Part shown: one piece after another, positions 1-64,000 of the stretch | How positions within the stretch are numbered: position 1 is the first letter of the stretch | How the letters are laid out: every line of letters starts with the position of its first letter | Notes under the pieces: generated by a model | What the model was told of the DNA's origin: nothing | The model's database searches: none | The model's input: only the letters and a program-made list of their open reading frames with translations | Sequence record: AP017925.1 | DNA length: 64,000 nt | Direction: 5' to 3' (one strand) | Position numbers and translations under genes: made by a program

Positions 1-786
1 CTGACCCCAGGTAGCCGGTTTCCCGCCGGCCGGCAGCGGCGAACCTTCCGGCAGCACTGCGACTTCATCGGACGGAACGAAACCCGGAACCGGAGCATCC
101 GGCGGCAGTTCGTCCCACGGCGGAGTCCCGCTGGTAGCGTCGCTGAACAGCGCAGTCAGCGGCAGCAGGTAGTGCACACTCGGCTCGTTGGCGAAGCGCC
201 ACTCGATACAGCTGGCGCCGTTACGATGCACTTTGCAGAAGACCAGATCGCCGAGAGCGAGTTCCGCGTTGGAATTCGGATCGTCTCTGAAAGTACGTAC
301 GACAGCTTTCTCTTCTTCCGATAAGCTCAAGGTGCCGTCGTATTCCTTGATCGCGGGCGCTTCGACACGCCTGCCTTTCTTGTCGAACTGGTTCATCAGC
401 CAAGGCACCACACCTTGGTCAACCAGCGCAGTCCACTGAATGCTGGTGATGCCGTCAGCCAGCAACATGCGCGGCGAGATGTTTTCGCGATCTGGCACTT
501 CAGCCAGATACAGGCGCAGAGCACGGTTGGCGAAGAAGATGCGGTCCTTCTCGTTGTCAGCCGTTTCGGCGCGCGGGTCGATGCCCTTGTACCAAGCGGT
601 CGGGTTGGGGTAGCCGGCGTTGTGCAGCGCGTTGGTCAGGTAGTCAACCGGGTTGAAAGTGGGTGCTGCTGCTTCTTCAGCAACCGGTGCAGCAGCTTCG
701 GCGCTTTCAGCCGGAGCTGCCTCGTTCATTTCGGCCTGGATAGCGGCGAGTTCTTCGGGGGAGTGGAAATTGTTCGGATCTTGCAT
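1..786 (-). CDS. Hypothetical protein, runs off the left edge (partial)
   Basis: Not in the ORF track. Manual reading from ATG at 786 (MQDPNNFHSPEELAAIQAEMNEAAPAE...) stays open to position 1, with phage-typical codon usage. Confidence 0.75.
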   Translation of the reverse strand, partial: MQDPNNFHSPEELAAIQAEMNEAAPAESAEAAAPVAEEAAAPTFNPVDYLTNALHNAGYPNPTAWYKGIDPRAETADNEKDRIFFANRALRLYLAEVPDRENISPRMLLADGITSIQWTALVDQGVVPWLMNQFDKKGRRVEAPAIKEYDGTLSLSEEEKAVVRTFRDDPNSNAELALGDLVFCKVHRNGASCIEWRFANEPSVHYLLPLTALFSDATSGTPPWDELPPDAPVPGFVPSDEVAVLPEGSPLPAGGKPATWGQ

Positions 787-855
787 GATGGTATTTGAGT
801 CGATGGTTGGTTGAGAGAGACGAGAGAGCCTAAGCCCTCCCGCTGCGATTACTTC

Positions 856-2328
856 TTACACCTTGGTCGGAGGCTTCGGCTGAGCCTTCGACAAGTCGAT
901 CTTGGCCTTCTGTTCAGCGGTGAACCAGTACGGAATGTACTCGCCAGTGCGCATGCGCATGAAGTCGAAGGTCGACAGGAAAGGAATGTCCTCGTGAATG
1001 CCCTCAGGAGCCCACCAGCCGCGAGTTTCGAGCAGCACCTTCCAGTCGTACCCCATGGCGATCAGATCGTCGTAGAGTTCCTTAGGAGTGCACAGATACT
1101 CGGGAGAGATGTCGTGCCACAGATAGGTGATCTGCAACATTTCGGCTGCGAGGTTCAAGCCGCGCTGCAGTTCAGGGTGTGCGTCGATCTTGCGACGTAC
1201 TGCGGTACGCGAAAGAGCGATGTCCGGACAGAACTCCAGATAGTAGTTCTGTACGTTGCCACCCAGGCCCCAGCGCTTTTCTTCTTTGATGAAGTGGAAC
1301 TCGCTCAACGACGGCAGCACGCCTTCTTGCTGCGATACGATCAGGCGCACAGCCATACCGGATGGGCCGGACTTACTGCGCAGCTGACGCACCGTCACTT
1401 CGTTCAGGTCGGTGTCGCCAGTGAGGTCGTCGTCCTTGTCGCGCGGGTATTCCGGCGCCTTGGTGGTCTGGTTGCGCAGCGGTGCAGCGTTATAGCAGTG
1501 CCAGCAGTTGTTCATCACGAACGTGAACTTCTCGGGTACGCCTTTGAGTTTCACGCCACCCTGCAAGTGTTGCAGCTTCTTCGGCGGCGGATTACGCGGG
1601 TCCATCGAGAATTCGTTACCGATGTGCGCGGTCATCATCACGTAAGTGTAGGAGCCACCGGACAAAGCCGGTACTTCCATCAGGAAGCGGTTCTTTTGCA
1701 GACCCTGCCGCATGGAAACGGTGTTAGCACCGGATTCACCGAGAGAGTTCTCGTCCTGCATCTTGATCACGTCTTGCGTGACGAATTCCGACATCGAGTC
1801 GACTTCGATCAGAGTCGGCTGGATGATCTTCAGCGGATTGCCGTTGCGATCAAGGAACGGAGACTGGATGGAATATTTGCTCTTGTCCTTGATCTTCATG
1901 TTCATGAAGTCTTTAACGGTGTCGTACCACTGGTCGCCGTGATACACCGTTTTATCAGTGATCTGCCAGCGACCGGATTCGATCACGTCCTCACCCTTGA
2001 ACAGCGGGTTGGACGTAGCCATCCGTTGCAAGTGCCACTCGTGGATGTTGATCTCGGTGTCATACGTCGACATCCCCGACATCGGACCCATGCGCGCCAT
2101 GGTCGTCAGACCAAAGTAGTGCATCACAGTGGACTTGAAGTTGTTGCCGATGCCCACAACGCCAGTCAGGAAGCCCAGACCGCCGTTGAGAATCATCTCC
2201 CCGTGCTTGCCCTTCAGGTATTTACCCGTCGGAATGTCCATGAGGGCGCCAATGTTGATCATGACTTTCACATTTGGCGCTTGTGTGAGGCCCGGCATCA
2301 GTGGGGCCGAAGTTTGAGGTGTTGTCAT
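856..2328 (-). CDS. uvsX: RecA/UvsX-like recombinase (phiKZ-type)
   Basis: Degenerate Walker A GIGNNFKST and Walker B IEVDS; N-terminal INIGALMDIPTG motif; sits near RNase H as in phiKZ-like phages. Start moved to the internal ATG (MTTPQ); 2298 is an alternative. Confidence 0.8.
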   Translation of the reverse strand: MTTPQTSAPLMPGLTQAPNVKVMINIGALMDIPTGKYLKGKHGEMILNGGLGFLTGVVGIGNNFKSTVMHYFGLTTMARMGPMSGMSTYDTEINIHEWHLQRMATSNPLFKGEDVIESGRWQITDKTVYHGDQWYDTVKDFMNMKIKDKSKYSIQSPFLDRNGNPLKIIQPTLIEVDSMSEFVTQDVIKMQDENSLGESGANTVSMRQGLQKNRFLMEVPALSGGSYTYVMMTAHIGNEFSMDPRNPPPKKLQHLQGGVKLKGVPEKFTFVMNNCWHCYNAAPLRNQTTKAPEYPRDKDDDLTGDTDLNEVTVRQLRSKSGPSGMAVRLIVSQQEGVLPSLSEFHFIKEEKRWGLGGNVQNYYLEFCPDIALSRTAVRRKIDAHPELQRGLNLAAEMLQITYLWHDISPEYLCTPKELYDDLIAMGYDWKVLLETRGWWAPEGIHEDIPFLSTFDFMRMRTGEYIPYWFTAEQKAKIDLSKAQPKPPTKV

Positions 2329-2516
2329 TTTGATGATGGGAAACCGTTGGTGAATTCGGATGGGAGAAATTGGGGAAATTTCCCCGGTCATTAGATTTAG
2401 ACGACAGTATTTTGTGACAAAATCACGCCCCCTGGGCAATATGATTTGACACCAAACGTGTGCTTCACGCTTCCTTTGTAGCGAGAGCACCTCTTTCTCT
2501 TATTAACAGGAAAATC

Positions 2517-3365
2517 ATGAAAGCACTCCACTTGGAAGAACCCACAGGAATGGCGGCGCTGGAAGCGCTGGATTCCACTGCGGCTCTTGAAGCCTTCTCG
2601 CTGCGCGCGGTAGCCAACCGTGCAGCTGACATCATCCCCAACCTCTCCCATGCCTTCAACGAAGTGCTTTCCTCGTACAAGGGCGATAAGTACGACTTGC
2701 GTCCACTGTCGGTGAACAAAGTCGTGCTGGACAAGGCACTGGATGGTGCCAACTATCTGGAAGTCGGCAAGCTCAACGTGTTCGTGCCGCAAGGTTTCAT
2801 CGGCAACTTCAAGCAGTACCTGGGTGTGCTCGACCAGGCGCTGAACTTCACCAACAGCATCCAAGCCCGGATGGTCGAGTTCAACCAGCTGGTTTCGGCA
2901 ATGATCACCGACAAGAACACCCGTCAATCGACGAAGGATCTGTCGACTGCGACTTCCAGCATGGAACGTCAGCGCGAAGCCGTACGCGAACAGCTTGATG
3001 GCTTCCAACTCGGTGGTAGCCGTTCGGATCGCGCCCTGCTGCAGAACACCTTCAGCTCGCTCAATGAGATCAAGGAATGCGTGTTCTTGGCTGCTGATCT
3101 GCTGAGCCGTGCCAACCAAGTCACGCTGAACGAAGTTGAAGTGATGACCCGTGATGCCGCCGAACTGCTCAAGGCCCTAGGCGAACAAGCGATGGAAGGC
3201 AAGGTCGAAGGCATGTCGCCGGAAGCCTACAAGAACCTGTCGTCTGCTACGCTGACCATGGCTCGTGACGTGGAATTGCACGCACTGCTGATGTACACCG
3301 TGTACCAAGTCAAGAAGTCGGTGGAACACACTTCCGAAGCGCTGATTCAGGCCCTGCGCTACTGA
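2517..3365 (+). CDS. Conserved jumbo-phage protein, probably virion/head (phiKZ gp153-like position)
   Basis: ATG after AGGAAAA RBS; helical protein with A-x-E motifs near the N-terminus resembling prohead-protease sites; divergent from uvsX. Confidence 0.5.
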   Translation: MKALHLEEPTGMAALEALDSTAALEAFSLRAVANRAADIIPNLSHAFNEVLSSYKGDKYDLRPLSVNKVVLDKALDGANYLEVGKLNVFVPQGFIGNFKQYLGVLDQALNFTNSIQARMVEFNQLVSAMITDKNTRQSTKDLSTATSSMERQREAVREQLDGFQLGGSRSDRALLQNTFSSLNEIKECVFLAADLLSRANQVTLNEVEVMTRDAAELLKALGEQAMEGKVEGMSPEAYKNLSSATLTMARDVELHALLMYTVYQVKKSVEHTSEALIQALRY

Positions 3366-3379
3366 TCGATAAAACGACA

Positions 3380-3425
3380 GCATAACACCCCGTACTGGCC
3401 TTGTGAGCCAGTACGGGGTTTATGA
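3380..3425. terminator. Bidirectional hairpin terminator with GCATAA/TTATG flanks
   Basis: ACCCCGTACTGGC/GCCAGTACGGGGT 13-bp stem between convergent genes. Confidence 0.8.
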
Positions 3426-3446
3426 CGGTGCAGAAGAGGTATCTCC

Positions 3447-3851
3447 TTACGCCACTGCCGGGTGGTGGATAGCCAGTAGCGTTTTGAAGTCTTTGAGCAT
3501 GAAGGCATCGGATGCATAGCGCAACCAAGACGGGATGTTGCGCACGAATTCGGCAGCGGCTTCGTCTTCCTTCTGCTCACCACGGATCGCCGTTTTCGCC
3601 ACTGCTGTGCACTCATCAAGATCGTTCGAGATGAATTTGCCAAGCTTAGCTGGGAGATCCAGAGCGCTGTTATCCTTGCACAGTGCAAAAGCACCATTCA
3701 AACGATCGCATTGCTCTTTGGTGAAACGCTGCGCACCACACATCTTGCTGTACAAGGTACTCCAGAGTACCAGACGCTTAGTGTGGGCGGGCAGCATGGT
3801 GGAGATTGCTTTCAGCGTTTTGGATACGCCTCGGCAAAAAATGGGTGCCAT
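3447..3851 (-). CDS. Hypothetical protein (134 aa)
   Basis: ORF fills the gap between the terminator and the RNase H gene, co-oriented with RNase H. Confidence 0.6.
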   Translation of the reverse strand: MAPIFCRGVSKTLKAISTMLPAHTKRLVLWSTLYSKMCGAQRFTKEQCDRLNGAFALCKDNSALDLPAKLGKFISNDLDECTAVAKTAIRGEQKEDEAAAEFVRNIPSWLRYASDAFMLKDFKTLLAIHHPAVA

Positions 3852-3935
3852 GTTTAGTTCGCTCCGTTAGGGGCGGCTCGTAGACCGCCCTCTTCTCGGT
3901 TTCAAGAATGGAGACAACACAAGCTTCGGTAAGGA

Positions 3936-5537
3936 TTACTTCGCCTTCGCTTTAGCGGATGGTTTCGCCGTTACGCGAATACTGGAATTCACCCCAGACC
4001 AAATCCCGACGTCATCTCCGGCCTCAATCACGACCGCGTACATGAAAGACCCACCGCCCAAGTTGTTGGTCAGCAACCACATCTTGGGATGTTTGTCTTC
4101 CAAACGCCGCAACGCATTACGGTCAGGCAGGTCAATGCCGAGTCGCAGCGTGATATCACACGATTTAACTTCGCCATTGGATTCTTTCCATTGCGCTTGC
4201 GTTTTGTGCTTGGCGTAGCCGACAATGATTTCCGGCTTGAGCGAACATACCGTTTTGGTACGCGGCTCTTCACCTTTCTTGACCTTTTCCGCGACTTCCT
4301 CGTAATTGAAGAACTCGCTGGTGATCTCGGTGGTTTGCAGCGTGGCCTGATCCGGCTTCTTGTAGTTATCCAAGAAGTCAGAAAGGATGTCCATGTTATC
4401 GAACACACGGTCAACCAAGAACGGCGGCATGCATTCGGTAGTAACCAGCACCTTACCGAATGTCTGGAGATGGCGTTTGTGATCCACCACGCGATGCAGG
4501 AAGTCAGTCCCATACAGGTCAAGGTAACGACCGGCAGCACCATAGATGTTGTCGAGGTCGAACTTGAACTTGTAGTCAACTTCACGCGGCAAAGACACCT
4601 GTTTGGCAATGACGTTTTCGAGGTAGCGCTGTGGTTCAATGCGAACCACGGAGAAACCATCGTCAGCCGTGCGTTTGCCATCCAGTTCCGAATCCTTACC
4701 TTGCGTGCTCATGTAGTATTCGGTCCGCTCACCTTCGGCAGCATCGATACCGAGATAGCCGTAGCGCTGGCACATCATCGGATGACGCAAATCCGAACGC
4801 GACGCCCAATAGTCCGTCGCTTCAGAGATACGGAAGCTGGTATCCAGTTTGGCCACATCTTTCGGATACTTCGACGTGATGCGCGCAGCGGTAGCTAGAT
4901 CGTCAGCAGAGTTGTTACCGATGCAGGTGCCGTGACCTTCCACCCATTCGAAGTGAACTCGGATACCGCGTTCACGAATCGCTTTACCGATACGGTCAGC
5001 ACGTTCCCACAGTTCCTTGTTCTTGACGGTGGTGCCGTCGCGACGAACGAAGTTGTTGTTGAGCCAGTTGGCCAGATAGGTGTTGTGGCCGTCGACCACG
5101 TACCGGCTGTCCTGACGGATTACGATGATCGCGGTCTGATCAAAGTCCGGCTCGGTGATGATGCGTTCCAGGCAGTGGATGGCACCCAGTAGTTCAGCCG
5201 TGTTGTTGGTGCCGCCGTATTCCAGCGGGATATAGCTATCGTAGTACCGTTCGATCGGTACGCGATGTTCGAAGTTGGAGGCATTGCCCGTGGTGCCGTC
5301 CAACCATTCCAGAAACGCCTCACGCGTCATTTCGTTGACTTCGTTCTTGAAGTCCTTGCTGGCGAACTCGAACGAATCGCCTTTGGAGATGTACCCGCGG
5401 AATGTGGCGGAGTGTGTATTGTGACCGATGCCCTTAGCCGTCAGACCGAGATTCCAGCGATAACCGTGCAAGCCAGCACCGCTGTATTCGTTCTGCGGAT
5501 GACATCCGCCGTCGGGATAAAAGACGTAACCGAACAT
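3936..5537 (-). CDS. rnh: RNase HI with large C-terminal extension
   Basis: RNase HI motifs: YPDGGC, TNNTAEL, DSRYVVDG, KNKELW, WVEGH..GNNSADDLA. Confidence 0.9.
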   Translation of the reverse strand: MFGYVFYPDGGCHPQNEYSGAGLHGYRWNLGLTAKGIGHNTHSATFRGYISKGDSFEFASKDFKNEVNEMTREAFLEWLDGTTGNASNFEHRVPIERYYDSYIPLEYGGTNNTAELLGAIHCLERIITEPDFDQTAIIVIRQDSRYVVDGHNTYLANWLNNNFVRRDGTTVKNKELWERADRIGKAIRERGIRVHFEWVEGHGTCIGNNSADDLATAARITSKYPKDVAKLDTSFRISEATDYWASRSDLRHPMMCQRYGYLGIDAAEGERTEYYMSTQGKDSELDGKRTADDGFSVVRIEPQRYLENVIAKQVSLPREVDYKFKFDLDNIYGAAGRYLDLYGTDFLHRVVDHKRHLQTFGKVLVTTECMPPFLVDRVFDNMDILSDFLDNYKKPDQATLQTTEITSEFFNYEEVAEKVKKGEEPRTKTVCSLKPEIIVGYAKHKTQAQWKESNGEVKSCDITLRLGIDLPDRNALRRLEDKHPKMWLLTNNLGGGSFMYAVVIEAGDDVGIWSGVNSSIRVTAKPSAKAKAK

Positions 5538-5626
5538 AATTAGTGTTTTTCTGCGATGTGTGAAAAGTGAGAAGACGATAGGTTGGAAAACTCCTACACA
5601 CTATCGCCTTCCGGGTAAAATCCCCA

Positions 5627-6043
5627 TCACTTAATCACACAACGCCTTACGTAGTCCGCATAGTGCTTTTTCTGCATGTCTGCGTACTCCTTAAGTTGTT
5701 GATGTAATGCTTGAACATTCCGGAGCGCAATCGCATTGATCTCTTGAGCCGTAGGAGCTGCCTCCAACTCTTTCAGATCAATGCGCTTGGGTTCAGGCAC
5801 CGGCAACGGAACGTACACACGGCATTCGGGACGAATATGTGCATTACCCTCCGGTGCCGATGGAGCTGTCGCCAATTTTACTTCTTTCTTTTCCTCGACA
5901 CCCGCAACGCCTAAAAAGACGTCACGGGTGATCGTAGTCCTCGTAGCAAACCGCGGCTCATACGTGGATGAATGGTAAGTGTTGACAGTGCATCCGGAAA
6001 GAAGGACACCGAACAGGACCTGGCTGAAAGTGGTGCGAATCAT
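5627..6043 (-). CDS. Putative lipoprotein
   Basis: Lipobox LLSGC after a hydrophobic stretch; Pro-rich linker; start overlaps the stop of the upstream membrane-protein gene (ATGA). Confidence 0.6.
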   Translation of the reverse strand: MIRTTFSQVLFGVLLSGCTVNTYHSSTYEPRFATRTTITRDVFLGVAGVEEKKEVKLATAPSAPEGNAHIRPECRVYVPLPVPEPKRIDLKELEAAPTAQEINAIALRNVQALHQQLKEYADMQKKHYADYVRRCVIK

Positions 6044-6465
6044 TTTCGAGGTGCTCCATAAAGGACGTTGAGTTCCCTCACAGTTTGCTCGTAGAGCACA
6101 TCGCGTTCGGAAATGCTCCGGTCAGGGCGGGGAATGGTAGGGAGTTCGTGCTTCTCAGTGGCTGCTGGCTGATGCGGCGCCTGATGCTCGTCGTGGCGCG
6201 GAGCCAGAGCCATCAGTTTCCCAATGACTTTGTAGTTGATGAACAACGACAGCATGAGGATAACCAGAACCATGAACAAGAAGCGACGAGATTGCTGCAT
6301 CTTGTCTACGCACCAGCGTGCGACGTCGCTTACGAACTGCATTTTCTTATCTTGCTGTTTTCCCGAGGCGCCTTCTTTGGTAGCGTCTTGGTCTTTGATT
6401 TTATCGCCGACAAACATTTCTTTCAGAAAGGGCCACAGACTAACGAGTAGCTGGATGAAGGCCAT
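6040..6465 (-). CDS. Putative membrane protein
   Basis: Hydrophobic segment FLFMVLVILMLSLFINY; translationally coupled to the lipoprotein gene. Confidence 0.65.
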   Translation of the reverse strand: MAFIQLLVSLWPFLKEMFVGDKIKDQDATKEGASGKQQDKKMQFVSDVARWCVDKMQQSRRFLFMVLVILMLSLFINYKVIGKLMALAPRHDEHQAPHQPAATEKHELPTIPRPDRSISERDVLYEQTVRELNVLYGAPRK

Positions 6466-6540
6466 GAAAGCTCCTTAATTCTGTGTGTATGGTCGGCTAT
6501 ACCGACCGGAGATACTCCCCTGTTAGTTACGTAATGGAGA

Positions 6541-7848
6541 ATGAGAGATATGTACTCAACAAAAAGCTTTTGCGAAGTATTTGCATTTGCTTCGAATGAG
6601 CCGGGCGTAATTAGCCCGATTGGCGAACTCACTACTTTTGCCGAGACGTTCACCAAAGAACTCGGCATCTATCACCATAGCTCGCTCGATGGCTATGACC
6701 TGATGAACTTCAGCAGCGTACAGGACGGCGTCAAGAAGTCGATGTCACCTGTCAATGTCGATCAGGCTGTTGCACTGGTCGACCAAGTCGTCAAAGCTAC
6801 ACTCAGCACGTCGGGCGAGCTGTTCTACGATGAAGTGTTGCTGGCACTCAAGACCAAGGCAGATTCGCTGAACGTGACCTCTGTCAACATGGGCGCAATG
6901 GTTAGCGATGGCACACACTGGGTGCCGGAGTGGATTTCGTGGGTCGATGCTAATACTGGTGCCGGTGACAATCAGCATAAGGTCTGGTTGGCGCTGGATT
7001 CGTTCAAAAACCAGTACACCGACTACGATATCGTCGTCGTGCCGCCTTTTGACAACCTGGATATCTTCTTCAATCCGGGCTCCATCGTGGAGTCCAACGT
7101 CCAGGCTATCACGCCCACTCAAATGATGGAGCGGGCGGACGCCGCAAAAGCCGGGAATCCCGAGACGGTTCTTCGCACCGATCCCTACGAATACCGTGAT
7201 CCGGTGAACACTTCGCGTCGTTTCGATGTCTATTGGACTGTGCTGATTTATGGCGCCGCCGGCAACGATCCGGACATCATTCGCGATGCGCTGGTGACCT
7301 ACATCCTGGCTAACAGTACCCATGGACGTGACGAGTGGGCGACGATTTTCCCGGACATCTTCAAGCGGACTGAATTCATCTTCGCTCCGTTCTGGCTGTC
7401 CTATGCCGCTGAACAGCGAGTCTTCGATTACGGTATCTACAGTCCGATCGTTGACAATGCCAATCCGGTAGCTTGGCTGACCAACGAAGCCTACGGTTAC
7501 ACCGTTGATCAGATCAAAGCTGTTTCGCAGGTGATGGGTTTCCCCTATCGCTCGATGCAGATGGCTGTGGTTGGCCACATCGAGAACCGCGATGGCAAGA
7601 TGAAGATCACGGACTACTATCCGGACTTCATCAACGTCGGCACGGAATCCACCGACTTCGGTCGCATGTCTTTGCCGACTCAGCAATGGGCTTCGGTCAT
7701 GATGGATCTGATTAAGACCGCCGAAGCGATGAACGATTCGACCGATATGCCGCGCGGGATGTACCGCGTGGTTCGTGGCAACAAGACCTACGTCGGCAAG
7801 AGCTACAACCGCCTCCTGCTGCTGGTGCTGGCCAAGTATAGCAGCTAA
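6541..7848 (+). CDS. Conserved jumbo-phage virion structural protein
   Basis: 435-aa ORF in the phiKZ-like block between RNase H and SbcC; function inferred from synteny only. Confidence 0.55.
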   Translation: MRDMYSTKSFCEVFAFASNEPGVISPIGELTTFAETFTKELGIYHHSSLDGYDLMNFSSVQDGVKKSMSPVNVDQAVALVDQVVKATLSTSGELFYDEVLLALKTKADSLNVTSVNMGAMVSDGTHWVPEWISWVDANTGAGDNQHKVWLALDSFKNQYTDYDIVVVPPFDNLDIFFNPGSIVESNVQAITPTQMMERADAAKAGNPETVLRTDPYEYRDPVNTSRRFDVYWTVLIYGAAGNDPDIIRDALVTYILANSTHGRDEWATIFPDIFKRTEFIFAPFWLSYAAEQRVFDYGIYSPIVDNANPVAWLTNEAYGYTVDQIKAVSQVMGFPYRSMQMAVVGHIENRDGKMKITDYYPDFINVGTESTDFGRMSLPTQQWASVMMDLIKTAEAMNDSTDMPRGMYRVVRGNKTYVGKSYNRLLLLVLAKYSS

Positions 7849-7862
7849 TGGAGGGCTGAGTT

Positions 7863-8495
7863 ATGGCATTGATCCCACCGGTTGGTACATCCGGCATTTA
7901 TAAGCTCGATGCTCCGTTCGCGGCGCAGTTGCAGCCCAACATGTCGTATCGTTGCGACGCCATTCGTCGTCTCTCGGACTTATTGGAACTGGGGATCGAT
8001 CCCTTCGCTGAGTTCTACGACAAGAATGGGCTGACGAAAGAGAAGTACGACGCAGACGTGGTAAACCAAGTTTGCATGATTTCTCTGGTGTCGTCAAGCG
8101 GTCACTGGTTGTATGTACCGTCGACCTACGTACTGGCCTACCCCGATCTCAACGGAGTGCCGTACACGGTGATGGTGCTGGGCTTGGAATTGGGTGCTAT
8201 TCCCAATTACAAGGACCTGACTGGTCTGAAACAAGCTCTGGCCAATCTGACGCGCGATACGATTGGCGTGATGCCGACTGTAAAGGAGGTGGCCGTTTCG
8301 GCTGTCTCGAAGCTTTCTCAGGCTGATGCGGATGCCTTGGAAGCTGCGCGGCAGCAGTTGATCACCAACTCCCAAACGGACCGTGCTAAGTTACTGGCAG
8401 TGCAGCAAGCATATGCTTCCCTGCAACAACAGTATGCAGCGCTCGAAGCATACGTCCAGCAACACGCACTGACCCAAGCACCAACCTCGCCATAA
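7863..8495 (+). CDS. Conserved jumbo-phage protein
   Basis: RBS GGAGG; C-terminal coiled coil; followed by a terminator. Confidence 0.6.
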   Translation: MALIPPVGTSGIYKLDAPFAAQLQPNMSYRCDAIRRLSDLLELGIDPFAEFYDKNGLTKEKYDADVVNQVCMISLVSSSGHWLYVPSTYVLAYPDLNGVPYTVMVLGLELGAIPNYKDLTGLKQALANLTRDTIGVMPTVKEVAVSAVSKLSQADADALEAARQQLITNSQTDRAKLLAVQQAYASLQQQYAALEAYVQQHALTQAPTSP

Positions 8496-8505
8496 GCAAC
8501 ATAAA

Positions 8506-8538
8506 GCCAGGAGGGGAAACCCTCCTGGCTCTTATGCC
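8506..8538. terminator. Hairpin terminator, identical 33-bp copy 1
   Basis: GCCAGGAGGG-GAAA-CCCTCCTGGC stem-loop plus TCTTATGCC, between convergent genes. Confidence 0.85.
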
Positions 8539-8546
8539 CTTGAAGA

Positions 8547-9506
8547 TTAATCGTTGTCGGTTCCATCCAGATGACCGTGGAAGACTGGAGCAGTAACATC
8601 ACCTTCGAATACGGCATCGCCCGTGGCACGAATCTTACCGTTAAGTACGATGTCGCCACCGGAACCATCCGCAGCACCGGTCGTCATACCCTGCGCAATC
8701 GCCAAGCTACCGCCAACGATAGCGTTGCTACCGGACTGGAAGATCTCGGTGGTAATCAGCTGCGGCGTCACGAAAGTAGCTTTCGCTGCTTTAGTAGCGT
8801 ATTCACCTTCTACAATCAAGTTGTACTTCCCTTTCACATTGGTGGTAAAGTCACCCTCAACGTTGATTAGGAGATCTTTACCATCCAGATTAATGAAGGT
8901 GCCGTCGGCATTCTTCAAAAGCATCCGTTTAGCGCCGGAGTCCCAGTGGAAGACGTTTTCGATCGTATCGAGGAACTGGAGCAGACCGTCTTTGGTGTTG
9001 ATCGAGATGTCGTAGCCGTAGGGTTCGCCATCAGCTTGCGAGGTATGGAACCGTACCTGCTTGGTATGCGTCGAGATTTCCAAGAAGTAGGTATTATCCT
9101 CTCCAGGAGTAGCGTTCTCATCCTGCGTGCCGCTGAAGCCGAAGATCACTGTTTCCAGCTTACGGAATTTCTCTTCGTACTCACATTCACTCCAGTAATA
9201 CTTGTCCGCATCTGCAAACTTCCAGATACAGACCTTTTCGCCCCGGCGTACGTCCGGTGCAGTCTTACGATTCGAGCTGAATGGTAACCACCGCGCTGTC
9301 AGCGTAGCGGACTGGTGAACCGTAGTTTCAAATGAGGCACCGTCGGCATCGGTGCCCTTGTTGTTTGTAGAGGTAAGGTTGTCGGTCAGTTCCCCGTTTG
9401 TCATGGGAAGCTGCTCCATCGGTGTTACCTGAATCTCTTTCGACGACAGCAGCTTGTTCGCCGCAACAATGCCGTACGAATACATGACAAGCTTGCTTGA
9501 TTCCAT
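8547..9506 (-). CDS. Baseplate central spike / puncturing protein (gp5/gpV-like)
   Basis: Start trimmed to MESSKLVMYSYG. N-terminal region with DADKYYW, Gly-rich beta-helix-like repeats, C-terminal FHGHLDG HxH motif; divergent from SbcC as in phiKZ. Confidence 0.6.
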   Translation of the reverse strand: MESSKLVMYSYGIVAANKLLSSKEIQVTPMEQLPMTNGELTDNLTSTNNKGTDADGASFETTVHQSATLTARWLPFSSNRKTAPDVRRGEKVCIWKFADADKYYWSECEYEEKFRKLETVIFGFSGTQDENATPGEDNTYFLEISTHTKQVRFHTSQADGEPYGYDISINTKDGLLQFLDTIENVFHWDSGAKRMLLKNADGTFINLDGKDLLINVEGDFTTNVKGKYNLIVEGEYATKAAKATFVTPQLITTEIFQSGSNAIVGGSLAIAQGMTTGAADGSGGDIVLNGKIRATGDAVFEGDVTAPVFHGHLDGTDND

Positions 9507-9599
9507 TGCGTATCCAGAAGAAGGCCAGAGAGTAGGATTTAACACTTTCTGGCAATTTATTGTTGGTAGTATGCACCAAAAACTCAAAGAATTGATCCA

Positions 9600-12092
9600 A
9601 TGAAAATCCTCGAACTCGAACTCGATCTCTACAAGAGGTTGACGAAGGTGGCGCACATCCGTCACTTCAAGCTGACATTGAAAGAAATCGTGCAGTTGAT
9701 CTTGGGGACAAATGGTTCGGGCAAAAGCTCTATTCTCTACGAACTGTCGCCTCTCCCAGCTAACCACAAGGCTTACCATAAAGGTGGTAAGAAGCGTGTC
9801 CTGATTGCTCATCAGAACAAGATGTACGAACTCATCTCTGATTTTGCAAACGGGCAAGACCACTACTTTTATGTTGATGGTGAAAACCTGAACACAGGTC
9901 GCACCGTCACCATTCAAAAGGAACTGGTCAAAGAGCACTTCGGTATCACGTTTGAGACTCATGAGCTGCTGCTGGGTTACGAGCAGTTCTCCAAGATGTC
10001 TCCGGCACGTCGTCGTGAACTCTTTACGATGCTGTGTGTGGTGGATTACACCTATGCCATCAAGCTGTACCAGAAAATCCAAGTTGCGATGCGCGACGAT
10101 GTCGGTACGCTGAAGAACCTCAAGAAGCGCCTGGTCACGGAAACAGCGAATGCGCTGAAAGACGAAGAGATCACTGGTCTGCGTGTGCGCCTAGCTGAGC
10201 TGAATCGCGAATCGCAAGCAATGTACATGCTGCGTAACGCTAATGCTCAGACCACCTTCGATGCGCGCACGGTAGCTGAAGCCGCCAAGAAGACTATCGA
10301 TGACCTGTTGCAGAAGTTTCGCTCGGTGCGCTCGATTCTGCGCGATAAGTGTTGGATCACGCCAGACGAATATCAGGAAGACATCGACAGTCTGCGCGCT
10401 GAACTGCATGGTATCGAAGGTGTCTATGCTCGTGCGTCGGAAGAGTTCATCAAGGCTTCTTCCGAGGTTGAGCAGGTTTCTGGGCTCGAAGCAGAAGATG
10501 TCACCAAGCTGCAAGACGAAATCATCGCTTCGAACAAAAAAGCACAGAGCTTGCTGGAGACGCGTAAACGGCCTCTGGAGGGCTTTAAGCCTTTGGCAGC
10601 CTCGCAGTCTATGGAACTGGTCTACGAGTCGTTATACAGCGTTCTAACCGAGCTGCCGGCCGATCCTGAGGGACAAATGTCGTCCCAAGCATTGAGCGAG
10701 GTGTCAGAGCGCTTGCGCTTGGTCGAAATGTCGATCAGTGCCAACCGCGAGAAGCTGTCTGGTCTCGAACATCGGGAAAAACATCTGGTCGATCTGGCGA
10801 GTTCGGAGGACATCAATTGTCCAAAGTGCGAACACTCATTCAAGATGGGTTACTCGGTTGGGGAGCACGAATCGATCAAGACGCGTATCGCGGCAGGGCG
10901 CAATCACATCGAAGCACTAGGCAAAGAAGCTGCTGCTTTGAAGGAACAGCAAGAGCGGCTTAGCAACTACGCCAGTCTTTATAAGGAATACGTGCGCATC
11001 ACTCGTAACTCGCCAGAACTGCAACCGTTGTGGGATCTGATCGTCGAGGAAGACGCTCTGCGTCGTTCGCCTCAGCATGCTCTGACGCTGATCGAACTGG
11101 TACGCAGCGATCTGCGTATCGAGATGCAGGTAAATGCGATCTATGAAAAGATTGCGACCGACGATCACCGACTGAAACTCGCACAGTACGCTCAGTCCGA
11201 AGCCATCAAGACCAAGAAGCAACGTTTGGAACAGTTGGAACAGGAAATCGGTCGTCTGTCGAAGCAGAAGGTCTGGGTACAGGGTCGTCTAAGCGATCTG
11301 GTTCGCACTCAGCAGCAGATCAAGCACATGTACGAGGTCGGCGACCGGATGGCAAAGGCCAAGGAAGAGTTCACCAAAGCTTCCTACGCAATTATCGATG
11401 CTGTCAAGAATGAGATCATCGATGAAGCGCTAGCTGAGACTCATCGCGAGATTGCTACGCTGTCGACGCGTATCCACTCGATCGACCAACACGAGACACT
11501 GATCAATGATCTGAAACAGCAGATCCAAAATCACGAGAAATCAGAAAAGGCTTACAAGGCCTTGGCTGACGCTCTGTCTCCGACTGATGGTCTGATCGCT
11601 GAAGGGATGCTGGGCTTCATTCGCAACTACGTGGCGCGGATGAACGCACTAATCGCTAAGGTGTGGACGTACAAAATGGAAGTGCATGACTGCTCGACCG
11701 AGGACGATTCCGCGGAACTGAACTACAAGTTCCCAGTGACAATCGGTAACGATCCAGAACCAGTGCCTGATGTTGCTGATAGCTCATCTGGTCAAGAGGA
11801 AATGCTGAACCTAGCATTCCGCGTCGTGGCCGCGCAGTGTCTCGGTCTGGATAAAGGTCCGCTGCCATTGGATGAGTTTGGTAAGACCTTCGATGAAAGC
11901 CATCGCGAAGCTGCGACCAACGTCGTGCGTCAGCTGATTGAACAACTGAGCTTCTCGCAGTTGTTTATGATCTCGCACTACGAATCGAGCTACGGAGCAT
12001 TCTACAATGCTCAGATGTCAGTCATCGATAAGCGCAATATCACTGTACCAGTTAACCGCCGGTATAACGAGTTCACTGAACTAGCAGCATAA
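9600..12092 (+). CDS. sbcC: SbcC/Rad50-like SMC ATPase
   Basis: Walker A GTNGSGKS, zinc hook CPKC, signature SSGQ, LDEFGKTFD, ISH loop, long coiled coils. Confidence 0.92.
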   Translation: MKILELELDLYKRLTKVAHIRHFKLTLKEIVQLILGTNGSGKSSILYELSPLPANHKAYHKGGKKRVLIAHQNKMYELISDFANGQDHYFYVDGENLNTGRTVTIQKELVKEHFGITFETHELLLGYEQFSKMSPARRRELFTMLCVVDYTYAIKLYQKIQVAMRDDVGTLKNLKKRLVTETANALKDEEITGLRVRLAELNRESQAMYMLRNANAQTTFDARTVAEAAKKTIDDLLQKFRSVRSILRDKCWITPDEYQEDIDSLRAELHGIEGVYARASEEFIKASSEVEQVSGLEAEDVTKLQDEIIASNKKAQSLLETRKRPLEGFKPLAASQSMELVYESLYSVLTELPADPEGQMSSQALSEVSERLRLVEMSISANREKLSGLEHREKHLVDLASSEDINCPKCEHSFKMGYSVGEHESIKTRIAAGRNHIEALGKEAAALKEQQERLSNYASLYKEYVRITRNSPELQPLWDLIVEEDALRRSPQHALTLIELVRSDLRIEMQVNAIYEKIATDDHRLKLAQYAQSEAIKTKKQRLEQLEQEIGRLSKQKVWVQGRLSDLVRTQQQIKHMYEVGDRMAKAKEEFTKASYAIIDAVKNEIIDEALAETHREIATLSTRIHSIDQHETLINDLKQQIQNHEKSEKAYKALADALSPTDGLIAEGMLGFIRNYVARMNALIAKVWTYKMEVHDCSTEDDSAELNYKFPVTIGNDPEPVPDVADSSSGQEEMLNLAFRVVAAQCLGLDKGPLPLDEFGKTFDESHREAATNVVRQLIEQLSFSQLFMISHYESSYGAFYNAQMSVIDKRNITVPVNRRYNEFTELAA

Positions 12093-12128
12093 AAGGCCAG
12101 GAGGGGAAACCCTCCTGGCTCTTATGCC
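12087..12128. terminator. Hairpin terminator, identical 33-bp copy 2 (12096-12128)
   Basis: Same GCCAGGAGGGGAAACCCTCCTGGCTCTTATGCC as 8506-8538, preceded by GCATAA. Confidence 0.85.
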
Positions 12129-12133
12129 GTTAT

Positions 12134-12688
12134 TTAGACAGCAGGTGCTGCGTACTCATTGAAACCATTGATGTCAGGATTGCCAATCAATGGCCCGCCT
12201 TCCAACCATTCGGTGTTTGGCTTGAAGGTTGTTCCGTTGATCCAGAGCAGGGACTCCGGATGGGCTTGCAGCCTGAGACCCTTGTAGACATCGTCCAGCG
12301 TCAGGTACTCGTAGTCGATTATGTCATCTGCCGCAATCGGATATGGCAAGATTCTATTAATCTGCTCCAGAACGTCCGAGATCTTGAACGGCAGGTGCGT
12401 TGGCGAGACGTGGTGCAGATCACTGTTGCTGACGTGGTTGAGAATGCATCGACGGCGATACAGGAAGCCTGAGCCTTTTACCCAGTAACGATCGTCATAT
12501 TGCTGATCAACCTGACAAGGGATAAACGTATTGGGGTCGGTATCAAGATCCTTTCGTGGGTCGACCTCTTGCGGTTTTCCGAACTTGACCTTCTCCAGCG
12601 GGATAACTTGCCCTGTCGCCTCAAAGATCAAATACAGTAAAACTTGTTCACGACTCTTACCGACGTCGTGAGCGTCGATAACTACCAT
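12134..12688 (-). CDS. Hypothetical protein, possibly tail-associated
   Basis: 184-aa ORF co-oriented with the adjacent structural gene. Confidence 0.55.
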   Translation of the reverse strand: MVVIDAHDVGKSREQVLLYLIFEATGQVIPLEKVKFGKPQEVDPRKDLDTDPNTFIPCQVDQQYDDRYWVKGSGFLYRRRCILNHVSNSDLHHVSPTHLPFKISDVLEQINRILPYPIAADDIIDYEYLTLDDVYKGLRLQAHPESLLWINGTTFKPNTEWLEGGPLIGNPDINGFNEYAAPAV

Positions 12689-12708
12689 TTATTTCTCCTG
12701 AGCGGGCG

Positions 12709-13965
12709 TTAGGTGTTGGGAGTGATCACAACCTTTTCGGACTGCACATCCAGGAAGTGGGCGTAGCTGTACGATTCTCGGTTATACGGGATGCGGTTGT
12801 CGGCAGGCATCGTAGCCTGACTTGCCGGTGTAGTGTGGAATAGCCGGTGATGGTAGATGTTGTCACCTACAGTCACCGAAAAGACGCCATCGTCTTCCTG
12901 TACCCAGTACGGCCACAGCAGACCGAAACCACCGACGAGCGGTAGAGACGGTTCGTCAAAAGCCAGATACTGTTTGGCAATTTGGGTAGGCGCCAGTTGT
13001 TGACGCTCAACGACCACTTTGGGGCTATCGATGAGAACCAAGAAACTTTGAGACATTGTCAACCAGTTGGTCAACACGGCATCACTGTAGAGCTGATCGC
13101 GAGAGATCTGAGCATCGTGAGCACCGTTGTACTCCAATCCCAGATTCGACATGTCGATCAGTGCGCGGGATTCGTAGAAACGATCCAACAGTGGCACGGA
13201 CTGAGTGTCCAGACAGAAAATGTCATCCGCAGTGCGGAAGAAGCTCAAGCCATCCAGCAAGAACAGATAACCACCCATCACCAACGCCACAGTCTTACCC
13301 TGAGCCTCAACTGGACTCTTGATAAAGATCTGATTAGAGAACGGCTGATCGGAATGAGCGCGGAACAGCATATCGGCAGTAATCGTCACACAGGTCAACT
13401 CGCCAATGTCTTGGAAGTTGATGATGCCGACTTCATTACGACGGCTGAGATAATTGCTCTTACCAGCATCGATTACGTAGATGTACTGGCTGTCAGCATC
13501 GACACGGTGGATCAGACCGTTGATCGAGACCAAGCAATTCTTATGGAAAACCCGGGCATCAACACCGGGCTTCGACATGATGAGACAATCTGCCTCATCA
13601 GGCTGGGGAATCGTAGTCGGACTTTGCAGATAACGACCGCGCTCCAGCTGATAACCTGCCCAGTAGGCGTCAGCATACTTGATGCTGCCTTTAGCGATCG
13701 AGGCAATGCCGTTAGTCGACGGCAGCGTGTTATTGCCTTGTGCGGCAAAGAACTGTGCCAGTGTCTGGTCGCGCTGTACGTAGCCGCTGGTGATCTCACC
13801 AAAGCGCATCGTACGATCGCTAGTCCAGAATGGATTGCTGACGCGCAGGTAAACATCCGAATACGCGCTGTCGATTTGAGACAGCGTCAAAGTGCTCAGA
13901 TCCACCTCAGCCCAAGCTGTCCCGGCGGCCATGAGTTGTGCAATTGCAGAGACCAGTTGATACAT
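12709..13965 (-). CDS. Conserved jumbo-phage virion structural protein
   Basis: Start trimmed to MYQLVSAI; divergent from the tail-fibre genes; function from synteny only. Confidence 0.55.
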   Translation of the reverse strand: MYQLVSAIAQLMAAGTAWAEVDLSTLTLSQIDSAYSDVYLRVSNPFWTSDRTMRFGEITSGYVQRDQTLAQFFAAQGNNTLPSTNGIASIAKGSIKYADAYWAGYQLERGRYLQSPTTIPQPDEADCLIMSKPGVDARVFHKNCLVSINGLIHRVDADSQYIYVIDAGKSNYLSRRNEVGIINFQDIGELTCVTITADMLFRAHSDQPFSNQIFIKSPVEAQGKTVALVMGGYLFLLDGLSFFRTADDIFCLDTQSVPLLDRFYESRALIDMSNLGLEYNGAHDAQISRDQLYSDAVLTNWLTMSQSFLVLIDSPKVVVERQQLAPTQIAKQYLAFDEPSLPLVGGFGLLWPYWVQEDDGVFSVTVGDNIYHHRLFHTTPASQATMPADNRIPYNRESYSYAHFLDVQSEKVVITPNT

Positions 13966-14161
13966 GAGAAAACTCCGTAAGAGTGCGTTTTTCCGCTTTT
14001 TATGCGGTTTAAAATGGCTCAAATAATGTGATCTACTATTAGGCTAAGTAGTATTTTTATACGACCAATGCCCTCCGTTCCCACGGCGGAAGGAGGCGGT
14101 GGTCCGCGTGGACGTCTTGGCCGACAAGTATTCCGAGACATCATCAAAGGACGATTGTTCA

Positions 14162-15766
14162 ATGGCTACCGCTTACCAGTATCCGTTCGATCCCAGCGGC
14201 ACTTCGTCTGCCAACCGGATCTTGAACGAGCAGCATGTCATCACCGCTGCAAACTTTCGGGATTACCACTACGTAATCCCGAACTTTGCCCCTTTCTTTG
14301 AGGGCGACTTCGACATCAAAATGCAGTTTCCTGATGGCTCGATTCGTCCTCTGACGCAAGGCGTCGACTTCTACTTCTCGAACCAGTTCTTGGACGCTTC
14401 GCGTGCCTGTGCGAAGCCTGTCTATGGTTCGATCTCGTTCCTTGACACCGATACCGCCGGTATCCTGTCGATCAACTACAACACTGTTGGTGGCGAGTGG
14501 AACATCTCGCCGACAGAAATCTCGCGTATCTTGGCCGAAGAGCTGCGCAACCCCCGTATTACGACCTGGGAACAAATCACGTATTTACCGGAACGTTTCC
14601 CGGTAGTCGATCACGCGTGGGATCTGATCGACATGGTGGGTATGTCTCCGGTTGTGGCTGCCATCGAAGCACTGCGCGACGCGGTTGTGACGAAGAACGG
14701 TGGTAACTTCACCGATCACATCAACAACTACTCGAACCCGCACAACACCACGGCGGCGCAAGTAGGGTTGGGCAATCTGTTCAACTATCCGATTGCTACG
14801 ACGGCTGATGCCCAGGCTGGCACGAGTAACTCGTTCTACATGACACCCGCGCGTGTCAAGGACGAAATCATGGCATTCGCTACGCCGCTGTCGCACTTGA
14901 CGGATTACACCAATCCGCACCAAGTGACAAAGACCCAGGTGGGGCTGAGCAATGTGGCGAACTTCGCAGTTTCGACCACGGCAGAAGCTCAAGCAGGTGC
15001 TGTTGATACGTCTTACATGACGCCGCTGAAGACAGCACAAGCCATCACGCAGCAGGCCGGTTCAGCGCTCGCAGCTCATGTTGCGAACCAGCAGAACCCG
15101 CACAACGTGACGAAAGATCAGGTTGGCTTGTTCAACGTCCAGAACTATCCGATCGCTACGCAACAGCAAGCGATGGCTGGTACGGACAACGCCTCGTACA
15201 TGACGCCGCTGCGCACAGCACAGCTGGTAGCTCAGATCTCTTCAGTGGCGCTACAGAACCACTTGAATGACTTTACCAACCCTCACCAAGTGACGGCCGG
15301 TCAGGTGGGTCTTGGTAATGTGCAGAACTACGGTATCGCTACTCAGGCTGATGCACAAGCCGGCGTGAGCAATACGCTGTACATGACGCCGGGTCGTGTC
15401 GCTGATGCCATCAATGCACTGGCTACGCCGCATGCTCACTTGCTGGATATGAACAATCCGCACCAAGTGACCGCGGCTCAAGTCGGCGCATACACGACTA
15501 CTCAGACGGATACGCTGTTGGGTGGTTACGTGCGGCTGACCGATCAGTGGGTAGCGGGTGAAACCAAAGCTGCCTTCATTGCAGAAGTGCTGCAGGGTAC
15601 GGCGAACAATGCTTCGATGGTTTACGGTTTCACGGAAGCCCAACTGGCCGCCGATCTCGAAACCAATTACTTCGATAACGCTTACGCCACCATTGCTGCA
15701 TTCAATGCATTGGCCCAGCGCGTGACCGACATCGAAACGGCCCTCAACAGCATCACCGTTGTGTAA
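14162..15766 (+). CDS. Tail fibre protein with ~60-aa NPH..QVGLGNV.NY repeats
   Basis: N-terminal YPFDPSG..N.I.NE.H motif typical of phiKZ-like fibres; four full repeats and one partial; RBS AAAGGA. Confidence 0.8.
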   Translation: MATAYQYPFDPSGTSSANRILNEQHVITAANFRDYHYVIPNFAPFFEGDFDIKMQFPDGSIRPLTQGVDFYFSNQFLDASRACAKPVYGSISFLDTDTAGILSINYNTVGGEWNISPTEISRILAEELRNPRITTWEQITYLPERFPVVDHAWDLIDMVGMSPVVAAIEALRDAVVTKNGGNFTDHINNYSNPHNTTAAQVGLGNLFNYPIATTADAQAGTSNSFYMTPARVKDEIMAFATPLSHLTDYTNPHQVTKTQVGLSNVANFAVSTTAEAQAGAVDTSYMTPLKTAQAITQQAGSALAAHVANQQNPHNVTKDQVGLFNVQNYPIATQQQAMAGTDNASYMTPLRTAQLVAQISSVALQNHLNDFTNPHQVTAGQVGLGNVQNYGIATQADAQAGVSNTLYMTPGRVADAINALATPHAHLLDMNNPHQVTAAQVGAYTTTQTDTLLGGYVRLTDQWVAGETKAAFIAEVLQGTANNASMVYGFTEAQLAADLETNYFDNAYATIAAFNALAQRVTDIETALNSITVV

Positions 15767-15782
15767 CCAACCCATTTAAGGG

Positions 15783-15802
15783 CGAGGCGGGAGACCGCCT
15801 CG
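15783..15802 (+). terminator. GNRA-capped hairpin between the tail-fibre genes (terminator or processing site)
   Basis: CGAGGCGG-GAGA-CCGCCTCG followed by TTT. Confidence 0.45.
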
Positions 15803-15818
15803 TTTGAGCGAACAAGTC

Positions 15819-17096
15819 ATGACTATTCCGATCTATCGCTATCCCTTGGATGGCACCGGCACCAGCCCGGATAACCTGGTGGTTGGAGAAGAACACCAGC
15901 TCTCCAACCGAGCAATTCGTTGCGTAGCGCCGACCTACGGTGGCTTCTACGCTGAATCCGCAGTGGTGACGGACTTCAACACTGGCGTACCGCTGGTGCG
16001 CGGTGTTGACTACTACTTTGGTGAGCTGTTCGAGTTCCCCACTGGTCGTTACGGTAAGGAAATCTTCGGCCTGATCGTTATCACCAAGCCGAACGTTGCT
16101 GCCGTTTCGATCAATTACCAAGCACTGGGTGGTGATTACTCCTATTCCATGGACGCAATCATCGCCATGATCGACAACCTGAATCTGGACACGCGTCCGG
16201 TGGAATGGGGTGCGATCATTGGTCGTCCGGCGCTGTTCGATCCGGCAACGCACTGGCACGATGCTGGTGACATCTACGGCTTCGAATACGTAGTGAGCGC
16301 GCTGATCGATCTGCGCAACGCCATCCTGACGGGTGACGTGGCCAGCCACGATGAGATCTATCGCTACATCGATCGCTGGGCAGCTCAGCAGAGCGCGGCC
16401 ATCCAAGCAGTTTCCGATGCACTGCACACGCACATCGTCGACTACACCAATCCGCACCAAACCACGAAGGCACAGGTAGGGTTGGGACTGGTGTCGAACT
16501 TTGCGACAGCGCTGCAAGCTGACATGAATACTGGTACGGCGAACAACCTGTTCGTGACGCCAGATATCGTTGCCGCGTACGTGACTCAGCAGGCAGTGAA
16601 TCCGCTGCTTGCTCACATTGCCGACAAGGGTAACCCGCACCAGACTACCGCAGCACAAGTGGGACTGGGTAATGTCCAGAACTATGGTGTTGCTTCCCAG
16701 CCGGACATGAATGCCGGTACGCGTGACGACGTCTATCTGACGCCGCTGAAGGTCGCGACCTATGTGACAAACGTCGCGGTTAACCCGATGAATGCGCACA
16801 TTGCCAATACCAACAATCCGCATGCCGTGACACAGGCACAAGTTGGGTTGGGTAGTGTTGCGAACTATCCGGTCGCTACTCAGGCTGAAGCGCAAGCTGG
16901 AACGGCTAACAACCGCTACATGACTCCCTGGCTCGTAAACCAAGAAGTCATGCAGATGCTCAACAACGGTGCATTCGACGGTCGCTATATGCGGTATGGC
17001 ACCGCCACTGATGGTTCGACCTGGGTTAGCGCTGGTATCGCCTACGTGTTCGTATCGGGAGCATGGCGACAGTTCTGGCCGCCTGTGTGGCAGTAA
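15819..17096 (+). CDS. Tail fibre protein 2 with three NPH..QVGLG repeats and a short C-terminus
   Basis: N-terminal YPLDGTG..N...E.H motif paralogous to fibre 1; ends VSGAWRQFWPPVWQ. TTG at 15804 is an alternative start. Confidence 0.8.
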   Translation: MTIPIYRYPLDGTGTSPDNLVVGEEHQLSNRAIRCVAPTYGGFYAESAVVTDFNTGVPLVRGVDYYFGELFEFPTGRYGKEIFGLIVITKPNVAAVSINYQALGGDYSYSMDAIIAMIDNLNLDTRPVEWGAIIGRPALFDPATHWHDAGDIYGFEYVVSALIDLRNAILTGDVASHDEIYRYIDRWAAQQSAAIQAVSDALHTHIVDYTNPHQTTKAQVGLGLVSNFATALQADMNTGTANNLFVTPDIVAAYVTQQAVNPLLAHIADKGNPHQTTAAQVGLGNVQNYGVASQPDMNAGTRDDVYLTPLKVATYVTNVAVNPMNAHIANTNNPHAVTQAQVGLGSVANYPVATQAEAQAGTANNRYMTPWLVNQEVMQMLNNGAFDGRYMRYGTATDGSTWVSAGIAYVFVSGAWRQFWPPVWQ

Positions 17097-17104
17097 GAGA
17101 TGTG

Positions 17105-17143
17105 AAAACCACTCCGCCCAAAAGGTGGAGTGGTTTTTATGTC
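17105..17143 (+). terminator. Hairpin terminator after tail fibre 2
   Basis: AAAACCACTCC/GGAGTGGTTTT stem followed by TATGTC. Confidence 0.7.
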
Positions 17144-17171
17144 TGGTGTTATTTGCTAAAAGGAATTTATC

Positions 17172-17549
17172 GTGGCCACCACCTCCTCTACAACCACTGA
17201 TGTGCAAGGGTATGACATCAATACTCTCCGCAACACAATTAACAGTGTGCGGGCTCGTATTGCTGCTGGTCAACCCATCAGTGCCAACCAAATCGCTGAC
17301 CTTGCTTGGGTGTACAACACTTGGATTCAGCATACCCACAACTACTACGACTATTACTGGATCGCTTACGGTAATACGTCTCCCTATGGCACCACTGCTG
17401 TATGGAAAACTTCTGGCAACGTTGGTGTAGGGTATTTCTCACCACCTGGGGCTGGACAAACTGTTCAAGCTGCTCATGTGAATGGCTTAGCGGGTCTGGT
17501 CAATGCGATCCGATCCCATACCCACTATTCGCCGGACGGCAGTTACTAA
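17172..17549 (+). CDS. 125-aa protein with two GQ-x19-HTH-x3-D repeats (fibre-tip or precursor-like)
   Basis: GTG start after AAGGA; repeats at aa 33-60 and 95-122; Tyr/Trp-rich. Confidence 0.75.
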   Translation: MATTSSTTTDVQGYDINTLRNTINSVRARIAAGQPISANQIADLAWVYNTWIQHTHNYYDYYWIAYGNTSPYGTTAVWKTSGNVGVGYFSPPGAGQTVQAAHVNGLAGLVNAIRSHTHYSPDGSY

Positions 17550-17632
17550 ACATTCCGTTAGGTAAAAAAGCAAGTGCGTTTTTACCTATCATTCGATTTT
17601 TATAGTAATCCATTTCGAGGACGAATCCACCA

Positions 17633-17830
17633 ATGTCCAATTATCTCTCCACTGTAACAACGGCTGCGGCGCCAGCTAACACTGTGGGGCAAGGCCAAGC
17701 GGTACAACCAGCCACGATGAACCAAATGGCTGCTGTACTGGATTCATTGCTGAGCCACACGCACGTCTTTTATGACAACTACGGCAGCAACTGCAATTGT
17801 AACTGCGCCTGCACCCGAGGATCTCTGTAA
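17633..17830 (+). CDS. 65-aa candidate precursor peptide ending in CNCNCAC
   Basis: RBS GAGGA; third copy of the GQ-x19-HTH-x3-D repeat, then CxCxCxC; stop overlaps the next start (TAATG). Confidence 0.85.
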   Translation: MSNYLSTVTTAAAPANTVGQGQAVQPATMNQMAAVLDSLLSHTHVFYDNYGSNCNCNCACTRGSL

Positions 17831-18717
17831 TGAAAACTGTCTTTATCAAAAGCGGCGGCTACTACGAAACGCCAGGTGTCGCTGTCTCCGGCGCTATCAA
17901 CGACGCCTTCGACTTCAACGTGAGTCAGCATTGCCGTTCGAATGCGCTGTTCATGCTCGACTATGTCAGTCGCGAATACCGCCTCAGCCTTACCGTTGCC
18001 TCTGGTGACATGAAAGATGCGTTCGCGCGTCTCGACATGGATCTGATCACCAAGGCCGCGGAAGAGCATGGCTTCTCTTATGTCGGCCTGGTGGCTGACG
18101 AAAAGGCGATGATGGCTCGCCCGGATGAATTCCTGCGCGACTTGTCCGTCGTGACCGTCTGCAAGGAAACCGGCAAGTTCCTCGATGCCAAGTCCGGCAC
18201 CGCTCTGACCGGCAACAACATCACACCGGTGATCTACTGCGTGAAGATGGCTGACAGCACGTACGCCATGATCCTGAGCCAGATGGCCAACGTGATGCCG
18301 AGCATGGTCGACAATCCGAAGGTGGGTCGTGACGACATGAACGTCATCGTGGTCAATGACGGCGATGCCATGCGTAGTCAGTTCGTGGACGTCAGCTTCC
18401 ACGGCGCTACCAAGCATTTCCGCAACAACGACCTCGTTACTGGTTTCGCAGTGTTTGCTTGGCCGAATGCTCTGATTGAAGTTAATATCTTCAAGGACAC
18501 GCCGCTCGCCGCTGAGTTCAAGAAGAACTTCGAACTGGAAGTCGACAGCAGCTTTGATGCCAAGATCGTCGACGGCAAGGTCGTTATCCAGATGCCGCCT
18601 TCGTGTCGCACTGGCTATCTGTCGATCAAGCTGAAGACCACACCGCTGTACGAAGACGTCTCGTCGCGCGAGATCAAGGAAATGCTTTCGTTCGACTTCA
18701 TCGTGACGGTTGTTTAA
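17830..18717 (+). CDS. Uncharacterised 295-aa protein of the radical SAM cluster
   Basis: Translationally coupled to the peptide gene; no family recognised. Confidence 0.8.
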   Translation: MKTVFIKSGGYYETPGVAVSGAINDAFDFNVSQHCRSNALFMLDYVSREYRLSLTVASGDMKDAFARLDMDLITKAAEEHGFSYVGLVADEKAMMARPDEFLRDLSVVTVCKETGKFLDAKSGTALTGNNITPVIYCVKMADSTYAMILSQMANVMPSMVDNPKVGRDDMNVIVVNDGDAMRSQFVDVSFHGATKHFRNNDLVTGFAVFAWPNALIEVNIFKDTPLAAEFKKNFELEVDSSFDAKIVDGKVVIQMPPSCRTGYLSIKLKTTPLYEDVSSREIKEMLSFDFIVTVV

Positions 18718-18786
18718 CCACTCCTATTCGAAGCCGACAGATGACTTGTTCATCTGTCGGTTTTATGCTCCCATCAGGACACCATC

Positions 18787-20400
18787 ATGCAAGAACAAGT
18801 TATCAAAATCCATCGCAAGAAAGAACCCATCGACTTCAAGAAACCCGGGGAGCGTATCAAAACCATCGCCGAGGTCAAGGACATTCTGTTCGCTGAACTG
18901 AAAGTCCTGAACGTGATCCTGACCAACGCCTGCAATCTCTCGTGTAGCTACTGCTTCGAACAGCACAAACAGGACTACGGCAAGTTCACCCAAGAACAAC
19001 TGAAGCAAGTGTATGACTTCCTGCTGAACGCCAACACTCAGCCGCATCGCCACTTCCAGTTCTTTGGTGGTGAGCCGTTGGCGCAGAAGAAGAAGATCCT
19101 CGACTTCTGTCGCGACCACAAGGACGAACTCTCGGCCAACAAGGAGCAGGTGCGTGTGTCGATCGTGACCAACGCGCTGCTCCTGACACCGGAATTCATC
19201 GAGGAATACTGCAGCTACGATTTTACGTCGCTGGTCATTTCTTTGGACACGGATGATGCCGAGTCGAACCGTCGCGAACTGACGCAAGAGAACATCGACT
19301 ACATCTTCGAGATGATCAAGCTGTTGCCTGACTCGATGATGCGCGATGCTCACCACGTCTCGATTCGTTGCACCATCAACGAAGAGAGCGTACCGCACCT
19401 CGATCGCTTCATGGAGCGTCTGTATGCGTCCGGCGTGCGCAATTTCGTGATCCATCCGCTGATCCTCGCTAAGGATCAAGGCGCCATTGAATGGCAGCCG
19501 GGTATGTGGGAGCGGATGTACCATTCACTGCATCAAGCCATGCATCGCTGGGACGACTTCAAGATCACCTGGGCCGAAGGCGTGGGTGTGAAAGGCGAGT
19601 CCAACTGCATGGTCGGTTCGGACATGATTGCGATGGACGCCTCGGGTGACTTCAGCGGTTGCTACTTCCTGACCAACCTGAAAGAAACCTACGGCAACAC
19701 GATGCTCGGCAATCTGTTCCGCGACGAGATCTACATCGATCGTTACGTCGAGTTCCAGCAAGCCTATGCCAAGTCGCTGGAACACGAACAGTGCCAGTCG
19801 TGCCACCTCAAGAACTTCTGCTACCAGTGCCCGGCTGGTAATGCAGCTACTGGTGGTTCGCTGTTCCGTCCGGACTCGATGTGCAAGCGCATTGTGGAAC
19901 TGTTCCTCACTCTGCGTCAGGACTTCAACCGTAAGGCTTTGCTCCAACAGTTCAAGGAGCTGGAAGAAGCTGTTGTCCAGCAAGGTCCGATTGCTCAGTC
20001 TCGTGCAGTGCTGCATTGCATCTACCGCGAGTTCACTGGTGAGATTCAGGACAACGCCATCATTGACGCTTATGAAGAACTGCCGGCACCGCACACGCTG
20101 CTCTTCATGTTCAAGCAAATGCTGGAAGGCGGTTTGACTAGCATTCCGCCGCTCGACGTGTGGGTGTCTGGACTACTGCGCCGCAACCCTCGTCCGGAGG
20201 AAAGCATCGATCCGTACGAGTTCTACCTGTTCTTGTGCAAGCTACGTGGTATCCCGATCGATTTCAAATACACTCCGAATGGTTCTGTTCAAGAGCAGAA
20301 CTACTTTATCACCCTGACTCACTTGCTGATTTTCGATGAAAGTCGTTATCTCAGCAAATACGATCCGGAACACAGCCGGTCTCGTATTCTCGACCTGTAA
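18787..20400 (+). CDS. Radical SAM/SPASM maturase 1 with C-terminal extension
   Basis: CNLSCSYC, FFGGEP, SPASM cysteines CMVG..SGC and CQSCHLKNFCYQCP..C. Confidence 0.93.
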   Translation: MQEQVIKIHRKKEPIDFKKPGERIKTIAEVKDILFAELKVLNVILTNACNLSCSYCFEQHKQDYGKFTQEQLKQVYDFLLNANTQPHRHFQFFGGEPLAQKKKILDFCRDHKDELSANKEQVRVSIVTNALLLTPEFIEEYCSYDFTSLVISLDTDDAESNRRELTQENIDYIFEMIKLLPDSMMRDAHHVSIRCTINEESVPHLDRFMERLYASGVRNFVIHPLILAKDQGAIEWQPGMWERMYHSLHQAMHRWDDFKITWAEGVGVKGESNCMVGSDMIAMDASGDFSGCYFLTNLKETYGNTMLGNLFRDEIYIDRYVEFQQAYAKSLEHEQCQSCHLKNFCYQCPAGNAATGGSLFRPDSMCKRIVELFLTLRQDFNRKALLQQFKELEEAVVQQGPIAQSRAVLHCIYREFTGEIQDNAIIDAYEELPAPHTLLFMFKQMLEGGLTSIPPLDVWVSGLLRRNPRPEESIDPYEFYLFLCKLRGIPIDFKYTPNGSVQEQNYFITLTHLLIFDESRYLSKYDPEHSRSRILDL

Positions 20401-20413
20401 GGTAACTTAACCC

Positions 20414-21496
20414 ATGAACTACGATAACATCCAGGACGTCTCGATCTATGTGGGTCCTGCGTGCAACTTCAACTGCACGTATTGTGATCGCGCCTACGTA
20501 AACAACGTAGGTGTGGATTCTGCTGAATGCGATCCGGCCTTGGTCGACTTCGTAGTTGATGTGGTGCTGCACTCCGAGCGTCCGATGGTTTCCTTCCACG
20601 GTGGGGAACCATTTGTTTACATCAAGACCATGGAGAAGATCATCGAGGCCGTGCTCGAACGCGTACCAGATTTCAAGGAACGCGGCGCGATCTTCTTCAT
20701 CCAGACCAATGGCTCGCTGATTACCCGTCAGCGAGCTTTCTTCGAGAAATACAAAGAGGTGCTCTACGTGAGCATCTCTTACGACTTCAAGTACCAGGGC
20801 GATAACCGCACTGCGTACGACATTGACTCAACCCTGCAACTCTTGAATGATCTGGGGATTGGGACGAACCTGCAATACGTGATTCCGACCTACGACAAGA
20901 ACGCTTGCGATCACGCAGCGTACTCGGAAGTCATGCGGTTGTTCTCCAAGTTTAAGCTGGGGCAACTGAACCTGATCCTGTTGCGTCACATTCGGCAGGA
21001 AGATAAATTCGAAACAGTGATCGCGGATGAGAGCATCGACCTAAAGGGATTCTTCCTCGGCTTCATGCGCTTCGTCCAGTTGCTGTACGTCTCAGGTATC
21101 AATGTCCACATCGACGGTCATGCCAACAAGATCGATAAGAACTATTACAACAACCATAAGCAAATGGTGCTCGCTCCAAATGGCCTGATCGTACCGGAGT
21201 ACCAGTTCATCGAGTATGATGATTACGATTTCGCTATCGGTCGCTGGAAGCCTTACGTGGAGATCTCTCGTGATCAGATGCCGGAGAAGGCCGCCAAGAA
21301 GATTCGCAAAGAGTGCCAGACTTGTCCGATGGCGGACATCTGTGGTTTGCGTTATCACTACGCAATGTTCGATATGGACCCGCCAACTCCGCAACGGTGC
21401 AAGGAGTTCTACTCTCTGAACCTGATCGCGATCAAGCACCTGTACAAACTGAAAGAGCAACCCACCCTTCTCCACCATCTGGGAGTTCAGCAATGA
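20414..21496 (+). CDS. Radical SAM enzyme 2 with partial SPASM domain
   Basis: CNFNCTYC, SFHGGEP, QTNGSL; C-terminal CQTCPMADIC..C. Confidence 0.9.
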   Translation: MNYDNIQDVSIYVGPACNFNCTYCDRAYVNNVGVDSAECDPALVDFVVDVVLHSERPMVSFHGGEPFVYIKTMEKIIEAVLERVPDFKERGAIFFIQTNGSLITRQRAFFEKYKEVLYVSISYDFKYQGDNRTAYDIDSTLQLLNDLGIGTNLQYVIPTYDKNACDHAAYSEVMRLFSKFKLGQLNLILLRHIRQEDKFETVIADESIDLKGFFLGFMRFVQLLYVSGINVHIDGHANKIDKNYYNNHKQMVLAPNGLIVPEYQFIEYDDYDFAIGRWKPYVEISRDQMPEKAAKKIRKECQTCPMADICGLRYHYAMFDMDPPTPQRCKEFYSLNLIAIKHLYKLKEQPTLLHHLGVQQ

Positions 21497-22641
21497 GTCG
21501 CGCTATCACGATCGAGAATCCGAAAGAGCACTTCATCCGTTACGACGGACTGCTCAACGTCCAGTATGACGTGACGTTTTCGATCTTCAAGAAGTACACC
21601 TGTCAAGCCGGGTGCAAGATCTGTTATATCAAGGATGACTTCCTGCCTAACGAGCAGTTCAAGAAGTATGTCCCGATAGCATCACACGTCAACACGCAGA
21701 GCTACGGCGACCGCCTGCTAGAATTCCTGTCATACTTTCAGATGGCAGCAATCATCGACGACCTGTACTTTGTGCGGGAAGAACATCCGGAGCTGTACAA
21801 GTTCTATCAGGAGTATAGCGAGGCCTTCTGGCTGAGTTCCATGACGGACAACGCAGTGTTCCGTCACCTGCCGATTATTGAGGATGACCTTCGTGTCGTC
21901 GGTCTACGGGAGATCTCGCTCTCCGAGGAATTCTTGTATAAAGTCAACCAAACGAAGTTCTTTAACGCACTGGATAAAATTCAGAGGCGCGCTAAGATAT
22001 TGAAAATAAAGGTAATACTGTCGGGTCTCCCTGGCATCGCGATTCGTGGCAACGATTTGATGCTCTGGTGTCAGAACAATCAAGTGCTCCTAGAGAAGCA
22101 ATACGAGCACGGTGTTGAGCCGAATGGCCGCAGCTTCCTGTCTCAGTTGCCGAACACGCGTTACAGCGATCGCAGCCAGGAAACGCACTTCACTGAAGAG
22201 ATCACCTACAGTGAGAATTCTGGTGAGATGCTGTACCCAATTCACTCTGAGTCGATCTTCTTGCAGTACGATGACTTCTACTCGGAGCTGAAGTCTGCCA
22301 CGCGTGAAGACCGCAGTGCGCCGTTTGCCAAGCTGGATGATTTTGTCCAGAGTCCGCAAGGCTTCTTGGCTAAGGTGCTGGAAGGTAAGCTGACGGATTA
22401 CCGCAAGTATGCTTCGTGGATGCAGAACAAAGATCACGACTACTTCCGTTACTTTGACTATGTGGCGAATAACGTGGTAGTCAATCATGACTTCAACTTC
22501 ATCCCGCGTATCGCTCTGCGGCCAGATAGCGTGTACTATCACAAGCTGATGGAACACACGAAGCTGGTGGATACCCAATACGGGCTCGTGGATTCTGCCG
22601 CGAGCAAGGTCGTTCCAATTTACTCTTTCAGAGAACAATGA
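21493..22641 (+). CDS. Divergent radical SAM-like protein 3
   Basis: ATGA overlap with the previous gene; CQAGCKIC (CxxxCxxC) but no GGEP motif and no auxiliary Cys cluster. Confidence 0.7.
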   Translation: MSRAITIENPKEHFIRYDGLLNVQYDVTFSIFKKYTCQAGCKICYIKDDFLPNEQFKKYVPIASHVNTQSYGDRLLEFLSYFQMAAIIDDLYFVREEHPELYKFYQEYSEAFWLSSMTDNAVFRHLPIIEDDLRVVGLREISLSEEFLYKVNQTKFFNALDKIQRRAKILKIKVILSGLPGIAIRGNDLMLWCQNNQVLLEKQYEHGVEPNGRSFLSQLPNTRYSDRSQETHFTEEITYSENSGEMLYPIHSESIFLQYDDFYSELKSATREDRSAPFAKLDDFVQSPQGFLAKVLEGKLTDYRKYASWMQNKDHDYFRYFDYVANNVVVNHDFNFIPRIALRPDSVYYHKLMEHTKLVDTQYGLVDSAASKVVPIYSFREQ

Positions 22642-23897
22642 GCATAAGCACATTCCGAATCGAGAAGTCGGGTGAAGTGTTTGGTTACGACAACACACTG
22701 AACTCGATCCTCGATGCAAACAACCAGCCTGTGGGTCGAGCTTCGTCTCTCCTGGCTCAGGCTCCGTCGTTCGAGAAATCGAATACTCCTACCACCATCA
22801 AGGTACTGCTCGGGCACGCCTGTAACTACAGCTGCAGCTACTGCGTACAGAAGGACATCGGTAATCCGGCTGAACGTCCGAAGAACATCATGACCAAGGA
22901 GTTGATCAAGAAGATGCGCGCGCATCTCGATCTCTCCAACGTCACGCGGATTGAACTGTGGGGCGGCGAGACGCTGCTCTACTGGCCGGATATCGTTGAG
23001 ATCATCTCAGCACTGGATCGGGAAGGCATTACGTGGTACATCCCGACCAACGGTACGATCCTGCGGATGAAGCACGCTGAGTTCTTCCGCCAGATGAAAG
23101 GCGAGATGACCATCGGCATCAGTCACGACGGTCCGGGTCACGTATCGCTGCGTGGTCCGGAGTTCCTGCATCGCAAGATCGATGAGTTGGGTGCGCTGCA
23201 AGACGCCAAGGTACGGTTCAGCTTCAACGCTGTGATCAGTACCACGAACTACGATCTGTTTGCCATCGATGACTACTTCCGCTTCTTCCTGCTCAAGGCA
23301 GACCTCGATCACGTAGGGCTGGGCTTCGAGCTGGGGCGGACGTATGAGACGGGTGCTTGCGCTACCGAGTCGCACGTGATCACACTGGAGCAGATCCCGC
23401 ACTATCGGTCGATTCTGAAAGCGTATCTCAAGCACCATCTCGATGCGTTCAAGAAAGGTCAAGCGCCGGAAGACATCGATGCCGATACTCGACTGTTCAA
23501 CAGCCTGTTCCATTTCAGCAATGGTGTGATTCCGTACGCGAAGTCGCTAGTTCAGCAAAGCCCCATTCGCTATTACAGCAACTGCGGCACTGATGATCCG
23601 AACCTGATCACGCTGGACATGAATGGCGCTATCCGCGTTTGTCAGAACACGGACGAGAGCTACATCTACGGCAACGTTGCTAATATCGGCGCTGCTAAGA
23701 TGCAGAAGGTCGATTACAGCAAGAACGACTTCTGCAAGGACTGCTCGGTTTTGCGGCTGTGCAATCGTAGCTGCCCGATCGAACTGCCATACGAAACCTT
23801 TTTGACCAACCACCATATCGAGAACGCTCACTACAGCGAGATACAACTCTCGGCGTTTGAGTTGTTGTTCGATAGCCCTATCACCAAAGTGAACTGA
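22638..23897 (+). CDS. Radical SAM/SPASM maturase 4
   Basis: CNYSCSYC, LWGGET, PTNGT; SPASM-like CGTD..RVC and CKDCSVLRLCNRSCP; ATGA overlap. Confidence 0.92.
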   Translation: MSISTFRIEKSGEVFGYDNTLNSILDANNQPVGRASSLLAQAPSFEKSNTPTTIKVLLGHACNYSCSYCVQKDIGNPAERPKNIMTKELIKKMRAHLDLSNVTRIELWGGETLLYWPDIVEIISALDREGITWYIPTNGTILRMKHAEFFRQMKGEMTIGISHDGPGHVSLRGPEFLHRKIDELGALQDAKVRFSFNAVISTTNYDLFAIDDYFRFFLLKADLDHVGLGFELGRTYETGACATESHVITLEQIPHYRSILKAYLKHHLDAFKKGQAPEDIDADTRLFNSLFHFSNGVIPYAKSLVQQSPIRYYSNCGTDDPNLITLDMNGAIRVCQNTDESYIYGNVANIGAAKMQKVDYSKNDFCKDCSVLRLCNRSCPIELPYETFLTNHHIENAHYSEIQLSAFELLFDSPITKVN

Positions 23898-23905
23898 GAA
23901 AACTC

Positions 23906-24742
23906 ATGTCCGACATTCTTGACCGTTTTGTCCTGCCCGAAACTGCAGCCCAAGTTACCGAGCTGCGCGCCCAGCTGGACGCGATGAAGAACCATCGTGT
24001 CTTCGGTATGGTGAAAACCATCGACGACCTGCAAACCTTCATGTCGCTCCACGTCTACGCCGTGTGGGACTTCATGACGCTGGCCAAGCGCCTGCAGTGC
24101 GAGTACACCGGCATCAAGTTCCCGTGGGTGCCGCCGCGCCTCCCCAAGGTCGCCCGTCTGATCAACGAGATCATCCTGGCCGAAGAGTCCGACGACAACG
24201 GTGAGGGCGGTACTTGCAGCCACTTCGAACTGTACGCCATGGCCATGCAAGAAATCGGTGACATCGACATGGAGTCGCTCGAAGCATTCGTAACGAACCT
24301 TCGTTACGGTATCCCGCCGGTGGAATCTGCTAACCGTGCACTGATCAAGGCCGATCCGGAGTTCCGTGCGACTGTCACCAACTACATCGGCGATACTACT
24401 GCCGTGGCTCGCACTGGCCTGCCGGAAGAAGTGCTGGCCTACTTCGTCTTTGGTCGTGAAGATTCGATCCCGGCGATGTTCAGCAACCTGCTTGAGCAGA
24501 TGGGTGATCTGGCTGCCAAAGCGACGACCTTCACGTACTACTTGAAGCGCCATATCCAACTCGACGGTGAAGACCACAGTGTCAAAGCTGCTGAGATGCT
24601 GTCGCTCGAACTGGAAGGCAATCCGATTCGCACGCGCACCGCACTGATCGCTGGTATCAATGCCGCCAAGTCCCGCATTGCTTTGTGGGATGCGATTGCT
24701 GCGAAGCTGGAAGCAACTCAAGCAGCGACGGCAACTGCCTAA
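23906..24742 (+). CDS. DUF3050-family heme-oxygenase-like (PqqC/CADD-fold) diiron oxidase
   Basis: Motifs HVYAVWDFM, PWVPP, INEIILAEESD, SHFELY, FGRED, YLKRHIQLDGEDH. Confidence 0.85.
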   Translation: MSDILDRFVLPETAAQVTELRAQLDAMKNHRVFGMVKTIDDLQTFMSLHVYAVWDFMTLAKRLQCEYTGIKFPWVPPRLPKVARLINEIILAEESDDNGEGGTCSHFELYAMAMQEIGDIDMESLEAFVTNLRYGIPPVESANRALIKADPEFRATVTNYIGDTTAVARTGLPEEVLAYFVFGREDSIPAMFSNLLEQMGDLAAKATTFTYYLKRHIQLDGEDHSVKAAEMLSLELEGNPIRTRTALIAGINAAKSRIALWDAIAAKLEATQAATATA

Positions 24743-24754
24743 TCGACTCACGAC

Positions 24755-24800
24755 GGCATAAAGGAGAGTAGAGGCCAGACGGCCTCTACTCTTTATGTCG
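24755..24800. terminator. Bidirectional terminator closing the radical SAM operon
   Basis: GGCATAAAG..AGAGTAGAGGCC-AGAC-GGCCTCTACTCT..TTATGTCG. Confidence 0.85.
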
Positions 24801-25440
24801 CTATTTTGTCATACTCCGCTAGGTCGATACGGAAGCCATCTTCCAATGCGCCATAAGCAACGCGCATGAACAATTGGAAAGTGATGTGATCGAGCACTTC
24901 CACTTTGAACAACGGCTCGACTATCTTCTTGATGCGTTCCGGTAAGCGATAATCCATAACGTCTTCGAAAGCTGAGTTCAGAATGCGCCGGCGCACCGGA
25001 TCAGCAAACTTCCGATAGCCATCAATCACCTTACAATAGCGGATGAAGGGCTGTACTACAGAAGGAGCCACCCGTCGGAAGAGATGTGTATTGTAGATCT
25101 CTTCAAAGTAGGAAAGTTCATTCTCCGTAAATAGCTGCCGGGGGAAGGTGATACGGCGCCAATACAGTAGGCACTTGTTGTGTCCCATGACATGGAAGTA
25201 GTGCGGCAGAATATCGTACGGGTCCCGGATGATCTGCTCAAAAGCTTCTTGCGGGATAATCGTGCAGAGTTCTGGAACGTCGTAGCTCTCCAACTCTGCT
25301 TCCGGTACAGCGATCAGCTTGTATCCATCCAAGCCAGAGAGAAAGAAGTCATGGTCATCAATCAAGACTGCTTCCACGAGTTCAGGGAGCTGCTTGAGAT
25401 ACTCCACAGCGATGGCGTTCAATTCTTCGATAGTTTTCAT
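24793..25440 (-). CDS. Hypothetical protein (215 aa)
   Basis: Start trimmed to MKTIEEL; converges on the terminator. Confidence 0.65.
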   Translation of the reverse strand: MKTIEELNAIAVEYLKQLPELVEAVLIDDHDFFLSGLDGYKLIAVPEAELESYDVPELCTIIPQEAFEQIIRDPYDILPHYFHVMGHNKCLLYWRRITFPRQLFTENELSYFEEIYNTHLFRRVAPSVVQPFIRYCKVIDGYRKFADPVRRRILNSAFEDVMDYRLPERIKKIVEPLFKVEVLDHITFQLFMRVAYGALEDGFRIDLAEYDKIAT

Positions 25441-25604
25441 CTCAGTTCCCAATAATTCGACACAACAATCCATACAGTGGTGAAAAATAACCGTATAACC
25501 CCCATAGGAGCCCTTTAGAGGCCCTACAGCAGCATAACACGAGTAAAGACAGGACTTTGCCTGTCTTTACTCGCTTATGTCGTCTAAGAGCGTTTATGGC
25601 CGTT

Positions 25605-26219
25605 CTAGAACTTGTTGCAGAAAACAGTCGCGTACAGCTCATCGAGCTTGGCGCGCTGTTCCGGCGTGTAGACATCGTTGCCACCGAAGATGGTGTCGGC
25701 CAGAGTGATCGGCAGGGGAGGCCACTCGGTGATCGTTTCCGGTACTTCCAGATCGATCTTGACCCAGTCCTTCGGATTGCCTTGGGCATCGATGAAGACA
25801 TCCACTTCCCACTTCAGGTCAGTGCCTTCGATCGGGAAGGTGTAACGGATCTTATCCATCGACTCGCCAGTGATCAGGCGGAAGACTTCGTGCAGATCCT
25901 TGGAGACGGGCACGGATACTTCATCGCACTCCCCGCGACCAGTGTAGGCCTTGCCAGTCAGGGTGTAACGTACCTGGCCCATGCCGTTAGTTTCACGGAC
26001 ACGGATCGTACCGCCCTTGCCTTTGAGCGAGGATTGCTTCTGGGTTTCTTGGGAGACCGCTTTCTGCAGCTCTTCCGGATTGGTCAGACGACCGTACCAG
26101 ACGTACTCTTTTTCTTTGGCTTTCTCGCCGTTTTCGAGATCTTCCAGCGCAACGTTCAGCAGACCGAAAGACAGAGATGCCAGTCCGAGCGGGGACTGAG
26201 TCAGGATGTTGGTTTTCAT
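25605..26219 (-). CDS. CYTH-like (triphosphate tunnel) protein
   Basis: E.K.KEY N-terminal motif, IRVR, TLTGK, K.RY.F, WEVDVF, KIDLEV. Confidence 0.7.
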   Translation of the reverse strand: MKTNILTQSPLGLASLSFGLLNVALEDLENGEKAKEKEYVWYGRLTNPEELQKAVSQETQKQSSLKGKGGTIRVRETNGMGQVRYTLTGKAYTGRGECDEVSVPVSKDLHEVFRLITGESMDKIRYTFPIEGTDLKWEVDVFIDAQGNPKDWVKIDLEVPETITEWPPLPITLADTIFGGNDVYTPEQRAKLDELYATVFCNKF

Positions 26220-26321
26220 AGTGAGGAATAGGTGCATGGAGTAAGACATAAAAATAGGCACCGGCATAAAAAGCCTACTAAGGCACCCGAAAGCACCCTA
26301 GTAGGCGTTCACGTCTACCCA

Positions 26322-26603
26322 TTACGAACTCAGCACAAACCGCATGAAGTCGAAGGTGGCTTTGAGCATTTCACCGACGAAGGTGGTGTTCAAATCCTTT
26401 TCCTTGACAACGGCAGCGTAAATCAGTGCCATGACGCTCGATCCGAAGACGAAGATGAAGGTCAAGGTAAATGCCTTAACCAGCCAAGTCTTCAGACTAC
26501 GAGCTTCACGGCGTTCTTCGAGTGCTTCTTCAACAGCGGCTTCCGCAGCCGTAGTGGCGTGGGTTACCGGCAGGACGTCGGGCTTGTTTTCTTCAGCAGA
26601 CAT
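26322..26603 (-). CDS. Small membrane protein, holin candidate
   Basis: Hydrophobic segment LVKAFTLTFIFVFGSSVMALIYAAVV; immediately downstream of the spanin-like pair. Confidence 0.5.
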   Translation of the reverse strand: MSAEENKPDVLPVTHATTAAEAAVEEALEERREARSLKTWLVKAFTLTFIFVFGSSVMALIYAAVVKEKDLNTTFVGEMLKATFDFMRFVLSS

Positions 26604-26653
26604 ACGCTTTCCCTCTCAGAAATCCTACACAAAATAGAGCGTAGGGCTAAGAG

Positions 26654-26992
26654 TTAGTTCGTGGGGGCTGTTGCTGCCGGCGCCGAGGCAGCCGGATCGT
26701 AGATCTTGGCTTGCTTGCCGGACCAATCACGAATCCCGAGCAGGCGGGTATTGGCCACGCCCAGTTCGGAAGTCCGTGCCTGGATCACGTCCATCAGAGC
26801 AGTTTCCTTCTGATCGCAGGTGTATTTGCTGTACGTGTCAGGATCAGGCGGTGCAGACAGACTTACGCGTTCAGTCAGTTCCATCGGAACAGGAATGAAC
26901 TTGTAGAGGATCACCGGTTGTTGGTCTTGCGGGGTGGTAGCGCAGCCCGCCAGACCGAGGGCCAGCGCGAGCGCGATGATTATTGTTTTCAT
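26654..26992 (-). CDS. Outer-membrane lipoprotein, o-spanin (Rz1-like)
   Basis: Lipobox LAGC after a hydrophobic signal; Pro-rich; follows the i-spanin-like gene. Confidence 0.7.
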   Translation of the reverse strand: MKTIIIALALALGLAGCATTPQDQQPVILYKFIPVPMELTERVSLSAPPDPDTYSKYTCDQKETALMDVIQARTSELGVANTRLLGIRDWSGKQAKIYDPAASAPAATAPTN

Positions 26993-27007
26993 GATGGTCC
27001 ACCTTCG

Positions 27008-27472
27008 TTATTTGGCGCAAGCCGTGACCTGCGGCTCCTGCAGGCAGTAGGTCAACCACAAACCTTTCGCACGTTCGAGAGAAATCTCGGTTGCCTTGCG
27101 TTGGTCATTGGCCGTAGTGTGTGGCAACGCATCGTACTTTTTGTTGATGGCGCCGAGTTTGCCTTCGACATACTGCTGCGCCTTGGTCTTGGCTTCGACA
27201 GGTTTGGCTTCAGCAGCCTTGGTAACGGTCTTCACCGACTCGGTAACGCCGTCGCTCTTGACCTTGTCGACAGCGTCTTTCTTCAGCTGCTTGATCTGGC
27301 CGTCTTTGTCCTTGATCTGGTCATCCTTTTGTTGGATGGTGGCGATCTGTTCATCGATGCGCTTGTTCTTGGCGTCGATGATCTTGAAGTTGGCGTAGAC
27401 CGCACCTACGCAGGCAAGCGCGAGCAAACCGCGAAGCAGCCAGCGAGTGGCGAATTCGGAGAGTCCGAACAT
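27008..27472 (-). CDS. i-spanin (Rz-like)
   Basis: Single N-terminal TM segment then a long coiled coil with C-terminal Cys residues. Confidence 0.65.
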   Translation of the reverse strand: MFGLSEFATRWLLRGLLALACVGAVYANFKIIDAKNKRIDEQIATIQQKDDQIKDKDGQIKQLKKDAVDKVKSDGVTESVKTVTKAAEAKPVEAKTKAQQYVEGKLGAINKKYDALPHTTANDQRKATEISLERAKGLWLTYCLQEPQVTACAK

Positions 27473-27545
27473 GATGGAATTCCTTGCAAAAAAAAATAAA
27501 GAAGGGATGGGATGGAGCCCAGTCTAGCTGGGCCCCATAGATTAC

Positions 27546-28139
27546 TTACTCTTCGCAGAGCTTCTTCCACTTGTAATAAGCGATAGCGCCACTGTCAGTC
27601 GAGTGTTCATCGAGTTCTGCGAATTCTGCTGCAGAATGAGCTGCATCGAACTTGGGTAGGATGAGTTTCTTGAGACACTCATGGACTTTCGTCTTACTCT
27701 TCATGTCCTCCTTACCCACAATACCTACAGCCTTCTTAGCCGTAGGCGGATCGACAAGGTCGAGTTGCATGGTGGGATCGTACTTACGTACAGCCATGCG
27801 AATGCCGAATACCACCTCCGTGAGCACCGCAAACGCCTGCGGAAACCTCCGCTTGAGAAAGGGCGACTCGGAGATGATGAAGTTCGGACGAACGTTCAGG
27901 AACACGTTGTACAGTGCCTCCGACAGTTCAATGATGCGTGCGTAACGCTCACTGTGGTTAAGCACGGTCAAATCATCCAACCGCATCTTATCGGCATTGA
28001 ACGTATACGCACACAGACGCAGGATTTCCATCGTACGCACGTCGTATTCGAGCAACGTGCAACCCAGGGTCGTAGACCCCGGGTCGATCCCAACAATGCG
28101 ACCGATATGGTCATCGGGTTCGCAGTTATTGGTGAACAT
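27546..28139 (-). CDS. ruvC: RuvC-like Holliday junction resolvase
   Basis: IVGIDPGS..LG, IISESPF, P..AKKAVG, DEHSTDSGAIA. Confidence 0.85.
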   Translation of the reverse strand: MFTNNCEPDDHIGRIVGIDPGSTTLGCTLLEYDVRTMEILRLCAYTFNADKMRLDDLTVLNHSERYARIIELSEALYNVFLNVRPNFIISESPFLKRRFPQAFAVLTEVVFGIRMAVRKYDPTMQLDLVDPPTAKKAVGIVGKEDMKSKTKVHECLKKLILPKFDAAHSAAEFAELDEHSTDSGAIAYYKWKKLCEE

Positions 28140-28147
28140 ACGAATCC

Positions 28148-29032
28148 TTACGGCGTGGTCAGGCCATTGGTGATGCTGCCATCAACCGCCGACAGAGCGT
28201 ACAGCGGTTCATTGACACCAACGTCCATCTCGATCGATACACCGGTGTTGGTTTGCAGCAGCGGGTTGTAGACGGCCACGTGAGCAGCAATCTGGCAACC
28301 AATCACTTCTGCGAACTGGAACGAACCACCACCATAAGCCGGTGCGTTGATCATCTTGTCAACGCCAGTGCACAGACCCAGTTCCGATACGATCGCATAG
28401 CGCTCGTCGTCGTAGATCACCTTGGCCACGTTCAGCATTTCAGCCACGTCCTGTTCGGTCATGGCGATCTGCATACGAGCACGGGCCGACACGTAGTCAG
28501 CATTGATCACGTTGGTCGCAGTGTTGGAAAGTTGCTGCGGCGTCGGCGTCAGGTTAGCCTGCGTCGGCACGAAGTTGGTGACGGTAGCGATACCGTCTTG
28601 CACCTGGGTGTAGTACATGCCCACCGACAGGTTGCTCTTGTCCAGACGACGACCGTAGTAAGCGTAGTACACCACGCCATTGCGGGTTTCTTGACGACGC
28701 AGAACATACTTGGCGCGATCAATGGCGGTCAGGTCTTGGTTGACTTCGCGCAGCACGAAAGGCAGCTGACCAAACAGGCCGGCGTCGGTAGCGCGGTGTT
28801 GTACCACTTCGTTGAGCGCGATACCGTCGGTGCCTACGATCATCGAGTGACCACGGTTACCCCAGACGTAGTAGCCCAGACTCGGGCGATCGTCCACAGC
28901 CGGCAGAGTGTCCTTCTGAACACTCAGGTATTCGTTCAGTGTCGTGTACTGCGGATAGGTCTGCGGCAGGCCCAGCAGCAGGCTGGTCATGACATCGGCG
29001 CCGTAAACGGTACGGGTTACGTTATTGTCCAC
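28148..29032 (-). CDS. Conserved jumbo-phage virion structural protein
   Basis: GTG start; GNRGH and YYGRRL motifs; in the structural block. Confidence 0.55.
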   Translation of the reverse strand: MDNNVTRTVYGADVMTSLLLGLPQTYPQYTTLNEYLSVQKDTLPAVDDRPSLGYYVWGNRGHSMIVGTDGIALNEVVQHRATDAGLFGQLPFVLREVNQDLTAIDRAKYVLRRQETRNGVVYYAYYGRRLDKSNLSVGMYYTQVQDGIATVTNFVPTQANLTPTPQQLSNTATNVINADYVSARARMQIAMTEQDVAEMLNVAKVIYDDERYAIVSELGLCTGVDKMINAPAYGGGSFQFAEVIGCQIAAHVAVYNPLLQTNTGVSIEMDVGVNEPLYALSAVDGSITNGLTTP

Positions 29033-29110
29033 TTGAAATCCTCAAATCTTAAATAGGAAGGAGGTTGGCCGGCGCTATGTCCGGCCACTACACAATAAAA
29101 GGGCGTGTAA

Positions 29111-31357
29111 TTACTGACTTGACACTGCCCAAGTATCGACGTAACTGGCCAGTTGGGTATCCAGCGGCAGTGCTAGGAACTTCTCCATACCAGGAACAAT
29201 GGTGAGGTTACGCGGGTTGCTCACACCAGTCATGTCAACCAAACAGTCGTAGGTGTTTTCGACTTCTAAGCGACGACCGATACGCATAAACGGAATAGGA
29301 TTCCCGTTGTCATCTTTTCTAGCACGACCAAACTCCGCGTTCGGTAGATTAACCGGCATGCTCCGTGAAGTATCGCGACGATTGACATACATCACCGGAA
29401 ACTTATTGATGTCCAGCAACCGTTCAGCAAAACCTTGCGTCGAGATATCAGACGGCTCGACAAACGGAGTGTCCATGTAAATCCGCTGACTCGTATTGAG
29501 ATCGAGATCATCCAGACGAACCTGGGTAAAGCCCGCATTCAGCACCGGTCCCGTGTTGATGTTCAGGCCGATTTGGATACTGTAGCTCGACAGATCAGTC
29601 AGAATACCAGCCATAGCGCGCTGGATATCCTTGAGCGTAATCGTTGCGTTCAGATTCGCACCGGTGGCTTCCGCTAGGATGATGTTGGCGACCTCCAACA
29701 GCTGAGTGTTGTTCAGATACTTGATCACAATGTTGCGGGAAGCGAACCACTCCGCGTAATTCTGATTCGGATGATCACCAATCGTGAACTTCTCATCACC
29801 CCAGAGCCGTGCTACCGCAGCTTCTTTCTGACCGCGAGCCGTCATGCCCTCTTCCAGTGCTGTCAGGCCGTACTGCTCGTTTGCAGCGTTGAAGAGATTC
29901 ACGCAGTGGCGACGGAAAGACTCCACCGAGATCATCGGCGTAACTGGCGGCATCGTAGCACGAGCCGCAGCCAGCCAACCATCCGGTACAAACTTCGGCT
30001 GACACACTTGACGCATGGAGTCCAGCGAAGCCAGCGGGATTCGCATCACACGGTTCGCATATACCGTCGGCAGGTTATCGATCTCGAAACCCAGACCCTT
30101 CATGAACGCATAAGCGTAGAAAGCAAAAGCATCGATTGGCGACAATGACAGCCGGACACCAGTCGACGGAATCGTGAAGTTGATGTAGGCTTGGTAGTAA
30201 CCTTTATAAGCCAGCCACAACCAGTGTTGTAGAACGATATCGGCCATCCGATACTTCTCGGAGTCCGTGTAGTCCACCACGGTCGATTGCAACAGCTTGG
30301 TCGGGACATGCGGCAGCAATGTGTAAGTCGCGGTCTCTTCAATCTTCGGCTGTTCGTCGTCACGGTAATCGTGGTTGATCGGATTGATCAGGTCCTCGAT
30401 ATCCAGCACCTCGTTCAGACTGTAATGGTCTTTGTTGTCGATGTTGGCCGAAGTATTGAGCGGCTTCTTCTCGAATACCACCAGCGGCAACAGACTTTCA
30501 GTCGGCATCAGTTCAGACGAATGCAGCAACGAGAAATGCCCCATCGGCAAACGACGCTCCGTGAACGTGCGCTGTAGCAGCTCATCGAAGATTTCCTGAC
30601 GACCGTTGTTGTTCTCGATAAAGGCCAGATTGTGATAGAAGAACATCGCCTGGCTGCGAGACATATATGGCAGGTACTTATCGAGCTTGGAGTGGCTGGC
30701 CAGATACTGCTGCACGTGGTAGCTGTGCACCTCATGCGTAAACGTCATGCTGGCTCGGATGTTCTCGATGGCACCGGGTAACGATGCATACAGCACCGCC
30801 AACATCCCGGTCAGGTACAGGTTGTCGGTGTTCTGGTATTGGATGTTGTTCCAACGACGATAGAAGCCATTGATCCAATCTTGCAGCGCCGGAATCAGAC
30901 TCGGTTCGTTGTCTTCTACCAGACTAGCCGGGTAAGCGAGGATCTGGCCGTCGTATGCAGCAATAGCCGTCGCCATATCAGCTGGATACAGAATCCCTCG
31001 AATCAGGTTTTCCTGATCGGGGTACTTCTCGACCAATTCTTTGTAGTATGTTGTGCCAAAGGCATAAGCCTTCTTTGTGGCGCGGTGAAATTCCAGATTT
31101 TCCTTGGAAAAGATGATCTCCTCCAAGCTATCGAGCGAGGTAATGGACATTACTTCGTCGCTTGCAAAATACTGACCAGTAATGTTCAGGTAGTATTTCC
31201 AAGTGCTGGGGTCGAGTTCGTCATAACTCGCATTCGTGTACGTCAACACCCATTGGTTAATCGACTTCGCCGCGTCCTCGCATTTCAACACGATGCTGGA
31301 AGCCAAATCGAAAATGTCATTGACGTAGATTTGGTAGTATTTGTTTTCCACTTCCAT
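29111..31357 (-). CDS. Large virion structural protein (baseplate-associated?)
   Basis: 748 aa; N-terminal D..DPSTWKYYLNITGQY motif recalled from phiKZ-like phages; divergent from the portal-like gene. Confidence 0.55.
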   Translation of the reverse strand: MEVENKYYQIYVNDIFDLASSIVLKCEDAAKSINQWVLTYTNASYDELDPSTWKYYLNITGQYFASDEVMSITSLDSLEEIIFSKENLEFHRATKKAYAFGTTYYKELVEKYPDQENLIRGILYPADMATAIAAYDGQILAYPASLVEDNEPSLIPALQDWINGFYRRWNNIQYQNTDNLYLTGMLAVLYASLPGAIENIRASMTFTHEVHSYHVQQYLASHSKLDKYLPYMSRSQAMFFYHNLAFIENNNGRQEIFDELLQRTFTERRLPMGHFSLLHSSELMPTESLLPLVVFEKKPLNTSANIDNKDHYSLNEVLDIEDLINPINHDYRDDEQPKIEETATYTLLPHVPTKLLQSTVVDYTDSEKYRMADIVLQHWLWLAYKGYYQAYINFTIPSTGVRLSLSPIDAFAFYAYAFMKGLGFEIDNLPTVYANRVMRIPLASLDSMRQVCQPKFVPDGWLAAARATMPPVTPMISVESFRRHCVNLFNAANEQYGLTALEEGMTARGQKEAAVARLWGDEKFTIGDHPNQNYAEWFASRNIVIKYLNNTQLLEVANIILAEATGANLNATITLKDIQRAMAGILTDLSSYSIQIGLNINTGPVLNAGFTQVRLDDLDLNTSQRIYMDTPFVEPSDISTQGFAERLLDINKFPVMYVNRRDTSRSMPVNLPNAEFGRARKDDNGNPIPFMRIGRRLEVENTYDCLVDMTGVSNPRNLTIVPGMEKFLALPLDTQLASYVDTWAVSSQ

Positions 31358-31385
31358 CCACCTATTCAGTTCGCAGGATTCTTAA

Positions 31386-34250
31386 ATGTCTAAAGGTAAC
31401 GAAAATTTCGCCCATGTCGTGAGTCTTCACGAAAGCAGGAAACGAGTGCCTGTCTTGCAGCTGGTACGAGACAAACCGCTGTCGGCACTGCTGTCGAAAG
31501 CTGTTGACCCCACGATCCCGGTCCAGCATACGGCCAACGGAACTCGTAAAGTCGAAGCACCCAGCTTGGGTGCGTTGCACAACATTGCGTCCCGTACGGC
31601 TAATAACATCTCGCACGCCGACACCGTGATGCAGATGCTGCCGGACATGCAGCTCGGCGCACAAATTCTGGTCAGCTCGGTGATGGCACCGAAGGACATG
31701 ATGACGTTGGAGCTGTCGTACTCGACGACTCCCGGCATACTGCCTCCGACGGTCCTGGCTACGGTCACCCAGGCCGTGCGCGATCATTTCGATAGCGTCT
31801 ATAAAATTAAGAACAAGATTCCTCGTGTTCTGCACGAGATTCTGTTCGAGAAGGGTTCGCACGTTGTCGCTGTGATTCCTGAGAACTCCATCGACGAGAT
31901 GATCAACCGCAGCAACGCGATCTCGATGGAAGCCTTCCAAGAAGCCCTCGGTGTTCCGCGCGGCACTCCGCTGTCGGCTAAAGATGCACTCGGCGCAGGC
32001 CTGGGCTTCCTCGGCGCTGGTTCCGGTGGCTATAAGGAAGGCACCAAGACCAAGACTCGTCCTGGTTTGGAATCCATGACCTTCGGCGTTGGCATCGAGA
32101 GTCTGGAAAGCACATACCAGTCGTACTCGGTCAACCAGCACGAATTCTCGCAGGCAGTGCATTACGAGTCTTCTGACGGTAAGTTCTCGGCTCTGGAAGG
32201 TCTGTACGTGACGGATAACCCGAACGTGCTGCGTATTCCGAAGATCGAGGAGAAGCTGCGTCGTGACACGATCAATGCCAAGATGCGCTTCAACAACACC
32301 TCGCTGGCATTGGAAGCGTTGGGTGCTAGTCAGATCAAGCTCGATGACCGCAGCCTGAAGAACTTGATCTACAAGCCACGTAAGCGTGGTGTAGAGCCAC
32401 TGCAAGCTTTCAAGACCGAAAATCAGCTGAACCGTCGTTCGGTGGGTCATCCGCTGGTGATGGAGTTGCCTCCGGAGTCTGTGATTCCGGTATGTACACC
32501 AGGTCAGGAAGATCGCCACGTTGGCTACTTCGTGTTGCTGGATCAAACTGGTAACCCGGTCAAGGCCATGAACGAGAAAGACTCGTTCGGTGAGATGTCG
32601 GCTAAGCTGATGAAGGCGTCGAATCAGACGACCAACATTGTCAACCGGTTGCGTCAACTGACGGAAGGCCTGCAGTGTTCGGAACAGGAATACACGGACG
32701 TGATGGTGCGTGTGTATGCTGATATGGTGGAGCAAGACCTGCTCGCCCGGCTGCGTAACGGCGTCTATGCGAACTCGGTGTCGCTGGCCAAGAACACAGA
32801 CTACTACCGCGTGATGTTGTCGCGTGTATTGGCTCAACAGAGCACCACGATCCTGTTCATGCCGGCAGATATGGTGACTTACTTCGCCCGTAAGTACAAC
32901 CAATACGGCATCGGTGTCTCCATTCTCGATGAGATGAAGATCCTGAGCAACATGCGTGCAATCGCGATGATGGGTAACACCATCCTCGGCATCAAGAACT
33001 CGATTCCGCGTACTCAGGTAAGTCTGCAGATCGACGAGACCGATCCTGATCCGTACAAGACGTCGGAAGTGGTGCTGAACGAAATCGCTCGCATCAACCA
33101 GACTGCTGTGCCGTTCGGTGCTTCGGCTCCGGTGGACATTGCCGACTACTTCCAGCGCGCACAGTACCAAGTGCGCGTAACCGGTCACCCTGCCATTCCG
33201 GAAACGAACATCGAGTACGAGGAGAAAAGCTCCAACTACCAGAAGGTCGATACGGATCTGGAAAAGAGCCTGCAGGAGCGTGCGCTGATGGCGATGGGCC
33301 TGAATGCCGACCACATCAACAACGGCTTCAATCAGGAGACCGCAACTTCGGTTGTGGCCAACAACCTGATGCTCTCGCGCCGCGTGATGACCATTCAGGA
33401 TCAGGTCAATCCGCACATCACGGACTACCATCGCAAGATCATCCGTGCAGATGAAATCCTTCAGGAAGAACTGCGTGAGATTCTGTTCAACGCTTACGAC
33501 GAACTCGAAGTTGATGAGGAAGAAATCGCTAAGGCGCTGGGTGAAGAGCATAAAGCAAACATCAAGCAACTCGTGATTCACCACATCATCAACGATTTCG
33601 TGGAAGGTCTGGAAGTGACCCTGCCGCGCCCGAATACGGCGACGGTTGACAACCAGATGACTGCGCTGAATAACTACACCGATCTGCTCGACAAAGCAAT
33701 CGAAGCCTACCTGTCGGAAGACTTCTTCACTGATGAACTCGGCGGCGAACTCAGCCGTAACGTCGATAGCATCAAGAAGATGATCCGCGCACACTTCATC
33801 CGTCAGTTCATGGCGGAGAATGCAATCCTGCCTGAATTGGCAGCGATGGTGACTCTGAACGAGCAGGACGAGCCGGAAATCAACCTGTGGGAAACTCAGG
33901 CTGAGCTGATGAAGAAACTGATGTTGACCTTGTCTGGTTTCATGAAGAAGATTCAGAAGACTAAGCAAGACACCAACGAAGTGATGGATCGTCTGAATCA
34001 GACGTCTGGCGATCCTGATGGTGGTAGTGGCGGTGGAAGCGATTGGGGCGGTGGAGGCAGTAGCGAAACCGAGCCCGATGGTGGCGCGGCAGGTTCCGAT
34101 CCGCTCGGCGGTGATGGTATGGACTTCCCGGGTCTGGACGATCCTACCTTGACTGATGGTGCCGATGCTGGCGCTGGTGCTGGTGCTGGTGGTGAACCGG
34201 AAGCTCCTAAAGGTCCGGAAGCTCCTGAGTCTGAGGAACCGACGCTATGA
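31386..34250 (+). CDS. Probable portal protein (phiKZ gp129-like)
   Basis: 954 aa; N-terminal A/L-x-E protease-type sites; GHPLVMELPPESVIPV motif; acidic Gly-rich C-terminal tail. Assignment mainly from synteny and size. Confidence 0.55.
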   Translation: MSKGNENFAHVVSLHESRKRVPVLQLVRDKPLSALLSKAVDPTIPVQHTANGTRKVEAPSLGALHNIASRTANNISHADTVMQMLPDMQLGAQILVSSVMAPKDMMTLELSYSTTPGILPPTVLATVTQAVRDHFDSVYKIKNKIPRVLHEILFEKGSHVVAVIPENSIDEMINRSNAISMEAFQEALGVPRGTPLSAKDALGAGLGFLGAGSGGYKEGTKTKTRPGLESMTFGVGIESLESTYQSYSVNQHEFSQAVHYESSDGKFSALEGLYVTDNPNVLRIPKIEEKLRRDTINAKMRFNNTSLALEALGASQIKLDDRSLKNLIYKPRKRGVEPLQAFKTENQLNRRSVGHPLVMELPPESVIPVCTPGQEDRHVGYFVLLDQTGNPVKAMNEKDSFGEMSAKLMKASNQTTNIVNRLRQLTEGLQCSEQEYTDVMVRVYADMVEQDLLARLRNGVYANSVSLAKNTDYYRVMLSRVLAQQSTTILFMPADMVTYFARKYNQYGIGVSILDEMKILSNMRAIAMMGNTILGIKNSIPRTQVSLQIDETDPDPYKTSEVVLNEIARINQTAVPFGASAPVDIADYFQRAQYQVRVTGHPAIPETNIEYEEKSSNYQKVDTDLEKSLQERALMAMGLNADHINNGFNQETATSVVANNLMLSRRVMTIQDQVNPHITDYHRKIIRADEILQEELREILFNAYDELEVDEEEIAKALGEEHKANIKQLVIHHIINDFVEGLEVTLPRPNTATVDNQMTALNNYTDLLDKAIEAYLSEDFFTDELGGELSRNVDSIKKMIRAHFIRQFMAENAILPELAAMVTLNEQDEPEINLWETQAELMKKLMLTLSGFMKKIQKTKQDTNEVMDRLNQTSGDPDGGSGGGSDWGGGGSSETEPDGGAAGSDPLGGDGMDFPGLDDPTLTDGADAGAGAGAGGEPEAPKGPEAPESEEPTL

Positions 34251-34471
34251 GTGCGGTCGCCCTTCTTCTAGGATCGATCTTCCTGTTCCTAGGTATCCGT
34301 ATTTCCATGGATGCGAAGGTACTCCACATGTTGGGGTTCCGGCGTGAAGGGAAATGGATGGCCCATGCAGCTTTGGCAATGGCTGTGTTGGGATTCGTGT
34401 TTTGGAATGCTGGATCGCCCAAACCGAGTATCGTCACTGCTTCTGCGTCTGAAACCTATTTGCTTAGGTGA
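34247..34471 (+). CDS. Small membrane protein
   Basis: Two hydrophobic segments; ATGA overlap with the portal-like gene. Confidence 0.55.
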   Translation: MSAVALLLGSIFLFLGIRISMDAKVLHMLGFRREGKWMAHAALAMAVLGFVFWNAGSPKPSIVTASASETYLLR

Positions 34472-34492
34472 AGGCAAAAAAAAAAAGATGAC

Positions 34493-34540
34493 GACATAAG
34501 AGCGAGAGGACCCATCAGGGTCCTCTCGCTTTTTATGCCG
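34493..34540. terminator. Bidirectional terminator with GACATAA/TTATGCCG flanks
   Basis: AGCGAGAGGACCC-ATCA-GGGTCCTCTCGCT stem. Confidence 0.85.
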
Positions 34541-34691
34541 CCACTCAAAGATTGGCTTTTCCCCTAAAGGGATTGGGTGGAAGAGTACAACTGGATGGTG
34601 GTGGAACTCCTAATGGGTTAGGGCTAGCGTAAATCCATCCGGAACTAAGGCAGGCTCCTACACCCGTCATCCTACCTTAGTTCTCTTTTAT

Positions 34692-36812
34692 TTACGCAGC
34701 TTTCGCTTCCTTGGACAGGAGGAAGCAGTCTTTGTTCAGCATGCCTTGGTGCAGGCGATAGCGAACGTTGTCCTTGGTGATGAGGAATTGCTCCGAGTTG
34801 GGTTGATTGCCGATGGCTTTCTCGAACGTGCTGCGAGCGATCTGATGCAGAGCACCCAGCGAGTCAGCCTGGATCACGGCAGCGCCTTTGGTCGGTACGC
34901 CGATGGCTAGTTCATTGTCCGTGTAGTTCACCCACACGGCGCAGATGTTGCGCTGCAAGAACAGCACGCGAGCGAGCACTGCATCGCTCAGTTCTTCGTT
35001 GCCCTCCGAGATCAGCACGGCTTGTGCATGATGCACGGCAGTCGGGTCGGTAGCCGGCACGACATGCACGTTGTTTTGCAGGATTGCAGTTTGCGTTGCA
35101 CGCAGCTTTTCGGCAAACAGGGCGCCGTAGTGCTGTTCGACCGCAGCCACGATTGCCGGACCGTCTTCGGAGAAGTCCGAGATACGGATGCCGACACCCA
35201 TTTCGCAGTCAGTTGCACGGTTGACGGCCTGGGTGAGCAGGTCATTCACCAGCTTGCGTGCCAGCGGATCGCGGATCTTGCCGATGTAGCTGGCTGCTTC
35301 CGCGAAGTCCTTGCTGCTGGAGATTGCCTTGATCACGATAGCATCTTCGGCAGCATCGTCAGCCGATGCGTAGACCACTGCCGAATTCACTTGCGAGCGA
35401 CGAGCGTAGGCATCCGGCACCGATTCGCTCATCTCGGCCGTGAGGCGAGTCGTGCGGATCGAGCTGTCCACGTCTTCTTCAGCGCAGAACTTGTCTGCGA
35501 TGATGACGTTGACGGTCACTTTGTCTGCCGGCGCATACAGCACCTTGGCCTTTTCACTTACCGGGCGTTGCGGTACAGCCGGGTCCGGTTGGCCCTTGGT
35601 CGGGTCGATCGCGTGTGCTTCATAATTCATGGCAATTTCCTTTTGCTCCTGGGTCAGTTCTTGCAGAACAGCAATGATCAGACTGTCCTGCTTGGTTTCA
35701 AAATAACGCACGGTGTGGGTACGTTTGCACCATGCCGGATGGAAGCGCTGCAGGCGACTCGGCTTCCATGCTTCCGCACCGTCTTTGCGCTCACGGATAA
35801 CATCCACCACTTCATCGCCCATCTGGACGCTGAACAACGGCTTCTGCTCGACCGGAGCCGGCGCTTCAGTAACGGTGGTTTCCAGCGGCTTGCTGAAATC
35901 CGTTACGTCGCTGTCGAACTTCGCTGCGGCGCTACGTGCAGCTTCGTCCACCGGCGGCTGGCTAGCCGTCGGGTTCGGACGGCGCATACGTGCTTGGTAA
36001 CTCGACATCGCATGAGTCGGTTCACCCTCCGTATTCACCAGACCGCTTTCTTTCAATGCATCTTGCATTGCTCCTTCCACCTTGCCGAAAATCTTCTCGG
36101 CTCGGCGACCGTAACGACCATGGCGCTGGCCAGCGTCGTTGTTGTAACGACTCTGAGTCACGCCGTATTCGCTACCAGTGCTTTCCACAAACGCACCAGC
36201 ACCCTGACCGCGCAGCGCGCGAGCATCGCGCAGAGCTTCCTGCGTCGAGCCACTCACCGTACCGAAACCACCGCCGCCACTGCCAGTACCCATCTGGCTG
36301 AACGGCACGTACGCGACTTGGTTCTGAGCCAGCGCGATCAGGTAGTTCCAGATCTCAGCGTTCTCACGAACAGCCGCTTGTTCTTGCGGCGGCAGCGAAG
36401 CCATGAACTGCGGATCTTCAGCGGCCATGGCCGAACCGCAGCACTTCACAGCACGAGCGATCGTGGTGTTGGCTGCAATGTCCAGGTTGCGCCATTCACC
36501 GGCTTGGACACCATAACCCATACGCATGATGATGGTGTAGACCAGGTCTTCGAAGCTCTTGTTGTTGAACGCGTTGTCCGAGATCACCTCGAACATGCCG
36601 ACGCGCAGCGGGTGACCGCGCAGCGCTTGCTGCTGGATCTCGTTGATGGTCATCAGTGCGATCTGCGGCGTAGCCTGGTCGTACGGTTGCCCGATCTGGA
36701 AGTTCCAGTTCTGGAACTGGACGCCGATCTGGTTGACGTCGTAGATTTCAACTTGGGGAGCCTGTTGCTGTTGACCGCGGGTGAACATCCCGGTTTGGTG
36801 CGAATGTTGCAT
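34692..36812 (-). CDS. Conserved jumbo-phage protein (706 aa)
   Basis: Long ORF with strong codon bias downstream of the nvRNAP subunit; no catalytic motif recognised. Confidence 0.7.
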   Translation of the reverse strand: MQHSHQTGMFTRGQQQQAPQVEIYDVNQIGVQFQNWNFQIGQPYDQATPQIALMTINEIQQQALRGHPLRVGMFEVISDNAFNNKSFEDLVYTIIMRMGYGVQAGEWRNLDIAANTTIARAVKCCGSAMAAEDPQFMASLPPQEQAAVRENAEIWNYLIALAQNQVAYVPFSQMGTGSGGGGFGTVSGSTQEALRDARALRGQGAGAFVESTGSEYGVTQSRYNNDAGQRHGRYGRRAEKIFGKVEGAMQDALKESGLVNTEGEPTHAMSSYQARMRRPNPTASQPPVDEAARSAAAKFDSDVTDFSKPLETTVTEAPAPVEQKPLFSVQMGDEVVDVIRERKDGAEAWKPSRLQRFHPAWCKRTHTVRYFETKQDSLIIAVLQELTQEQKEIAMNYEAHAIDPTKGQPDPAVPQRPVSEKAKVLYAPADKVTVNVIIADKFCAEEDVDSSIRTTRLTAEMSESVPDAYARRSQVNSAVVYASADDAAEDAIVIKAISSSKDFAEAASYIGKIRDPLARKLVNDLLTQAVNRATDCEMGVGIRISDFSEDGPAIVAAVEQHYGALFAEKLRATQTAILQNNVHVVPATDPTAVHHAQAVLISEGNEELSDAVLARVLFLQRNICAVWVNYTDNELAIGVPTKGAAVIQADSLGALHQIARSTFEKAIGNQPNSEQFLITKDNVRYRLHQGMLNKDCFLLSKEAKAA

Positions 36813-36890
36813 GATGTTTTCCTTTAAAGTGTTTATTCAGTAACTGTGGTGAATGTTTCGGCACAAGGCGCGGGTTTCCCCGCGCCTGCT

Positions 36891-38567
36891 TTACTGTTGC
36901 AGCACGGCGCGTGTGGTCAACTCGAACTGAGCGATCATATCCAGCAGATTCTCGAACTTCGGATTCCGCATGATACCAGTGCGCGTGTCATCGAGCAGCA
37001 TGTAGTGGTTGATCTTGCTGCGGCCGTCCGGATCGGACTTCGGCATGCAGCTGATCGCCGCCACTTCTGCAATCGATGGGTGAAGACGACGCGACGGATC
37101 ATTAGCAGTACCACGATCACCTGCCTTCTTGACCATTTTGGATGTTGCGGTCTGAGGAGTCAGGGTCGAGGTGGCTTTGAACGCCATGTTATCGCCGGAG
37201 TAGCTGATCGATGCCACTTCGCCATGCGACTTGCCAAGCTGGTAACACATACCCGGCTTCAGGTTTTCCTTCATGTGCTTTTCGATGTCACGTTCGGTCA
37301 ACTCCTTGCGGGAATTGGCCTTCAGTGCAAAGAACAGATTGAAGATCGCCTTCGTAACGTCAAACAACACGAAGTACAGCACGCTCAACTCTTTGTTGTA
37401 CATGCTGTTGACCTTGTCCTGATTGTTCGACACCCAGAGGGAGAACTTATCCGCGATGATCGCGAAGAAGTCGTAGATGTCGTTGATCTGGAGCCCAATC
37501 TCTGCCATGTTGTCGATCACCATCGAGTCAGCGTAGTCATCCAGAGACGACAAGTGCTTGCGCACTGCTTCTTCGATTTTGCCTCGGTTATTGTTTTCCG
37601 AGAACAACATGTAGCCCATGGGGGCAATCCAACCGTCTGGCGAATTCACCAGGTTCGGCGTGATTTGCCGCGGGAAGTAGTCGGCCACGTAGAACAGTGC
37701 AGCGATGTACGGCAGAACAGCCGGACTATCGTCGCTCTTCTTAATAGCCACCTGAATCTCTGGCGCGCGCCAGTCGATGTACTTCTTACGCCGCGTCATC
37801 CCCTTCGGCGGAATGCCTTGGGTGGTGTAGATGTCCCATTCATTCGGGTCCAGCTCTTGGTCGAGGTGGTTGCCTACCATAGGCGTGATGCCCAGGTATT
37901 TCTCCAGCGTACCAGCAAAGCCGTACTTGCAGAACAGGTAATGCGGCATCGACGTGAAGGCGTTGTTCGTCGCTTGCTTGTCTTTGTCCTTCCGTTGGTG
38001 ATAGATCCGGCTATGCACCAGATCCGTACGAGTCACCTGGCCATTCTTCTTAAACCAAGCACCCAAACGAGAGAACGTCAGGCGGTCGCGCAACAGACGT
38101 ACGAAGATTTGCTCAGTACCCACCGAGATCACGCGATCAGCCAGCACTGGCGAGATAAACCACTTCGTGCCGCTGATATAAATCGAACCACCTTGCCCAA
38201 CGAAGGGCAGATAGATCGGGCGCTTCTGAAGCGGCTTTCCTTGGAAGGAGAAGCTCAGCTCCATGAGGAAGAAGTCGGTACGCGAGGTGTCGTACGTTTT
38301 GCTGCCGGTGTTTTTCTGTCCCGGCGGTGTTTTCACCTTTCGCTTTTTGTTTCGAGGCTTGAGCGAGGCCCGGTATTCCTCGAACGGATCGCAGATACGA
38401 TAGGTATCGTAGGTCAATCCATCAGGGAAACCGTGGGCGGCAGAACGAAGCACTTCGTCGACGTAAGCGCAGACGTGCTTCATGTGCACCCGTGCCAAAC
38501 CACCCGCCAAGTCCATGTTGATCTTGGGAGATCGATCTTCAATGAACTTAACAAGATCAGGATGCAT
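36891..38567 (-). CDS. Non-virion RNA polymerase beta subunit, N-terminal half (phiKZ gp123-like)
   Basis: 558 aa; LPF..QGGSIYISGTKWFISPVL beta-like motif; C-terminal LHPS.AE..PKSDPDGRS.IN; position two genes from the capsid gene. Confidence 0.75.
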   Translation of the reverse strand: MHPDLVKFIEDRSPKINMDLAGGLARVHMKHVCAYVDEVLRSAAHGFPDGLTYDTYRICDPFEEYRASLKPRNKKRKVKTPPGQKNTGSKTYDTSRTDFFLMELSFSFQGKPLQKRPIYLPFVGQGGSIYISGTKWFISPVLADRVISVGTEQIFVRLLRDRLTFSRLGAWFKKNGQVTRTDLVHSRIYHQRKDKDKQATNNAFTSMPHYLFCKYGFAGTLEKYLGITPMVGNHLDQELDPNEWDIYTTQGIPPKGMTRRKKYIDWRAPEIQVAIKKSDDSPAVLPYIAALFYVADYFPRQITPNLVNSPDGWIAPMGYMLFSENNNRGKIEEAVRKHLSSLDDYADSMVIDNMAEIGLQINDIYDFFAIIADKFSLWVSNNQDKVNSMYNKELSVLYFVLFDVTKAIFNLFFALKANSRKELTERDIEKHMKENLKPGMCYQLGKSHGEVASISYSGDNMAFKATSTLTPQTATSKMVKKAGDRGTANDPSRRLHPSIAEVAAISCMPKSDPDGRSKINHYMLLDDTRTGIMRNPKFENLLDMIAQFELTTRAVLQQ

Positions 38568-38619
38568 AGTGACGCTCCAATGAGAGATGGGTTAGTAATC
38601 GATGCGTGTTGAGTGTTGG

Positions 38620-39774
38620 TTATTTCTTCTTGAACAGGGCGATGGTTGCCGCCACTGCTGATAACACTACAGGCACACACTTAATGAGTTCCATTGTATT
38701 TTTTCTACTGACACTGAGCAGCTCCCCAACTTGCTTCTGCATGTACAGATCGTGTTCCTGAATCAACTTAGCGCGCTCGCGCTGTAGTTTCTCCAAGTCC
38801 TGACCATGTCGCACCTCGCGCAATTGAGCGTCACGCTCCATGTTATCGCGCTCTTGCCTAGCTTTGAGTAAGCCGTTCTCTGCAGCCGTAGCCTTGGATT
38901 CCAATTCCTGAATGCGGACATTGGCCTCCTCGATCTGAACGCTGCGACGATTCAGCAAAGCCTCTTGCTGACTCCCATACAACTTGTACGGAAGTTTTTT
39001 GTCGCTCTCATGCAGATCGAAACGATCAGTCATCAGCTTTTGCGGACCTGTGCCGTTGAGTAAGTTTTTGCTGTACGTGATGTAGATGCCATCCGTTACA
39101 CGTTCGTCCTTACAAGCCACAATGCAGAATGGCTCATCCTCAACTAAGATCCAGCGCGACCCATACGCATCATTGTTATCCACGATGCGGATGTTGATCG
39201 TAAAGTCTCCCTTACGTAAGAACTCATTGTCTTCGCTGATATGCTGGAAAGAGTTGTACGTGTAACCTGCTTTTGAATATGGATGATGAATCCGCTCCAT
39301 ATCCTGTTGGCTCAATCCGTACATAACCACGATATCGTGCTCCTCAAGGTACACAACACCGTCGTTCTCCATCAGTTGCATTAGACTTAACCCACTCATT
39401 ACCTCTACCGAGTACCGCTCGACTGTGGGTGGCTCGCCCGACCAGTTACTCAGTATCGCTCGATGTTGCGCGTGTCGCATCGAGTTCGGAGTGCTTCTGG
39501 CTTGGCGGATGTATTCCGATTTGGTTTCTGGTGTGCATTGTACTTGCTCGCAGATGAATAAGAAGTCCGGATCAAATACTCGCGATTCATTGCGTGGATT
39601 GATCGGAGTGAGAAAGCCTGATCGATCCCGAATGTAAACCACATCCGGGAACCGATTGACGAAGAATTTGGTCCGTTCGCAGTCCACTTTTCTTCGCCGC
39701 TCATTCAGCTGATCATAAGTCAGCTGTTTGACGTGGTCGAGGTAAAGTCTCTTCATTTGTTCGCCGGGGTTCAT
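38620..39774 (-). CDS. Conserved jumbo-phage protein (gp122-like position)
   Basis: 384 aa with C-terminal coiled coil and hydrophobic tail; RBS GGAAA. Confidence 0.65.
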   Translation of the reverse strand: MNPGEQMKRLYLDHVKQLTYDQLNERRRKVDCERTKFFVNRFPDVVYIRDRSGFLTPINPRNESRVFDPDFLFICEQVQCTPETKSEYIRQARSTPNSMRHAQHRAILSNWSGEPPTVERYSVEVMSGLSLMQLMENDGVVYLEEHDIVVMYGLSQQDMERIHHPYSKAGYTYNSFQHISEDNEFLRKGDFTINIRIVDNNDAYGSRWILVEDEPFCIVACKDERVTDGIYITYSKNLLNGTGPQKLMTDRFDLHESDKKLPYKLYGSQQEALLNRRSVQIEEANVRIQELESKATAAENGLLKARQERDNMERDAQLREVRHGQDLEKLQRERAKLIQEHDLYMQKQVGELLSVSRKNTMELIKCVPVVLSAVAATIALFKKK

Positions 39775-39814
39775 GATCTATGGTTTCCTATCTGTAGCAC
39801 GTCATCTTCAGATA

Positions 39815-39846
39815 CGAGAAGACCATAGACCTTCTCGTTGGTCTAT
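39815..39846 (-). promoter_or_regulatory. Possible H-type pseudoknot in the 5' leader
   Basis: Minus strand ATAGAC-CAA-CGAGAAG-GTCTAT-GGT-CTTCTCG gives interlocked 6-bp and 7-bp stems. Confidence 0.4.
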
Positions 39847-39877
39847 TTGGCAGCCTTTGATAGCTGTCACTCACATT

Positions 39878-39887
39878 GGTAATATGT
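39878..39887 (-). promoter_or_regulatory. Early-type promoter motif ACATATTACC
   Basis: Exact 10-mer also at 47135, 58319 and 63287, always intergenic upstream of minus-strand genes; contains the phiKZ early consensus TATTAC. Confidence 0.7.
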
Positions 39888-39926
39888 GTCCATTATAGAT
39901 TTCATTCTAACGAGAAATTTCACGAC

Positions 39927-39980
39927 GGCATAAATAGCAAAATAAAAAGAGAGGAGGCCGAAGCCTCCTCTCTTTGTGCT
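39927..39980 (-). terminator. Terminator downstream of the major capsid gene
   Basis: AAAGAGAGGAGGC-CGAA-GCCTCCTCTCTTT stem with GGCATAA flank. Confidence 0.8.
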
Positions 39981-40056
39981 GTGCCTCTCGGCCGGAACCC
40001 CTTAACCATTAGGCTCCGAACTCATTGAAGCCATCAGGGCTAGTGTTCCCGATCCT

Positions 40057-42216
40057 TCACGGAGTCGTGGTGGTGTTCAGCGAACCAGTAACCACAACCG
40101 GCACGCGGCTGTCGACGGTCGACGGAATACCAGTCACGGTGATCTCCAGCAGGATCGGCAGGTTGGTGATGTGGCGGAACGCCGGCTGAACGGTCAGTTC
40201 CTTGCTGTTCGCACCGTTACGGTGGATCGGCAGTACCACGGTCACTTCCGGCTTCCATGCCATGTTACCGAAGTGCAGCGGGTGCGGAATGCCGTCGGCA
40301 GCGCCCTTCACACCGAAGGTGATGAAGATCTTGCCGTGCATGCGCTCGTTCTGCGTGTCCACGATCATGACGTCTTCGAAGCCGCCACCGATGGTACGCA
40401 GATCGCCAGCAACCTGCAGGTAACGAGCCAGGGTCTGGTCGGTGCCGATGATCACGACCGGCTTGGCGCTTTCGCCACCAGCCAGCATGTCAGCCGCAGC
40501 CTTGTAGCCCGAGAGCTGGTAGGCACGGAAGACCATGTCACGGATCACGTTGATCAGGGTAGCCTGGATGTTGGCAGCCAGTTCAGCGCTGTTGCGGGTC
40601 TGCACGGTCGAGTCGACCTTGATTTCCTGCTCTTCGTAGAAGGCAGTGATCAGGTGGCGAGCGATACCCAGCACCATCAGGTTGTCGCCCAGCGGACGAC
40701 GGCCTTCTTGCACCAGAGCCTTCAGGGTGTCGGCAGCATCGAACAGCTCGTCCACGGCCTTGCCCGATGCCATCGCACGGGTCAGGGTCACCAGGGAAGC
40801 CAGATCGCTGGCATCGGTCGTGTCGTTCAGGCCTTGCGGGCGCTTCACGGTGAACGGCGACAGCAGCGGCACGGCGTAAGCCTGCACGTCCTGACGAGTT
40901 TCCAGCATCTGGCCGATCGAGCGACGGTTCAGGTTGGTACGACGAGCGTCCAGGCGATAGCCGATCACTTGCGCGTCGTTGAACAGAGCCACGATGGCGG
41001 CGTAAGCCGGCGAGGACGGCAGAGCAACGTCGCCGTTCTGGTCGATGATCTTGTCGATGCGCACAGCGGAAGCGTTCAGCTCGGTGTCACCCTTGTCGCG
41101 AACGACGGAGCCGGTAACGGTGGTCTTGATGTACACGACCAGGTTGCCGTCAACCACGGGCTTCAGGGTATCCAGAGCAGCGCCAGCCACGTTCAGAGTG
41201 GTCGGACCCACGCTCAGAGCAGCGGTTTCCAGACGCACGTCCATGCGCTGCTGGTCACCCTGAACCGGGTAGTGGAACTGAGCACCCGGCAGGTGGGTCG
41301 TCGGGAATTCCAGCACGTCGTTGCCGACCTTGATCACGACGGACTTCAACAGGATGTCCGTGTCGATCGAATCGGTTTCGTCCATGTGACCCTGGTCCAG
41401 CTGCAGATCGGTCTGCGACAGGTCGATCAGGTCGAACACCTTGCCGATGGCCAGCGGTGCGGTCTGCACTTGTTCGCCGTTCACGTCGGTCGTGATCGGA
41501 GCGACCAGAGCGGTGTCAACGAAGAACTGCTTGTAGCCGTCGCGGTACACCGGAGCGATCTTGGTCGAGGTGCTGTTGATCAGGCCCGGATTACGGATCA
41601 CGTTGACGATGTTGTGGCGGTTCCAGTTGTCCAGTTCGCCGGTGGCCTTACGGCGCACGCCGTTGATCAGGTTCACCAGGTTCAGGTGGATGTGGTAGCC
41701 TTGCTGGTCGGGAGCCACGACCACGGTCGGGTAGAAGGCTTCGCCGAACGCGTCTTGGCGAGCAGCTTGCAGGTTGTACGCCACGGTGTACACGGCAGCG
41801 GCGCGGTTTTCCTTCTCGTCGTACGATTCCAGCGCCGGAGCGATACGATCGATACCACCGGTAGCGGCCATCGCACCCGGGACGTTGGACATGTTGCTGT
41901 TGCGCAGGAACGCACCGATATCGCCGGTGATGGCGCCAGCCATCACAGCAGCTTCGCGTTGAGCCGAGGTCAGGTCGGCTTCGAGGCCGGCGACGACGTT
42001 GGTCAGGCTGTCGATGGACATTTGCAGATCGGAAGCGGCGACGGCATCGTCAGCGAACGATTCCAGGCCCAGAGCCAGGCCAGCGCCCTTGGCGGAAACC
42101 AGGGAGTCACGGCCGGACAGACGCATGTTGGAGGCAACGGCCTCGATGGTAGCTTCCAGTTGGGTCGATGCACCGCTGCCATTCTTGGCAGCAAACAGCT
42201 TTTTGAGTTGAGACAT
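40057..42216 (-). CDS. Major capsid protein (phiKZ gp120-like)
   Basis: 719 aa; extreme codon bias; GLES/ALESYD protease-type sites; YNLQAARQDAFGEAFYPTVVV and LHFGNMAWKPE motifs. Confidence 0.9.
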   Translation of the reverse strand: MSQLKKLFAAKNGSGASTQLEATIEAVASNMRLSGRDSLVSAKGAGLALGLESFADDAVAASDLQMSIDSLTNVVAGLEADLTSAQREAAVMAGAITGDIGAFLRNSNMSNVPGAMAATGGIDRIAPALESYDEKENRAAAVYTVAYNLQAARQDAFGEAFYPTVVVAPDQQGYHIHLNLVNLINGVRRKATGELDNWNRHNIVNVIRNPGLINSTSTKIAPVYRDGYKQFFVDTALVAPITTDVNGEQVQTAPLAIGKVFDLIDLSQTDLQLDQGHMDETDSIDTDILLKSVVIKVGNDVLEFPTTHLPGAQFHYPVQGDQQRMDVRLETAALSVGPTTLNVAGAALDTLKPVVDGNLVVYIKTTVTGSVVRDKGDTELNASAVRIDKIIDQNGDVALPSSPAYAAIVALFNDAQVIGYRLDARRTNLNRRSIGQMLETRQDVQAYAVPLLSPFTVKRPQGLNDTTDASDLASLVTLTRAMASGKAVDELFDAADTLKALVQEGRRPLGDNLMVLGIARHLITAFYEEQEIKVDSTVQTRNSAELAANIQATLINVIRDMVFRAYQLSGYKAAADMLAGGESAKPVVIIGTDQTLARYLQVAGDLRTIGGGFEDVMIVDTQNERMHGKIFITFGVKGAADGIPHPLHFGNMAWKPEVTVVLPIHRNGANSKELTVQPAFRHITNLPILLEITVTGIPSTVDSRVPVVVTGSLNTTTTP

Positions 42217-42265
42217 TTCTCGGTTTTCCTAGGAAAAAAGGGTGATGTAATTACAGGATCGATCG

Positions 42266-42829
42266 TTAATGCATTAACGACTCAATGTAGGCCTGGCCCA
42301 CGGGACGAGACACCAACTCGTGGTAATCTTCATACACATAGAGCTGTTTAGCCATACACCGAAGCAAGTTGATCGAATTCTTCACGTGCTCTGCCAGAGT
42401 AAACCCCTGCTTCAGCACGACAGCGATCGCGAGATCACCCATCAGAGATACTTCAAAAGTCTCTGCAGGCGGCACGTAACCGGCCGATACCGAAACAGCT
42501 GAAGACGGTTCAACCACCAAACGACGCAAGGTCTCTTCTTGCGTGAGTTCAGAAGCAGCGAGGGCAGCGATGTCCGTAATGGCTTGTTGAACACGCGCAT
42601 CGCTTGCCGAAGCAAGCCAACGAGCGGTCCACGAGATCGTATCAGATCCTACGCCATTGCCGGCAAAAAGTTGGGCTTGGTAGCCCAGTGCTGCAAGACT
42701 CGTGAGGTCTTCAGTGGAAAAGAACGGGCGAATCCTTTCAAATGATAGGAGATCTTCCGTCTTGAGGCTGTTGCGCTTCAAAACAGGGATGATCCACCAC
42801 GGAATGAAAGCGAATTGTTTCTCTTGCAT
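42266..42829 (-). CDS. Conserved jumbo-phage protein (gp119-like position)
   Basis: 187-aa ORF between the capsid and DnaB genes. Confidence 0.6.
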   Translation of the reverse strand: MQEKQFAFIPWWIIPVLKRNSLKTEDLLSFERIRPFFSTEDLTSLAALGYQAQLFAGNGVGSDTISWTARWLASASDARVQQAITDIAALAASELTQEETLRRLVVEPSSAVSVSAGYVPPAETFEVSLMGDLAIAVVLKQGFTLAEHVKNSINLLRCMAKQLYVYEDYHELVSRPVGQAYIESLMH

Positions 42830-42929
42830 ATTAATGGTGTCTTTTTTACCGGATTAAATCCGCAAAATAAAAGGGAGTCGTCACAGCGAACGTACCGCGA
42901 CGACTCGACGGTAGTGTTTTAGGCTGCTC

Positions 42930-42940
42930 AAATAATTACC
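42930..42940 (+). promoter_or_regulatory. Middle-type promoter-like motif AAATAATTACC upstream of DnaB
   Basis: Resembles the phiKZ middle consensus AAAATTACC; lies in the divergent intergenic region. Confidence 0.4.
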
Positions 42941-43053
42941 GCACTTACGTACGCTAGTTAGAAAAAACTCCTCTTGCCTTTTTGTATGTAGGCAGAGCTA
43001 AGAGTCTGCCAGCCGTTTACCATCATTCACCATAAGAACAGTCGTCAGCCATC

Positions 43054-44589
43054 ATGAAAGATATTCTGCTCCTCATTCGTGCGATCACCTTGTTGTTCCG
43101 CGAAAGTCAGCTGGACATCGGTGCGACCAGCTCGCCCGAGATTGTTAAAGAAGTAGCGGAGACCGTCAAGCCGCCTGAGATGGCTGTCGGGTCTAGCGAT
43201 AATGATCGTGACATGGTCATGGGACTCCGTTCCATTGCCGTTGGCATGGCCACCAACCCGGAAGGCACAAAATACGTTGCAGACGACCTCCTGCAACGCG
43301 TACGTCTGCTGACTCGCCATGACGAGTCGCTGTACGACTCGCTGAAGGAAGGCATCGTCGGCGAGATGTCGGAAGAGTCGCTGAAACTCATCACTGGCAA
43401 TATCCGTCAAGAACTCAATGTGTATCTGCGCGAGGTACAGGCTCTCAACATCATTAAAGAGAACTCGCGCAAAGCTTCGTTCGATCGCGACAGCATTGGT
43501 AACCTGCCAGAATTCATCGCAAACTTCCGTGCAGCGCTGGAACAGTACGAAACGAACGTCAAAGAGAAAGATCCTGCCATCGTTGGTGAAGTCAAGGTCA
43601 GTGACGGTGACCGTGTTGAAGCCGTGTTCCAGCAAGCCAAAGAGCTGAACAACGAAGACGGCATTATGAAAACCGGTTGGCAAGCGCTCAACCGTATGTT
43701 GCAAGGTGGTTTCCGGCGTGGCGAAGAGTGTGTGATCGGTGCACTCCAGCACAACTTCAAGACAGGCTTCACGCTGTCTCTCTTCAAACAGATCGCTCTG
43801 TACAACGTACCGTACATGATCGATAAGAAGAAGAAGCCATTGCTGTTGCGCATTACCTTCGAAGATCCGCTGAGCCTGAACTTCCCGTTCCTCTTCCGCA
43901 ACATTAAAGAGAACGAGACTGGTGAACACGCCAATGTGGTAAATACACCAGTGGAAGAGATGGCAGCTTTCGTACAAGAGAAGCTGACCGTCAACGGCTA
44001 CGAGATCATGATGGTGCACGTGAACCCGTCGATGTGGGGTTACCGTGATATCCAGAACTATGTTCTGTCCCTAGAAGCCGAAGGTTACGAGATTCACATG
44101 CTGATGCTGGACTACCTGAACATGGTAGACAAGCGTGGTCTCGATAATACTGGTCCGACTGGTTCGAACATCCGTGATCTCTTCCGTCGTATGCGGAACT
44201 TCTGTGCGCCGCGCAAGATCACTCTGATCACGCCGCACCAGCTGTCGACCGAAGCGAAGATGTTGATTCGCCAAGGCAACGAAGAGTCGTTCGTGAAGGA
44301 CATTGCGAACAAGGGCTACTACGACAGTTGCCGCACACTGGATCAAGAGGTAGATCTTGAGATCTATATTCACATTGTGAAAGCGGACGGCAAATCGTGG
44401 CTCACGATACAACGCGGAAAACACAGGCTAATTCAACAGACTAAAGAGGAATACAAGTTCTGTGTCTTGCCTTTCGAGGACATCGGGGATATCAGAGACG
44501 ACGTGAATGGTAAGGACACGTCGAGGAAGAAACCCGCTGGCCCAATGGATGGTGAAAAGCCTGGCTTCTGGGACTTTGATCCGCTGTAA
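43054..44589 (+). CDS. dnaB: DnaB-like replicative helicase
   Basis: TGWQALN.ML.GG; variant Walker A GALQHNFKT; LDYL; HQLS; RGKHR finger. Confidence 0.9.
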   Translation: MKDILLLIRAITLLFRESQLDIGATSSPEIVKEVAETVKPPEMAVGSSDNDRDMVMGLRSIAVGMATNPEGTKYVADDLLQRVRLLTRHDESLYDSLKEGIVGEMSEESLKLITGNIRQELNVYLREVQALNIIKENSRKASFDRDSIGNLPEFIANFRAALEQYETNVKEKDPAIVGEVKVSDGDRVEAVFQQAKELNNEDGIMKTGWQALNRMLQGGFRRGEECVIGALQHNFKTGFTLSLFKQIALYNVPYMIDKKKKPLLLRITFEDPLSLNFPFLFRNIKENETGEHANVVNTPVEEMAAFVQEKLTVNGYEIMMVHVNPSMWGYRDIQNYVLSLEAEGYEIHMLMLDYLNMVDKRGLDNTGPTGSNIRDLFRRMRNFCAPRKITLITPHQLSTEAKMLIRQGNEESFVKDIANKGYYDSCRTLDQEVDLEIYIHIVKADGKSWLTIQRGKHRLIQQTKEEYKFCVLPFEDIGDIRDDVNGKDTSRKKPAGPMDGEKPGFWDFDPL

Positions 44590-44608
44590 GAGGCAAAAAA
44601 AAAATAGT

Positions 44609-44648
44609 GGCATAAAGAGCGAGGGCCGTAAGGCCCTCGCTTATGCTG
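44609..44648. terminator. Bidirectional terminator
   Basis: GGCATAAAG..GCGAGGGCC-GTAA-GGCCCTCGC-TTATGC. Confidence 0.85.
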
Positions 44649-44649
44649 C

Positions 44650-45441
44650 TTATTTAGCAGCGATATCTTTGAAAGACTCGCCTCGAAAGACTCTCAGATA
44701 AGTTCTACCTTTATCTAAGCCGAGCAAGCCGCACCACCACTCCAACGGATGAGTCTGCTCGTCTTCCTTCAATCCAGACGTAGAGAAAGTTATTTCTCTT
44801 TCAGCCATAGCTTTAGAAACAACCTTCTCGAAAGACCAACCGAGCTTATGAATACGTTGCCAGATAGTGCTATGCGATAAGCCAAGCGCCCGACACCAAT
44901 CGGGTAGTGTCATTTTCCAGCCATGAAATTCGTAGTAGATGCTGCTACGTCTATTATTGGCTTGTTCGGTGCGAGTTGCCCACTTGCAATTGGATTTACG
45001 GTACGGGCCATTATTGTCTTCTCGCTCGATGGAATACTCGGACGAAGGGCGCGGACCCATATCGTGCAAGAAAGTTTCGAAGCTTTCCTTCCATTCATCC
45101 GACATCGTGATTCCGCGAGCCCCGTAGTCTTTATAAGACGGCGACTTTGGATCGTAGCAGCGAAGCTTGATAGTGTTCCATACCTTGTATTCTGGATACG
45201 CACAGTAGCCGTGTTTGGTGTTGGTATCTTTCGTTACTTCAATTGCGAGACAACCACAGCTATTTGTGTAACCAGCGTTCAAATGAGAAGTTTGCGGTTT
45301 GATGGTATTTCCGCATCCTCCTAGTTCTGGATCACACAGGCATTCCCAGAGGATCTTTCCATGCTCATTCCTTTCAGGAAGTTTACGGAGGACTCTGAGC
45401 CTCCCAAAGGTTTTGTTGCTGAGATCGATGGCTGCTGGCAT
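44650..45441 (-). mobile_element. Free-standing HNH-type homing endonuclease gene
   Basis: DLSNKTFGRL.V, W.C.CD..CG, SCGC, Y.VW..IK.RC, YGARGI, SIER.DNNGPY..SNCKWAT..EQANNRR; more AT-rich than its neighbours. Confidence 0.85.
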
Positions 45442-45532
45442 GATAAGTTCGCATAAGCTGGCGGAGGTAACTCCGAAACGATAGATTAAGCATGAGAGTA
45501 AATACTCTCTAGAAAAAATAAGTGCAGTAGCA

Positions 45533-45576
45533 GCATAAGCGAGAGAGGCCGGGTGGCCTCTCTCGCTTTTATGTCG
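45533..45576. terminator. Hairpin terminator
   Basis: GCATAAGCGAGAGAGGCC-GGGT-GGCCTCTCTCGCTTTTATGTCG. Confidence 0.8.
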
Positions 45577-45580
45577 CTGA

Positions 45581-46156
45581 TTACTTCTTCAACGATGCAT
45601 TGAGTTCGTCAACGACCTTACGGACTTTGTCTTCATCCATGTAGTCGTAACCGCTCAGCTTGTCGACGTGGATGCTGATGCTGTAACCGAACTCACCATG
45701 GCCGAACGTCTTGCGTTCGAGTGAGAAGCTCGTGATCTTCGCCGGAGCTTCCTCGATAGAACGTGTGTCGTTCAAAGCGTCAGCGTATGCCTTTAACCCA
45801 GCCACTGGCATATCTCCGACTACGCTCTTAGGTGGAAGGTAATCCGCATCTTCGAGCACGATGTACGGCGTTGCATCGTTGGACGTACTCGGGGACTCGT
45901 TGGTCAGGCGATCAGCGGCTTCGAGGATCTCTGGGCATGCCGACCTGTCGCCGTTCATAGCTGCATTGAACATTGCCGCCGACTCAAGTAGCGATACCGA
46001 ACCCGGCAGAATATCCAGCATTTCCGGAGCGGTCTCCAGCCAGAGCATGACGGGTTCGCCGGCAGCGTCAGTGTCAGGCCAGCTCTTAATCAGTTCCTTG
46101 AGGTCTTTTACCGAGATGCCTTCAGGGAATACTTGCGGGAATTGTTCGACGGTCAT
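45581..46156 (-). CDS. Hypothetical protein (191 aa)
   Basis: RBS AGGAGAG. Confidence 0.65.
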   Translation of the reverse strand: MTVEQFPQVFPEGISVKDLKELIKSWPDTDAAGEPVMLWLETAPEMLDILPGSVSLLESAAMFNAAMNGDRSACPEILEAADRLTNESPSTSNDATPYIVLEDADYLPPKSVVGDMPVAGLKAYADALNDTRSIEEAPAKITSFSLERKTFGHGEFGYSISIHVDKLSGYDYMDEDKVRKVVDELNASLKK

Positions 46157-46246
46157 GACTCTCTCCTAACTATGGTTTATGTTTACTGCTCTGATAATGA
46201 AGAACGGCTTAGAGAGGGTAGGCCCTCTCTACGCAATTCTCACGCA

Positions 46247-46594
46247 TTACATCGGGGTGAGGTTGTACTTGACCATGTAGCGTTCGATCTCCATGTTGCG
46301 GTCGCTGAGGTTGTCGTAGAAGCAAACGCTGTCATTGCCGCATTGTTTCTCGACCTCCTTGAGCCACTTTTTGTGGAACTTAGGGATGACGTCCTTCTCG
46401 TTCTGCGGGACGTTGCTGGACGACATGATGCGGCTGTAGTTGCCCTTCATGCGAGTCATGCCACCGTTGATGGCCAGGTTGTAGCAGTTGTCATACTCGC
46501 GCTGGTCTTGCTTGGCTTCGCACATCGAGTTGCGCATGGCGAAGGACTGGGTGCTGATTGCTGCAAGGATGAGGACTGCGAAAAGCTTTTTCAT
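46247..46594 (-). CDS. Secreted LprI/DUF1311-like protein
   Basis: Signal peptide MKKLFAVLILAAISTQSFA; C-x11-C...W..E..K.C-x5-C..R pattern; RBS AGGAGA. Confidence 0.6.
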   Translation of the reverse strand: MKKLFAVLILAAISTQSFAMRNSMCEAKQDQREYDNCYNLAINGGMTRMKGNYSRIMSSSNVPQNEKDVIPKFHKKWLKEVEKQCGNDSVCFYDNLSDRNMEIERYMVKYNLTPM

Positions 46595-46672
46595 GATGAA
46601 TCTCCTAGATGACAAAAAAGAAAGCAGAGAGGACATCCTCTCTGCTCTATGCTGCGATTGCGATGGTGCGGG

Positions 46673-47098
46673 TTAAGCGGCGAGACGCTCGCGCAGCTTA
46701 GCCATGTCTTGTTGATCGAGAGCAAGCTTCTCGACGTGTTCCGGCGGCCGCTGGATGTTTTCCTTTTGGATCAGGATCTCAGCCGCCGAGTAGCAGCAGA
46801 CACCATTTACCACGACGTACTTCTTGTCGGGACTGATGCCACGATGCAGGGCGTAATCACCATAGGCGATGTATTCGCCCATAATCGTGGTGCGAACTTC
46901 AGCGCCTTCATAGCGGCAGAGCTTGCGCTTGATCTGATCGTAGAGTTCTTCCGAGATGTCCAGATCCAGGTCTTCGGTTTCTTTGCGCAGACCGATCATC
47001 AGCAGAGCACCACCGGCTGACAGGACCAGTTCCTTGATGGTCAGGCGATGTTGTTTGCGAAAACGCTCGTAAGCTACGATGAGTTCGGATTTGTTCAT
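46673..47098 (-). CDS. Minimal Pol-beta-type nucleotidyltransferase
   Basis: VLSAGGALLMIGLRKETEDLDL matches hG[GS]-x-DhD. Confidence 0.6.
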   Translation of the reverse strand: MNKSELIVAYERFRKQHRLTIKELVLSAGGALLMIGLRKETEDLDLDISEELYDQIKRKLCRYEGAEVRTTIMGEYIAYGDYALHRGISPDKKYVVVNGVCCYSAAEILIQKENIQRPPEHVEKLALDQQDMAKLRERLAA

Positions 47099-47134
47099 GA
47101 GTGTCTTTCAGATCCTAGTGGTTTAACACAAGTT

Positions 47135-47144
47135 GGTAATATGT
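47135..47144 (-). promoter_or_regulatory. Early-type promoter motif ACATATTACC
   Basis: Exact repeat of the motif at 39878, upstream of the NTase gene. Confidence 0.7.
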
Positions 47145-47156
47145 AGCTGACTTTGT

Positions 47157-47357
47157 TTAGGATTTATGGCTCTTAACCGGAACCACGGAATTGCCAGTCC
47201 GGATACCGGTAACGGTGATACCTTTGCGCTTTGCCATCTTGACTTCATTAGCAATGATGGTCTGACGCTCGGACGCGGGAACATTCTTCCAGCCTTCCGG
47301 AGTAACAAGTTCGCCAAGCGCATTGAGGATGAGTTTCTTGTCTTTGGGAGACGCCAT
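47157..47357 (-). CDS. Hypothetical protein (66 aa)
   Basis: RBS AGGAG. Confidence 0.55.
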   Translation of the reverse strand: MASPKDKKLILNALGELVTPEGWKNVPASERQTIIANEVKMAKRKGITVTGIRTGNSVVPVKSHKS

Positions 47358-47466
47358 GTTCCTTACTCCTCAGATGCAGGCCGGGAAGTCCCAGCTCTCG
47401 ATTTCCAGCAGGAGATCAGTCATGCTGATCCAGACGACGTTCGAATTCATTGCGAGACCTTTCTGA

Positions 47467-47835
47467 TCAGTTGAGGCGTTGGTCAGGAACTCCAAACTTA
47501 TATGTTTCCTGGTAAGTAAAGTCCTTGAACTTCTGGATCTGCTCGATGTAGCAGGCGTCGTCTGGATAGCCCAGCTCACCTTTCTTGCAGACGCGGTTGG
47601 CTTCAGCCGAGATAGCTTGGCGCTTGGCTTCGACTTTTTGCTTCACAACTGCAGGAACCTCCTTTGACTCCTGCACTGCGAAGTTGTACTCGTCAGCCTC
47701 TTGCAGGTAGCTGCCGACTAGATTCGACCAGCAATTGGTGCGTTCTGCCTTAGTCGGCAGGGTATCGCAGGTATTGACAGCGAAGGCGCTGGAGGCCGTC
47801 AGAGCGATTACAATCGCTAGGATATAGTTGCGCAT
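47467..47835 (-). CDS. Secreted four-Cys protein, LprI-like paralogue
   Basis: Signal peptide MRNYILAIVIALTASSAFA; C-x11-CW and C-x11-CY cysteine pairs. Confidence 0.55.
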   Translation of the reverse strand: MRNYILAIVIALTASSAFAVNTCDTLPTKAERTNCWSNLVGSYLQEADEYNFAVQESKEVPAVVKQKVEAKRQAISAEANRVCKKGELGYPDDACYIEQIQKFKDFTYQETYKFGVPDQRLN

Positions 47836-47906
47836 GTTGTTCACCTTTTAATCGGCATAGAGAGCAGCCTAGGCTGCTCCTACGGGGTTTTGGAGTGGAT
47901 TTATGT

Positions 47907-48704
47907 CTAGGCTGCGGTTTCGAACTTCAAACCGACAGCGCTGACAGACGACAGCAACTCGATATGGTCCGGCATGAGCAGGAGATGGAAGTCGGAGTCG
48001 CGAGGATCAGCGCTTACTCCTACGCGGATCAAATCACTGGTGTCGCGATTTACATCGACCTGCTGCGGGAACAATACGTACGGATGATGCTGATTGAGCC
48101 GAGATACGTAGTCCATCAGCGAGATATCGGCGACGAGATCCTTCGACGAATCGAGAACGATACTGGCCATCACAGCTTTCAGGCCCGGAACTCTCTGTTC
48201 TTGGAAGAACGGATCAGCATCACGATTTGCCGTCATGCGGTGGTAAGCGGTTTGTGTTAGCAGCGCTTCGCGCAAAGCACGCACCAGCAATACGGCCTTC
48301 TCGATTGCTTCGTTGGTTTCGGTGATCTCGTCATCATTCCACGAAGCATAGAGCTGGCTGATATAGCCGGAGAAGAAGCGCTCAGTAGCGATGATGAACA
48401 ACTTGTGTTCCGGGGACTCGGTCATCATAGTCGGGACCACACCCGCTGCCGCTGGCATGAAGCCGAAGCCAGCGTGAGCACCTGCAATGACGCGCCGCCG
48501 CGCTCCAAAGCGACCGGCGACTGGAGCGTCGCCATGATGTTGGATTGCTTGTTCTTCCGAACCCAAATGCGTTCGGCCGTTGAGGTCTTCCTTGGGAGTA
48601 TCTGCGCCACCGGCGATTTCAACCACAGGCGGCAAGCCGGATTCAGCTTGGCCGTCTTTCTTGGTTTCGAAGGTGGTGCCGGTTGCGGTATCGGTAATAG
48701 CCAT
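47907..48704 (-). CDS. Hypothetical protein (265 aa)
   Basis: Start trimmed to MAITDT after AAGGAAA. Confidence 0.65.
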   Translation of the reverse strand: MAITDTATGTTFETKKDGQAESGLPPVVEIAGGADTPKEDLNGRTHLGSEEQAIQHHGDAPVAGRFGARRRVIAGAHAGFGFMPAAAGVVPTMMTESPEHKLFIIATERFFSGYISQLYASWNDDEITETNEAIEKAVLLVRALREALLTQTAYHRMTANRDADPFFQEQRVPGLKAVMASIVLDSSKDLVADISLMDYVSRLNQHHPYVLFPQQVDVNRDTSDLIRVGVSADPRDSDFHLLLMPDHIELLSSVSAVGLKFETAA

Positions 48705-48765
48705 GGTCTTTCCTTTAAGAACAGAGTGGTGAAGTTGGGCCAGTGGTGATGGCCCGGGTAGTGGA

Positions 48766-49764
48766 TCAAGAATTCTTGCGATCGATTTCCTCAATGATCA
48801 GAGTTTCATGGAGGATGAGGCCAAGAGTAACGTGCGCAAGTGTTTGTTGCTGGCGCCGTAGCTCTATGGTTCCGCTCTGATTAATCAGACTCTTGATTTC
48901 CTCGAAATACGCGTAGACCGCCTGAACATGTGGGAGCTTCAGAGTCGTCTTGCGAGGGCGATATAAGCGATGAGCGTGAAGTTCTTTCGAGTTGGTAAAC
49001 GTCGTGATATGCATCAGGACGGATTGATCTCGTGCAATATGCGCCATAAAGCGTAGCGTAATGCGGCGCTCTGCATAACCTTCAAAGCCAAAATACAGGC
49101 ACAACGAAATTAGTTCATCGTCATCGCGAGAGTATTCATCAGCGTAGACCATCTTCTCAATCTTCGACAGATTGATAAGATCGACGACATAATCCATTCT
49201 CCGTTGTTTCTGGTAACTGGGTTGCGTCTTGAGGTCGATCGCGATCGCCATCTGGCCGCTGCAGTAATCCAGATCAGCGATATTCGGAATATCATATTCG
49301 GAGATATTAGCCGCATCAATTGCAGTCTCGATTGCAGCTTTAGTGGCTGTGTAATTCCCTGCAATGCGATCAATGCGAGCTTGATGGGTCTCACCAGGCC
49401 GCGCTGCATAAATCGCAGCTACGTCCATTACTGGCGCAGGAATCAGGTAATCTTCAATCAACGCAATATGCGTTAGGCCTAATTCTTTCCCGTGTTCAAA
49501 TACTTCGCCAACGACATAGCAGCACAGGTTAAACACTGTGCTTGCTTTTTCCCCTACGCGTAGCATGCGCTGAATGTAGGGATGGTCGGCCCTATCAGTT
49601 TTTCCAGCGAGGACGATATACGCGAGTTCGAGGCAGGTAGAACGAAGATTCAGCAGATACTGTTCGGTATCTTGGTGCTCGTGCCGATACTGATGCACTT
49701 TTTCTTTCAGTGCTAGTAACTGTTGCCTTTTCTTATCAATAGACGCGCAGACTAGGTTATGCAT
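48766..49764 (-). CDS. Hypothetical protein (332 aa), AT-richer than neighbours
   Basis: RBS AGGAGAAA before MHNLVC. Confidence 0.65.
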   Translation of the reverse strand: MHNLVCASIDKKRQQLLALKEKVHQYRHEHQDTEQYLLNLRSTCLELAYIVLAGKTDRADHPYIQRMLRVGEKASTVFNLCCYVVGEVFEHGKELGLTHIALIEDYLIPAPVMDVAAIYAARPGETHQARIDRIAGNYTATKAAIETAIDAANISEYDIPNIADLDYCSGQMAIAIDLKTQPSYQKQRRMDYVVDLINLSKIEKMVYADEYSRDDDELISLCLYFGFEGYAERRITLRFMAHIARDQSVLMHITTFTNSKELHAHRLYRPRKTTLKLPHVQAVYAYFEEIKSLINQSGTIELRRQQQTLAHVTLGLILHETLIIEEIDRKNS

Positions 49765-49907
49765 TGTTACTTTCTCCTTCAGGTAGTGCAAATGAGGTTA
49801 GGTGTTACACTTGACTAGCTACCGTGGCTGAGATTTCACCATTCTTCTTAATTACAGGTTTATCCTCAGACCATACATCAGGGGTCGTAGTAAAAATGTC
49901 AGAAACT

Positions 49908-49955
49908 GCATAAAACCCGAGAGCGCTTGCCCTCGGGGTTTCGCGTTTTATGCCG
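49908..49955. terminator. GCATAA/TTATGCCG-flanked terminator
   Basis: AAAACCCGAG..CTCGGGGTTT stem. Confidence 0.65.
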
Positions 49956-50882
49956 TTATTGCTCGGCCGCCGCCAGCGCCTTATTCAGCGCAAGGTAGGC
50001 GTTGATTTCTGCACGAGCGACCTCTACTGCGGCAGAGAGGATCTGCCGCTGGATCTGGGACATCGATTCCCACGGAATAACAAACCGCAGTTGCTGGTGT
50101 TGGCTTGCCGCTGCATTGTAGGCCTCACGATTTGCCTGCACGGAGTCGTAATACATCCGGTAGACTTGCTCGGCAGAGATGTCGGGCTGATGAACCACGA
50201 GATGCATCGCCGCACGCGAGATGTCGTTATACGGAAGTGGCTTGAAGATTTCACCGTTAGAGCCAAAGTTGCTCAGGAAAGTCGACAACGACTTAACTAC
50301 CAATTCGGTTTGGTCAACTGTGATCAGTCTCGCCACACCTTCCACCACCTTCGGGATACAGAACTCGACATAAGCACTGTCATTCTGGTCGTACAGCGCC
50401 ACACGAATCACCACGTCCCAGTTCGGCTGATCAGGCACACGACGCAGCGTAAAAGAGCTAAGCACCTCCAGCTGCGGTGCCTGTGGATTGAGTTCTGCAT
50501 AATAACCAACGAAACGCCGCACCGATTCGGAGAAGGCGCGGACATTGACTGCATGCGGTGCCAGCTTGTCCTGCATGATGAGGCCGTGCTTGGCCAGTTC
50601 GCGTTTGATGAAACTCTCAACACGAGTCAGCGGGTCCGTAAGCACGTTATAAAGAACGGTGCTAGGTTCTTCCAGAAGGTGGAGTTTTGCCCACTGGTTG
50701 CGATCAACCGTGTTGAGGGTGGCACGCAGCATGCCGCGCAATTTGGAATAGTGGCCGATCTTCTTAGCACCATCGAAGATCGATGCCAGAGTTTCGACCT
50801 CAACCGGCTTACCGAGTTGCAGGTCGCGTTCCAGGAAATCGCGCAGAGTGACAGCGCATACGGCAGGGGTATCCATTTGCAT
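49956..50882 (-). CDS. Hypothetical protein (308 aa)
   Basis: RBS AAAGGA; no family recognised. Confidence 0.65.
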   Translation of the reverse strand: MQMDTPAVCAVTLRDFLERDLQLGKPVEVETLASIFDGAKKIGHYSKLRGMLRATLNTVDRNQWAKLHLLEEPSTVLYNVLTDPLTRVESFIKRELAKHGLIMQDKLAPHAVNVRAFSESVRRFVGYYAELNPQAPQLEVLSSFTLRRVPDQPNWDVVIRVALYDQNDSAYVEFCIPKVVEGVARLITVDQTELVVKSLSTFLSNFGSNGEIFKPLPYNDISRAAMHLVVHQPDISAEQVYRMYYDSVQANREAYNAAASQHQQLRFVIPWESMSQIQRQILSAAVEVARAEINAYLALNKALAAAEQ

Positions 50883-50972
50883 CCTTTGGTTGTTATTCAG
50901 GCGGTGATTACTTTCCTATCAACACTATCTAGGTGTGGATACAAAAATAATCAGCGGCATAAGAGGCACATT

Positions 50973-51541
50973 GCCCCAGCTCAAGCCATCTGGCCGCACC
51001 CCTACGCTCAGTAAGGGATTTAGGTTGATGGTCGTGGCTGGGGCGTATGCTTTTCATTGAGTGGCGCCAATCGTTCAACAAAGTGATAGCTAAGGGAAGT
51101 CTTGGAGAGCATCAGTCTACCAAGAGCGACACGAAACTAGCATCGGTGTCTATTACGTTATTGCCGAGTCCCACACAGGAACTATTACTCGAAGGGGAGT
51201 GTATCTGGAGCGAGAATCTCACTCAGTTAGGGCATGGTCATTTACCCTCAGATATACGCGAGCGCATCGCTGACGTACGCAAGTATGTCTGCAATCAACG
51301 AGGCGCCGCTGGGACCGTGAGCGACTGCATGTAAGTCTGAGTGAGATATGCTAGCGTACCTACTTCTCACTGTGCCGAACAGCCCTCTCGCTGGCGCAGT
51401 CACCTGCCAGCGTCGATATCGCACGCGGCTGCTCAGGCCGCGGTTGAAGAGGGCTTTGCATCCAGGACACAGGGTACGAGCCAGCCCGAAATACGGAGCT
51501 GGCCAATGAGAAGTAGGAGTTACGCCAGAAGCCCCAGCTCA
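50973..51541 (-). ncRNA. Candidate large structured non-coding RNA (~570 nt)
   Basis: No credible ORF; perfect 11-bp pairs 51359-69/51507-17 and 51216-26/51337-47; 8-bp pair 51381-88/51448-55; several local hairpins; a loop-to-distal pairing; 11-nt terminal direct repeat. Strand inferred from the flanking genes and a downstream TTATGCCG motif. Confidence 0.6.
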
Positions 51542-51634
51542 GATAGCTGAAGAATCCGAAGATGTTTGTTCTCCTTGTTCTTTGTTGAGTGTTGTGCACT
51601 CGTGGTCAAATAATTAGCCACCCCATGTAATTTC

Positions 51635-51886
51635 TTACAGGGATGCTGTTTTACAGAGATATTCATCAAGCGCTTGTGCAGTGCGATCGATTCTCCATTG
51701 ATTCAGTAACACGTTTGCCGAGGCAATTGCAACGGCGGGAGGATCTGGTTCTTCAGTGATCACTCCTGCCGCTAGCTCAGCATCATGTTTAGCCTTAGCA
51801 CGATGATACGCGAGATGCTTATCAAACGTAGCGCGAGCTGTCAACTTCGACGGTGTAGCTGATGCTACGCGCCAGTTGGTCGGCAT
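51635..51886 (-). CDS. Hypothetical protein (83 aa), start uncertain
   Basis: Overlaps the upstream gene by 65 bp. Confidence 0.35.
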   Translation of the reverse strand: MPTNWRVASATPSKLTARATFDKHLAYHRAKAKHDAELAAGVITEEPDPPAVAIASANVLLNQWRIDRTAQALDEYLCKTASL

Positions 51887-52250
51887 GGTCGAAAATCTCC
51901 AGCGTGTAGCGCCAGTTCTTATCGCTCTTCGAGCGGGTCAGCTTGGCGGTTTCCAGACCTTGCTTGAACGCTTGTTTGAAAGCGACAGCATAGTCGATGT
52001 AGTAAGCCAGGTCGCGCTCTTGCTTCCACGACAGACCGATGCTGCTGCGCAGGAAGCCCTGCACGCGGCGCAGTTCCTTGTCCAGAGCAGCGATGTGGAC
52101 GGTCAGGTTCGTATAATACTCAACGCTCTTGACTTCGAAGATTTCTTCCTTCACCGGTGCAACCACTTTCGGTGCCGGAGCTTCTTCAGCCATGTTGAAG
52201 AAAGCCAGGATAGCGTGGGAGATACGGTCGATTTTGTTCAGTGCATTCAT
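51822..52250 (-). CDS. Hypothetical protein (142 aa)
   Basis: RBS TGGAG; leader TGGAGTCTATCATG identical to that of the 54767 gene. Confidence 0.65.
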   Translation of the reverse strand: MNALNKIDRISHAILAFFNMAEEAPAPKVVAPVKEEIFEVKSVEYYTNLTVHIAALDKELRRVQGFLRSSIGLSWKQERDLAYYIDYAVAFKQAFKQGLETAKLTRSKSDKNWRYTLEIFDHADQLARSISYTVEVDSSRYV

Positions 52251-52290
52251 GATAGACTCCAGTACAGTTGTTAGGTTTTGATCGAAATGA

Positions 52291-52626
52291 TCAGATTGCG
52301 CTCAAGCAGGTATAAGCAGCCTTGTCCCAGCCAGACCACGTTTGGATAGAAACTTCCACACGGGTGCAGCCAGTGCTGCCAACGGGTGTGCGCGTAATCT
52401 TCAACTGACTGAAGTCGCGCTCAGAAAAGCTGGTTACTGCATTGTGAAACGCCATGATGTCTGCCATAGCTTCGGCTTGCAAACCGAAACGACGGGCATA
52501 AAAGAGAGCCTGGAGGCCCTCTATGTGCGCAGCCACACGGCCTTCTTTTACATTAGAGAAAATCTCTTCGCGCGGCAGCTGTTCGATAGCTTCGCGTTCT
52601 TCACGATAGAGTACAGACACATCCAT
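52291..52626 (-). CDS. Hypothetical protein (111 aa)
   Basis: RBS AGGAG. Confidence 0.6.
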   Translation of the reverse strand: MDVSVLYREEREAIEQLPREEIFSNVKEGRVAAHIEGLQALFYARRFGLQAEAMADIMAFHNAVTSFSERDFSQLKITRTPVGSTGCTRVEVSIQTWSGWDKAAYTCLSAI

Positions 52627-52650
52627 CTCCTAGGAGCATAAGGTGATTAA

Positions 52651-52680
52651 GCACCGCCACCCAAGAGATGGGCGCGGTGC
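52651..52680 (-). terminator. Hairpin terminator or attenuator
   Basis: GCACCGC..CCA/TGGG..GCGGTGC stem followed on the minus strand by TTAATCACCTTATGC. Confidence 0.55.
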
Positions 52681-52780
52681 TACGTTTGTTGCTGCTGCAT
52701 GTATTGCCTTCCTACGAACTATCCTTGTTCAGAAGCTGGGCGCTAATTAGGCGCCATAGCAAAGCAACTGCATAAAAGAC

Positions 52781-53131
52781 TTACCAACCGTTCCCTTGGA
52801 AACGGAAGGCTTCACGTTCTGTGTAGGTCATCATCGCTTCCGAGCGACGTTGTGCGTGTTGTGTAGCATCGGCCTTCAGGTTAGCAACCTTGTGACGGAT
52901 GCTGTACTCGCTACGGCCCTTGCCGAGCCAGTAAGTAGCAGCGTCGTCGACAACCTTGAAGACATCCTGCTTACGCTTCTCCCAGCGCGCTGCTTCAGCA
53001 GCTTCTGCAGAGTGAGCACGGTCTTGCTTGGCCATGTCGCAGGCTGCGTTAAGAGCGATACCCAGCAGTCCGCCAATTGCGCGACCAATCAGTTCGCTAC
53101 CCGAAGCGGATTTTTTGGTGATGGAGTTCAT
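52781..53131 (-). CDS. Hypothetical protein (116 aa)
   Basis: Start trimmed to MNSITKK after AAGGAAA. Confidence 0.6.
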   Translation of the reverse strand: MNSITKKSASGSELIGRAIGGLLGIALNAACDMAKQDRAHSAEAAEAARWEKRKQDVFKVVDDAATYWLGKGRSEYSIRHKVANLKADATQHAQRRSEAMMTYTEREAFRFQGNGW

Positions 53132-53193
53132 GGTGTTTTCCTTTAATCTAGAGTTATGGTGATGTAAATACGTCGTAGGTCGCACCCTACGGT

Positions 53194-53454
53194 TTAAAGG
53201 CCTGTCGCAACAAAGTTGTCGATCAGGAATTCAGCAAAACACAAATCCGTGAGACAGCGCTTCTTACCAGCTGCTTCAACCATGCTGCGAAGATTATTCT
53301 CGCGACAGTTCTTCTTCCACTGCTCGGTGAAGTCGCTGTGGTCGAGATTCATCGCCGTTTTCAGTTTACTGAGCGCACGTTTGTACAAACGGTCAAACTT
53401 GAAGACGTCCGTGTGTCCGAACTGTTCCGGATTAATTGGCATGGCCATGTACAT
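53194..53454 (-). CDS. Hypothetical protein (86 aa)
   Basis: RBS AGGAG. Confidence 0.6.
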   Translation of the reverse strand: MYMAMPINPEQFGHTDVFKFDRLYKRALSKLKTAMNLDHSDFTEQWKKNCRENNLRSMVEAAGKKRCLTDLCFAEFLIDNFVATGL

Positions 53455-53547
53455 TACAACTACTCCTTTTCCTTAATCTATTATTTTGTTTTGATGCAGC
53501 TGCATCGCGGAGGACTACCCGAAGGCAGTCCTTGACGATGAATCCGC

Positions 53548-53874
53548 TTACCACCACCGCGCTACGCAGAATGCCACGAAGCATTCGAGCGAGTCGAACA
53601 ACTCCGGATCAGCTTCTCTCGTCGGACCGTAGAACAGCTCGCCCCAGATCGGGAAGGCATGCAACGCACACGGTCGCAGTTCAATCACGATCTTGCAACC
53701 GTACACGTCAGCCATCAGCGTGTCTTCGGTGCGGTACTCCCACTTCAAGGTCTTCATGAACTTCTCGATGATTCGCTCACCATCGGTGTTGTTCTCGGGA
53801 CGCTGGTGCAGGTAGATCACTGCAGCCTGATGATCGCGGGAAAAGTCATCAGCGCATTTGAATACTTGGGACAT
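53548..53874 (-). CDS. Hypothetical protein (108 aa)
   Basis: RBS GAGGA. Confidence 0.6.
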   Translation of the reverse strand: MSQVFKCADDFSRDHQAAVIYLHQRPENNTDGERIIEKFMKTLKWEYRTEDTLMADVYGCKIVIELRPCALHAFPIWGELFYGPTREADPELFDSLECFVAFCVARWW

Positions 53875-53889
53875 GGGGTCGTTCCTCTT

Positions 53890-54030
53890 TTAGTAGAGAG
53901 ATTTGCCACAATTGCACGGGCCAGAGTAACCATGACGCTCAGCGCCACTGCCGCGACTGAGCAAGCAGTTAGTCTGACTACCATTGATGGTGAAGTACAC
54001 CCAGCCCTTAGGAGCGCGAGTAGTTTTCAT
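53890..54030 (-). CDS. 46-aa small protein with C..CNC, below the ORF-track cutoff
   Basis: Manual translation MKTTRAPKGWVYFTINGSQTNCLLSRGSGAERHGYSGPCNCGKSLY; RBS AGGAAAG; fills the gap between two genes. Confidence 0.6.
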   Translation of the reverse strand: MKTTRAPKGWVYFTINGSQTNCLLSRGSGAERHGYSGPCNCGKSLY

Positions 54031-54046
54031 TTCTCTTTCCTTCTAA

Positions 54047-54379
54047 TTAAAGACCAGTCCAGATAAAGTGATCGATCAGGGTGTGCATGTAAATTGCAGC
54101 TTGTAGAAACACTTGATCGATCGGATGACCGTCATCCTTATCGAAGAGTTGTTTGGCATGTTCACTCAACTCTTCTGCGCGACGATCGATATCGAGATGC
54201 TGGAAGCGTTGTCGGTTGTTATTCAGAGCTGCTGCGATTTTACTGAGAGCAGCGTAGCGCAGCTTTTCTTTTAACTCTTTCGGATCAAAGCCGCTAACAT
54301 CCAAGCGACGAACATTCTCAAGTTCGTCGCTATGGATCATCGCTGCGTAGGCGCCACCGCCATCAAGATTGAGAAACAT
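54047..54379 (-). CDS. Hypothetical protein (110 aa)
   Basis: RBS AGGAG. Confidence 0.6.
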   Translation of the reverse strand: MFLNLDGGGAYAAMIHSDELENVRRLDVSGFDPKELKEKLRYAALSKIAAALNNNRQRFQHLDIDRRAEELSEHAKQLFDKDDGHPIDQVFLQAAIYMHTLIDHFIWTGL

Positions 54380-54389
54380 GCTTTTCTCC

Positions 54390-54767
54390 TTAATCGTTCT
54401 TCAGGCCTGCGAAACGGAAGTGGAGCTGACGATTACCATTCTTCTCAGCGAAGTAGAAGACGAAGATATTGGACTTCTCGGGATGATCACGATACCAGAC
54501 CTTGCATTCCCACTGTTCGCTGAATGTCGGAAAGTCGTTGTAGGCCAGTTCGATCGCATCTGCCATAGCGTAGCGCATGATCGCTGATTCCATTGCGACT
54601 TCGCTAGTGTTAGTAGCGTCGATACGTTTCTGCAGCTCGGTGAGGATAGAGTGCAAGACTTCCTTACCGTGACTTGCACCGTCGAGATAGACGCATTTGT
54701 TGGTCAGGTACTTGGCAACTTGTTGCTTAGCAGCTTCTGCGGCGAGACTGATAACATTGCTGATCAT
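54390..54767 (-). CDS. Hypothetical protein (125 aa)
   Basis: Start trimmed to MISNVIS after TGGAG. Confidence 0.6.
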   Translation of the reverse strand: MISNVISLAAEAAKQQVAKYLTNKCVYLDGASHGKEVLHSILTELQKRIDATNTSEVAMESAIMRYAMADAIELAYNDFPTFSEQWECKVWYRDHPEKSNIFVFYFAEKNGNRQLHFRFAGLKND

Positions 54768-54842
54768 GATAGACTCCAAAGTTTTTAGTGTTTGTGAAAT
54801 GCTTAATAGAAGGGCCACTCAAGTAAGAAGTGACCAATCTAT

Positions 54843-55274
54843 TTAGCACTCGGAACGAATTACGTATGCTGCTTTTGTTACCTTTGTACCTTTGCTGCAA
54901 TACTGCAGCTCGAAATGATCCGTCGATTGGACGTCATTGTCGAAGAACAACCACGCATCGAAATCATCATCGCCAGCAGTGGCGATTGCATGATTTAGGA
55001 TGCTCAGGAAGCGCGCGTCTTCCCGTACTACTCGTTGTACTGCTTCCTCGGCTGTGCCGAGTTGTTGGAGTTTGTTGATGCGCAGGTTGCACCAGAACAG
55101 CAACACCTTGGTCAAACCGTCATGCTCTTTGGTGAGCTTGACGCACTGCATGTTGCGGACTTTGGGAGCAACTGGGCGAACGCTGTGGCCCGACGCCAAT
55201 ACTAAGCCGCGGAGCATGTGAAACCCCACGAACTTAGCGGTACTACCGGACAACACGTTAGACAGGATACCCAT
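54843..55274 (-). CDS. Hypothetical protein (143 aa)
   Basis: RBS AAGGAG. Confidence 0.6.
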   Translation of the reverse strand: MGILSNVLSGSTAKFVGFHMLRGLVLASGHSVRPVAPKVRNMQCVKLTKEHDGLTKVLLFWCNLRINKLQQLGTAEEAVQRVVREDARFLSILNHAIATAGDDDFDAWLFFDNDVQSTDHFELQYCSKGTKVTKAAYVIRSEC

Positions 55275-55312
55275 GGTAACTCCTTTGCGAAAAAGAAAAC
55301 AACGAAAAAGGC

Positions 55313-55340
55313 AGGGGGAAGAGCTTACGCCCCTCCCCCT
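55313..55340 (-). terminator. Intrinsic terminator with GNRA loop
   Basis: Minus strand AGGGGGAGGGGC-GTAA-GCTCTTCCCCCT (12 bp including G-U pairs), then GCCTTTTT. Confidence 0.75.
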
Positions 55341-55455
55341 TTTTAAGTGCTGGGTTCCGAATGGAACCAGCTAAAGGAAAAGGAACCACTAGCACATTGC
55401 TAGTATTGTTCAAGGTTAGAATATGTGGTTGAAAATTATTTCATTTGATCTTAAC

Positions 55456-55496
55456 GGCATAAAAGCGAGAGGGGCAAGCGCCCCTCTCGCTATGCC
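55456..55496. terminator. GGCATAA/TATGCC-flanked terminator
   Basis: GCGAGAGGGGC-AAGC-GCCCCTCTCGC stem. Confidence 0.8.
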
Positions 55497-56293
55497 TGCG
55501 GCGTAGTGGTGTGAGTTGTGCGATGGAAGAAAACCGCGTGATTAGAGCCGACTGGAATACGGTCCTTTATCGCCGTTGCAAGCCTGACCATGATCTGTGG
55601 CAGAGCATTCAGATTCTTACCGGCGTTAACGGTAGCATCTGCCTGCAGTGTTACAGATACATGGACGGTGCCTGTCGTATTACGCTTCTTACAGTTATCA
55701 ATCACAAAGCGCTCACCATTGCCAGTGCTAGTCACCGCATAGGTTTTGAGCTGTTCTGCTGCATCAACAATACAAGCCCAGCCGTCTTGCGCCATCGCCT
55801 CGATCATTTCATCAACTAGAATCGGGATGGAGTCTACCCCAATTTCCAAATCACGCAGTTTGTGCCAGCGGTCCTTGTGATAAGCACTAATCGAGCTAGT
55901 TACGTGGTCACTAATCTTTCCAGTGGCATCGTACTTACCGATAACGCTAACCGTTAGTCGCACCGGGCGTTGTTTCTGCTTAGAAATGACGTTGAGCTGA
56001 TTACAGATATCGATGCAGGCACTCTTCTGATCACTGGGTTCAGATAGAGCCGCTGCATAAGACGCTAAGTCCGTGAACGGAACGAGCTTGTCATCTGTCT
56101 TGTTTTTCGGAGCAGGGGGCTCTTCCGGCAATGCAACTTCCGGCTCGCCGGAAGAGTCCCTTGGTGCTTCCTGTTCACTATCTTCCCGCATCTCTTTGGT
56201 TATCTCTTTGGGAAGAATGACGGCACCGATAGCAACCAAAGCATACCCCACCACGGCGCGGATGCTCAGCAGAAGGCGTGTGAGTAGTTTCAT
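55490..56293 (-). CDS. Membrane-anchored hypothetical protein
   Basis: N-terminal hydrophobic helix, acidic Pro-rich linker; ATGA overlap with the upstream NTase gene. Confidence 0.65.
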   Translation of the reverse strand: MKLLTRLLLSIRAVVGYALVAIGAVILPKEITKEMREDSEQEAPRDSSGEPEVALPEEPPAPKNKTDDKLVPFTDLASYAAALSEPSDQKSACIDICNQLNVISKQKQRPVRLTVSVIGKYDATGKISDHVTSSISAYHKDRWHKLRDLEIGVDSIPILVDEMIEAMAQDGWACIVDAAEQLKTYAVTSTGNGERFVIDNCKKRNTTGTVHVSVTLQADATVNAGKNLNALPQIMVRLATAIKDRIPVGSNHAVFFHRTTHTTTPQA

Positions 56294-57303
56294 TTTCCTC
56301 CTTTGAGGAGCATAGCAACGAAGGTCTCGTTGATCTTGTTGATGAGTGCGTACTTGATCGTTTCACCCCGGTCGACCAAATAAGTCGGCGGGTTTACGAT
56401 CTCGCGCTCTTTGATCACCGGGATCAGGCGATCAATCACAGCAGCGATTACGCCAGCATACTGATTGAATACCGCCGACCAATCACCCGAAGCGATCAGT
56501 GGAATGATCTTCCGCAGTTGGCGAACTTCAGGGTCTTCGCCCATCACTTCCAGATAATGATCAAACAGCTCGCCCAAAGTGAGCGTGCGGTTAAGACCAA
56601 GCCACGGAATCATCCGGCTAGTGGTAGCTGCCCAACCCATCAGCAGTCGATACAGGCCATCCGTAACTTCTGAACGCCGTACTTCTTCCCAGCACTTGAT
56701 GATCTCCACAGCTTTGGCGGCACGACCGTAACCAGTGTGCTTGTACTTGTTCGGATCGTACGAAACCATTGCGAAGTGATGCAACTGGGTTACCACTTCC
56801 AGAGCATTCCAGGACAGCTGAATATTGTCCAAAGCGATGCGGAAATCCAGATTACAGCGGCTGATCTCCTGCACGAAGAAGTCGAAGCTCACGAAGTTCA
56901 GCTGGATACGAGTCTCTCTGACATCGCACCGACCCATCGGCGCCATTCCGCCTGGTGTTATGCTAATGGCTTCGATACTGAGATTGTGGAGCTGCTTAAG
57001 CGTGAACGAGATCTGCGGCGGCAGGATGTCTTCTTCCTTGAACTGCCGGGTGTCAAAGTTGATGGCCTTGACATACTGGATCAGCGGACCGTGATACACG
57101 ACGTAGAAGTCGTAATCCGAGTCCGGGCCAGCGTAACCTTTTGCCTGCGAGCCAAACAGGCCAGCAAACAAGAGCGTGATGTTGTATTGCTTGGCGATTT
57201 CTTCCAAGCGTTCTTTGACATGCGGCAGATACCATTGCTTAGCTGCTTTGTGTGCTGCACGCTGTTGTTCGAGTGCTACCGTTGTCATCCTTATTCCCGC
57301 CAT
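56290..57303 (-). CDS. Pol-beta superfamily nucleotidyltransferase (RlaP/Nuc-transf-like)
   Basis: LFAGLFGSQAKGYAGPDSDYDFYVVY. ATG at 57288 is an alternative start. Confidence 0.8.
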   Translation of the reverse strand: MAGIRMTTVALEQQRAAHKAAKQWYLPHVKERLEEIAKQYNITLLFAGLFGSQAKGYAGPDSDYDFYVVYHGPLIQYVKAINFDTRQFKEEDILPPQISFTLKQLHNLSIEAISITPGGMAPMGRCDVRETRIQLNFVSFDFFVQEISRCNLDFRIALDNIQLSWNALEVVTQLHHFAMVSYDPNKYKHTGYGRAAKAVEIIKCWEEVRRSEVTDGLYRLLMGWAATTSRMIPWLGLNRTLTLGELFDHYLEVMGEDPEVRQLRKIIPLIASGDWSAVFNQYAGVIAAVIDRLIPVIKEREIVNPPTYLVDRGETIKYALINKINETFVAMLLKGGK

Positions 57304-57366
57304 TCAGTAGTTCATTAGTGACTAGGCCGTGCTTAGTTTCAAACACGGCCTAGCCCTGAAGATGGA

Positions 57367-58272
57367 TCACACGGTGATCTCTTCACTTTCTTGATCTTCA
57401 CCATTGAGAAGTTCTTGATACAGGTCAATCATCTCGCGTGTTTCCTCAGCTCGGGTCGGGACGCGACGCGGATGCTTGCGAACGTAGTCGGTAGCCTCTT
57501 GCAGAACCTTGTCGGTAAAGATCTGCAACAACCCCATGGCTTCCTCGCTCACACCTTGCGGGGCTACGAAAGGGCTGCGCTCAACGCGAGCACGAATCAC
57601 ACCAAGCACCGGCCGCTGGAAGCCTTCCGAGAATGCCCCGCCCCACTGATCGATGTTGAGCGTGATCAGTTCATCGACGGTACGGCAATGCTGCTTATCG
57701 CCGCCAATGTAGGCCAGTACACGATGCGCCGACCAGAGGATGCCCAAGTAGGTGCGTTCCTGTTTGAACTCCAGCCCGCTACCCTGAATCTGCGAGAGCG
57801 TGTGCATCGACTTGGTGATGTGTTCTGCGCAACGGAACACAAGGTTCTCAACGCAAAAGTAGTCTTCCGCCACCGGGTCGAACAGAAACTTGATCCGTTC
57901 GTTCTCCTTAGCGAAACTTTCGTACGCCATCAGCGAGAACGTGCTGCAGTTCATGATGCCGCGCAACAGCGAGCGCATGTCCAGTATCGAGACCATAATC
58001 GGCCAACCCAGCTCGTGTGTCAGCTTGGTCGACAGATCTGCCAGTCGCTTGCGACGCTCTTCAAGCGTGCCCTCGAAGAAAGGCACGTTCGTCATGTTGA
58101 TGTAATCCGACACCGGACGATTGAGCAAAAAGCACATGTCGATGTCGGAGTTCGGGTCATTGAAGCCGCGCAGCATGGAGCCATGAATGGCCGAAGCTAC
58201 CACTTCCAGTCCCAGATGGCGGGATACGAGCACGCTCGCCTCAGCGAGTTTTTCCTTGTTGTTGTCCAGCAT
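57367..58272 (-). CDS. Pol-beta superfamily nucleotidyltransferase, second paralogue
   Basis: VASAIHGSMLRGFNDPNSDIDMCF; later D...L..G...C motif shared with its neighbour. Confidence 0.8.
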   Translation of the reverse strand: MLDNNKEKLAEASVLVSRHLGLEVVASAIHGSMLRGFNDPNSDIDMCFLLNRPVSDYINMTNVPFFEGTLEERRKRLADLSTKLTHELGWPIMVSILDMRSLLRGIMNCSTFSLMAYESFAKENERIKFLFDPVAEDYFCVENLVFRCAEHITKSMHTLSQIQGSGLEFKQERTYLGILWSAHRVLAYIGGDKQHCRTVDELITLNIDQWGGAFSEGFQRPVLGVIRARVERSPFVAPQGVSEEAMGLLQIFTDKVLQEATDYVRKHPRRVPTRAEETREMIDLYQELLNGEDQESEEITV

Positions 58273-58318
58273 GATTAGGTCCTCGTCTATGTTAAGGTAC
58301 TACTGTCTTTACTCCAAT

Positions 58319-58328
58319 GGTAATATGT
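58319..58328 (-). promoter_or_regulatory. Early-type promoter motif ACATATTACC
   Basis: Exact repeat; upstream of the NTase pair. Confidence 0.7.
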
Positions 58329-58393
58329 GCATGAAAACCACACCATTAGAGTTACCCCTTCGTCATAGAAGGACAACCAGCTGTAAAAAGTGA

Positions 58394-58801
58394 TTAGAAG
58401 TAAACCTGGATACAGTGATGGTCCATCTCGTTCTGGCGGGCATCTTGGTTAAAGATGCGAGCACAGATTACACCGTGACAGCCTTTAGCATTCTCCTTAG
58501 CCCACTGGCTGGTCAGTTTCTCGAAACCGATATAGCTACAGAACCACAGACGATCATCGTTATTACCGACAGTTTTGGTATAGCCTTCTTCGTAGAACTG
58601 TGGTGCAGTAACGACGTCAAAGATATGACTCTTGACACCGCCGAGGTCTGGATTGGATTCATACCAGTCAACTAGCAGGATAGCCAGAATGACGCGCAAG
58701 TTAGCGCGCAGTTCTGCATCAGAGTCAGCACGACCGACGCCATGCAACATCGTTCTGGTGTAAACACGGTTATTGGGATTGACAATGTGGAGATAGGCCA
58801 T
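58394..58801 (-). CDS. Hypothetical protein (135 aa)
   Basis: ORF co-oriented with its neighbours. Confidence 0.55.
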   Translation of the reverse strand: MAYLHIVNPNNRVYTRTMLHGVGRADSDAELRANLRVILAILLVDWYESNPDLGGVKSHIFDVVTAPQFYEEGYTKTVGNNDDRLWFCSYIGFEKLTSQWAKENAKGCHGVICARIFNQDARQNEMDHHCIQVYF

Positions 58802-58917
58802 GGTAGTCTGGGTTAGTAAGTAGGTAACATGAAATGTGTAACTGGGTAACTTTTACCCACGTAAACAAAAAAATAAAGACCGGGACGAACCCGGTCTTTA
58901 TGCCGGCCTAAAGCCGA

Positions 58918-59580
58918 TTAGTGCAGCGCCCCCAGCAACACGACCAGCATATGGTACTGGTCGTTCGCGGAGCCGTTCAGCAGCTGGTGCTTCGGATCGC
59001 TGAGGTCGAGTTCTTTGGTGAAATCGATCTCGGTAACGTTGGCGCTGGCGACTGCGGCTTTCAGGTGTTCCGAGAACGGAGCGTGGGTGCATTTCAACCA
59101 CTGGCAGAGTTCAAACAGCCAGTAGCATTCGCCCAGCGTGTGTTTCGGAGTATCATCGATCGCGGCGATCATGCTTGCCAGATCTTGGATGGATGGGGCG
59201 CTGGTGTGCTGCAGATTCTTATTCACCAGGTTGCGTTCGAACTCTTCAGCGATGTTCTGACGCTCCGGGCTAGCTTCATCGGAGATGATCACGCGCAGAA
59301 CCGTGTTGCGTCCGAAGAACTGATGGTTGGCCAGCAGCCACGGCACACACAACAGGTAGGACGGGCTGCGGACATTGCGATCGAAATACTGGAAGCAGTT
59401 GTTGATCGCTGCTTGGAAGCGATAGCGGATGAGCCCGCGACGTTCTTCCAGACCTGCAGGCGCAGCACGCAGGTGATGCATGGCGCGCGCAGCATTTTCA
59501 TGTTCTTTCTCGATGGCTTGGAGGAAAGCCTCCACCGAGACGATGTCCGGATTCGTATTAGCGTCGGGATGCGTATTCAT
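58918..59580 (-). CDS. Hypothetical protein (220 aa)
   Basis: Start trimmed to MNTHPD after AGGAG. Confidence 0.65.
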   Translation of the reverse strand: MNTHPDANTNPDIVSVEAFLQAIEKEHENAARAMHHLRAAPAGLEERRGLIRYRFQAAINNCFQYFDRNVRSPSYLLCVPWLLANHQFFGRNTVLRVIISDEASPERQNIAEEFERNLVNKNLQHTSAPSIQDLASMIAAIDDTPKHTLGECYWLFELCQWLKCTHAPFSEHLKAAVASANVTEIDFTKELDLSDPKHQLLNGSANDQYHMLVVLLGALH

Positions 59581-59682
59581 AGCGAAACTCCTAAAGAGGG
59601 TACAGCAGTTGAGTGGATAAAACTTCGGCATAAGCCCAGAGGCCGTAGCCTCTGGGTCATTATAGAGCAAATGACTTGCGAG

Positions 59683-60039
59683 TTACCAGTACCAATACCC
59701 AGCACCGTCAGGACGAACCTTCGCCATCACCTCGTAATCTGGATTCCGCGTATAGCGATGCAGCTCACGAGCAGTATGATGGCGATGCTCTTTTTCGTAC
59801 TCGCGGCGATACCACTTTGGGATACCGGCGCGACGATATTCCTTGGTAAAACAGTCACCGAGCTTCTTACGAAGATCGGCGTAATCTGTCTTGCTGAGTT
59901 GGCGCTTGGCTTCTCGCCAACCACCGGCAGTCAGAGGAATCCAGTACATCTCATCGAAATACCAATCACCGTAGTCATAACGAACATCAATGCGGTAATC
60001 AAGAGGTTGGCTGGGGTTCTGGCGGTAAGTGCGTGACAT
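59683..60039 (-). CDS. Conserved basic phage protein (MSRT.R family)
   Basis: MSRTYR start and PKWYRR..HRH..R..L motif seen in small proteins of large phages; RBS GGAG. Confidence 0.6.
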   Translation of the reverse strand: MSRTYRQNPSQPLDYRIDVRYDYGDWYFDEMYWIPLTAGGWREAKRQLSKTDYADLRKKLGDCFTKEYRRAGIPKWYRREYEKEHRHHTARELHRYTRNPDYEVMAKVRPDGAGYWYW

Positions 60040-60113
60040 GTTGAGGTTCTCCGATTAAGTTGCACAATCGGGTACTCGTATGCCATCGCATGGCGATGTA
60101 ATGTTCGGTCACG

Positions 60114-60503
60114 TTACACGTAGGCCAGCAGGGTATGGACTGCGTTGTTCGGTTCCACCAGTGTGATCACGACTTCGCGACAGGCCTCGGGATAGTGCTC
60201 ACTAACCCAAGGGCTGGTGATTTCGCGCACGCCGATGCGGCCGAGCTTGACCTTCGGGTCATCGGACAGGAGGGCGATCTGGTCGGGCACTGCCGATTCA
60301 CCGGCAGTGTAGCGGTCGCTGATCTCGTCGAGCACGATCCGGACAACAGGTTTGGCATCGCCATTGGAATCGTACACGATGAGCGCGTCAGCCATCTCTT
60401 CCGTGTAGTCCTTCAGGCGATAAGAAGTGGGGTCGCTAGCCTTGGTGTTGGCCGCATTACGGACAACGACGTGTTTGGTCAGATCAACAATTACAACACT
60501 CAT
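60114..60503 (-). CDS. Hypothetical protein (129 aa)
   Basis: RBS AGGAGG. Confidence 0.65.
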   Translation of the reverse strand: MSVVIVDLTKHVVVRNAANTKASDPTSYRLKDYTEEMADALIVYDSNGDAKPVVRIVLDEISDRYTAGESAVPDQIALLSDDPKVKLGRIGVREITSPWVSEHYPEACREVVITLVEPNNAVHTLLAYV

Positions 60504-60530
60504 TGAAGCCTCCTAAGAAGTAAAGATAAG

Positions 60531-61886
60531 TCAAACAGTGGTGGTATCGGCTTTAGCCTTGAAAATCTCATCAGCGGCAGCGGGCGCTGTTACCGCTTTA
60601 ACGAAGCCTTGCGGATTGCCCTCATTCGCCATGTAGTACGCACTGGCATCACAACCGCGCAGAGCACGTTCGATCGGGGTATGTTCGGGCCATTGCTCGT
60701 CATAGAGCTGCTCGTAATACTCTTTGATGCTGCGCGGAGACATGCGTCCAACCTCGATCAGCTTCGTCACACGGCCCGGACGGTACATAGCGGGATCTAT
60801 CTTCTCCAAATGGTTAGTGGTGAAGATGATCACGCAGTCCGTAATCTCCACGGGAGACTGCAGTGAAGCCAGCATCCGTCCGAGAGCCGGACTATCATCG
60901 ATATCTGCCGGAGCCATCGGATCGACATTTTCTTTCTTCTCACGCTTACGCAGACCTTGCATGAAGGTATCGAAGTCATCATGCAACAGTACCGGAACTT
61001 CACCCTCGGCGATATTGTCGCGCGCTGTGATGACAGTATCACTGAGAGTAGGCTGACGATGATCATTGATCGTGACGCCATTCGTCACGAAGAGCGAAGT
61101 GCGTAGCCTGAAAGCAATGTACTCGGCCAACACAGACTTACCGGTGCCAGGCTCACCGTGGAGCATAAAGACCAGCTTGTGCGGGATATCCAGTCGGTTA
61201 TTACGATCGCGGTTCTTCAGGAAGTTATCGATAGCTTCATCGATCTCTTCCTTAACTGCGTGGTCAATCGCCAGCACAGGCAGGGTGGTAAAGTTGCGCA
61301 TCCGCACAGCCGACGGTGGTTCTGATCCCCACGAGGCGGCCTTGATCTGATAGATACCCGGCACGGTATATTCTCGCACGCTCTCGCCGAGAATCGCCAG
61401 CATCTTCTTGCGATGAATTCGCAGCGCAGTCAACGACAACGTAATAACTCGCCGACCCGCCTTGTTACCATCTTTGTTGTCCTGGTTCTCCTGTTTACGC
61501 GATACCCAGATCCACGCGCCGTCGTAGTGGAAGAAGAACCCACCATCTGCCAGAGTCTCGGTCAACTGCTTCTTTCGGGTAGTCAGTCTAGCCATCGCAC
61601 GACGACCAGACACGCGCTTTTGCAGTTCGTGCTCGAACTTCTCCGCAACTACTTGAATCATCGAACGATTGTCGTTGTAGTCGTACTCGATGTAATACGT
61701 GAAGACGATATGTCGCTTAATGTAGTACCAGAGACGCTTCGGTATGCTGCGCGCCACGTACGCCAGCGACCCGATGATTGAAGCGGTAGCAGCGCCTGCA
61801 ATTAGGGTGTTACCGTTAAGAGCACTGGAAATCCAGCCATTGAACGCACCAACAATCTGCTGGGCGTGAGAGATAGCAGTAATCAT
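60531..61886 (-). CDS. BCS1-like AAA+ ATPase
   Basis: N-terminal TM segment; Walker A HGEPGTGKS; Walker B variant LLHDDFD; TTNH.EKIDPA.YRPGR second region of homology. Confidence 0.8.
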   Translation of the reverse strand: MITAISHAQQIVGAFNGWISSALNGNTLIAGAATASIIGSLAYVARSIPKRLWYYIKRHIVFTYYIEYDYNDNRSMIQVVAEKFEHELQKRVSGRRAMARLTTRKKQLTETLADGGFFFHYDGAWIWVSRKQENQDNKDGNKAGRRVITLSLTALRIHRKKMLAILGESVREYTVPGIYQIKAASWGSEPPSAVRMRNFTTLPVLAIDHAVKEEIDEAIDNFLKNRDRNNRLDIPHKLVFMLHGEPGTGKSVLAEYIAFRLRTSLFVTNGVTINDHRQPTLSDTVITARDNIAEGEVPVLLHDDFDTFMQGLRKREKKENVDPMAPADIDDSPALGRMLASLQSPVEITDCVIIFTTNHLEKIDPAMYRPGRVTKLIEVGRMSPRSIKEYYEQLYDEQWPEHTPIERALRGCDASAYYMANEGNPQGFVKAVTAPAAADEIFKAKADTTTV

Positions 61887-61983
61887 TGTATTATTGTTCC
61901 TTGTTAGGTAGTCCTACAAATTTCCCTAACATGTAAAAACTGAGACGGCATAAAGCGCCGGGTTTCCCCAGCGCTCTAAGCTT

Positions 61984-62592
61984 TTAAGCAGCAACTGCCT
62001 GAGTCGCGTGACTGTACTCGATGGTGATGCTGAGCACTTTCTTGCCACCGAGCACGAAAGCCACTTCCACGCCCACTTGAGTCGGCTTCAGCCTGATATG
62101 CTTCGGCATCAAGGCATCGGTAGGTTTGACGGTTGCCGCCACTGCTTCGAAAGCAGCTATGGCCATACTACTGAAGCGAGGATTGGCCGAGAGTACATCC
62201 TTGGCTTTATCCCAGCTGACGGATTTACCGAGGGAAGAGAGATCGCTCTTGGACGGAGCAACCTTCTCTACAATCACATCAGACAACACTGCCAAGCCAT
62301 CCTTACGCACGAACAGCTTGAGCGTTTCCATTACTTCCGCTTTCTCTTTGGAATGCAGCGTAACGATCAGGATATGGCCGTGATTCGGATCGGCTTGCAG
62401 GGCAGCGGTGAGATATACCTTGCTGCTGCTGTTGCCTTGTGACCAGACGAGATTGTGCTTCTCCCACATTGCGCGAAGAACAAGAGAGTTATCGAACTCG
62501 TTGTCGAAACCTTCCTGAATTGCAGCGTGCATGAAATCCATCACACCGCCATCATAACGCTTACCGTCAAATGCTTTCAGTCGTTGGCTCAT
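61984..62592 (-). CDS. Hypothetical protein (202 aa)
   Basis: Start trimmed to MSQRLK after GGGA. Confidence 0.6.
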   Translation of the reverse strand: MSQRLKAFDGKRYDGGVMDFMHAAIQEGFDNEFDNSLVLRAMWEKHNLVWSQGNSSSKVYLTAALQADPNHGHILIVTLHSKEKAEVMETLKLFVRKDGLAVLSDVIVEKVAPSKSDLSSLGKSVSWDKAKDVLSANPRFSSMAIAAFEAVAATVKPTDALMPKHIRLKPTQVGVEVAFVLGGKKVLSITIEYSHATQAVAA

Positions 62593-62612
62593 AGCTTTCC
62601 CACTAAACTTCG

Positions 62613-63248
62613 TTAACCCCAAGGATGCCAGCTGTCATCCCGTTTCTTTTTCTCTTCAGAGACAAGCGCTCTGAGTTCTTCGTATTTCCATGGAAGGCCG
62701 AAGTCGACATCCGGCTGGCGCTTCATAGCGTCCCAAGATTTTTCTTCCTCAGCACTGACTGCATGGTGATAAGGGTGTCGCGAATCGGTAACGTAACCGT
62801 GATCAGTATCAAACACGAAGCCTTCGCCTTCGTGGAACGCATCATTCGAGAAGTAGATGACGGCTTCCCTGCTACCATCTTCGAAAATGCTGCGCAGAAG
62901 AATGTCGCCTTCTTCCAGCACAAGATTCTCACGAATGCCGTTGAGCAACATGATAAAGAGCTTCTCACTCGGACGACTGGTGCTGGCGCGGCTTTCATAC
63001 AGCCAGAAATCACCTTTGTCTTCTTTGACGCGCCAGCGCCAAGTATCGAAGTAAGATGAGCAGCTCACTAGCATGGAGTGGATTGTACTGACTGCTTTGT
63101 TCAGATCCTCTTGCGCTTGGTTTCTCGGCGGCGGCGGATCAGTCAGCTCTTCCTTGATCCAGTAGAGATAGTCGAGAAAATCCAGCAAGTGCTGCGGTGC
63201 CGTCTTCTTGACTCGCAACTGGGTAGCGATTCCGGTATAGTCAGCCAT
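62613..63248 (-). CDS. Hypothetical protein (211 aa)
   Basis: Start trimmed to MADYTG after AAGGAAA; promoter motif upstream. Confidence 0.65.
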   Translation of the reverse strand: MADYTGIATQLRVKKTAPQHLLDFLDYLYWIKEELTDPPPPRNQAQEDLNKAVSTIHSMLVSCSSYFDTWRWRVKEDKGDFWLYESRASTSRPSEKLFIMLLNGIRENLVLEEGDILLRSIFEDGSREAVIYFSNDAFHEGEGFVFDTDHGYVTDSRHPYHHAVSAEEEKSWDAMKRQPDVDFGLPWKYEELRALVSEEKKKRDDSWHPWG

Positions 63249-63286
63249 GATGTTTCCTTTAAGCAGTTCAGTGGTGTTTACAGCGT

Positions 63287-63296
63287 GGTAATATGT
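63287..63296 (-). promoter_or_regulatory. Early-type promoter motif ACATATTACC
   Basis: Exact repeat, intergenic. Confidence 0.7.
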
Positions 63297-63360
63297 TCCC
63301 AGAGAAATCTTGAGATGGATTTCAATGGCATAAAGCGGAGAGCAAATGCCCTCCACCTTA

Positions 63361-63711
63361 TTACTGCTTTAGCTTGCGTTTCCAGCCGATACTCAGGACG
63401 TAACGCACGCCTTCTTCGACTTTTGTTACCGAGTGAGTTACCAGATCCGGACGGAAGTAGTTGATGCCTCTCCAACGAAAGAGGGACTTCTCACAAACCA
63501 ACTCTCCGCCTTTCTTCGGCGCCTTTAACTCGATGTTCAAACGGAAGTGACCGTAACCCTCGATTACGGGATCGACATGGGGAGGAATGGAACTCCCTAC
63601 GCCATATCTGATCAGATGGCAGTCCATGTTCAGAAGCTGGCTATTGAGCATCGTAAAGATGCGATAGCCTGTTCCCTGTCTGCCATCTTGCCAATGCCAC
63701 AGCTTTCTCAT
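63361..63711 (-). CDS. 2OG-Fe(II) oxygenase-like protein
   Basis: IRY..G..IPPHVD (HxD), GGEL, HSVT.V..GVRYVL (distal His and Arg). Confidence 0.8.
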   Translation of the reverse strand: MRKLWHWQDGRQGTGYRIFTMLNSQLLNMDCHLIRYGVGSSIPPHVDPVIEGYGHFRLNIELKAPKKGGELVCEKSLFRWRGINYFRPDLVTHSVTKVEEGVRYVLSIGWKRKLKQ

Positions 63712-63758
63712 GGTTATTCTCCTGTACTACAGAATCCCCATTAGAAGTAGAAAATGGA

Positions 63759-63998
63759 TCAGCCCTTGGACACCATCGTCAGTGTGATTGCACGACCATC
63801 CGGCAGAAACACGCTTTCACCGAACGTCGGGAACTTGGTTTCCGAGTTCAGGTTGAAGTCTTTGATATCCCGCACCATATACGCCATCACGATCTCGTTC
63901 GTGATATGGAACATACGATCACGCACGTCAGCATAAGGCACGCTGACGATAGTATCACCAAAGTCCTTTACCGTACCTTTGTGGAACGAGAACGACAT
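63759..63998 (-). CDS. Hypothetical protein at the window edge (start may lie outside)
   Basis: 79-aa ORF co-oriented with its neighbours. Confidence 0.5.
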   Translation of the reverse strand: MSFSFHKGTVKDFGDTIVSVPYADVRDRMFHITNEIVMAYMVRDIKDFNLNSETKFPTFGESVFLPDGRAITLTMVSKG

Positions 63999-64000
63999 CA

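Follow-up and report, generated by a model that had tools for sequence, protein, structure and literature searches.

Why would a jumbo phage of Ralstonia carry, next to its tail-fibre genes, a set of iron-sulfur enzymes together with a very small, cysteine-rich protein? The window analyzed here is a 64,000-nucleotide stretch (record AP017925.1) of Ralstonia phage RP12 (100% identity). A first-pass annotation of its sequence described eight co-oriented genes between two terminators, encoding an HTH-repeat protein, a 65-aa Cys-repeat peptide, a 295-aa protein, four radical SAM proteins and a diiron oxidase, and it proposed that the phage encodes its own post-translational pathway. The observation was confirmed, with three corrections given below, whereas the interpretation was only partly supported. 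The features of the locus are as follows, where R1 to R4 denote the four CxxxCxxC proteins and P the small Cys-repeat protein.

14162-15766, plus strand: ORF072, a fibre-like virion protein upstream of the module, with repeated NPH..T..QVGL units; annotated as a virion structural protein/YomR
15819-17096, plus strand: ORF073, a fibre-like virion protein with the same repeats and a C-terminal W-R-Q..P..W motif; tblastn hits tail-fibre genes of many jumbo phages
17099-17143, plus strand: intrinsic terminator in front of the module, a 20-pair stem followed by a T run (-32.8 kcal/mol, z -7.9)
17172-17549, plus strand: ORF074, 125 aa, with two helix+HxHxxxD modules (His-x-His-xxx-Asp at 17331-17351 and 17517-17537)
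17561-17588, plus strand: AT-rich hairpin followed by a T run, between ORF074 and the P gene, with weak support (fold z-score -2.5)
17633-17830, plus strand: the 65-aa gene P, not annotated in the RP12 records, with a variable N-terminus, a third HxHxxxD module (17756-17776), the Cys-x repeat tail NCNCNCAC (17789-17812) and a C-terminal TRGSL
17830-18717, plus strand: ORF075, 295 aa, a core partner without a recognized fold, whose start overlaps the stop of P
18787-20400, plus strand: ORF076 (R1), radical SAM/SPASM enzyme, CxxxCxxC at 18931-18954
20414-21496, plus strand: ORF077 (R2), radical SAM enzyme with a four-Cys C-terminal motif, CxxxCxxC at 20462-20485
21493-22641, plus strand: ORF078 (R3), CxxxCxxC protein of unconfirmed family, motif at 21601-21624
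22638-23897, plus strand: ORF079 (R4), radical SAM/SPASM enzyme, CxxxCxxC at 22821-22844
23906-24742, plus strand: ORF080, HamA/MgoB/PvfA-family heme-oxygenase-like iron enzyme
about 24763-24795: hairpin terminator between convergent ORF080 and ORF081 (-31.4 kcal/mol, z -5.9)

The gene overlaps described in the first-pass annotation are present, as TAATG at 17828-17832 and ATGA at 21493-21496 and 22638-22641. The unannotated P gene is real, because more than 50 orthologues conserve its last 40 or so residues. Orthologues of P were found in every related locus, and 99 of 126 proteins positive for the P profile shared its architecture.

The CxxxCxxC motif was present in all four enzymes and was invariant in 39-42 unique homologues of each family at 23-40% identity. 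R1, R2 and R4 scored 71.8, 43.1 and 41.9 bits, respectively, against Pfam Radical_SAM (PF04055; cut-off 29.5), and the GGE SAM-binding motif was invariant in all three. The C-terminal cysteines fit the earlier description of two full SPASM proteins, one partial and one degenerate: seven are invariant in R1 (42 sequences), six in R4 (39 sequences), four in R2 (C301, C304, C310 and C329; 40 sequences) and none in R3. However, the seven-Cys pattern for two auxiliary clusters was complete in R1 only, and the Pfam SPASM model scored only 16.6 bits on R1 against a cut-off of 21.5. R3, whose motif was invariant in 39 sequences, matched no Pfam, NCBIfam or PDB entry and lacks both the GGE motif and auxiliary cysteines. 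Its only link to the superfamily was a borderline profile-profile match to R1 (54%, E 1.3e-4), and a single-sequence AF2 model was unusable (pLDDT 31). The count of four radical SAM enzymes is thus three confirmed members plus one candidate.

ORF080 is a clear member of PF11251 (230.8 bits against a cut-off of 22.2; E 2.7e-50 to PDB 9VWB), and the positions aligned to the iron/2OG-site residues H40, E84/85, H96, R167, E168, H199, D203, H207 and R240 of HamA were kept in 26-28 of 28 phage copies. The designation of ORF080 as a diiron enzyme is not established, since its closest solved relative, HamA, was crystallized with one iron. Known members of this family work with an NRPS carrier domain and an N-oxygenase on tethered valine (PMC12522199). 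Neither partner was present in the module or in its relatives; instead the enzyme is linked to a ribosomal peptide and radical SAM enzymes.

The third correction concerns the HTH repeat of ORF074, which consists of two copies of a roughly 35-residue helix+HxHxxxD module, with a third copy in P. Residues H54, H56, D60, H116, H118 and D122 of ORF074 were invariant in 14 sequences down to 23% identity, and all 45 ORF074-like proteins in IMG/VR loci had exactly two such modules. A first HMM comparison of the modules, which used only 11 peptides, was weak, but profile-profile comparison of larger sets showed the three modules to be related (92-96% probability, E 4e-9 to 1e-7). The window holds exactly three modules. 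Proteins that fuse ORF074-like modules to P also exist, namely one protein (P0046) with three modules plus a Cys tail and about ten two-module forms, giving proteins of 110-230 aa. ORF074 itself matched nothing in Pfam, NCBIfam or PDB. For ORF075, a good AF2 model (pLDDT 86) matched no PDB fold (TM at most about 0.2-0.3 for the whole chain) and only beta-sandwich/Ig-like pieces matched, so that neither an RRE protein nor a protease is supported.

Is the module peculiar to RP12? Single-protein scans of IMG/VR with ORF075 and ORF078 returned only RP12 itself, whereas a profile built from an alignment of P found 46 more viral loci, and ORF075 homologues led to 8 syntenic metagenome loci. P, the ORF074-like and ORF075-like proteins and all four enzyme families occurred together in 37 of the 46 IMG/VR loci, and seven of the nine others are cut by contig ends. 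The same set was present in all 9 RP12-like loci. This co-occurrence strongly supports the core inference of the first-pass annotation. Co-occurrence and collinearity held across about 55 loci: R1-R2-R3-R4 were always collinear, and the ORF075 family, present in 45 of 46 IMG/VR loci, was always adjacent to the P gene. The oxygenase, in contrast, was absent from 22 of 46 IMG/VR loci and 2 of 9 RP12-like loci. Among isolated phages, tblastn found the module only in RP12 and RP31. Scans of 185,579 species genomes of bacteria and archaea, using one pattern set from P and one from R3, found nothing.

The tail-fibre setting also holds in other phage lineages, as neighbouring genes hit tail-fibre PHROGs in 6 of 6 sampled loci from different gene orders. 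In the RP12-like lineage, the ORF074-like protein carries variable added domains (Pfam Gly_rich_2 at 49.7 bits, and a domain shared with fibre-like proteins, phrog_38759) and is duplicated once. The phage RSL2 has a different radical SAM cluster with a Cys-tailed protein at the same post-fibre position.

What does the module do? We favor, tentatively, a phage-specific post-translational maturation module in which P pairs with ORF074, and the three His-x-His motifs may together form a metal-binding bundle. In this view, R1 and R4, R2 with one auxiliary-cluster motif, and the divergent R3 would modify the (Cys-x)n tail of P, most likely by carbon-sulfur (thioether-type) cross-links from the Cys residues, and the optional HamA-like enzyme would add an oxidation. 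The product, together with ORF075, would serve the neighbouring tail-fibre apparatus as a rigid cross-linked small subunit or tip rather than leave as a free peptide. The gene content, motifs, strict co-occurrence, shared module, fusions, fibre neighbourhood and virus-only distribution come directly from the sequence comparisons, but that P is the substrate, the type of bond, the metal site and the location in the virion are inferences. Several findings temper this model. A strong terminator separates the module from the fibre genes, and in most lineages the ORF074-like protein is a compact 120-135 aa protein without a variable domain. The RP31 virion proteome lists none of ORF68-76, although this argues only weakly because it also misses both adjacent fibre proteins and nearly everything under 12 kDa. 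The motifs are reminiscent of the His-x-His metal sites at the tips of T4-type fibres (gp37/gp12), but a profile of 14 ORF074-like proteins searched against all PDB sequences returned no fibre protein (best E 0.4, unrelated).

The enzymes most closely related to R1 and R2 are peptide maturases. Both scored best against the PapB-family and ranthipeptide/SCIFF thioether maturases, which are full-SPASM radical SAM enzymes next to a short Cys-rich substrate gene, and the closest solved relative of R1 is CteB (PDB 5WGG, E 2.5e-18). However, no equivalog-level match was found: the best, to PapB (NF047865), reached 125 bits against a cut-off of 340, and all others were lower. Unlike those systems, R1 has no N-terminal RRE domain, four enzyme families are used instead of one, the proposed substrate carries an HxHxxxD module shared with a partner protein, and the system was found only in phages, in a tail-fibre setting. 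The QhpD-QhpC system of quinohemoprotein amine dehydrogenase small-subunit maturation, in which a SPASM enzyme cross-links Cys residues of a small protein that remains a subunit of a larger complex and an oxygenase acts afterwards, matches the proposed mechanism by analogy. TIGR03906 was among the top hits, but at 73.8 bits against a cut-off of 453 it does not indicate membership, and no dehydrogenase subunits or leader protease are present.

Peptide plus SPASM enzymes fits a free RiPP equally well, and whether the product is a fibre component or a free effector is not resolved, although the evidence leans towards the fibre. In the free-RiPP reading, which we consider less likely, the modified C-terminal part of P would be released with help from host proteases and lysis and act as an antibacterial, signalling, metal-scavenging or host-takeover peptide, with ORF074 and ORF075 as recognition or chaperone partners. 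The layout is the classic one, P has a variable N-terminus and a conserved C-terminus, and a few loci carry accessory ketosynthase or desaturase genes, which hints at natural-product tailoring. The module is nevertheless not a textbook RiPP cluster. No RRE domain, leader protease, exporter or immunity gene was found in the core; no PqqD/RRE family hit appeared in any of the eight proteins at E<=0.1, R1, R2 and R4 begin 10-60 residues before the cluster motif, and the ORF075 model showed no such match. The fibre neighbourhood, the fusions, the fibre-type domains acquired by ORF074-like proteins and the absence of copies from the cellular genomes searched, where RiPP clusters normally live, also argue against a free peptide.

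It is doubtful that P is not the substrate but forms, with ORF074, a metal or Fe-S carrier or scaffold while the enzymes act on a small molecule, lipid, surface glycan or nucleotide. His, Asp, Tyr and Cys are all metal ligands, R3 lacks radical SAM hallmarks beyond its Cys triad, and HamA-family enzymes normally act on carrier-bound amino acids. However, SPASM-type auxiliary clusters are typical of peptide and protein modifiers, the closest families and structure are peptide maturases, and the number of Cys-x repeats varies from 3 to 7 while the enzymes stay constant, as expected for a repeat substrate. Nucleotide or DNA modification in particular is unlikely, as the enzymes are SPASM-type and strictly linked to the peptide, and no nucleotide- or sugar-handling domain is in the core. 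Least likely is a peptide-derived redox cofactor following PQQ or mycofactocin logic, the analogy drawn in the first-pass annotation. A peptide, a SPASM enzyme and a heme-oxygenase-fold enzyme do occur together, and an Asp and an aromatic residue are invariant next to the Cys tail. The analogy is not supported, since ORF080 belongs to PF11251 rather than PqqC, no PqqB, PqqD, PqqE or mycofactocin equivalog passed its cut-off, the conserved residues differ, the oxygenase is dispensable and no cofactor-using dehydrogenase is linked to the module.

Radical SAM/SPASM maturation of Cys-rich peptides is known in bacteria, but we found no paper describing a conserved, virus-only version in the literature we could search. 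This version has four collinear enzyme families, a previously unannotated putative substrate gene, a partner that shares the motif of the substrate, and a fixed place among tail-fibre genes. The most far-reaching possibility is that phage-encoded radical SAM enzymes covalently cross-link a heteromeric, metal-binding tail-fibre tip built from ORF074, P and ORF075, which would be the first radical-SAM-dependent maturation of a virus structural protein and would define a new phage-only system with four dedicated Fe-S enzyme families. As the only cultured phages that carry the module, RP12 and RP31 are the natural material for its study. If the product is part of the virion, it adds enzyme-made covalent cross-links to the ways phages build adsorption organelles; if it is a free peptide, it is a new RiPP class made by lytic phages. 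Either way, the module supplies new radical SAM families, including the candidate R3, which has a cluster motif but no recognizable SAM-binding motif, and assigns a role to seven to eight hypothetical genes in about fifty phage genomes.

The region 17100-24800 was characterized by sequence comparison and is 100% identical to Ralstonia phages RP12 and RP31, which are phiKZ-related jumbo phages. RefSeq annotates ORF074-080 in this region but not the gene for the 65-aa peptide. The list of open reading frames, their translations and inspection of the sequence confirmed eight co-oriented genes, which overlap as TAATG at the peptide/ORF075 junction and as ATGA at the ORF077/078 and ORF078/079 junctions. 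The cluster described in the first-pass annotation is real. The hairpins detected in and around the gene set were:

17099-17143, hairpin bracketing the set on the ORF074 side, folding at -32.8 kcal/mol (z -7.9)
17561-17588, AT-rich hairpin with a T run between ORF074 and the peptide gene (z -2.5), which may attenuate transcription into the enzyme genes
about 24763-24795, hairpin bracketing the set on the ORF080 side, folding at -31.4 kcal/mol (z -5.9)

The genes upstream of the set, ORF072 and ORF073, encode fibre-like repeat proteins. Elsewhere in the window, the GC content rises to 0.615 at 40001-42000 against about 0.52 in the rest, and by record coordinates this segment is the major head protein gene (ORF094). 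The genome paper of 2017 named ORF76, 77, 79 and 80 individually (radical SAM, Fe-S oxidoreductase, MoaA-like, and MgoB) but gave no system-level reading. The RP31 virion proteome in that paper lists none of ORF68-76, although it also misses both fibre-like neighbors.

ORF076, ORF077 and ORF079 passed the Pfam Radical_SAM profile. Their best NCBIfam scores were to peptide maturases, with the PapB family first for ORF076 and ORF077, but all were far below the equivalog cut-offs. The nearest solved structure to ORF076 and ORF077 is 5WGG. In contrast, ORF078 has the Cys triad but no family match. ORF080 is a clear member of PF11251 and is about half identical to HamA (PDB 9VWB, E 2.7e-50), which a 2025 study describes as a heme-oxygenase-fold enzyme that crystallised with one iron, binds 2-oxoglutarate and oxidises carrier-tethered valine. 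ORF074, the peptide and ORF075 matched no curated family.

Homologues of ORF075 (36-50% identity) led to eight syntenic loci in RP12-like metagenome contigs. Each has the order fibre-fibre-A-peptide-ORF075-R1-R2-R3-R4, where A is the ORF074-like gene and R1 to R4 are the families of ORF076 to ORF079, and the oxygenase is present in 7 of 9 loci when RP12 is counted. In three of these loci the peptide gene had not been called, but it is present. A profile of five peptides found 68 representative clusters among 1.84 billion proteins, and an alignment of 39 of these peptides found 46 further IMG/VR loci, on contigs of up to 379 kb, which we mapped with HMMs built from the RP12-like set. Thirty-seven of the 46 loci hold all four enzyme families, always in the order R1-R2-R3-R4, and seven of the other nine end at a contig edge. 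Two copies are truly different: locus L062 has only one enzyme, which is R4-like, together with two peptide-like genes, and locus L028 is rearranged, with a 758-aa R1-like gene and three ORF075-like genes on the other strand. The ORF075 family is in 45 of 46 loci and always sits next to the peptide gene, an ORF074-like protein accompanies nearly all loci, and the oxygenase is in 24 of 46 loci.

The motifs of the enzymes hold over about 40 unique sequences per family, down to 23-37% identity to RP12. CxxxCxxC is invariant in all four families; R1 keeps seven SPASM Cys, R4 keeps six and R2 keeps four; and GGE is invariant in R1, R2 and R4. R3 keeps only the triad, and a deep-profile comparison gave a borderline link between R3 and R1. 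The oxygenase keeps its metal and Arg positions in 26-28 of 28 copies.

The candidate substrates share a common C-terminal architecture, which was found in 99 of 126 unique profile-positive proteins. An HxHxxxD motif comes first, followed by an aromatic residue two positions later and then by a run of 3-7 Cys separated by single residues, which are Asn 156 times, Gln 97, Ala 46, Glu 27 and Asp 16. Ninety-two of the 99 then finish with Arg-Gly plus one or two residues, whereas the N-terminal 25-35 residues vary. Every one of the 45 ORF074-like proteins in IMG/VR loci has exactly two HxHxxx[D/E] motifs about 65 residues apart, each preceded by a helix-like stretch. Profile-profile comparison of the three 35-column modules, two from A and one from the peptide, gave 92-96% probability, with E from 4e-9 to 1e-7, and columns that were not used for anchoring are shared at about 65-95%. 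The whole 64-kb window has only these three modules. Some proteins fuse A-type modules to the peptide; one has three modules plus a Cys tail (230 aa), and about ten have two modules plus a tail. Such fusions argue that A and the peptide act as one unit.

The flanking genes in six sampled loci from different gene orders hit tail-fibre, tail or virion-structural PHROGs. In the RP12-like lineage, A follows directly after a fibre gene that ends in a shared W-[RK]-Q..P motif, and there A gains variable domains, namely Pfam Gly_rich_2, a domain shared with fibre-like proteins and a weak ILEI hit, and is duplicated once. In locus L010 (6135-7508) the ORF074-like gene is tandemly duplicated and the two copies have different middle regions. 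In locus L037 (7122-8282 and 15828-17442) the ORF074-like protein carries a Pfam Gly_rich_2 insert between its two modules and two HamA-like genes lie in tandem. In loci L029/L030 (8620-9978) the 452-aa ORF074-like protein has a weak Hint-module match (residues 270-310, below cut-off) in its C-terminal extension. A GIY-YIG homing-endonuclease gene (locus L006, 8957-9913, minus strand) is inserted between the peptide gene (8667-8876) and the ORF075 homologue. In locus L034 (5421-8942), and also in L052, L022 and L042, a beta-ketoacyl synthase, a fatty-acid desaturase and three unknown genes lie between the ORF074-like and ORF075-like genes; the ketosynthase is in 2 loci and the desaturase in 4, and they may be lipid-type tailoring genes.

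The related Ralstonia phage RSL2 (locus L017, NC_028950, 8180-14714) has a non-orthologous cluster directly after the two fibre genes, the same post-fibre position. This cluster holds a cupin/JmjC-like protein, two radical SAM enzymes, three unknown proteins and a 186-aa protein, the last 16 residues of which hold three spaced Cys followed by Ser-Arg-Gly, and it may be an independent analogue of the RP12 module. Ralstonia phage FLC4-3B (locus L016, 8101-12530) has fibre genes 62% identical to ORF073, but no radical SAM module follows them, making it a natural comparator without the module. Scans of one genome for each of 185,579 bacterial and archaeal species, using one peptide pattern and two R3 patterns, found no copy.

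It is well supported that the gene set is a radical-SAM-based maturation system whose substrate is the Cys-repeat protein, although this conclusion still rests on gene linkage and family resemblance. Whereas the gene order, the conserved motifs and the shared modules were observed in the sequences, the thioether chemistry, the His6 metal site and the virion location are all inferences. The comparison with His-x-His fibre tips is by analogy, and a profile search of PDB did not confirm it. The interpretation in the first-pass annotation, a phage-encoded post-translational pathway that matures a tail-fibre tip or makes a peptide-derived effector or cofactor, was supported only in part; its analogy to PQQ biosynthesis failed the family tests.

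We tentatively favor a fibre-associated, cross-linked small subunit over a free RiPP, which we consider the less likely of the two. The fixed tail-fibre setting, the two-plus-one module arrangement and the fusions, the fibre-type domains that A acquires, the lack of an RRE domain, protease or exporter, and the absence of the module from the cellular genomes scanned all led to this view. SPASM peptide and protein maturation is already known, but our literature search found no paper on this system, which we regard as a previously undescribed form of such maturation and possibly as a new kind of virion maturation.

Follow-up and report, generated by a model that had tools for sequence, protein, structure and literature searches.

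A phage gene module in which small proteins sharing a His-x-His repeat accompany four radical-SAM proteins, and its possible role in a cross-linked host-recognition part

We found that three His-x-His repeats in the Ralstonia jumbo phage RP12 mark an apparently undescribed gene set in which a small two-repeat protein and a tiny cysteine-rich peptide are encoded together with four radical-SAM proteins, usually beside tail-fibre genes and almost only on phage or metagenome contigs. The DNA analysed was a 64-kb stretch of the RP12 genome (AP017925.1), called the window below. A sequence-only reading of the window had proposed that repeats of identical spacing, described as GQ-x19-HTH-x3-D, link two small proteins, which would form a separately encoded, metal-bound trimeric fibre tip. 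The repeats are real and lie exactly where that reading had placed them. By contrast, its interpretation is only partly supported, as described below.

We first translated the two reading frames. ORF074 (17172..17549, + strand; 125 aa, GTG start; phrog_31780, unknown function) contains G33/H54/H56/D60 and G95/H116/H118/D122, and a 65-aa ORF (17633..17830, + strand), which is not annotated in the RP12 and RP31 GenBank records, contains G21/H42/H44/D48. The unit, a Gly, 20 residues, and then H-x-H-x3-D, has the same spacing in all three copies, which are unit 1 (17268..17351, +; G33 to D60), unit 2 (17454..17537, +; G95 to D122, three residues before the C-terminus), and unit 3 in the peptide (17693..17776, +; G21 to D48). 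The secondary matches noted in the sequence-only reading also hold, with I36/V98/V24 at +3 from the Gly, L44-A45, L106-A107, and M32-A33 at +11/+12, and N49/N111/D37 at +16. We next tested whether the matches could be due to chance by searching every stop-to-stop segment of at least 30 aa in all six frames of the window with a profile of the unit built only from other phages, with RP12 left out. Units 1, 2, and 3 scored 49.2, 30.7, and 47.2 bits, respectively, which is far more than chance, and the next best hit was 5.2 bits. No fibre ORF of the window carries the unit. Moreover, a profile-profile comparison of the two protein families aligned unit 2 of ORF074 with the unit of the peptide at 93.5% probability (E 2.3e-7).

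The unit is strongly conserved among relatives. In 128 two-unit proteins and 63 peptides, both His residues are at 100% in all three unit types, and the Asp at +6 from the first His is at 95-100%. The Gly at -21 is at 80, 55, and 78%, and I or V at -18 is at 94, 78, and 89% in unit 1, unit 2, and the peptide unit, respectively. By contrast, the Gln of the proposed GQ is not conserved, and the middle residue of H-x-H is free in the two-unit protein. Conservation of the HTH residues among homologues had been set beforehand as a test of the fibre-tip reading, and this test came out in its favour for the two His residues. Each unit type also has its own conserved residues. At -14 from the first His, D is at 62% in unit 1, residues are mixed in unit 2, and T is at 75% in the peptide; at -5, N is at 77% in unit 1 and 60% in unit 2, and K, D, or E occurs in the peptide. 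This pattern is what three distinct positions in one assembly would give. AF2 predicts a helix at residues 38-52 and a strand at 53-60 in unit 1, and a helix at residues 100-115 in unit 2. Thus, each unit is read as a Gly-capped amphipathic helix of about 15 residues that runs into a beta-strand, and the invariant residues all have the same parity, so that they would lie on one face of this predicted strand.

The peptide consists of a variable N-terminal part, unit 3, and a Cys/Asn tail ending in TRGSL. Relatives include P0003-P0006 and 64 distinct versions in loci; in an alignment of 17 diverse relatives, M32, L36, L39, H42, H44, D48, C54, C60, R62, and G63 are invariant, and C56 and C58 are at least 90% conserved. 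The alternating Cys core (C54, C56, C58, and C60; 17792..17812, +) is the likely radical-SAM target. In relatives, the residue between the Cys residues is mostly N, Q, E, or D at the two such columns tabulated, and A also occurs in single sequences.

Downstream of the peptide lies ORF075 (17830..18717, +; 295 aa), whose start overlaps the stop codon of the peptide and which gave no Pfam, NCBIfam, or PDB match; a homologue or a ≈300-aa ORF occupies the same slot in all loci inspected. Next are rS1 (ORF076; 18787..20400, +; 537 aa), a radical-SAM/SPASM enzyme matching PF04055, rS2 (ORF077; 20414..21496, +; 360 aa), a radical-SAM enzyme, ORF078 (21493..22641, +; 382 aa), a fourth radical-SAM-like protein that gave no Pfam or NCBIfam hit, and rS3 (ORF079; 22638..23897, +; 419 aa), a radical-SAM/SPASM enzyme. 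The CX3CX2C triad is conserved at 95-100% in all four proteins (in 19 relatives for ORF078), and the conserved auxiliary Cys residues number 7 in rS1, 4 in rS2 (C-terminal), 0 in ORF078, and 6 in rS3. An optional last member is ORF080 (23906..24742, +; 278 aa), a DUF3050/HamA heme-oxygenase-like protein (PF11251, E 2e-68). Of 41 loci with room for the enzymes, all 41 have the peptide beside the enzymes and rS1, 40 each have rS2, ORF078, and rS3, and 25 have the DUF3050 protein. Likewise, at least 53 of 55 loci with room upstream carry the two-unit gene; in 49 of these, by automated count, it ends within 300 nt of the peptide gene, and the rest were seen by inspection of individual loci. Thus, the repeat does tie the two small proteins to each other, as the sequence-only reading had proposed, and to the radical-SAM genes.

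We next examined the distribution of the module. It was found in about 64 distinct phage loci, and the searches returned 15 viral and 65 metagenome loci, including jumbo, T4-like, and other large phages from soil and sea. The two-unit protein forms 245 clusters at 50% identity, but appears only once among 185,579 prokaryotic species genomes, on a 25.6-kb MAG contig. Of 157 family representatives, 150 have exactly two H-x-H-x3-[D/N/E] motifs. In the first set of loci, the unit profile found two units in the protein and one in the adjacent peptide in nearly every lineage, although the second unit scored only weakly in loci L019, L026/L029, and L032. Two paralogous two-unit proteins with different inserts share one peptide in loci L009 and L046. 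Weak tblastn hits of both small proteins to ≈100-kb Acinetobacter phages initially looked like a shared relative; however, one hit lies on the strand opposite the annotated gene, neither locus has annotated radical-SAM genes nearby, and these hits were attributed to chance.

A single-chain version of the three units also occurs naturally. P0151, a 231-aa member of the family, equals a two-unit protein plus a peptide-like third unit without a Cys tail, and all three H-x-H-x3-D motifs are kept. No radical-SAM gene lies in the 10 kb upstream or the 2.8 kb downstream that its contig shows. AF2 with 132 sequences modelled units 1 and 2 of P0151 at pLDDT 84-94 and the unit-3 helix at about 74, with a pTM of 0.67, such that the third unit is modelled with only moderate confidence, and its linker is below pLDDT 50. 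A mean-field covariation analysis of 173 two-unit proteins, intended to show whether units 1 and 2 touch, returned top pairs that were alignment-gap artefacts and was discarded.

These results led us to a reading, to which we give a probability of only about 0.35, in which the three repeats are copies of one ancient structural unit that acts as a docking and assembly element. In this view, the two units of ORF074 and the single unit of the peptide would pack as a pseudo-threefold, 2 + 1 bundle in which the six His (and perhaps the three Asp) form a metal site. This packing would fix the peptide on ORF074 and present its Cys tail to the SPASM-type radical-SAM enzymes, which would install thioether-type cross-links and give a small, metal-bound, covalently stapled heterodimer. 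Our analysis establishes the repeat and its conservation, the gene set and its near restriction to phage-type contigs, the enzyme classes, the plasticity of the two-unit protein, and the genomic context, whereas the 2 + 1 packing, the clustering of the His residues, the metal, the cross-link chemistry, and any location on the virion or binding to a fibre are inferred. Four radical-SAM proteins are more than a handful of thioethers would seem to need, and other chemistry, possibly on the His, Tyr, or Asp residues themselves, is not excluded.

The placement of the matured complex as, most likely, a fibre-associated, surface-exposed binding knob rests on the plasticity of ORF074 and on genomic context. 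Whole domains are inserted between units 1 and 2 (Gly_rich_2, PF21722, and a beta-propeller) or appended after unit 2 (ILEI-like and Hint) in members of the family, which in this reading would require that the unit ends are close in space and that the insert is displayed. Within the RP12-like lineage, the enzymes keep their length at 50-84% identity, whereas the two-unit protein ranges from 125 to 386 aa, like the fibres. In RP12, the module follows fibre-like protein 1 (ORF072; 14162..15766, +; 534 aa), which is annotated as a virion structural protein and matches PHROG tail and tail-fibre families, and fibre-like protein 2 (ORF073; 15819..17096, +; 425 aa), which ends in WRQFWPPVWQ; both are neighbours and not part of the module. 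Fibre-like genes flank the module in RP12-like phages and many unrelated lineages, including T4-type distal fibres, and lie beside it in most lineages examined. However, in loci L036/L037, which represent one lineage, the module lies among primase, ribonucleotide-reductase, and thioredoxin genes instead of fibres, and the marine L049 group has a DNA ligase nearby. Moreover, a strong terminator-like hairpin (17099..17143, +) with a 20-pair stem and a folding energy of -32.8 kcal/mol (z = -7.9 against shuffles) separates fibre 2 from ORF074. A sigma-70 promoter scan gave no more sites than shuffled sequence. Published LC-MS/MS of RP31 virions (PMC5468394) did not list ORF70, the RP31 copy of ORF074, but this is weak evidence, because bands were cut from a gel, only 32 proteins were listed (Table S3), both fibres were also missing, and the 65-aa ORF was not in the annotated ORF set.

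The sequence-only reading had noted that fibre 2 ends abruptly with no obvious receptor-binding domain, and had inferred that the small proteins form a separately encoded trimeric tip that the radical-SAM cluster could tailor. In our fuller statement of this model, ORF074 and the peptide would each form homotrimers whose HxH motifs chelate Fe or Zn on the threefold axis, as in T4 gp37 and gp12 and P2 gpV, and would cap the C-terminus of fibre 2. Several findings are consistent with this model. HxH is invariant, HxH motifs from three chains bind iron along the T4 gp37 needle (PMC6957217; PMC11705849), the inserted domains are of the binding type, and the genes follow fibre 2 directly in RP12-like phages. 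The same type of C-terminal tail ends the fibre-like gene next to the module in at least 14 other lineages, and the related phage FLC1-1B, which lacks the module, has a fibre 2 that ends instead in a Peptidase_S74 chaperone domain. We first read this tail as a docking site specific to the module, but dropped this reading when the same tail was found in fibres of RSF1, RSL2, FLC6, FLC8, and others that lack the module; fibre 2 therefore does not need ORF074. Likewise, we found no homology to the named metal-binding proteins. Profiles of the unit and of the ORF074 family against PDB gave nothing below E = 1, and Foldseek searches with a 9-sequence model (pLDDT 65.6) and with the better P0151 model found no match with E ≤ 0.001 in PDB, the only such match in BFVD being the RP12 protein itself, so that T4 gp37, gp12, and P2 gpV did not come back. 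PDB searches with ORF075 and its family and with ORF078 also found nothing. Pfam, NCBIfam, and PHROG scans of ORF074, the peptide, and ORF075 were uninformative, and neither small-protein family matches any Pfam or NCBIfam family; among 132 two-unit proteins, only 3 touched "Phage tail fibre repeat", at E ≥ 0.048, which is at noise level. In addition, the unit is predicted to be a helix plus a strand and not a run of HxH strands, and the count of 2 + 1 units in two different chains and the three-unit P0151 chain fit one pseudo-trimer better than two homotrimers. We therefore consider the homotrimeric tip unlikely, although it remains a rival.

A second rival, somewhat less likely than our own reading and also doubtful, is a classical RiPP pathway, in which the unit is a shared leader or recognition sequence bound by the radical-SAM enzymes or by ORF075, both ORF074 and the peptide are substrates, and the useful product is a small modified peptide released at lysis that acts, for example, on competing bacteria, other phages, or the host. 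The position next to the fibres would then be just a cargo hot spot. A shared leader was also the alternative offered by the sequence-only reading. It fits the peptide, which has the usual RiPP layout of a variable N-terminal part, a conserved helix, and a Cys-rich C-terminal core next to SPASM maturases. The radical-SAM domains start at residues 7-58, leaving no room in any of the enzymes for an N-terminal recognition domain, and a separate recognition partner would therefore be expected. The module moves as a block, can sit among replication genes, and has homing-endonuclease genes in or beside it in locus L034 and RSF1. By contrast, the leader reading does not fit unit 2 of ORF074, which ends a median of 4 residues before the C-terminus and leaves no core after it, and the region between the units can be a whole folded domain of 150-300 aa. 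The most conserved residues are two His and an Asp and not the hydrophobic face alone, none of the 17 peptides has a credible NCBIfam match to a precursor family (best E 0.043, for an unrelated family), and no protease or exporter is in the module. The system is also all but absent from bacterial genomes, where RiPP clusters normally live, and P0151 keeps three units with no Cys core and no radical-SAM gene in view.

A third possibility, which we consider very unlikely, is that the radical-SAM enzymes and the DUF3050 oxidase build cross-links and perhaps a residue-derived cofactor next to a His-bound metal, as with the cross-linked gamma subunit of quinohemoprotein amine dehydrogenase, to give the phage a small metalloenzyme or metal carrier instead of a structural part. 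rS1 also resembles the QhpD-type maturase family (E 1e-20), an oxidase-like DUF3050 protein is often present, and the invariant His, His, and Asp sit beside conserved Tyr residues in the peptide (Y at +8 in 98%). However, the family cut-off is not reached (73.8 bits against 453), no partner dehydrogenase-like genes are in the module, DUF3050 is optional, and this reading does not explain the plasticity of ORF074 or the fibre context.

Radical-SAM peptide maturation is known as a bacterial way of making natural products and a few enzyme subunits, whereas here a complete, conserved system of that kind occurs almost only on phage-type contigs. Literature searches on phage radical-SAM or RiPP systems, fibres, and SPASM found no paper describing the module; one paper notes only that some marine T4-like genomes hold up to 12 radical-SAM genes. 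If the product sits on the fibres, it would add a new chemical layer to how phages build host-recognition parts, and if it is a released peptide, it would be a new class of phage-made natural product. In either case, a function would be given to a block of about 8 kb that is annotated as hypothetical, and a gene missing from the RP12 and RP31 records is revealed. In its strongest form, which we regard as unlikely though not excluded, phages of many lineages would carry a dedicated four-enzyme workshop that staples the peptide onto, or beside, its two-unit partner, with the three units forming a pseudo-threefold His6 metal site and the hyper-stable knob displayed on the tail fibres as a receptor-binding part. 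To our knowledge, this would be the first case of radical-SAM post-translational cross-linking of a virion protein.

Four described systems are closest to the module. QhpC/QhpD provides a precedent for a SPASM enzyme that cross-links Cys to Asp/Glu side chains in a small protein that stays part of a larger complex, but the rS1 score is far below the QhpD cut-off, there are no dehydrogenase subunits, and the host here is a phage. The HxH metal sites of fibre needles and spikes (T4 gp37 and gp12, P2 gpV) resemble the module in an invariant H-x-H on a beta-strand (predicted here), a multiple of three copies, and a usual location beside fibre genes; they differ in that the module has one HxH per unit, preceded by a helix, in two different small chains and not in one homotrimeric fibre. 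Separately encoded fibre-tip adhesins, such as gp38 of T2/S16-type phages (the S16 adhesin work is cited in PMC6957217), are likewise small, highly variable proteins encoded next to the distal fibre gene, and some two-unit proteins carry a glycine-rich insert (PF21722). However, no homology to gp38 and no PDB, Pfam, or PHROG relative with a known function was detected, attachment of ORF074 to a fibre is only inferred, and gp38 proteins need no radical-SAM enzymes and have no partner peptide. Finally, thioether-forming radical-SAM/SPASM systems (SCIFF/CteB and PapB ranthipeptides) also encode a short precursor with a Cys-rich C-terminal core next to SPASM enzymes, and rS1 has its best family hit to PapB-type maturases and its best solved chain in 5wgg, the SCIFF maturase CteB. 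All scores are far below the curated family cut-offs, with the best at 125 bits against 340, and, in contrast to these systems, the phage module has four radical-SAM proteins instead of one and a second, larger protein that shares the "leader" of the precursor twice.

Bases 14000-25000 of the window are 100% identical to Ralstonia phage RP12, a 279,845-bp jumbo phage of the genus Ripduovirus, and to its sister RP31; window position equals record position minus 65,255. The repeats lie in RP12 ORF074 (17172-17549, 125 aa) and in a 65-aa, Cys-rich ORF (17633-17830, + strand), referred to below as the peptide, that is missing from the annotation of RP12 (AP017924, NC_041911) and RP31 (AP017925). 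The stop codon of the peptide gene overlaps the ATG of ORF075 (TAATG). No gene in this region is broken. The sequence-only reading had proposed that three units of identical register, each with a Gly followed by H-x-H-x3-D, link these two small proteins, and this observation was confirmed. The residues fall exactly at G33, H54, H56, and D60 (unit 1 of ORF074), at G95, H116, H118, and D122 (unit 2 of ORF074), and at G21, H42, H44, and D48 (peptide), and the secondary matches at +3, +11/+12, and +16 from the Gly also hold. To test whether this similarity is more than chance, we built a profile of the unit from other phages only and ran it against all stop-to-stop segments of at least 30 aa in six frames of the 64-kb window. 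The three places scored 49.2, 30.7, and 47.2 bits, respectively, compared to 5.2 bits for the next best hit. Moreover, profile-profile comparison of the two protein families aligned unit 2 of ORF074 with the unit of the peptide at 93.5% probability. Thus, the repeat is real, there are exactly three copies, and none lies in a fibre gene.

In RP12, ORF074 is preceded by two fibre-like proteins (14162-15766 and 15819-17096) that match PHROG tail and fibre families. A very stable hairpin (17099-17143, + strand; -32.8 kcal/mol, z = -7.9) followed by a U-rich stretch separates the second fibre gene from ORF074. A weaker AT-rich hairpin (17557-17589, + strand) sits between ORF074 and the peptide gene, where the 87-nt spacer folds at -16.3 kcal/mol (z = -3.0); the spacing between these two genes is not conserved in relatives. 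The peptide gene is followed by ORF075 (17830-18717, 295 aa), by ORF076, ORF077, ORF078, and ORF079 (18787-23897), and by a DUF3050/HamA heme-oxygenase-like protein (23906-24742). Pfam identifies ORF076 (rS1), ORF077 (rS2), and ORF079 (rS3) as radical-SAM proteins. By contrast, ORF078 has no Pfam hit, but its CX3CX2C triad is conserved in 95-100% of 19 relatives, and there are therefore four radical-SAM-type proteins. Conserved auxiliary Cys residues number 7 in rS1, 4 in rS2, and 6 in rS3, whereas ORF078 has none. The best named family for rS1 is the PapB-type ranthipeptide maturase, at 125 bits against a cut-off of 340, and its best solved chain is 5wgg, the SCIFF thioether maturase CteB. 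The module could be a classical RiPP pathway with a shared leader and a released product, which we regard as a possible but unlikely alternative to the reading given below. Two genes beyond the module, RP12 ORF082 (25605-26249, - strand) has no Pfam family and corresponds by ORF numbering (an offset of 4 inferred from the published ORF pairs) to RP31 ORF78, a 22.9-kDa protein of unknown function detected in RP31 virions.

We next asked how widely these genes occur. Among GenBank phages, only RP12 and RP31 carry ORF074, the peptide, ORF075, and close rS1 relatives. Public assemblies hold many more. Word-based protein searches returned one ORF074 relative and four peptides, all in the same gene order. 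Pattern scans with the peptide alignment returned 15 viral contigs, 65 metagenome contigs, and a single hit among 185,579 bacterial and archaeal species genomes, which lies on a 25.6-kb contig of a Bdellovibrio MAG. An exhaustive profile search of 1.84 billion representative proteins found 245 clusters of the two-unit protein (the ORF074 family) at E <= 0.001, most of them 120-140 aa long. Annotation of all loci (designated L below) with local profiles gave 64 distinct peptide versions. In 49 of 55 loci with room upstream, the two-unit gene ends within 300 nt of the peptide gene, and in four more (L028, L034, L041, and L060) it is present but was missed by our strict pattern or lies further away. 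Of 41 loci with at least 7.5 kb on one side, 41 have rS1, 40 each have rS2, ORF078, and rS3, and 25 have the DUF3050 protein. A ≈300-aa ORF075-like gene fills the same slot in all loci inspected; our profile recognizes it in 29 of the 41, and ORFs of 298-325 aa sit there in the others that were looked at. Several marine and other loci (L054, L055, L057, L064, L067, L087, and L089; L086 and L096) have two ORF075-like genes, either one on each side of the two small genes or two in tandem. In L034, from an RP12-like metagenomic phage, a GIY-YIG homing-endonuclease gene (11252-12208, - strand) is inserted on the opposite strand between the peptide and the ORF075-like gene. We conclude that this is a self-contained module of seven or eight genes.

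Residue conservation in the unit was determined over 128 two-unit proteins and 63 peptides, with positions counted from the first His and values given for unit 1, unit 2, and the peptide unit, respectively. Gly at -21 is present in 80%, 55%, and 78%; Ile or Val at -18 in 94%, 78%, and 89%; Ala at -16 in 84%, 64%, and 60%; and Leu, Ile, or Met at -10 in 90%, 75%, and 99%. His at 0 and +2 is present in 100% of all three, and Asp at +6 in 95%, 98%, and 100%. The middle residue of H-x-H is free in the two-unit protein (T, Y, N, S, K, R, V, and others), but is Thr in 98% of peptides. AF2 models place a helix over about -16 to -2 and a strand at the His motif. His, His, and Asp share parity, implying that they lie on one face of this predicted strand, and in the peptide the same parity continues through Y50 and the four Cys. 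Each unit type also has residues of its own, for example at -14, -5, and -3, and the three are old, specialized paralogues rather than interchangeable copies. Unit 2 ends a median of 4 residues before the C-terminus.

The two-unit protein is highly plastic outside the units. Of 157 family representatives (designated P below), 150 have exactly two motifs. The longer members fall into two classes. Some have a whole domain between the units, such as the glycine-rich domain PF21722 in P0021 and P0047 and a beta-propeller in P0048, whereas others have an extension after unit 2, which is ILEI-like in P0017 and contains Hint modules in P0066, P0071, and P0076. A long C-terminal extension ending in a Hint module (Hom_end_hint), seen in these three proteins and at L020 (8620-9978, + strand), hints at self-cleavage or ligation of the extension. 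In one viral contig (L019, 9950-10573, + strand), the peptide itself is 207 aa long, with about 135 residues inserted inside the Cys core. This insert starts with Cys and ends with Asn followed by Cys, like a mini-intein, but this likeness rests on reading the sequence only, as Pfam found no intein domain at E <= 0.01. Within the RP12-like lineage, the enzymes are 50-84% identical at constant length, whereas the two-unit protein is 125, 127, 128, 219, 222, 230, 300, or 386 aa long, with only the units alignable, a pattern that resembles that of the neighbouring fibres. Two loci (L009 and L046) have two paralogous two-unit genes with different inserts but one peptide gene. Finally, one protein (P0151, 231 aa; Logan SRR22388231) is a natural single chain consisting of a two-unit protein plus a peptide-like third unit with no Cys tail, in which all three H-x-H-x3-D motifs are kept. 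It lies among T4-type replication genes (gp32, UvsX-like, UvsW-like, and clamp loader), with no radical-SAM gene in the 10 kb upstream or the 2.8 kb downstream that the contig shows. An AF2 model of P0151 from 132 sequences has pLDDT 84-94 over units 1 and 2, about 74 over the unit-3 helix, and pTM 0.67.

We then examined the genomic context of the module. In RP12-like phages, it follows two fibre genes. In at least 14 lineages, many of them unrelated to RP12, the gene next to the module ends in the same kind of tail as RP12 fibre 2 (WRQFWPPVWQ in RP12), and these genes give weak PHROG tail-fibre hits. L031 and L060 have a T4-type distal long-tail-fibre gene as divergent neighbour, and L042, L090, L093, and L097 have fibre or baseplate-like neighbours. 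By contrast, L036/L037 place the module among primase, ribonucleotide-reductase, and thioredoxin genes, with the enzymes first, and the marine L049 group has a DNA ligase nearby. The fibre tail itself is not tied to the module, as RSF1, RSL2, RsoM3USA, FLC6, FLC8, and others have the tail but lack ORF074, the peptide, ORF075, and rS1. The claim that fibre 2 needs this separately encoded tip was therefore not supported. At the same place, Ralstonia phage RSF1 (L104, 5184-9398) has a different set, in which a fibre 2 with the same C-terminal tail is followed by a GIY-YIG nuclease, a cupin, a radical-SAM protein distantly like rS1-3, and a 186-aa protein ending in a three-fold Cys-His-Ser-Ser-type repeat. 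This is a second kind of radical-SAM plus Cys-tail pair at the same genomic place. The related jumbo phage FLC1-1B (L016, 11336-13015) lacks any such set, and its fibre 2 ends in a Peptidase_S74 intramolecular chaperone domain instead of the short Trp/Pro tail. The paper on RP12 and RP31 lists the enzymes only as "other genes", and its RP31 virion mass spectrometry, which covered 32 proteins from gel bands, contains neither ORF70 (the RP31 copy of ORF074) nor the two fibres ORF68 and ORF69. Full-text literature searches found no description of the module.

Any interpretation must account for the fixed 2 + 1 count of differentiated units in two adjacent genes, the invariant His residues and highly conserved Asp on one predicted strand face, the tolerance of whole domains between units 1 and 2, the natural three-unit single chain, and the obligate link to SPASM-type enzymes and a Cys/Asx tail. 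The simplest account is that the three units pack into one pseudo-threefold bundle with a His-lined metal site, which would dock the peptide on ORF074, after which the enzymes would cross-link the tail. The fibre-side context and the fibre-like plasticity of ORF074 make a surface-exposed, fibre-associated binding knob the most likely final role. We hold this reading tentatively, with a probability of about 0.35. The facts that it explains were established by the sequence analysis, whereas the packing, the metal, the chemistry, and the virion location are all inferred. A QhpC-like, cofactor-bearing subunit is a doubtful alternative.

The sequence-only reading had instead likened the small proteins to the metal-binding fibre and spike tips of T4 gp37 and gp12 and P2 gpV. 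Searches of PDB sequences with the unit profile, the ORF074 family, ORF075 and its family, and ORF078 returned nothing. Likewise, Foldseek searches of PDB and BFVD with two AF2 models returned only the RP12 protein itself, and the two-unit proteins and peptides matched no family in Pfam or NCBIfam. T4 gp37, gp12, and P2 gpV therefore did not come back as relatives, and the likeness is limited to the H-x-H motif, which in gp37 binds iron through His residues of three chains (PMC6957217; PMC11705849). A homotrimeric fibre tip is considered unlikely. Overall, the interpretation in the sequence-only reading was supported in part, in that the link between the proteins, the conservation of the His residues, and the fibre neighbourhood hold, whereas homology to gp37-type tips does not. 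Compared to known systems, the enzymes and the Cys-rich precursor are of a familiar type, but the near-exclusive occurrence on phage-type contigs, the presence of four radical-SAM proteins, the partner protein that repeats the unit of the precursor twice, the conserved H-x-H-x3-D with its invariant His residues, and the fibre association appear to be new.

Follow-up and report, generated by a model that had tools for sequence, protein, structure and literature searches.

A short cysteine-ladder protein encoded beside the tail-fibre genes of jumbo phage RP12 is a probable substrate of a conserved radical SAM gene cassette

The locus in phage RP12

The window analyzed here, a stretch of 64,000 nucleotides from sequence record AP017925.1, is 100% identical to the genome of the Ralstonia jumbo phage RP12 (window coordinates equal record coordinates minus 65,255). 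Two genes on the plus strand encode tail-fibre-like virion structural proteins and lie outside the seven-gene cassette that is the main subject of this analysis. The first, ORF072 (14162..15766, +; YomR family), matches phrog_2163 with an E-value of 3e-145, along with many tail-fibre PHROGs, and is annotated in the record as a virion structural protein; the second, ORF073 (15819..17096, +), matches phrog_2163 with an E-value of 7e-145 and has homologues in 131 jumbo-phage records, where these are labelled tail fibre, short tail fibre or virion structural protein. The cassette is separated from the fibre genes by a terminator-like hairpin (17099..17143, +) with a stem of 20 bp and a T-rich tail behind it, recognized by consensus match only.

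The first gene of the cassette, ORF074 (17172..17549, +; 125 aa), is followed by a spacer that contains a stable A/U-rich RNA hairpin (17557..17590, +; MFE -18.6 kcal/mol, z = -3.2 against shuffled sequences) and then by an ORF of 65 codons with an ATG start (17633..17830, +), preceded at a distance of 11 nt by a Shine-Dalgarno-like GAGGA site. The original prediction, which was made from the sequence alone, proposed that this ORF encodes a cysteine-rich precursor peptide with cysteines at residues 54, 56, 58 and 60 and with a stop codon overlapping the next start. The translation matches the predicted string exactly, the cysteines are at these positions (nt 17792-17812), and the last A of the TAA stop (17828-17830) is the A of the ATG of ORF075 (17830..18717, +; 295 aa), which is translationally coupled to the peptide gene. 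The peptide consists of a variable N-terminus (residues 1-28), an amphipathic helix (about residues 29-41), the His-Thr-His motif HTH (residues 42-44; nt 17756-17764), FYDNY (residues 46-50; nt 17768-17782), the alternating ladder N-C-N-C-N-C-A-C (residues 53-60; nt 17789-17812) and R62-G63 (nt 17816-17821). The six frames of the window contain 397 ORFs with a length of 60 aa or more, and only one of these has an alternating ladder of four or more cysteines. The segment C-A-C-T-R resembles the sulfatase motif C-x-(P/A)-x-R, as an approximation only.

Conservation of the peptide family

We identified at least 378 non-redundant homologues of the peptide, about 67 aa in length, a family detectable only through IMG/VR and metagenome proteins; a tBLASTn search of 50,697 GenBank phage records with the peptide and ORF074 matched RP12 and RP31 alone. 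The peptide has no match in NCBIfam or Pfam, and its profile retrieved nothing in a sequence search of PDB chains. The C-terminal half of the family is near-invariant and comprises the amphipathic helix, HTH, (I/V)FYDDY, C-N-C-N-C-x-C-x-C and x-R-G-x-x. When conservation was computed over RP12 and its 120 best homologues (121 sequences), L36, H42, H44, D48, Y50, every ladder cysteine, R62 and G63 were found to be 100% conserved, and no cysteine was present outside the ladder. Two of the asparagines within the ladder are conserved at 89% and 98%, and asparagine is not strict at the last two intervening positions of the same alignment. About 13% of the homologues carry V or I instead of F46; the conserved aromatic-x-polar triplets are Y/F47-D-D49, Y50-x-T/S52 and H42-T-H44. 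The invariant histidines and aspartate suggest a putative metal site.

Most of the homologues (112 of the 120 best) possess five ladder cysteines and the remaining eight possess six, and there are seven in the nearest relative, at locus L003. The four-cysteine ladder of RP12 is atypical of the family, which corrects the picture in the original prediction. The expectation that HTH-x3-D and the cysteine ladder would be conserved in syntenic homologues next to radical SAM (rSAM) genes was borne out. Taken together, the comparative data make it almost certain that the ORF is a real, translated gene.

Composition and mobility of the cassette

Some 20 distinct contigs were examined, among them phage contigs of 160-379 kb, and in every one the peptide gene belongs to a fixed cassette that consists of an ORF074-like gene, the peptide, an ORF075-like gene and the rSAM genes ORF076 to ORF079; the gene order differs at the loci L018 and L019, where ORF075 stands between ORF074 and the peptide. 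Throughout, the peptide is a stand-alone small ORF, and fusion to a fibre protein was never seen among the homologues and cassettes. When eight other loci were compared with the RP12 window, the cassette was the only part that was similar, and it can therefore be regarded as mobile. Among the matches listed in a scan of genome contigs, a single 25-kb scaffold in a Bdellovibrio MAG bin, which is probably phage DNA, carries the whole cassette. A recurrent optional accessory is ORF080 (23906..24742, +; Pfam DUF3050, 2e-68), described as MgoB-like in the RP12 genome paper (PMC5468394), which is found alongside the cassette in L030 and L032 and, as two copies, in L003, but not in most of the others. 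Searches with Pfam and NCBIfam revealed no RRE/PqqD domain, peptidase, exporter or transporter, or immunity gene among the cassette proteins or their conserved neighbours. A defence-system interpretation of the cassette was rejected: PADLOC yielded merely generic N-terminal rSAM similarity to viperins.

ORF074 contains two helix-HxHxxxD modules (H54/H56/D60 and H116/H118/D122). Clustered at 50% identity, the family numbers 247 representatives; of the 150 best homologues, 141 carry the HxHxxx[DE] motif exactly twice, and all four histidines are invariant in 106 sequences. The original prediction had pointed to a YYD motif in this neighbour as a possible cyclophane site; YYD turned out to be specific to RP12, the conserved feature being HxHxxxD, twice. 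At almost every locus, ORF074 directly precedes the peptide gene. With two HxHxxxD modules in ORF074 and one in the peptide, each pair carries three, and in one natural protein (P0236) three such modules are found within a single chain. ORF074 variants bear Gly-rich, jelly-roll-like or Hint inserts or extensions, of kinds typical of receptor-binding proteins. The AF2 model of ORF074 (pLDDT 90.9) has no meaningful relative in the PDB according to Foldseek.

ORF075, which is present in every cassette, is the fastest-evolving member: the ORF075-like proteins, of about 300 aa, are hypervariable (mean pairwise identity 21%) and share no conserved catalytic motif. The AF2 model (pLDDT 88.6) shows Ig-like sandwiches behind an N-terminal part of the alpha/beta type; a Foldseek search of the PDB and BFVD returned no significant relative except the protein itself, with generic Ig-like partial matches only, and ORF075 has no Pfam, NCBIfam or PADLOC match and no PDB-chain match by sequence. 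Sequence and fold searches of the PDB detected no similarity of the peptide, ORF074 or ORF075 to solved fibres.

The four radical SAM enzymes

The CX3CX2C motif is invariant in all four enzyme families across 8 cassettes, which places them in the radical SAM superfamily, and SPASM or twitch-like cysteines are retained in three of the four. ORF076 (18787..20400, +; 537 aa) is an rSAM/SPASM protein with C49/C53/C56 and eight more invariant cysteines; ORF077 (20414..21496, +; 360 aa) carries C17/C21/C24 and four invariant C-terminal cysteines that are consistent with one auxiliary cluster; ORF079 (22638..23897, +; 419 aa) is an rSAM/SPASM protein with C62/C66/C69 and six invariant SPASM cysteines. 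These three match Pfam PF04055 (1e-19 for ORF076). ORF078 (21493..22641, +; 382 aa), which is annotated as hypothetical, does not match this family, any other Pfam or NCBIfam model or, by sequence search, any PDB chain, and lacks auxiliary cysteines; given that C37/C41/C44 is invariant in 8 of 8 cassettes and that the gene is present in every cassette that is complete to that point, we regard ORF078 as a cryptic fourth rSAM-like protein.

None of the cassette enzymes attains any NCBIfam cut-off for cyclophane-, sacti- or ranthipeptide maturases, so that their chemistry can be inferred only from distant similarity. The best NCBIfam match of ORF076 is the PapB-type ranthipeptide maturase (NF047865; cut-off 340 bits), which it matches end to end (profile positions 2-327 of 330) with 125 bits; ORF077, aligned to the N-terminal part of this profile, scores 57.6 bits, and ORF079 47.7 bits. 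The C-x-C-x-C ladder also lacks the C-x3-D/E repeat of ranthipeptide precursors. For SCIFF (TIGR03974), ORF076 scores 69.9 bits against a cut-off of 425, and the peptide has no match to a family in which six cysteines in about 45 residues are expected. The triceptide families XyeB (TIGR04496), YhhB (NF041707) and GrrM-OscB (TIGR04261), with cut-offs of 310-450 bits, yield 26.7-44 bits, the best being 43-44 (ORF076 and ORF077) and XyeB 26.7. ORF079 scores 49.4 bits for anSME (TIGR03942; cut-off 349) and no sulfatase is present; ORF076 scores 73.8 bits for QhpD (TIGR03906; cut-off 453), in the N-terminal part only, and there are no qhp dehydrogenase neighbours. The score for HxsB (TIGR03978) is 60.9 bits against 370, and the motif here is HxHxxxD rather than H-x-S repeats.

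Tail-fibre genes next to the cassette

As in RP12, two fibre genes lie directly upstream of the cassette in L003. In other lineages, 8 of the 10 flanking genes sampled match tail-fibre or virion PHROGs and two have no PHROG match; L011, with replication genes on the upstream flank, is an exception. The cassette thus usually adjoins tail-fibre genes, a link by neighbourhood that is correlative. In the relative FLC1-1B, which is without the cassette, the same place is occupied by a larger fibre protein, the C-terminus of which appears, on our reading of the sequence, to be S74-chaperone-like, followed by gp75. At the equivalent position in RSF1, a related phage, there is a cluster of four rSAM genes, a cupin and two 2OG oxygenases, in which we found no relative of the peptide, of ORF074 or of the ladder. 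Mass spectrometry of RP31 virions lists none of ORF68-76 (PMC5468394, Table S3); that study used gel bands and trypsin and a database that did not contain the peptide, which in RP12 has no lysine and a single arginine (residue 62) and so is invisible to trypsin.

Cysteine ladders on the fibres of other phages

An ORF079-type rSAM/SPASM enzyme also occurs, as the lone rSAM, in many smaller phages. The ORF079 HMM matches over its full length gp030 of Achromobacter phage JWF (3e-42) and ORF045 of RSP15 (3e-38), both located inside fibre clusters. In JWF, the T4 gp36-like fibre protein gp028 carries the ladder directly before a Hint domain of the self-cleaving type, and the RSP15 side tail fibre ends with N-C-Q-C-G-N. 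Altogether, the ORF079-type enzyme was found at 459 IMG/VR loci and in at least 2,944 protein clusters. Among the best 80 of these loci, 60 have an ORF ending in a ladder that lies 0.7-5 kb upstream of the enzyme gene and on its strand, and 16 of the 20 without a ladder end too soon upstream, which leaves 60 of 64 with enough upstream sequence. The ladder proteins tested match tail-fibre PHROGs with E-values down to 1e-104, and ladder-ended structural fibre proteins reach 686 aa. The cassette and the JWF-type systems have in common the enzyme and the ladder only. The protein of about 285 aa encoded after the ladder-tipped fibres in the JWF/RSP15-type systems was rejected as an ORF075 homologue (hhalign probability 0.5%).

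The tie between this rSAM and the ladder, which holds even where it is the sole rSAM, makes the pairing of ORF079 with the ladder a reasonably likely one. No account of cysteine ladders on tail fibres as targets of rSAM enzymes was found in open-access papers and bioRxiv.

Function of the peptide and alternative explanations

Because the operon is strictly conserved, the peptide is most likely a substrate of the rSAM enzymes of the cassette, and we consider this probable. This part of the original prediction finds good support in comparative genomics, through strict operon co-occurrence; the motif conservation next to the rSAM genes and the reality of the gene also stood, whereas the leader and core organization fits poorly and the YYD of the neighbour is not conserved. 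The explanation that we favour as a whole, with a probability of about 0.55, is that the peptide would be the cysteine-ladder substrate of a mobile seven-gene cassette carried by huge phages beside their tail-fibre genes.

What kind of product would result is a separate question. In one scenario, the peptide would be a classical RiPP precursor with an N-terminal leader, from which the rSAM enzymes make a polycyclic thioether and/or cyclophane product, either released at lysis or acting inside the infected cell, perhaps as an antimicrobial or as an effector of host takeover or anti-defence. A small ORF directly upstream of, and coupled into, an operon of four rSAM/SPASM-type genes fits this scenario, as do the distant best matches of the enzymes, which are RiPP maturases (PapB, SCIFF, CcpM, YhhB and others), and the resemblance of the conserved aromatic-x-Asp and cysteine motifs to known cross-link sites. 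However, the 28 residues that would form the leader are the variable part and the 37 C-terminal residues are nearly invariant, every cassette lacks a protease, an exporter, an immunity gene and an RRE/PqqD domain, and the tail-fibre genes adjoin the cassette, while the same ladder ends large fibre proteins encoded beside a homologous enzyme. We therefore consider a classical RiPP unlikely. Given that the module is tied to fibre genes and that the same ladder ends real fibres, a matured virion protein is preferred over a secreted RiPP, and the product is more likely to be a cross-linked component of the fibre tip than a free antibiotic; for a virion or fibre role of the peptide itself, we put the chances at about even.

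Alternatively, the peptide could be a metal- or Fe-S-binding protein that is not covalently modified, with the invariant HxH, the Asp and five cysteines as ligands of iron, zinc or a cluster, either at a structural metal site of the fibre, comparable with the iron and zinc HxH sites of T4 gp37, T4 gp12 and P2 gpV, or in an electron carrier or scaffold for the four rSAM enzymes. The ligand-type residues are indeed 100% conserved with no further cysteine, structural reasoning suggests that the alternating spacing would set all cysteines on one face of a beta-strand, and the three HxHxxxD modules per ORF074-peptide pair, or in the single chain of P0236, would suit such a site. This alternative nevertheless leaves unexplained why a SPASM-type rSAM accompanies the ladder where it is the only rSAM, and the two conserved ladder asparagines are not metal ligands; moreover, we know of no ferredoxin-type motif of the form CxCxCxCxC. 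Metal binding without cross-linking thus appears distinctly unlikely. Metal binding and cross-linking are mutually compatible.

It is very improbable that the peptide gives rise to a peptide-derived cofactor, as PqqA does with PqqE and MftA with MftC, through excision of Y-D-D-Y and its conversion into a small redox molecule: a small peptide with invariant Tyr and acidic residues beside SPASM rSAM genes, and a DUF3050/MgoB-like protein in some cassettes, are compatible with this possibility, but neither a chaperone like PqqD or MftB nor a peptidase or a downstream oxidoreductase is encoded in the cassette, and the ladder and its presence on fibre proteins would be left without explanation. Finally, that the peptide ORF falls in the ORF074-ORF075 gap, without an annotated feature, in all three public records (RP12 GenBank, RP12 RefSeq and RP31) could suggest a spurious, untranslated ORF, but this reading is already refuted by the comparative data, namely protein-level conservation of the homologues despite DNA divergence and a fixed place in a conserved operon with the stop coupled to the next start.

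Returning to the favoured explanation, ORF079 would abstract hydrogen atoms within the C-N-C-N-C ladder and form covalent cross-links, most plausibly thioethers between the cysteine sulfur and an Asn or Asp carbon like those made by the related enzymes PapB, QhpD and NxxcB; by this analogy, thioether chemistry at the ladder is a tentative proposal. ORF076-ORF078 are never seen apart from the HxHxxxD/FYDDY modules; their target is probably the segment common to the peptide and ORF074, or they help to build the putative metal site to which its invariant His and Asp point. The matured, rigid peptide, together with ORF074 with its variable display inserts and the hypervariable ORF075, would become part of the adsorption apparatus and would not be a diffusible antibiotic.

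Comparison with known systems

The freyrasin-type ranthipeptide pair PapB/PapA shares with the cassette an rSAM/SPASM enzyme encoded beside a small Cys-rich peptide. In PapA, the acceptor residues are Asp, and in the RP12-type ladder Asn and Asp alternate with Cys. The cassette differs in the score of 125 bits, far below 340, the lack of a C-x3-D repeat, the presence of four rSAM enzymes and two non-enzymatic partners, and in being phage-borne and linked to fibre genes. NxxcB reportedly forms a beta-thioether from Cys to the C-beta of Asn in NxxcA. N-C-N-C holds overlapping N-x-x-C units, the ladder asparagines being 89-98% conserved, but the RP12-type ladder is repetitive and contiguous, and no NxxcB model is among the matches listed. 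For a structural subunit that is matured in this way, the closest functional parallel is QhpD/QhpC, in which an rSAM/SPASM enzyme introduces Cys-Asp/Glu thioethers into a small protein that is kept in a larger assembly rather than released as a free product; the cassette, in contrast, has neither the dehydrogenase context nor a Trp quinone.

Among NCBIfam models, that of the anaerobic sulfatase-maturating enzymes (anSMEs) ranks second for ORF079, and JWF gp030 was first annotated as an anSME, but the score of ORF079 is far under the cut-off, Arg is missing from JWF-type ladders and no sulfatase is encoded. The likeness to triceptides, whose three-residue cyclophanes join an aromatic ring by a C-C bond to the C-beta of residue i+2, consists in the conserved aromatic-x-polar triplets of the peptide and weak enzyme matches; against it, the scores of 27-44 bits are far below 310-450, F-Y-D is not universal in the peptide and the YYD of ORF074 is not conserved. 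HxH metal sites are present in trimeric phage fibres and spikes, such as T4 gp37, T4 gp12, P2 gpV and R-pyocin fibres. The cassette resembles these in the invariant HxH after an amphipathic helix, the location beside fibre genes and the three modules per ORF074-peptide pair, but there is no sequence or fold similarity to a solved fibre, and those fibres do not require an rSAM.

Implications for phage tail fibres

If these interpretations are correct, a missing gene would be added to the RP12 and RP31 annotations, the peptide, ORF074 and ORF075 would each define a hitherto unnamed protein family, and ORF078 would be identified as a cryptic fourth rSAM. More broadly, we tentatively propose that rSAM/SPASM enzymes cross-link the extreme distal tip of receptor-binding fibres, the tip being an (N-C)n ladder. 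Two forms of the tip may exist: in thousands of JWF-type loci, it would be the free C-terminus of the fibre itself, sometimes bared by a self-cleaving Hint domain, and in the huge phages, a separate cap peptide of 67 aa that joins ORF074 and ORF075 in an assembly and is a substrate of three additional rSAM enzymes. This would constitute a previously unrecognized class of post-translational modification of virions, in which RiPP chemistry operates on a structural protein.

For enzymologists, the contiguous C-N-C-N-C ladder would be a new type of substrate, available both in a simple JWF-type model system with one enzyme and in a more elaborate version with four. The tail-fibre clusters of jumbo phages contain many unexplained "radical SAM" genes, for example eight in Aeromonas phage 332-Vera (PMC12390700), and the proposed mechanism would provide a concrete, testable reason for their presence. 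RiPP-type radical chemistry would then be widespread in phages and tied to host recognition rather than to antibiotic production, and cross-linking of the fibre tips would matter for how stable virions are and how they bind receptors, and hence for phage host range and for phage and tailocin engineering.

The 65-aa Peptide Gene of Phage RP12

The window is identical (100%) to a segment of the 279,845-bp genome of the Ralstonia solanacearum jumbo phage RP12, and window positions equal RP12 record coordinates minus 65,255. The ORF at 17633-17830 (+) starts with ATG, and its translation from the window, 65 aa with Cys at residues 54, 56, 58 and 60, agrees exactly with the original prediction; the predicted overlap with the downstream gene is also present, the TAA sharing one base with the ATG of the gene at 17830-18717. 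A GAGGA site is located 11 nt 5' of the start. The ORF is unannotated in the GenBank and RefSeq records of RP12 and in the record of phage RP31, where its place is a gap between ORF074 and ORF075. The RP12 peptide consists of a helix, HTH, FYDNY, an alternating run of Cys residues (hereinafter the Cys ladder) and RG, and contains no Lys and a single Arg.

The peptide is a real gene under strong constraint. Among GenBank phages, no homologues were found beyond RP12 and RP31. A first scan of IMG/VR with the peptide detected seven viral loci, and a profile search (E <= 0.01) of IMG/VR and a metagenome protein collection retrieved at least 378 non-redundant proteins, some of them encoded on 200-360 kb contigs; nearly all are 65-70 aa long, unnamed and devoid of Pfam domains. 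Conservation of the HTH-x3-D and Cys motifs beside radical SAM (rSAM) genes had been proposed as a check, and indeed HxHx3D and the ladder are found in 120 of the 120 listed homologues (the best 120 of at least 378). Across 121 aligned sequences, no variation is seen at L36, H42, H44, D48, Y50, all ladder Cys, R62 and G63; M32, L33, L39, T43, D49 and N55 are conserved in at least 97%, no Cys occurs outside the ladder, and the first ~28 residues are variable. The ladder usually includes five Cys, compared to four in RP12 and seven in its nearest relative (locus L003), so that the repeat number drifts among homologues, which fits the (AAY TGY)n DNA repeat encoding the ladder.

Organization and Mobility of the Cassette

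The HMMs of the seven RP12 cassette proteins were compared to all loci holding a peptide homologue, and the peptide proved to be inseparable from a set of four rSAM enzymes plus two non-enzymatic partners. These are encoded, in RP12, by ORF074 (125 aa, two helix-HxHxxxD modules), ORF075 (295 aa, 17830-18717, +, no family match), ORF076 (537 aa, rSAM/SPASM), ORF077 (360 aa, rSAM with four C-terminal Cys), ORF078 (382 aa, 21493-22641, +) and ORF079 (419 aa, rSAM/SPASM). The order ORF074, peptide, ORF075, ORF076, ORF077, ORF078, ORF079 is retained in all ~20 distinct contigs with minor exceptions, namely ORF075 ahead of the peptide (L018/L019), two copies of ORF075 in a few loci, and an additional ORF076-like gene (L033). 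The gene that follows ORF079, ORF080 (278 aa, 23906-24742, +), encodes a DUF3050 protein named MgoB-like in the RP12 genome paper (PMC5468394); it is a recurrent yet optional companion that is also present in L003 (two copies, 13118-14732), L030 (8733-9536, -) and L032 (12681-13508, between ORF076 and ORF077). A 20-bp terminator-like hairpin (17099-17143) separates the upstream fibre genes from ORF074, and a stable A/U-rich hairpin (17557-17590; z = -3.2) lies between ORF074 and the peptide; the two hairpins may set differing expression levels for ORF074 and the peptide. In L003, the closest cassette-bearing relative of RP12, a stretch of about 1.2 kb (5810-7029) that separates the peptide from ORF075 contains no convincing + strand ORF; it could represent an inserted element, an intron or a gene on the reverse strand.

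In eight tested loci, similarity to the 64-kb RP12 window is confined to the cassette (plus DUF3050 in two loci), which therefore behaves as a mobile module. A scan of one genome for each of 185,579 species showed a peptide homologue in at least one bacterial or archaeal genome; the complete cassette is present on a 25.6-kb scaffold (L034, NCGL01000045.1) assigned to a 'Bdellovibrio sp.' MAG, which is probably phage DNA that ended up in a bacterial bin. Mean pairwise identity is 21% for ORF075, 30% for ORF074, 32% for ORF078, about 45% for ORF076 and ORF077, 48% for the peptide (with a near-invariant core) and 49% for ORF079.

At the 50%-identity level, the ORF074 family has 247 representatives, and two HxHxxx[DE] motifs, no more and no fewer, are present in 141 of the best 150; one family member, P0236, has three HxHxxxD modules. 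Longer members contain inserts or C-terminal extensions that include Gly-rich, jelly-roll-like and Hint domains. A 555-aa ORF074-like protein of locus L014 has F-T-D-D-Y ahead of a terminal Hint domain. The AF2 model of ORF074 is confident (three helices plus a hairpin; pLDDT 90.9) and has no relative in PDB. The model of ORF075, also confident (pLDDT 88.6), shows an N-terminal alpha/beta part and, after it, Ig-like sandwiches; neither significant relatives in PDB or BFVD nor conserved catalytic-looking residues were found.

Radical SAM Enzymes

All four enzymes retain CX3CX2C, and further conserved Cys number eight in ORF076, four in ORF077 and six in ORF079. ORF078, annotated as hypothetical and without a Pfam or NCBIfam match, has none; its C37/C41/C44 motif is invariant in 8 of 8 aligned cassettes, and judging by these sequences it is apparently a fourth, cryptic rSAM-like enzyme without auxiliary-cluster Cys. 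The best NCBIfam matches of the enzymes are peptide maturases (PapB, nif11-type, QhpD, SCIFF, CcpM, YhhB, anSME, DynA and others), all with scores far below the curated cut-offs. The cassette works like rSAM/SPASM peptide-maturation systems, yet every family membership test applied (PapB, SCIFF, triceptide enzymes, anSME, QhpD, HxsB) was negative. The accessory components of a canonical RiPP cluster are absent as well; no PqqD/RRE, peptidase, transporter or defence model matched any cassette protein.

Association with Tail Fibres

In RP12 and L003, the cassette is preceded by two fibre genes, in RP12 ORF072 and ORF073, which encode tail-fibre-like virion proteins (phrog_2163, E about 1e-145; many tail-fibre PHROGs), and of 10 genes sampled directly beside the cassette in other lineages, 8 match tail-fibre or virion PHROGs. 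The RP12 relative FLC1-1B has an equivalent neighbourhood without the cassette; in its place are a larger ORF073 homologue, gp74 (L015:14336-16015), and then a gene for a 187-aa protein. The C-terminus of gp74, unlike that of RP12 ORF073, reads like an S74-type intramolecular (endosialidase) chaperone, which suggests that alternative solutions to fibre-tip maturation share one locus. In RSF1, another Ralstonia jumbo phage related to RP12, homologous fibre genes are followed at the equivalent place by an unrelated cluster (L115, record 72327-84754) of four rSAM genes, a cupin, two 2OG-Fe(II) oxygenases, two DHFR genes and homing nucleases, in which neither the peptide nor ORF074 has a relative. 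This slot downstream of the fibre genes seems to be a hot spot for enzymes that modify proteins. Eight rSAM genes, 'highly unusual' to the authors, were reported in a large structural/tail-fibre cluster of Aeromonas phage 332-Vera, Chimalliviridae (PMC12390700), which may be another independent case; protein searches showed no relatives of the RP12 enzymes in Aeromonas phages.

In unrelated phages, ORF079-type enzymes are accompanied by the C-N-C-N-C ladder, which there forms the free distal end of tail fibres. Two such phages, both smaller, encode full-length ORF079 homologues within their fibre clusters: gp030 of Achromobacter siphophage JWF (HMM E 3e-42) and ORF045 of Ralstonia phage RSP15 (3e-38); loci of this type have no detectable ORF075 homologue. 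The T4 gp36-like fibre protein of JWF, gp028 (L016:3685-5136), contains the ladder N-C-N-C-D-C-N-C-N-C-S-C directly followed by F-P-A-G-T, and both here and in the tail-fibre proteins of L036-L044 and L052 a Hint domain begins at the last ladder Cys (C|FPAGT), so that self-cleavage would leave the ladder as a free C-terminus. N-C-Q-C-G-N is the C-terminal sequence of the RSP15 side tail fibre. The ORF079-type subfamily includes 459 IMG/VR loci and at least 2,944 non-redundant proteins, some from Burkholderia genomes, under generic names only (e.g., 'SPASM domain-containing protein'). Among the best 80 of the 459 loci, 60 have, 0.7-5 kb upstream and in the same orientation, an ORF with a ladder at its end or directly before a Hint domain; in 16 of the 20 others the available upstream sequence is shorter than 2.5 kb, giving 60 of 64 informative loci, against a background of one ladder in 397 ORFs of the RP12 window. 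The ladder-bearing proteins match tail-fibre PHROGs with E down to 1e-104.

Proposed Function

The original interpretation is borne out in part: the peptide is very probably the rSAM substrate, but the system is probably one of fibre maturation and not one that makes a free triceptide- or sactipeptide-like natural product. ORF079 would modify the ladder; ORF076-ORF078 occur only alongside HxHxxxD/FYDDY modules, ORF074 and ORF075, and probably act on, or assemble, the HxHxxxD/FYDDY part. The modified product would be part of the adsorption apparatus. The link to fibres through gene neighbourhood is correlative, and a peptide fused to a fibre was never found among the homologues.

As to the chemistry, Cys-to-Asn/Asp thioethers are our guess at the most economical option because ORF076 resembles PapB, QhpD is a precedent for cross-linking of a small protein subunit by an rSAM enzyme, and N-C-N-C amounts to overlapping N-x-x-C, the pattern found in the NxxcB system. 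Cyclophane links at Y/F47-D-D49, Y50-x-T52 or H-T-H, formylglycine formation at C-A-C-T-R, and a metal site formed by three HxHxxxD modules (two of ORF074 and one of the peptide) are possible; these options are not mutually exclusive.

Virion mass spectrometry of RP31 lists neither the peptide nor any of ORF68-76, but it was performed on gel bands with a database without the peptide ORF and with trypsin, to which a peptide with no Lys and one Arg is poorly accessible. The genome paper of RP12 does no more than list the rSAM genes (PMC5468394). No description of such a system was found in open-access papers and bioRxiv. With a probability of roughly 0.4, the system would reveal a new class of virion modification.

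Follow-up and report, generated by a model that had tools for sequence, protein, structure and literature searches.

To our knowledge, only a handful of bacterial and phage RNA classes are longer than 500 nt, and each of these is either biochemically remarkable or still mysterious. ROOL and GOLLD RNAs are often phage- or prophage-borne, the 514-nt RNAIII of Staphylococcus aureus also encodes delta-haemolysin, and ColE1 provides the precedent for a structured primer RNA of ~550 nt. Jumbo phages related to phiKZ use their own polymerases for transcription, and the family is under development for the biocontrol of bacterial wilt. Here, we describe a gap between the annotated genes of one such phage that very probably contains a conserved structured RNA gene on its minus strand – an element that goes without mention in the literature on phages RP12 and RP31, the FLC phages, or the structured RNAs of phages.

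The stretch of DNA analyzed (the window; 64,000 nucleotides) belongs to Ralstonia phage RP12 (AP017924.1), a phiKZ-related jumbo phage with a genome of 279,845 bp; window position 50883 corresponds to position 116136 of the record, and window coordinates are used throughout. The gap is surrounded by a long series of minus-strand genes, which code for small hypothetical proteins, and phage RP31 is 100% identical to RP12 across the region. The initial annotation of this DNA had reported a segment lacking any credible gene amid an otherwise coding region, and this is real: nothing is annotated in RP12 from 50883 to 51821, between ORF106 and ORF107. The actual gene-free gap is 50883-51634 (~750 bases), because an unannotated, weakly conserved 83-aa ORF, whose counterpart in Ralstonia phage FLC1-1B is gp101, occupies 51635-51886 on the minus strand (Table 1). 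RP31 ORF103, annotated on the plus strand, was considered as a gene and rejected, with no conservation in the FLC phages or in a related IMG/VR contig and no family match; it is probably spurious. Comparison of the ORFs of the gap and of seven neighboring proteins with Pfam and PHROGs gave only phage-specific families of unknown function.

Table 1. Coordinates of the predicted element, its candidate signals and the surrounding open reading frames in the RP12 window.
Feature	Position	Strand	Remarks
ORF106	49956-50882	minus	RP12 annotation
Tail CUCUUAUGCCG	50955..50965	minus	Likely RNA 3' end; directly after the terminal hairpin
Domain 5	50966..51050	minus	85-nt 3'-terminal hairpin including 50973-80/51037-44; consensus helix 27
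RP31 ORF103	51047-51334	plus	95 aa; RP31 annotation
Domain 4	51062..51186	minus	Variable; consensus helices 19-26
Domain 3	51216..51347	minus	Core, closed by 11-bp helix 51347-37/51226-16; consensus helices 12-18
Domain 2	51353..51524	minus	Multibranch, closed by 51359-69/51507-17; consensus helices 4-11
AUC-initiated frame	51360..51563	minus	67 codons and UAG; overlaps domains 1-2; candidate mini-protein or ribosome-loading segment
Domain 1	51526..51558	minus	Hairpin with invariant UGAGCUGGG (the 5' copy of the 11-mer); consensus helix 3
Shine-Dalgarno-like AAGGAGAA	51569..51576	minus	In A/C-rich leader; invariant in all lineages
Promoter-like AT-rich 11-mer ATTATTTGACC	51604..51614	minus	Start likely near 51607
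Hairpin H1 (CCCUGUAA-GAAA-UUACAUGG)	51623..51642	minus	Terminator-like, upstream of the RNA; consensus helix 1
Unannotated 83-aa ORF	51635-51886	minus	Weakly conserved; counterpart in FLC1-1B is gp101
ORF107	51822-52250	minus	RP12 annotation

Working from the letters of the sequence, the initial annotation had proposed a structured RNA of ~570 nt at 50973-51541, built on perfect complementary pairs, several local hairpins, a pseudoknot and a repeated 11-mer. All of the sequences and pairings that it quoted are present where it placed them, and a repeat search reproduced each, together with the 11-nt direct repeat. In 1000 shuffles of this segment none reached its two perfect 11-nt inverted repeats, and pairs of at least 8 nt number five against 1.9 expected (P=0.04), whereas its 11 complements of 7 nt (7.3 +/- 2.8 expected) are at the level of chance. 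Folding energy, which the initial annotation had suggested comparing with dinucleotide shuffles, gave z = -4.0 for the plus strand and -4.85 for the minus strand, and lies -1.7 (plus) and -2.2 (minus) sd from GC-matched 570-nt tiles of the same window; alone it is suggestive, not decisive.

Searches by tblastn with the products of ORF106 and ORF107 (amino-acid identities of 33% and 46% for the two queries) identified Ralstonia phages FLC1-1B and FLC4-3B, in which the gap is present, syntenic and alignable, and which differ from one another at only seven positions within the element region. A third lineage, IMGVR_UViG_3300049460_000312 (locus L007), was recovered by scanning IMG/VR with the longest invariant block; pattern scans of IMG/VR contributed this contig and one chance hit (L051), and additional patterns gave nothing new. 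Among 50,697 phage records searched by blastn and tblastn, copies are found in RP12/RP31 and FLC1-1B/FLC4-3B alone. A metagenome scan yielded 43 loci, chance matches as judged by blastn and sequence context, and a scan of GTDB genomes yielded 19; a covariance model of domain 3 matched none of either set, and in a search of 500 kb of sequence it returned the known members and nothing further. Scans anchored on the ORF106 and ORF107 proteins returned RP12 itself and nothing further. By DnaB helicase, Burkholderia phage FLC9 comes next in relatedness (49% amino-acid identity), and the 30 kb downstream of its DnaB gene, the syntenic region, contain no copy. A plasmid collection, which may include some replicons of the host genus, gave no match and hence no antisense target.

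The DNA of the gap is conserved on a par with the flanking protein genes in the three lineages. RP12 and the FLC phages share 58% nucleotide identity here, with a longest identical run of 25 nt, as compared with 50-59% and identical runs of 8-17 nt in four neighboring genes, and the flanking proteins are 33-46% identical. The alignment is a mosaic in which invariant blocks – two in domain 3 (CUUACAUGCnGUCGCUCACG at 51335-51316 and GAUUGCAGACAUACUUGCGUACGUC at 51296-51272), the junction CACUCAA..GCAUACGCCC preceding domain 5, and UGAGCUGGG of domain 1 – are interspersed with diverged stretches carrying indels that are not multiples of three. No reading frame is common to the lineages across domains 3-5, where indels are likewise not multiples of three, and the longest RP12 and FLC ORFs read the 25-nt invariant block in different frames.

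The genes on both sides are different ones in the IMG/VR contig, and H1 and the whole element are kept there; the element therefore appears to be an autonomous unit. A cis-acting role – as a riboswitch-like leader of ORF106, or as the 3' UTR of the small gene upstream – would suit a position directly between two same-strand genes, and phages are known to have long structured leaders. Both the insertion of other genes on each side and the lack of conservation of the spacer to ORF106 in the contig argue against it: the element has no constant position directly upstream of one gene, since unrelated genes separate it there from the neighbors that it has in RP12. The terminator-like hairpin before the element, the terminator motif and TATG after it, and the absence of a match to any riboswitch family also count against a cis-acting role, which we consider quite improbable.

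A consensus fold was computed with RNAalifold on the minus-strand alignment of the three independent lineages. It contains 171 pairs, at 45 of which both sides have changed with pairing kept, covariation having been counted on the same three-lineage alignment that gave the structure. Shuffled alignments gave 15.3 +/- 3.2 compensatory pairs, with 0 of 500 shuffles reaching 45, and sliding the register so that partners are moved by 1-3 columns left 1-8. By an independent count, 92.8% of paired cells retain pairing, against 84.7% when shuffled, and the consensus energy, relative to shuffling of columns within conservation and gap classes, has a z of -7.2 for the minus strand and -4.8 for the plus. 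Together these show that compensatory substitutions, many in number, have preserved a predicted secondary structure of five domains. That the gap contains no functional element, but the remains of a pseudogene or spacer DNA with structure arising by chance, would agree with a folding energy only ~2 sd from the genome background and with the annotation of a 95-aa plus-strand ORF here in RP31. That ORF is neither conserved nor matched to a family, however, and the invariant runs of up to 25 nt and the 45 compensatory pairs where ~15 are expected leave this explanation with a probability close to negligible.

Covariation also separates those pairings of the initial annotation that belong to the conserved structure from those confined to RP12. 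The closing helices of domains 2 and 3, which it had picked out as perfect pairs, are both kept with compensatory changes – that of domain 2 in FLC and the IMG/VR contig, and that of domain 3 at 7 of 10 pairs – and among its local hairpins CGCGGC, CGCTGG and CCAGC-CCG are maintained in the same manner. Together with the 72-nt terminal hairpin, these are among the helices of the fold with the strongest support. Its pairing of 51381-88 with 51448-55 is not kept as drawn in the other lineages, nor is its GACAC hairpin, which is found only in RP12 in the variable interior of domain 4. A pseudoknot drawn from CTAGCAT in that hairpin to ATGCTAG fares no better: a 7-mer match is at the level of chance, its partner sequences have been deleted or altered in the other lineages, and scanning the alignment columns gave no supported conserved pseudoknot.

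Within the consensus structure, the H1 stem CUGUAA/UUACAG is invariant in all lineages despite the different upstream gene in the IMG/VR contig. Domain 2 includes three covarying hairpins, at 51499-51478, 51449-51417 and 51411-51390; the second of these (CGCGGC) has an invariant UGAGCA loop, and the third (CGCTGG) is closed by a GNRA tetraloop, either GUGA or GCGA. The invariant stretches of domain 3, 20-25 nt in length, are for the most part single-stranded when each lineage is folded separately, and the hairpin at 51248-51229 presents a conserved loop, AAnUGACnA. Domain 4 has closing stems that covary (CGGC/GCCA to UGAC/GUCA, among others) and an interior that differs between RP12 and FLC, and in domain 5 GCCCCAGC/GCUGGGGC of RP12 is replaced by GCCCRCCC/GGGUGGGC in the other lineages.

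The 11-mer GCCCCAGCTCA is present twice in RP12 (P=0.03 by shuffles for an 11-nt direct repeat), and either copy is able to pair with GCTGGGGC, from which the initial annotation had drawn both a 72-nt terminal hairpin and an alternative enclosing stem of ~500 nt. The terminal hairpin is kept and the enclosing stem with the 5' copy is not. The 3' copy reads GAGGGUGGGC in FLC and in the IMG/VR contig, having changed in step with its partner GCCCRCCC, while the 5' copy stays UGAGCUGGG, its complementarity gone, and is unable to form the stem. The proposed two-state, processed or circularized RNA, in which the copies would pair alternately, thus depends on a duplication that is specific to RP12; self-cleaving ribozyme and intron families offer no match, and we regard it as highly improbable.

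Several comparisons favor the minus strand as the one from which the RNA would be read. On the same alignment the predicted consensus energy is -139.5 kcal/mol for the minus strand and -125.4 for the plus, with covariation terms of 9.2 and 2.9, and in helices predicted on both strands there are 15 G.U pairs specific to the minus strand as compared with eight specific to the plus. The differences between FLC1-1B and FLC4-3B that fall in helices convert G.U to G-C or A-U on the minus strand in three of three cases, and would produce A.C mismatches on the plus. This wobble asymmetry indicates a constraint at the level of RNA, which argues against a DNA site such as pac, though a primer of the RNA II type would share it. 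A replication element of either kind – the second being an origin with a priming transcript, as in ColE1 RNA II or the R-loops of T4 oriF and oriG – would fit a non-coding transcription unit ~6 kb from the gene for a DnaB-like helicase, in a phage with RNase H and UvsX genes as well, and the ~550-nt ColE1 primer is of comparable kind. GC skew is unchanged at the site, however, and there are no iterons or direct-repeat arrays, so that we give a role in replication only a small chance.

The likely ends of a minus-strand transcript are marked by recurring motifs. Upstream of the folded domains is a promoter-like AT-rich 11-mer, represented at the same position by TTTTATAGAACC in FLC and TTTTATGAACC in the IMG/VR contig; exact matches to ATTATTTGASC occur three times in the window, all of them on the minus strand, intergenic and upstream of genes. 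Short AT-rich motifs are characteristic of jumbo-phage promoters (PMC7598289). At the other end, CUCUUAUGCCG is a copy of the punctuation motif of this genome, a hairpin plus YTTATGCYG, which occurs 16 times in the window (1.5 expected), nearly always right after a GC-rich hairpin at a gene end, and nearly all obvious terminator hairpins of the genome are followed by it; the corresponding tails of FLC and the IMG/VR contig are rich in U. The orientation of both motifs, promoter-like and terminator, favors the minus strand. YTTATGCYG contains TATG, which defines the late promoters of phiKZ (PMC7598289), and by analogy CUCUUAUGCCG may also be a TATG-type promoter for ORF106. A generic scan for sigma-70 promoters and terminators, uninformative for this phage, found none; the loop and stem of the 3' hairpin exceed its limits for terminators. 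From the motifs we infer a predicted autonomous minus-strand transcription unit of ~650 nt extending from ~51607 to ~50955, longer than the ~570 nt originally drawn.

The 5' third of this predicted RNA has features of a translated segment. The AAGGAG of its leader had been described as an orphan, but it is conserved, and it is followed 7-8 nt downstream in all three lineages by AUC and an open frame of 67 codons in RP12, 69 in FLC and 70 in the IMG/VR contig, with its UAG in the conserved 3' arm of the domain 2 closing helix. AAGGAGAA resembles the ribosome-binding sites of neighboring genes. A conserved anti-Shine-Dalgarno partner was sought and rejected, the predicted partner being different in each lineage.

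These features raise the alternative that the element mainly yields a 67-70-aa protein, with translation from AAGGAG/AUC and with the remainder of the element serving as a long structured 3' UTR or stabilizer. Beyond the invariant Shine-Dalgarno sequence and the spacing of AUC, such a protein would account for the lack of in-frame stops in the three lineages (other frames have 1-10), for indels of 6 and 3 nt between FLC and the IMG/VR contig, and for a pN/pS in that comparison of 0.51 against ~1.3 out-of-frame (0.51-0.79 overall). In the N-terminal 20 codons pN/pS is 0.15-0.21, against 0.8-2.1 out-of-frame (full range in-frame 0.15-0.46); in most comparisons the in-frame values are the lower ones, and synonymous changes occur within YLSWGFWR. 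However, no lineage has a canonical start (AUG, GUG or UUG) at the AUC position, and the nearest canonical codon shared by the others is missing in RP12; bacteria initiate very poorly at AUC. By codon position the substitutions number 17/17/25, with no clear third-position bias, the RP12 and FLC peptides cannot be aligned in their middle part, and alignment-based searches and comparisons with Pfam and PHROGs gave no homologue or domain match for the peptides. Open frames of ~70 codons with similarly low pN/pS are also present in parts of the element that are clearly non-coding, and several of the "synonymous" changes arise because the same codons lie in covarying helices. The nucleotides with the highest conservation are outside the AUC frame. 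We therefore consider it unlikely that a protein is the main product, as these points stand directly against it; the coding signal of the AUC frame is weak, and the chance that it is actually translated is roughly one in three. Because AAGGAG, AUC and the open frame are conserved together, the RNA may be bifunctional.

We propose that the element is a separate gene for a structured minus-strand RNA of ~650 nt, and assign a probability of about 60% to this statement as a whole, including the following mechanism and the engagement of ribosomes. The phage RNA polymerase would start at the AT-rich promoter-like motif, and transcription would stop at the 3'-terminal hairpin with the usual terminator motif of the genome. 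Domains 1, 2, 4 and 5 would form a scaffold for the domain 3 core, the putative working part, whose unpaired invariant stretches may bind a protein or nucleic-acid partner in trans; action in trans through this core, proposed by analogy, we hold to be somewhat short of an even chance. Through its 5' third the RNA would probably also engage ribosomes, as a bifunctional RNA resembling RNAIII or for low-level production of a mini-protein. More speculatively, and rather improbably, the element could represent a hitherto unrecognized class of large ornate RNAs in jumbo phages of the nucleus-forming (phiKZ-related) type with a dual role, ribosomes being loaded via Shine-Dalgarno/AUC onto a frame without a start codon while the RNA also acts as a folded machine, with a domain 3 core that is catalytic, supports higher-order assembly or sequesters a host factor late in infection.

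If the element does represent a new class, then phiKZ-related jumbo phages invest in large RNAs besides proteins. It offers a compact test system, with a conserved core to mutate and a Shine-Dalgarno/AUC/frame arrangement in which non-AUG initiation or ribosome loading could be studied. The analysis also corrects the annotation, which lacks one small gene and in RP31 includes the probably spurious ORF103, and it provides this group of phages with candidate motifs for promoters and terminators.

Searches for known families were uniformly negative. Rfam 15 at gathering thresholds gave no matches in the whole window, and in E-value mode (E<=10) over 50700-51900 there were two noise matches only, at E=2 and E=6.5; the self-cleaving ribozyme, intron and riboswitch families of Rfam do not match the element, nor does HEARO, and ARAGORN found no tRNA or tmRNA gene in the window. 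These results support the view, already taken in the initial annotation, that the element is not a member of the ROOL, GOLLD, RNase P, tmRNA or group I/II intron families. The core proposal of that annotation, an undescribed large structured RNA, has thus held up against Rfam and ARAGORN and, through the homologues and covariation that it had suggested seeking, in three lineages. As judged from sequence comparison, the element most likely constitutes a new family among the large orphan ncRNAs, represented by these three lineages only.

Group I/II introns and RNase P RNA are similar to the element in size and likewise have GNRA tetraloops, and one of the domain 3 hairpins, which is bulged, is superficially like domain V of group II introns. 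No covariance model of these RNAs matches at E<=10. Unlike the introns, the element has no flanking exons, and its domain 3 hairpin has neither the catalytic AGC triad nor a GNRA loop; unlike RNase P RNA, it has none of the RNase P conserved regions. tmRNA is also structured and carries an internal frame with no start codon and a conserved stop at its end, but the element has no tRNA-like domain, its frame of 67-70 codons follows a Shine-Dalgarno sequence, and the ARAGORN and Rfam searches are negative. The phi29 pRNA and ColE1 RNA II – the latter similar in size to the RP12 element – are likewise structured, non-coding and phage- or replicon-encoded, with RNA roles in genome handling; there is no homology to either, and no signs of a motor or an origin at the RP12 locus.

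RNAIII, SgrS/SgrT and SR1 are bifunctional regulatory RNAs of comparable organization, each being a long structured RNA with a short translated frame in its 5' part and other domains that act as RNA, although sequence and structural kinship are lacking and the putative translation here would begin at AUC. The element differs from ROOL, GOLLD, OLE and raiA in that their covariance models do not match it, in its occurrence in a Gram-negative jumbo phage, in a position away from tRNA genes, in the small clade that carries it, and in its conserved ribosome-binding site and open frame. It resembles these RNAs in length (500-800 nt), in its division into several domains, in which covarying helices are numerous and GNRA loops and invariant, unpaired segments occur, and in being a stand-alone gene with no adjacent cognate protein.

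On the strand antisense to the RP12 RNA, the proposed structured RNA of about 650 nt, the Ralstonia phage RP31 has an annotated gene, ORF103 (Table). This is probably a spurious call, as it is not conserved in the homologue-carrying Ralstonia phages FLC1-1B and FLC4-3B or the contig IMGVR_UViG_3300049460_000312, and has no family match in Pfam or PHROG. Upstream of the RNA, an 83-aa open reading frame is probably a real small gene absent from the RP12, RP31, and FLC4-3B annotations; FLC1-1B gp101 is its positional counterpart, and the two have in common the motif LLNQWR (BLASTP E=7e-6, 23 residues).

ORF090 and ORF091 are convergent, and the intergenic region separating them folds at -98.4 kcal/mol (z = -6.7); the strongest folding outlier of the window is the 570-nt tile from position 34201, which overlaps this region. 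A typical terminator palindrome is present here, together with further long helices. In Burkholderia phage FLC9 – the next relative by DnaB helicase – an array of eight tRNA genes is followed immediately by some 480 nt of non-coding sequence that ends in a CTCTTATGCC terminator and folds with z = -4.4. This sequence is not detectably similar to the RP12 RNA; it may be another structured RNA lacking annotation.

Gene coordinates carried over from AP017924.1 are offset by one base either side of two intervals, ~44590-44650 and ~61900-63250, such that the DnaB gene, for example, is at window positions 43054-44589 rather than 43055-44590. These offsets suggest that single-base indels distinguish the window from the GenBank record; one of the two intervals contains an A-run.

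Table. Locations of motifs, reading frames, and folded regions
Feature	Position	Strand	Remarks
YTTATGCYG, example sites	12085-12129, 34532-34540, 45531-45539, 50955-50963, 59626-59634		
CATATTACCA, four exact copies	39877-39886, 47134-47143, 58318-58327, 63286-63295	all -	Intergenic, upstream of minus-strand genes
ATTATTTGAGC, two other exact copies	14017-14027, 42926-42936	-	
RP31 ORF103	51047-51334	+	95 aa; annotated in RP31, not in RP12
83-aa ORF	51635-51886	-	No annotation in RP12; 65-nt overlap with the end of ORF107
ORF090/ORF091 intergenic region	34460-34700	+	218 bp
FLC9 non-coding stretch	25640-26140 (locus L074); ~127.6-128.1 kb (LC667451.1)	-	~480 nt

The promoter-like AT-rich 11-mer just upstream of the RP12 RNA, ATTATTTGAGC, is also present upstream of ORF071, coding for a virion structural protein, and of ORF095, adjoining the major head protein gene. 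If it represents a promoter class, the RP12 RNA may share expression with structural genes. A second motif, CATATTACCA, is a candidate early-promoter motif, with six copies in the window at up to one mismatch (1.9 expected).

The motif YTTATGCYG occurs 16 times in the window against 1.5 expected, nearly always with a GC-rich hairpin immediately 5′, and a longer palindrome, CRGCATAARAG-hairpin-CTYTTATGCYG, often has it as one of its halves. The motif has the look of a bidirectional terminator signature of the RP12 genome. It contains within it the TATG of phiKZ-type late promoters, and CATATTACCA resembles the AT-rich consensus reported for early promoters of phiKZ-like phages.
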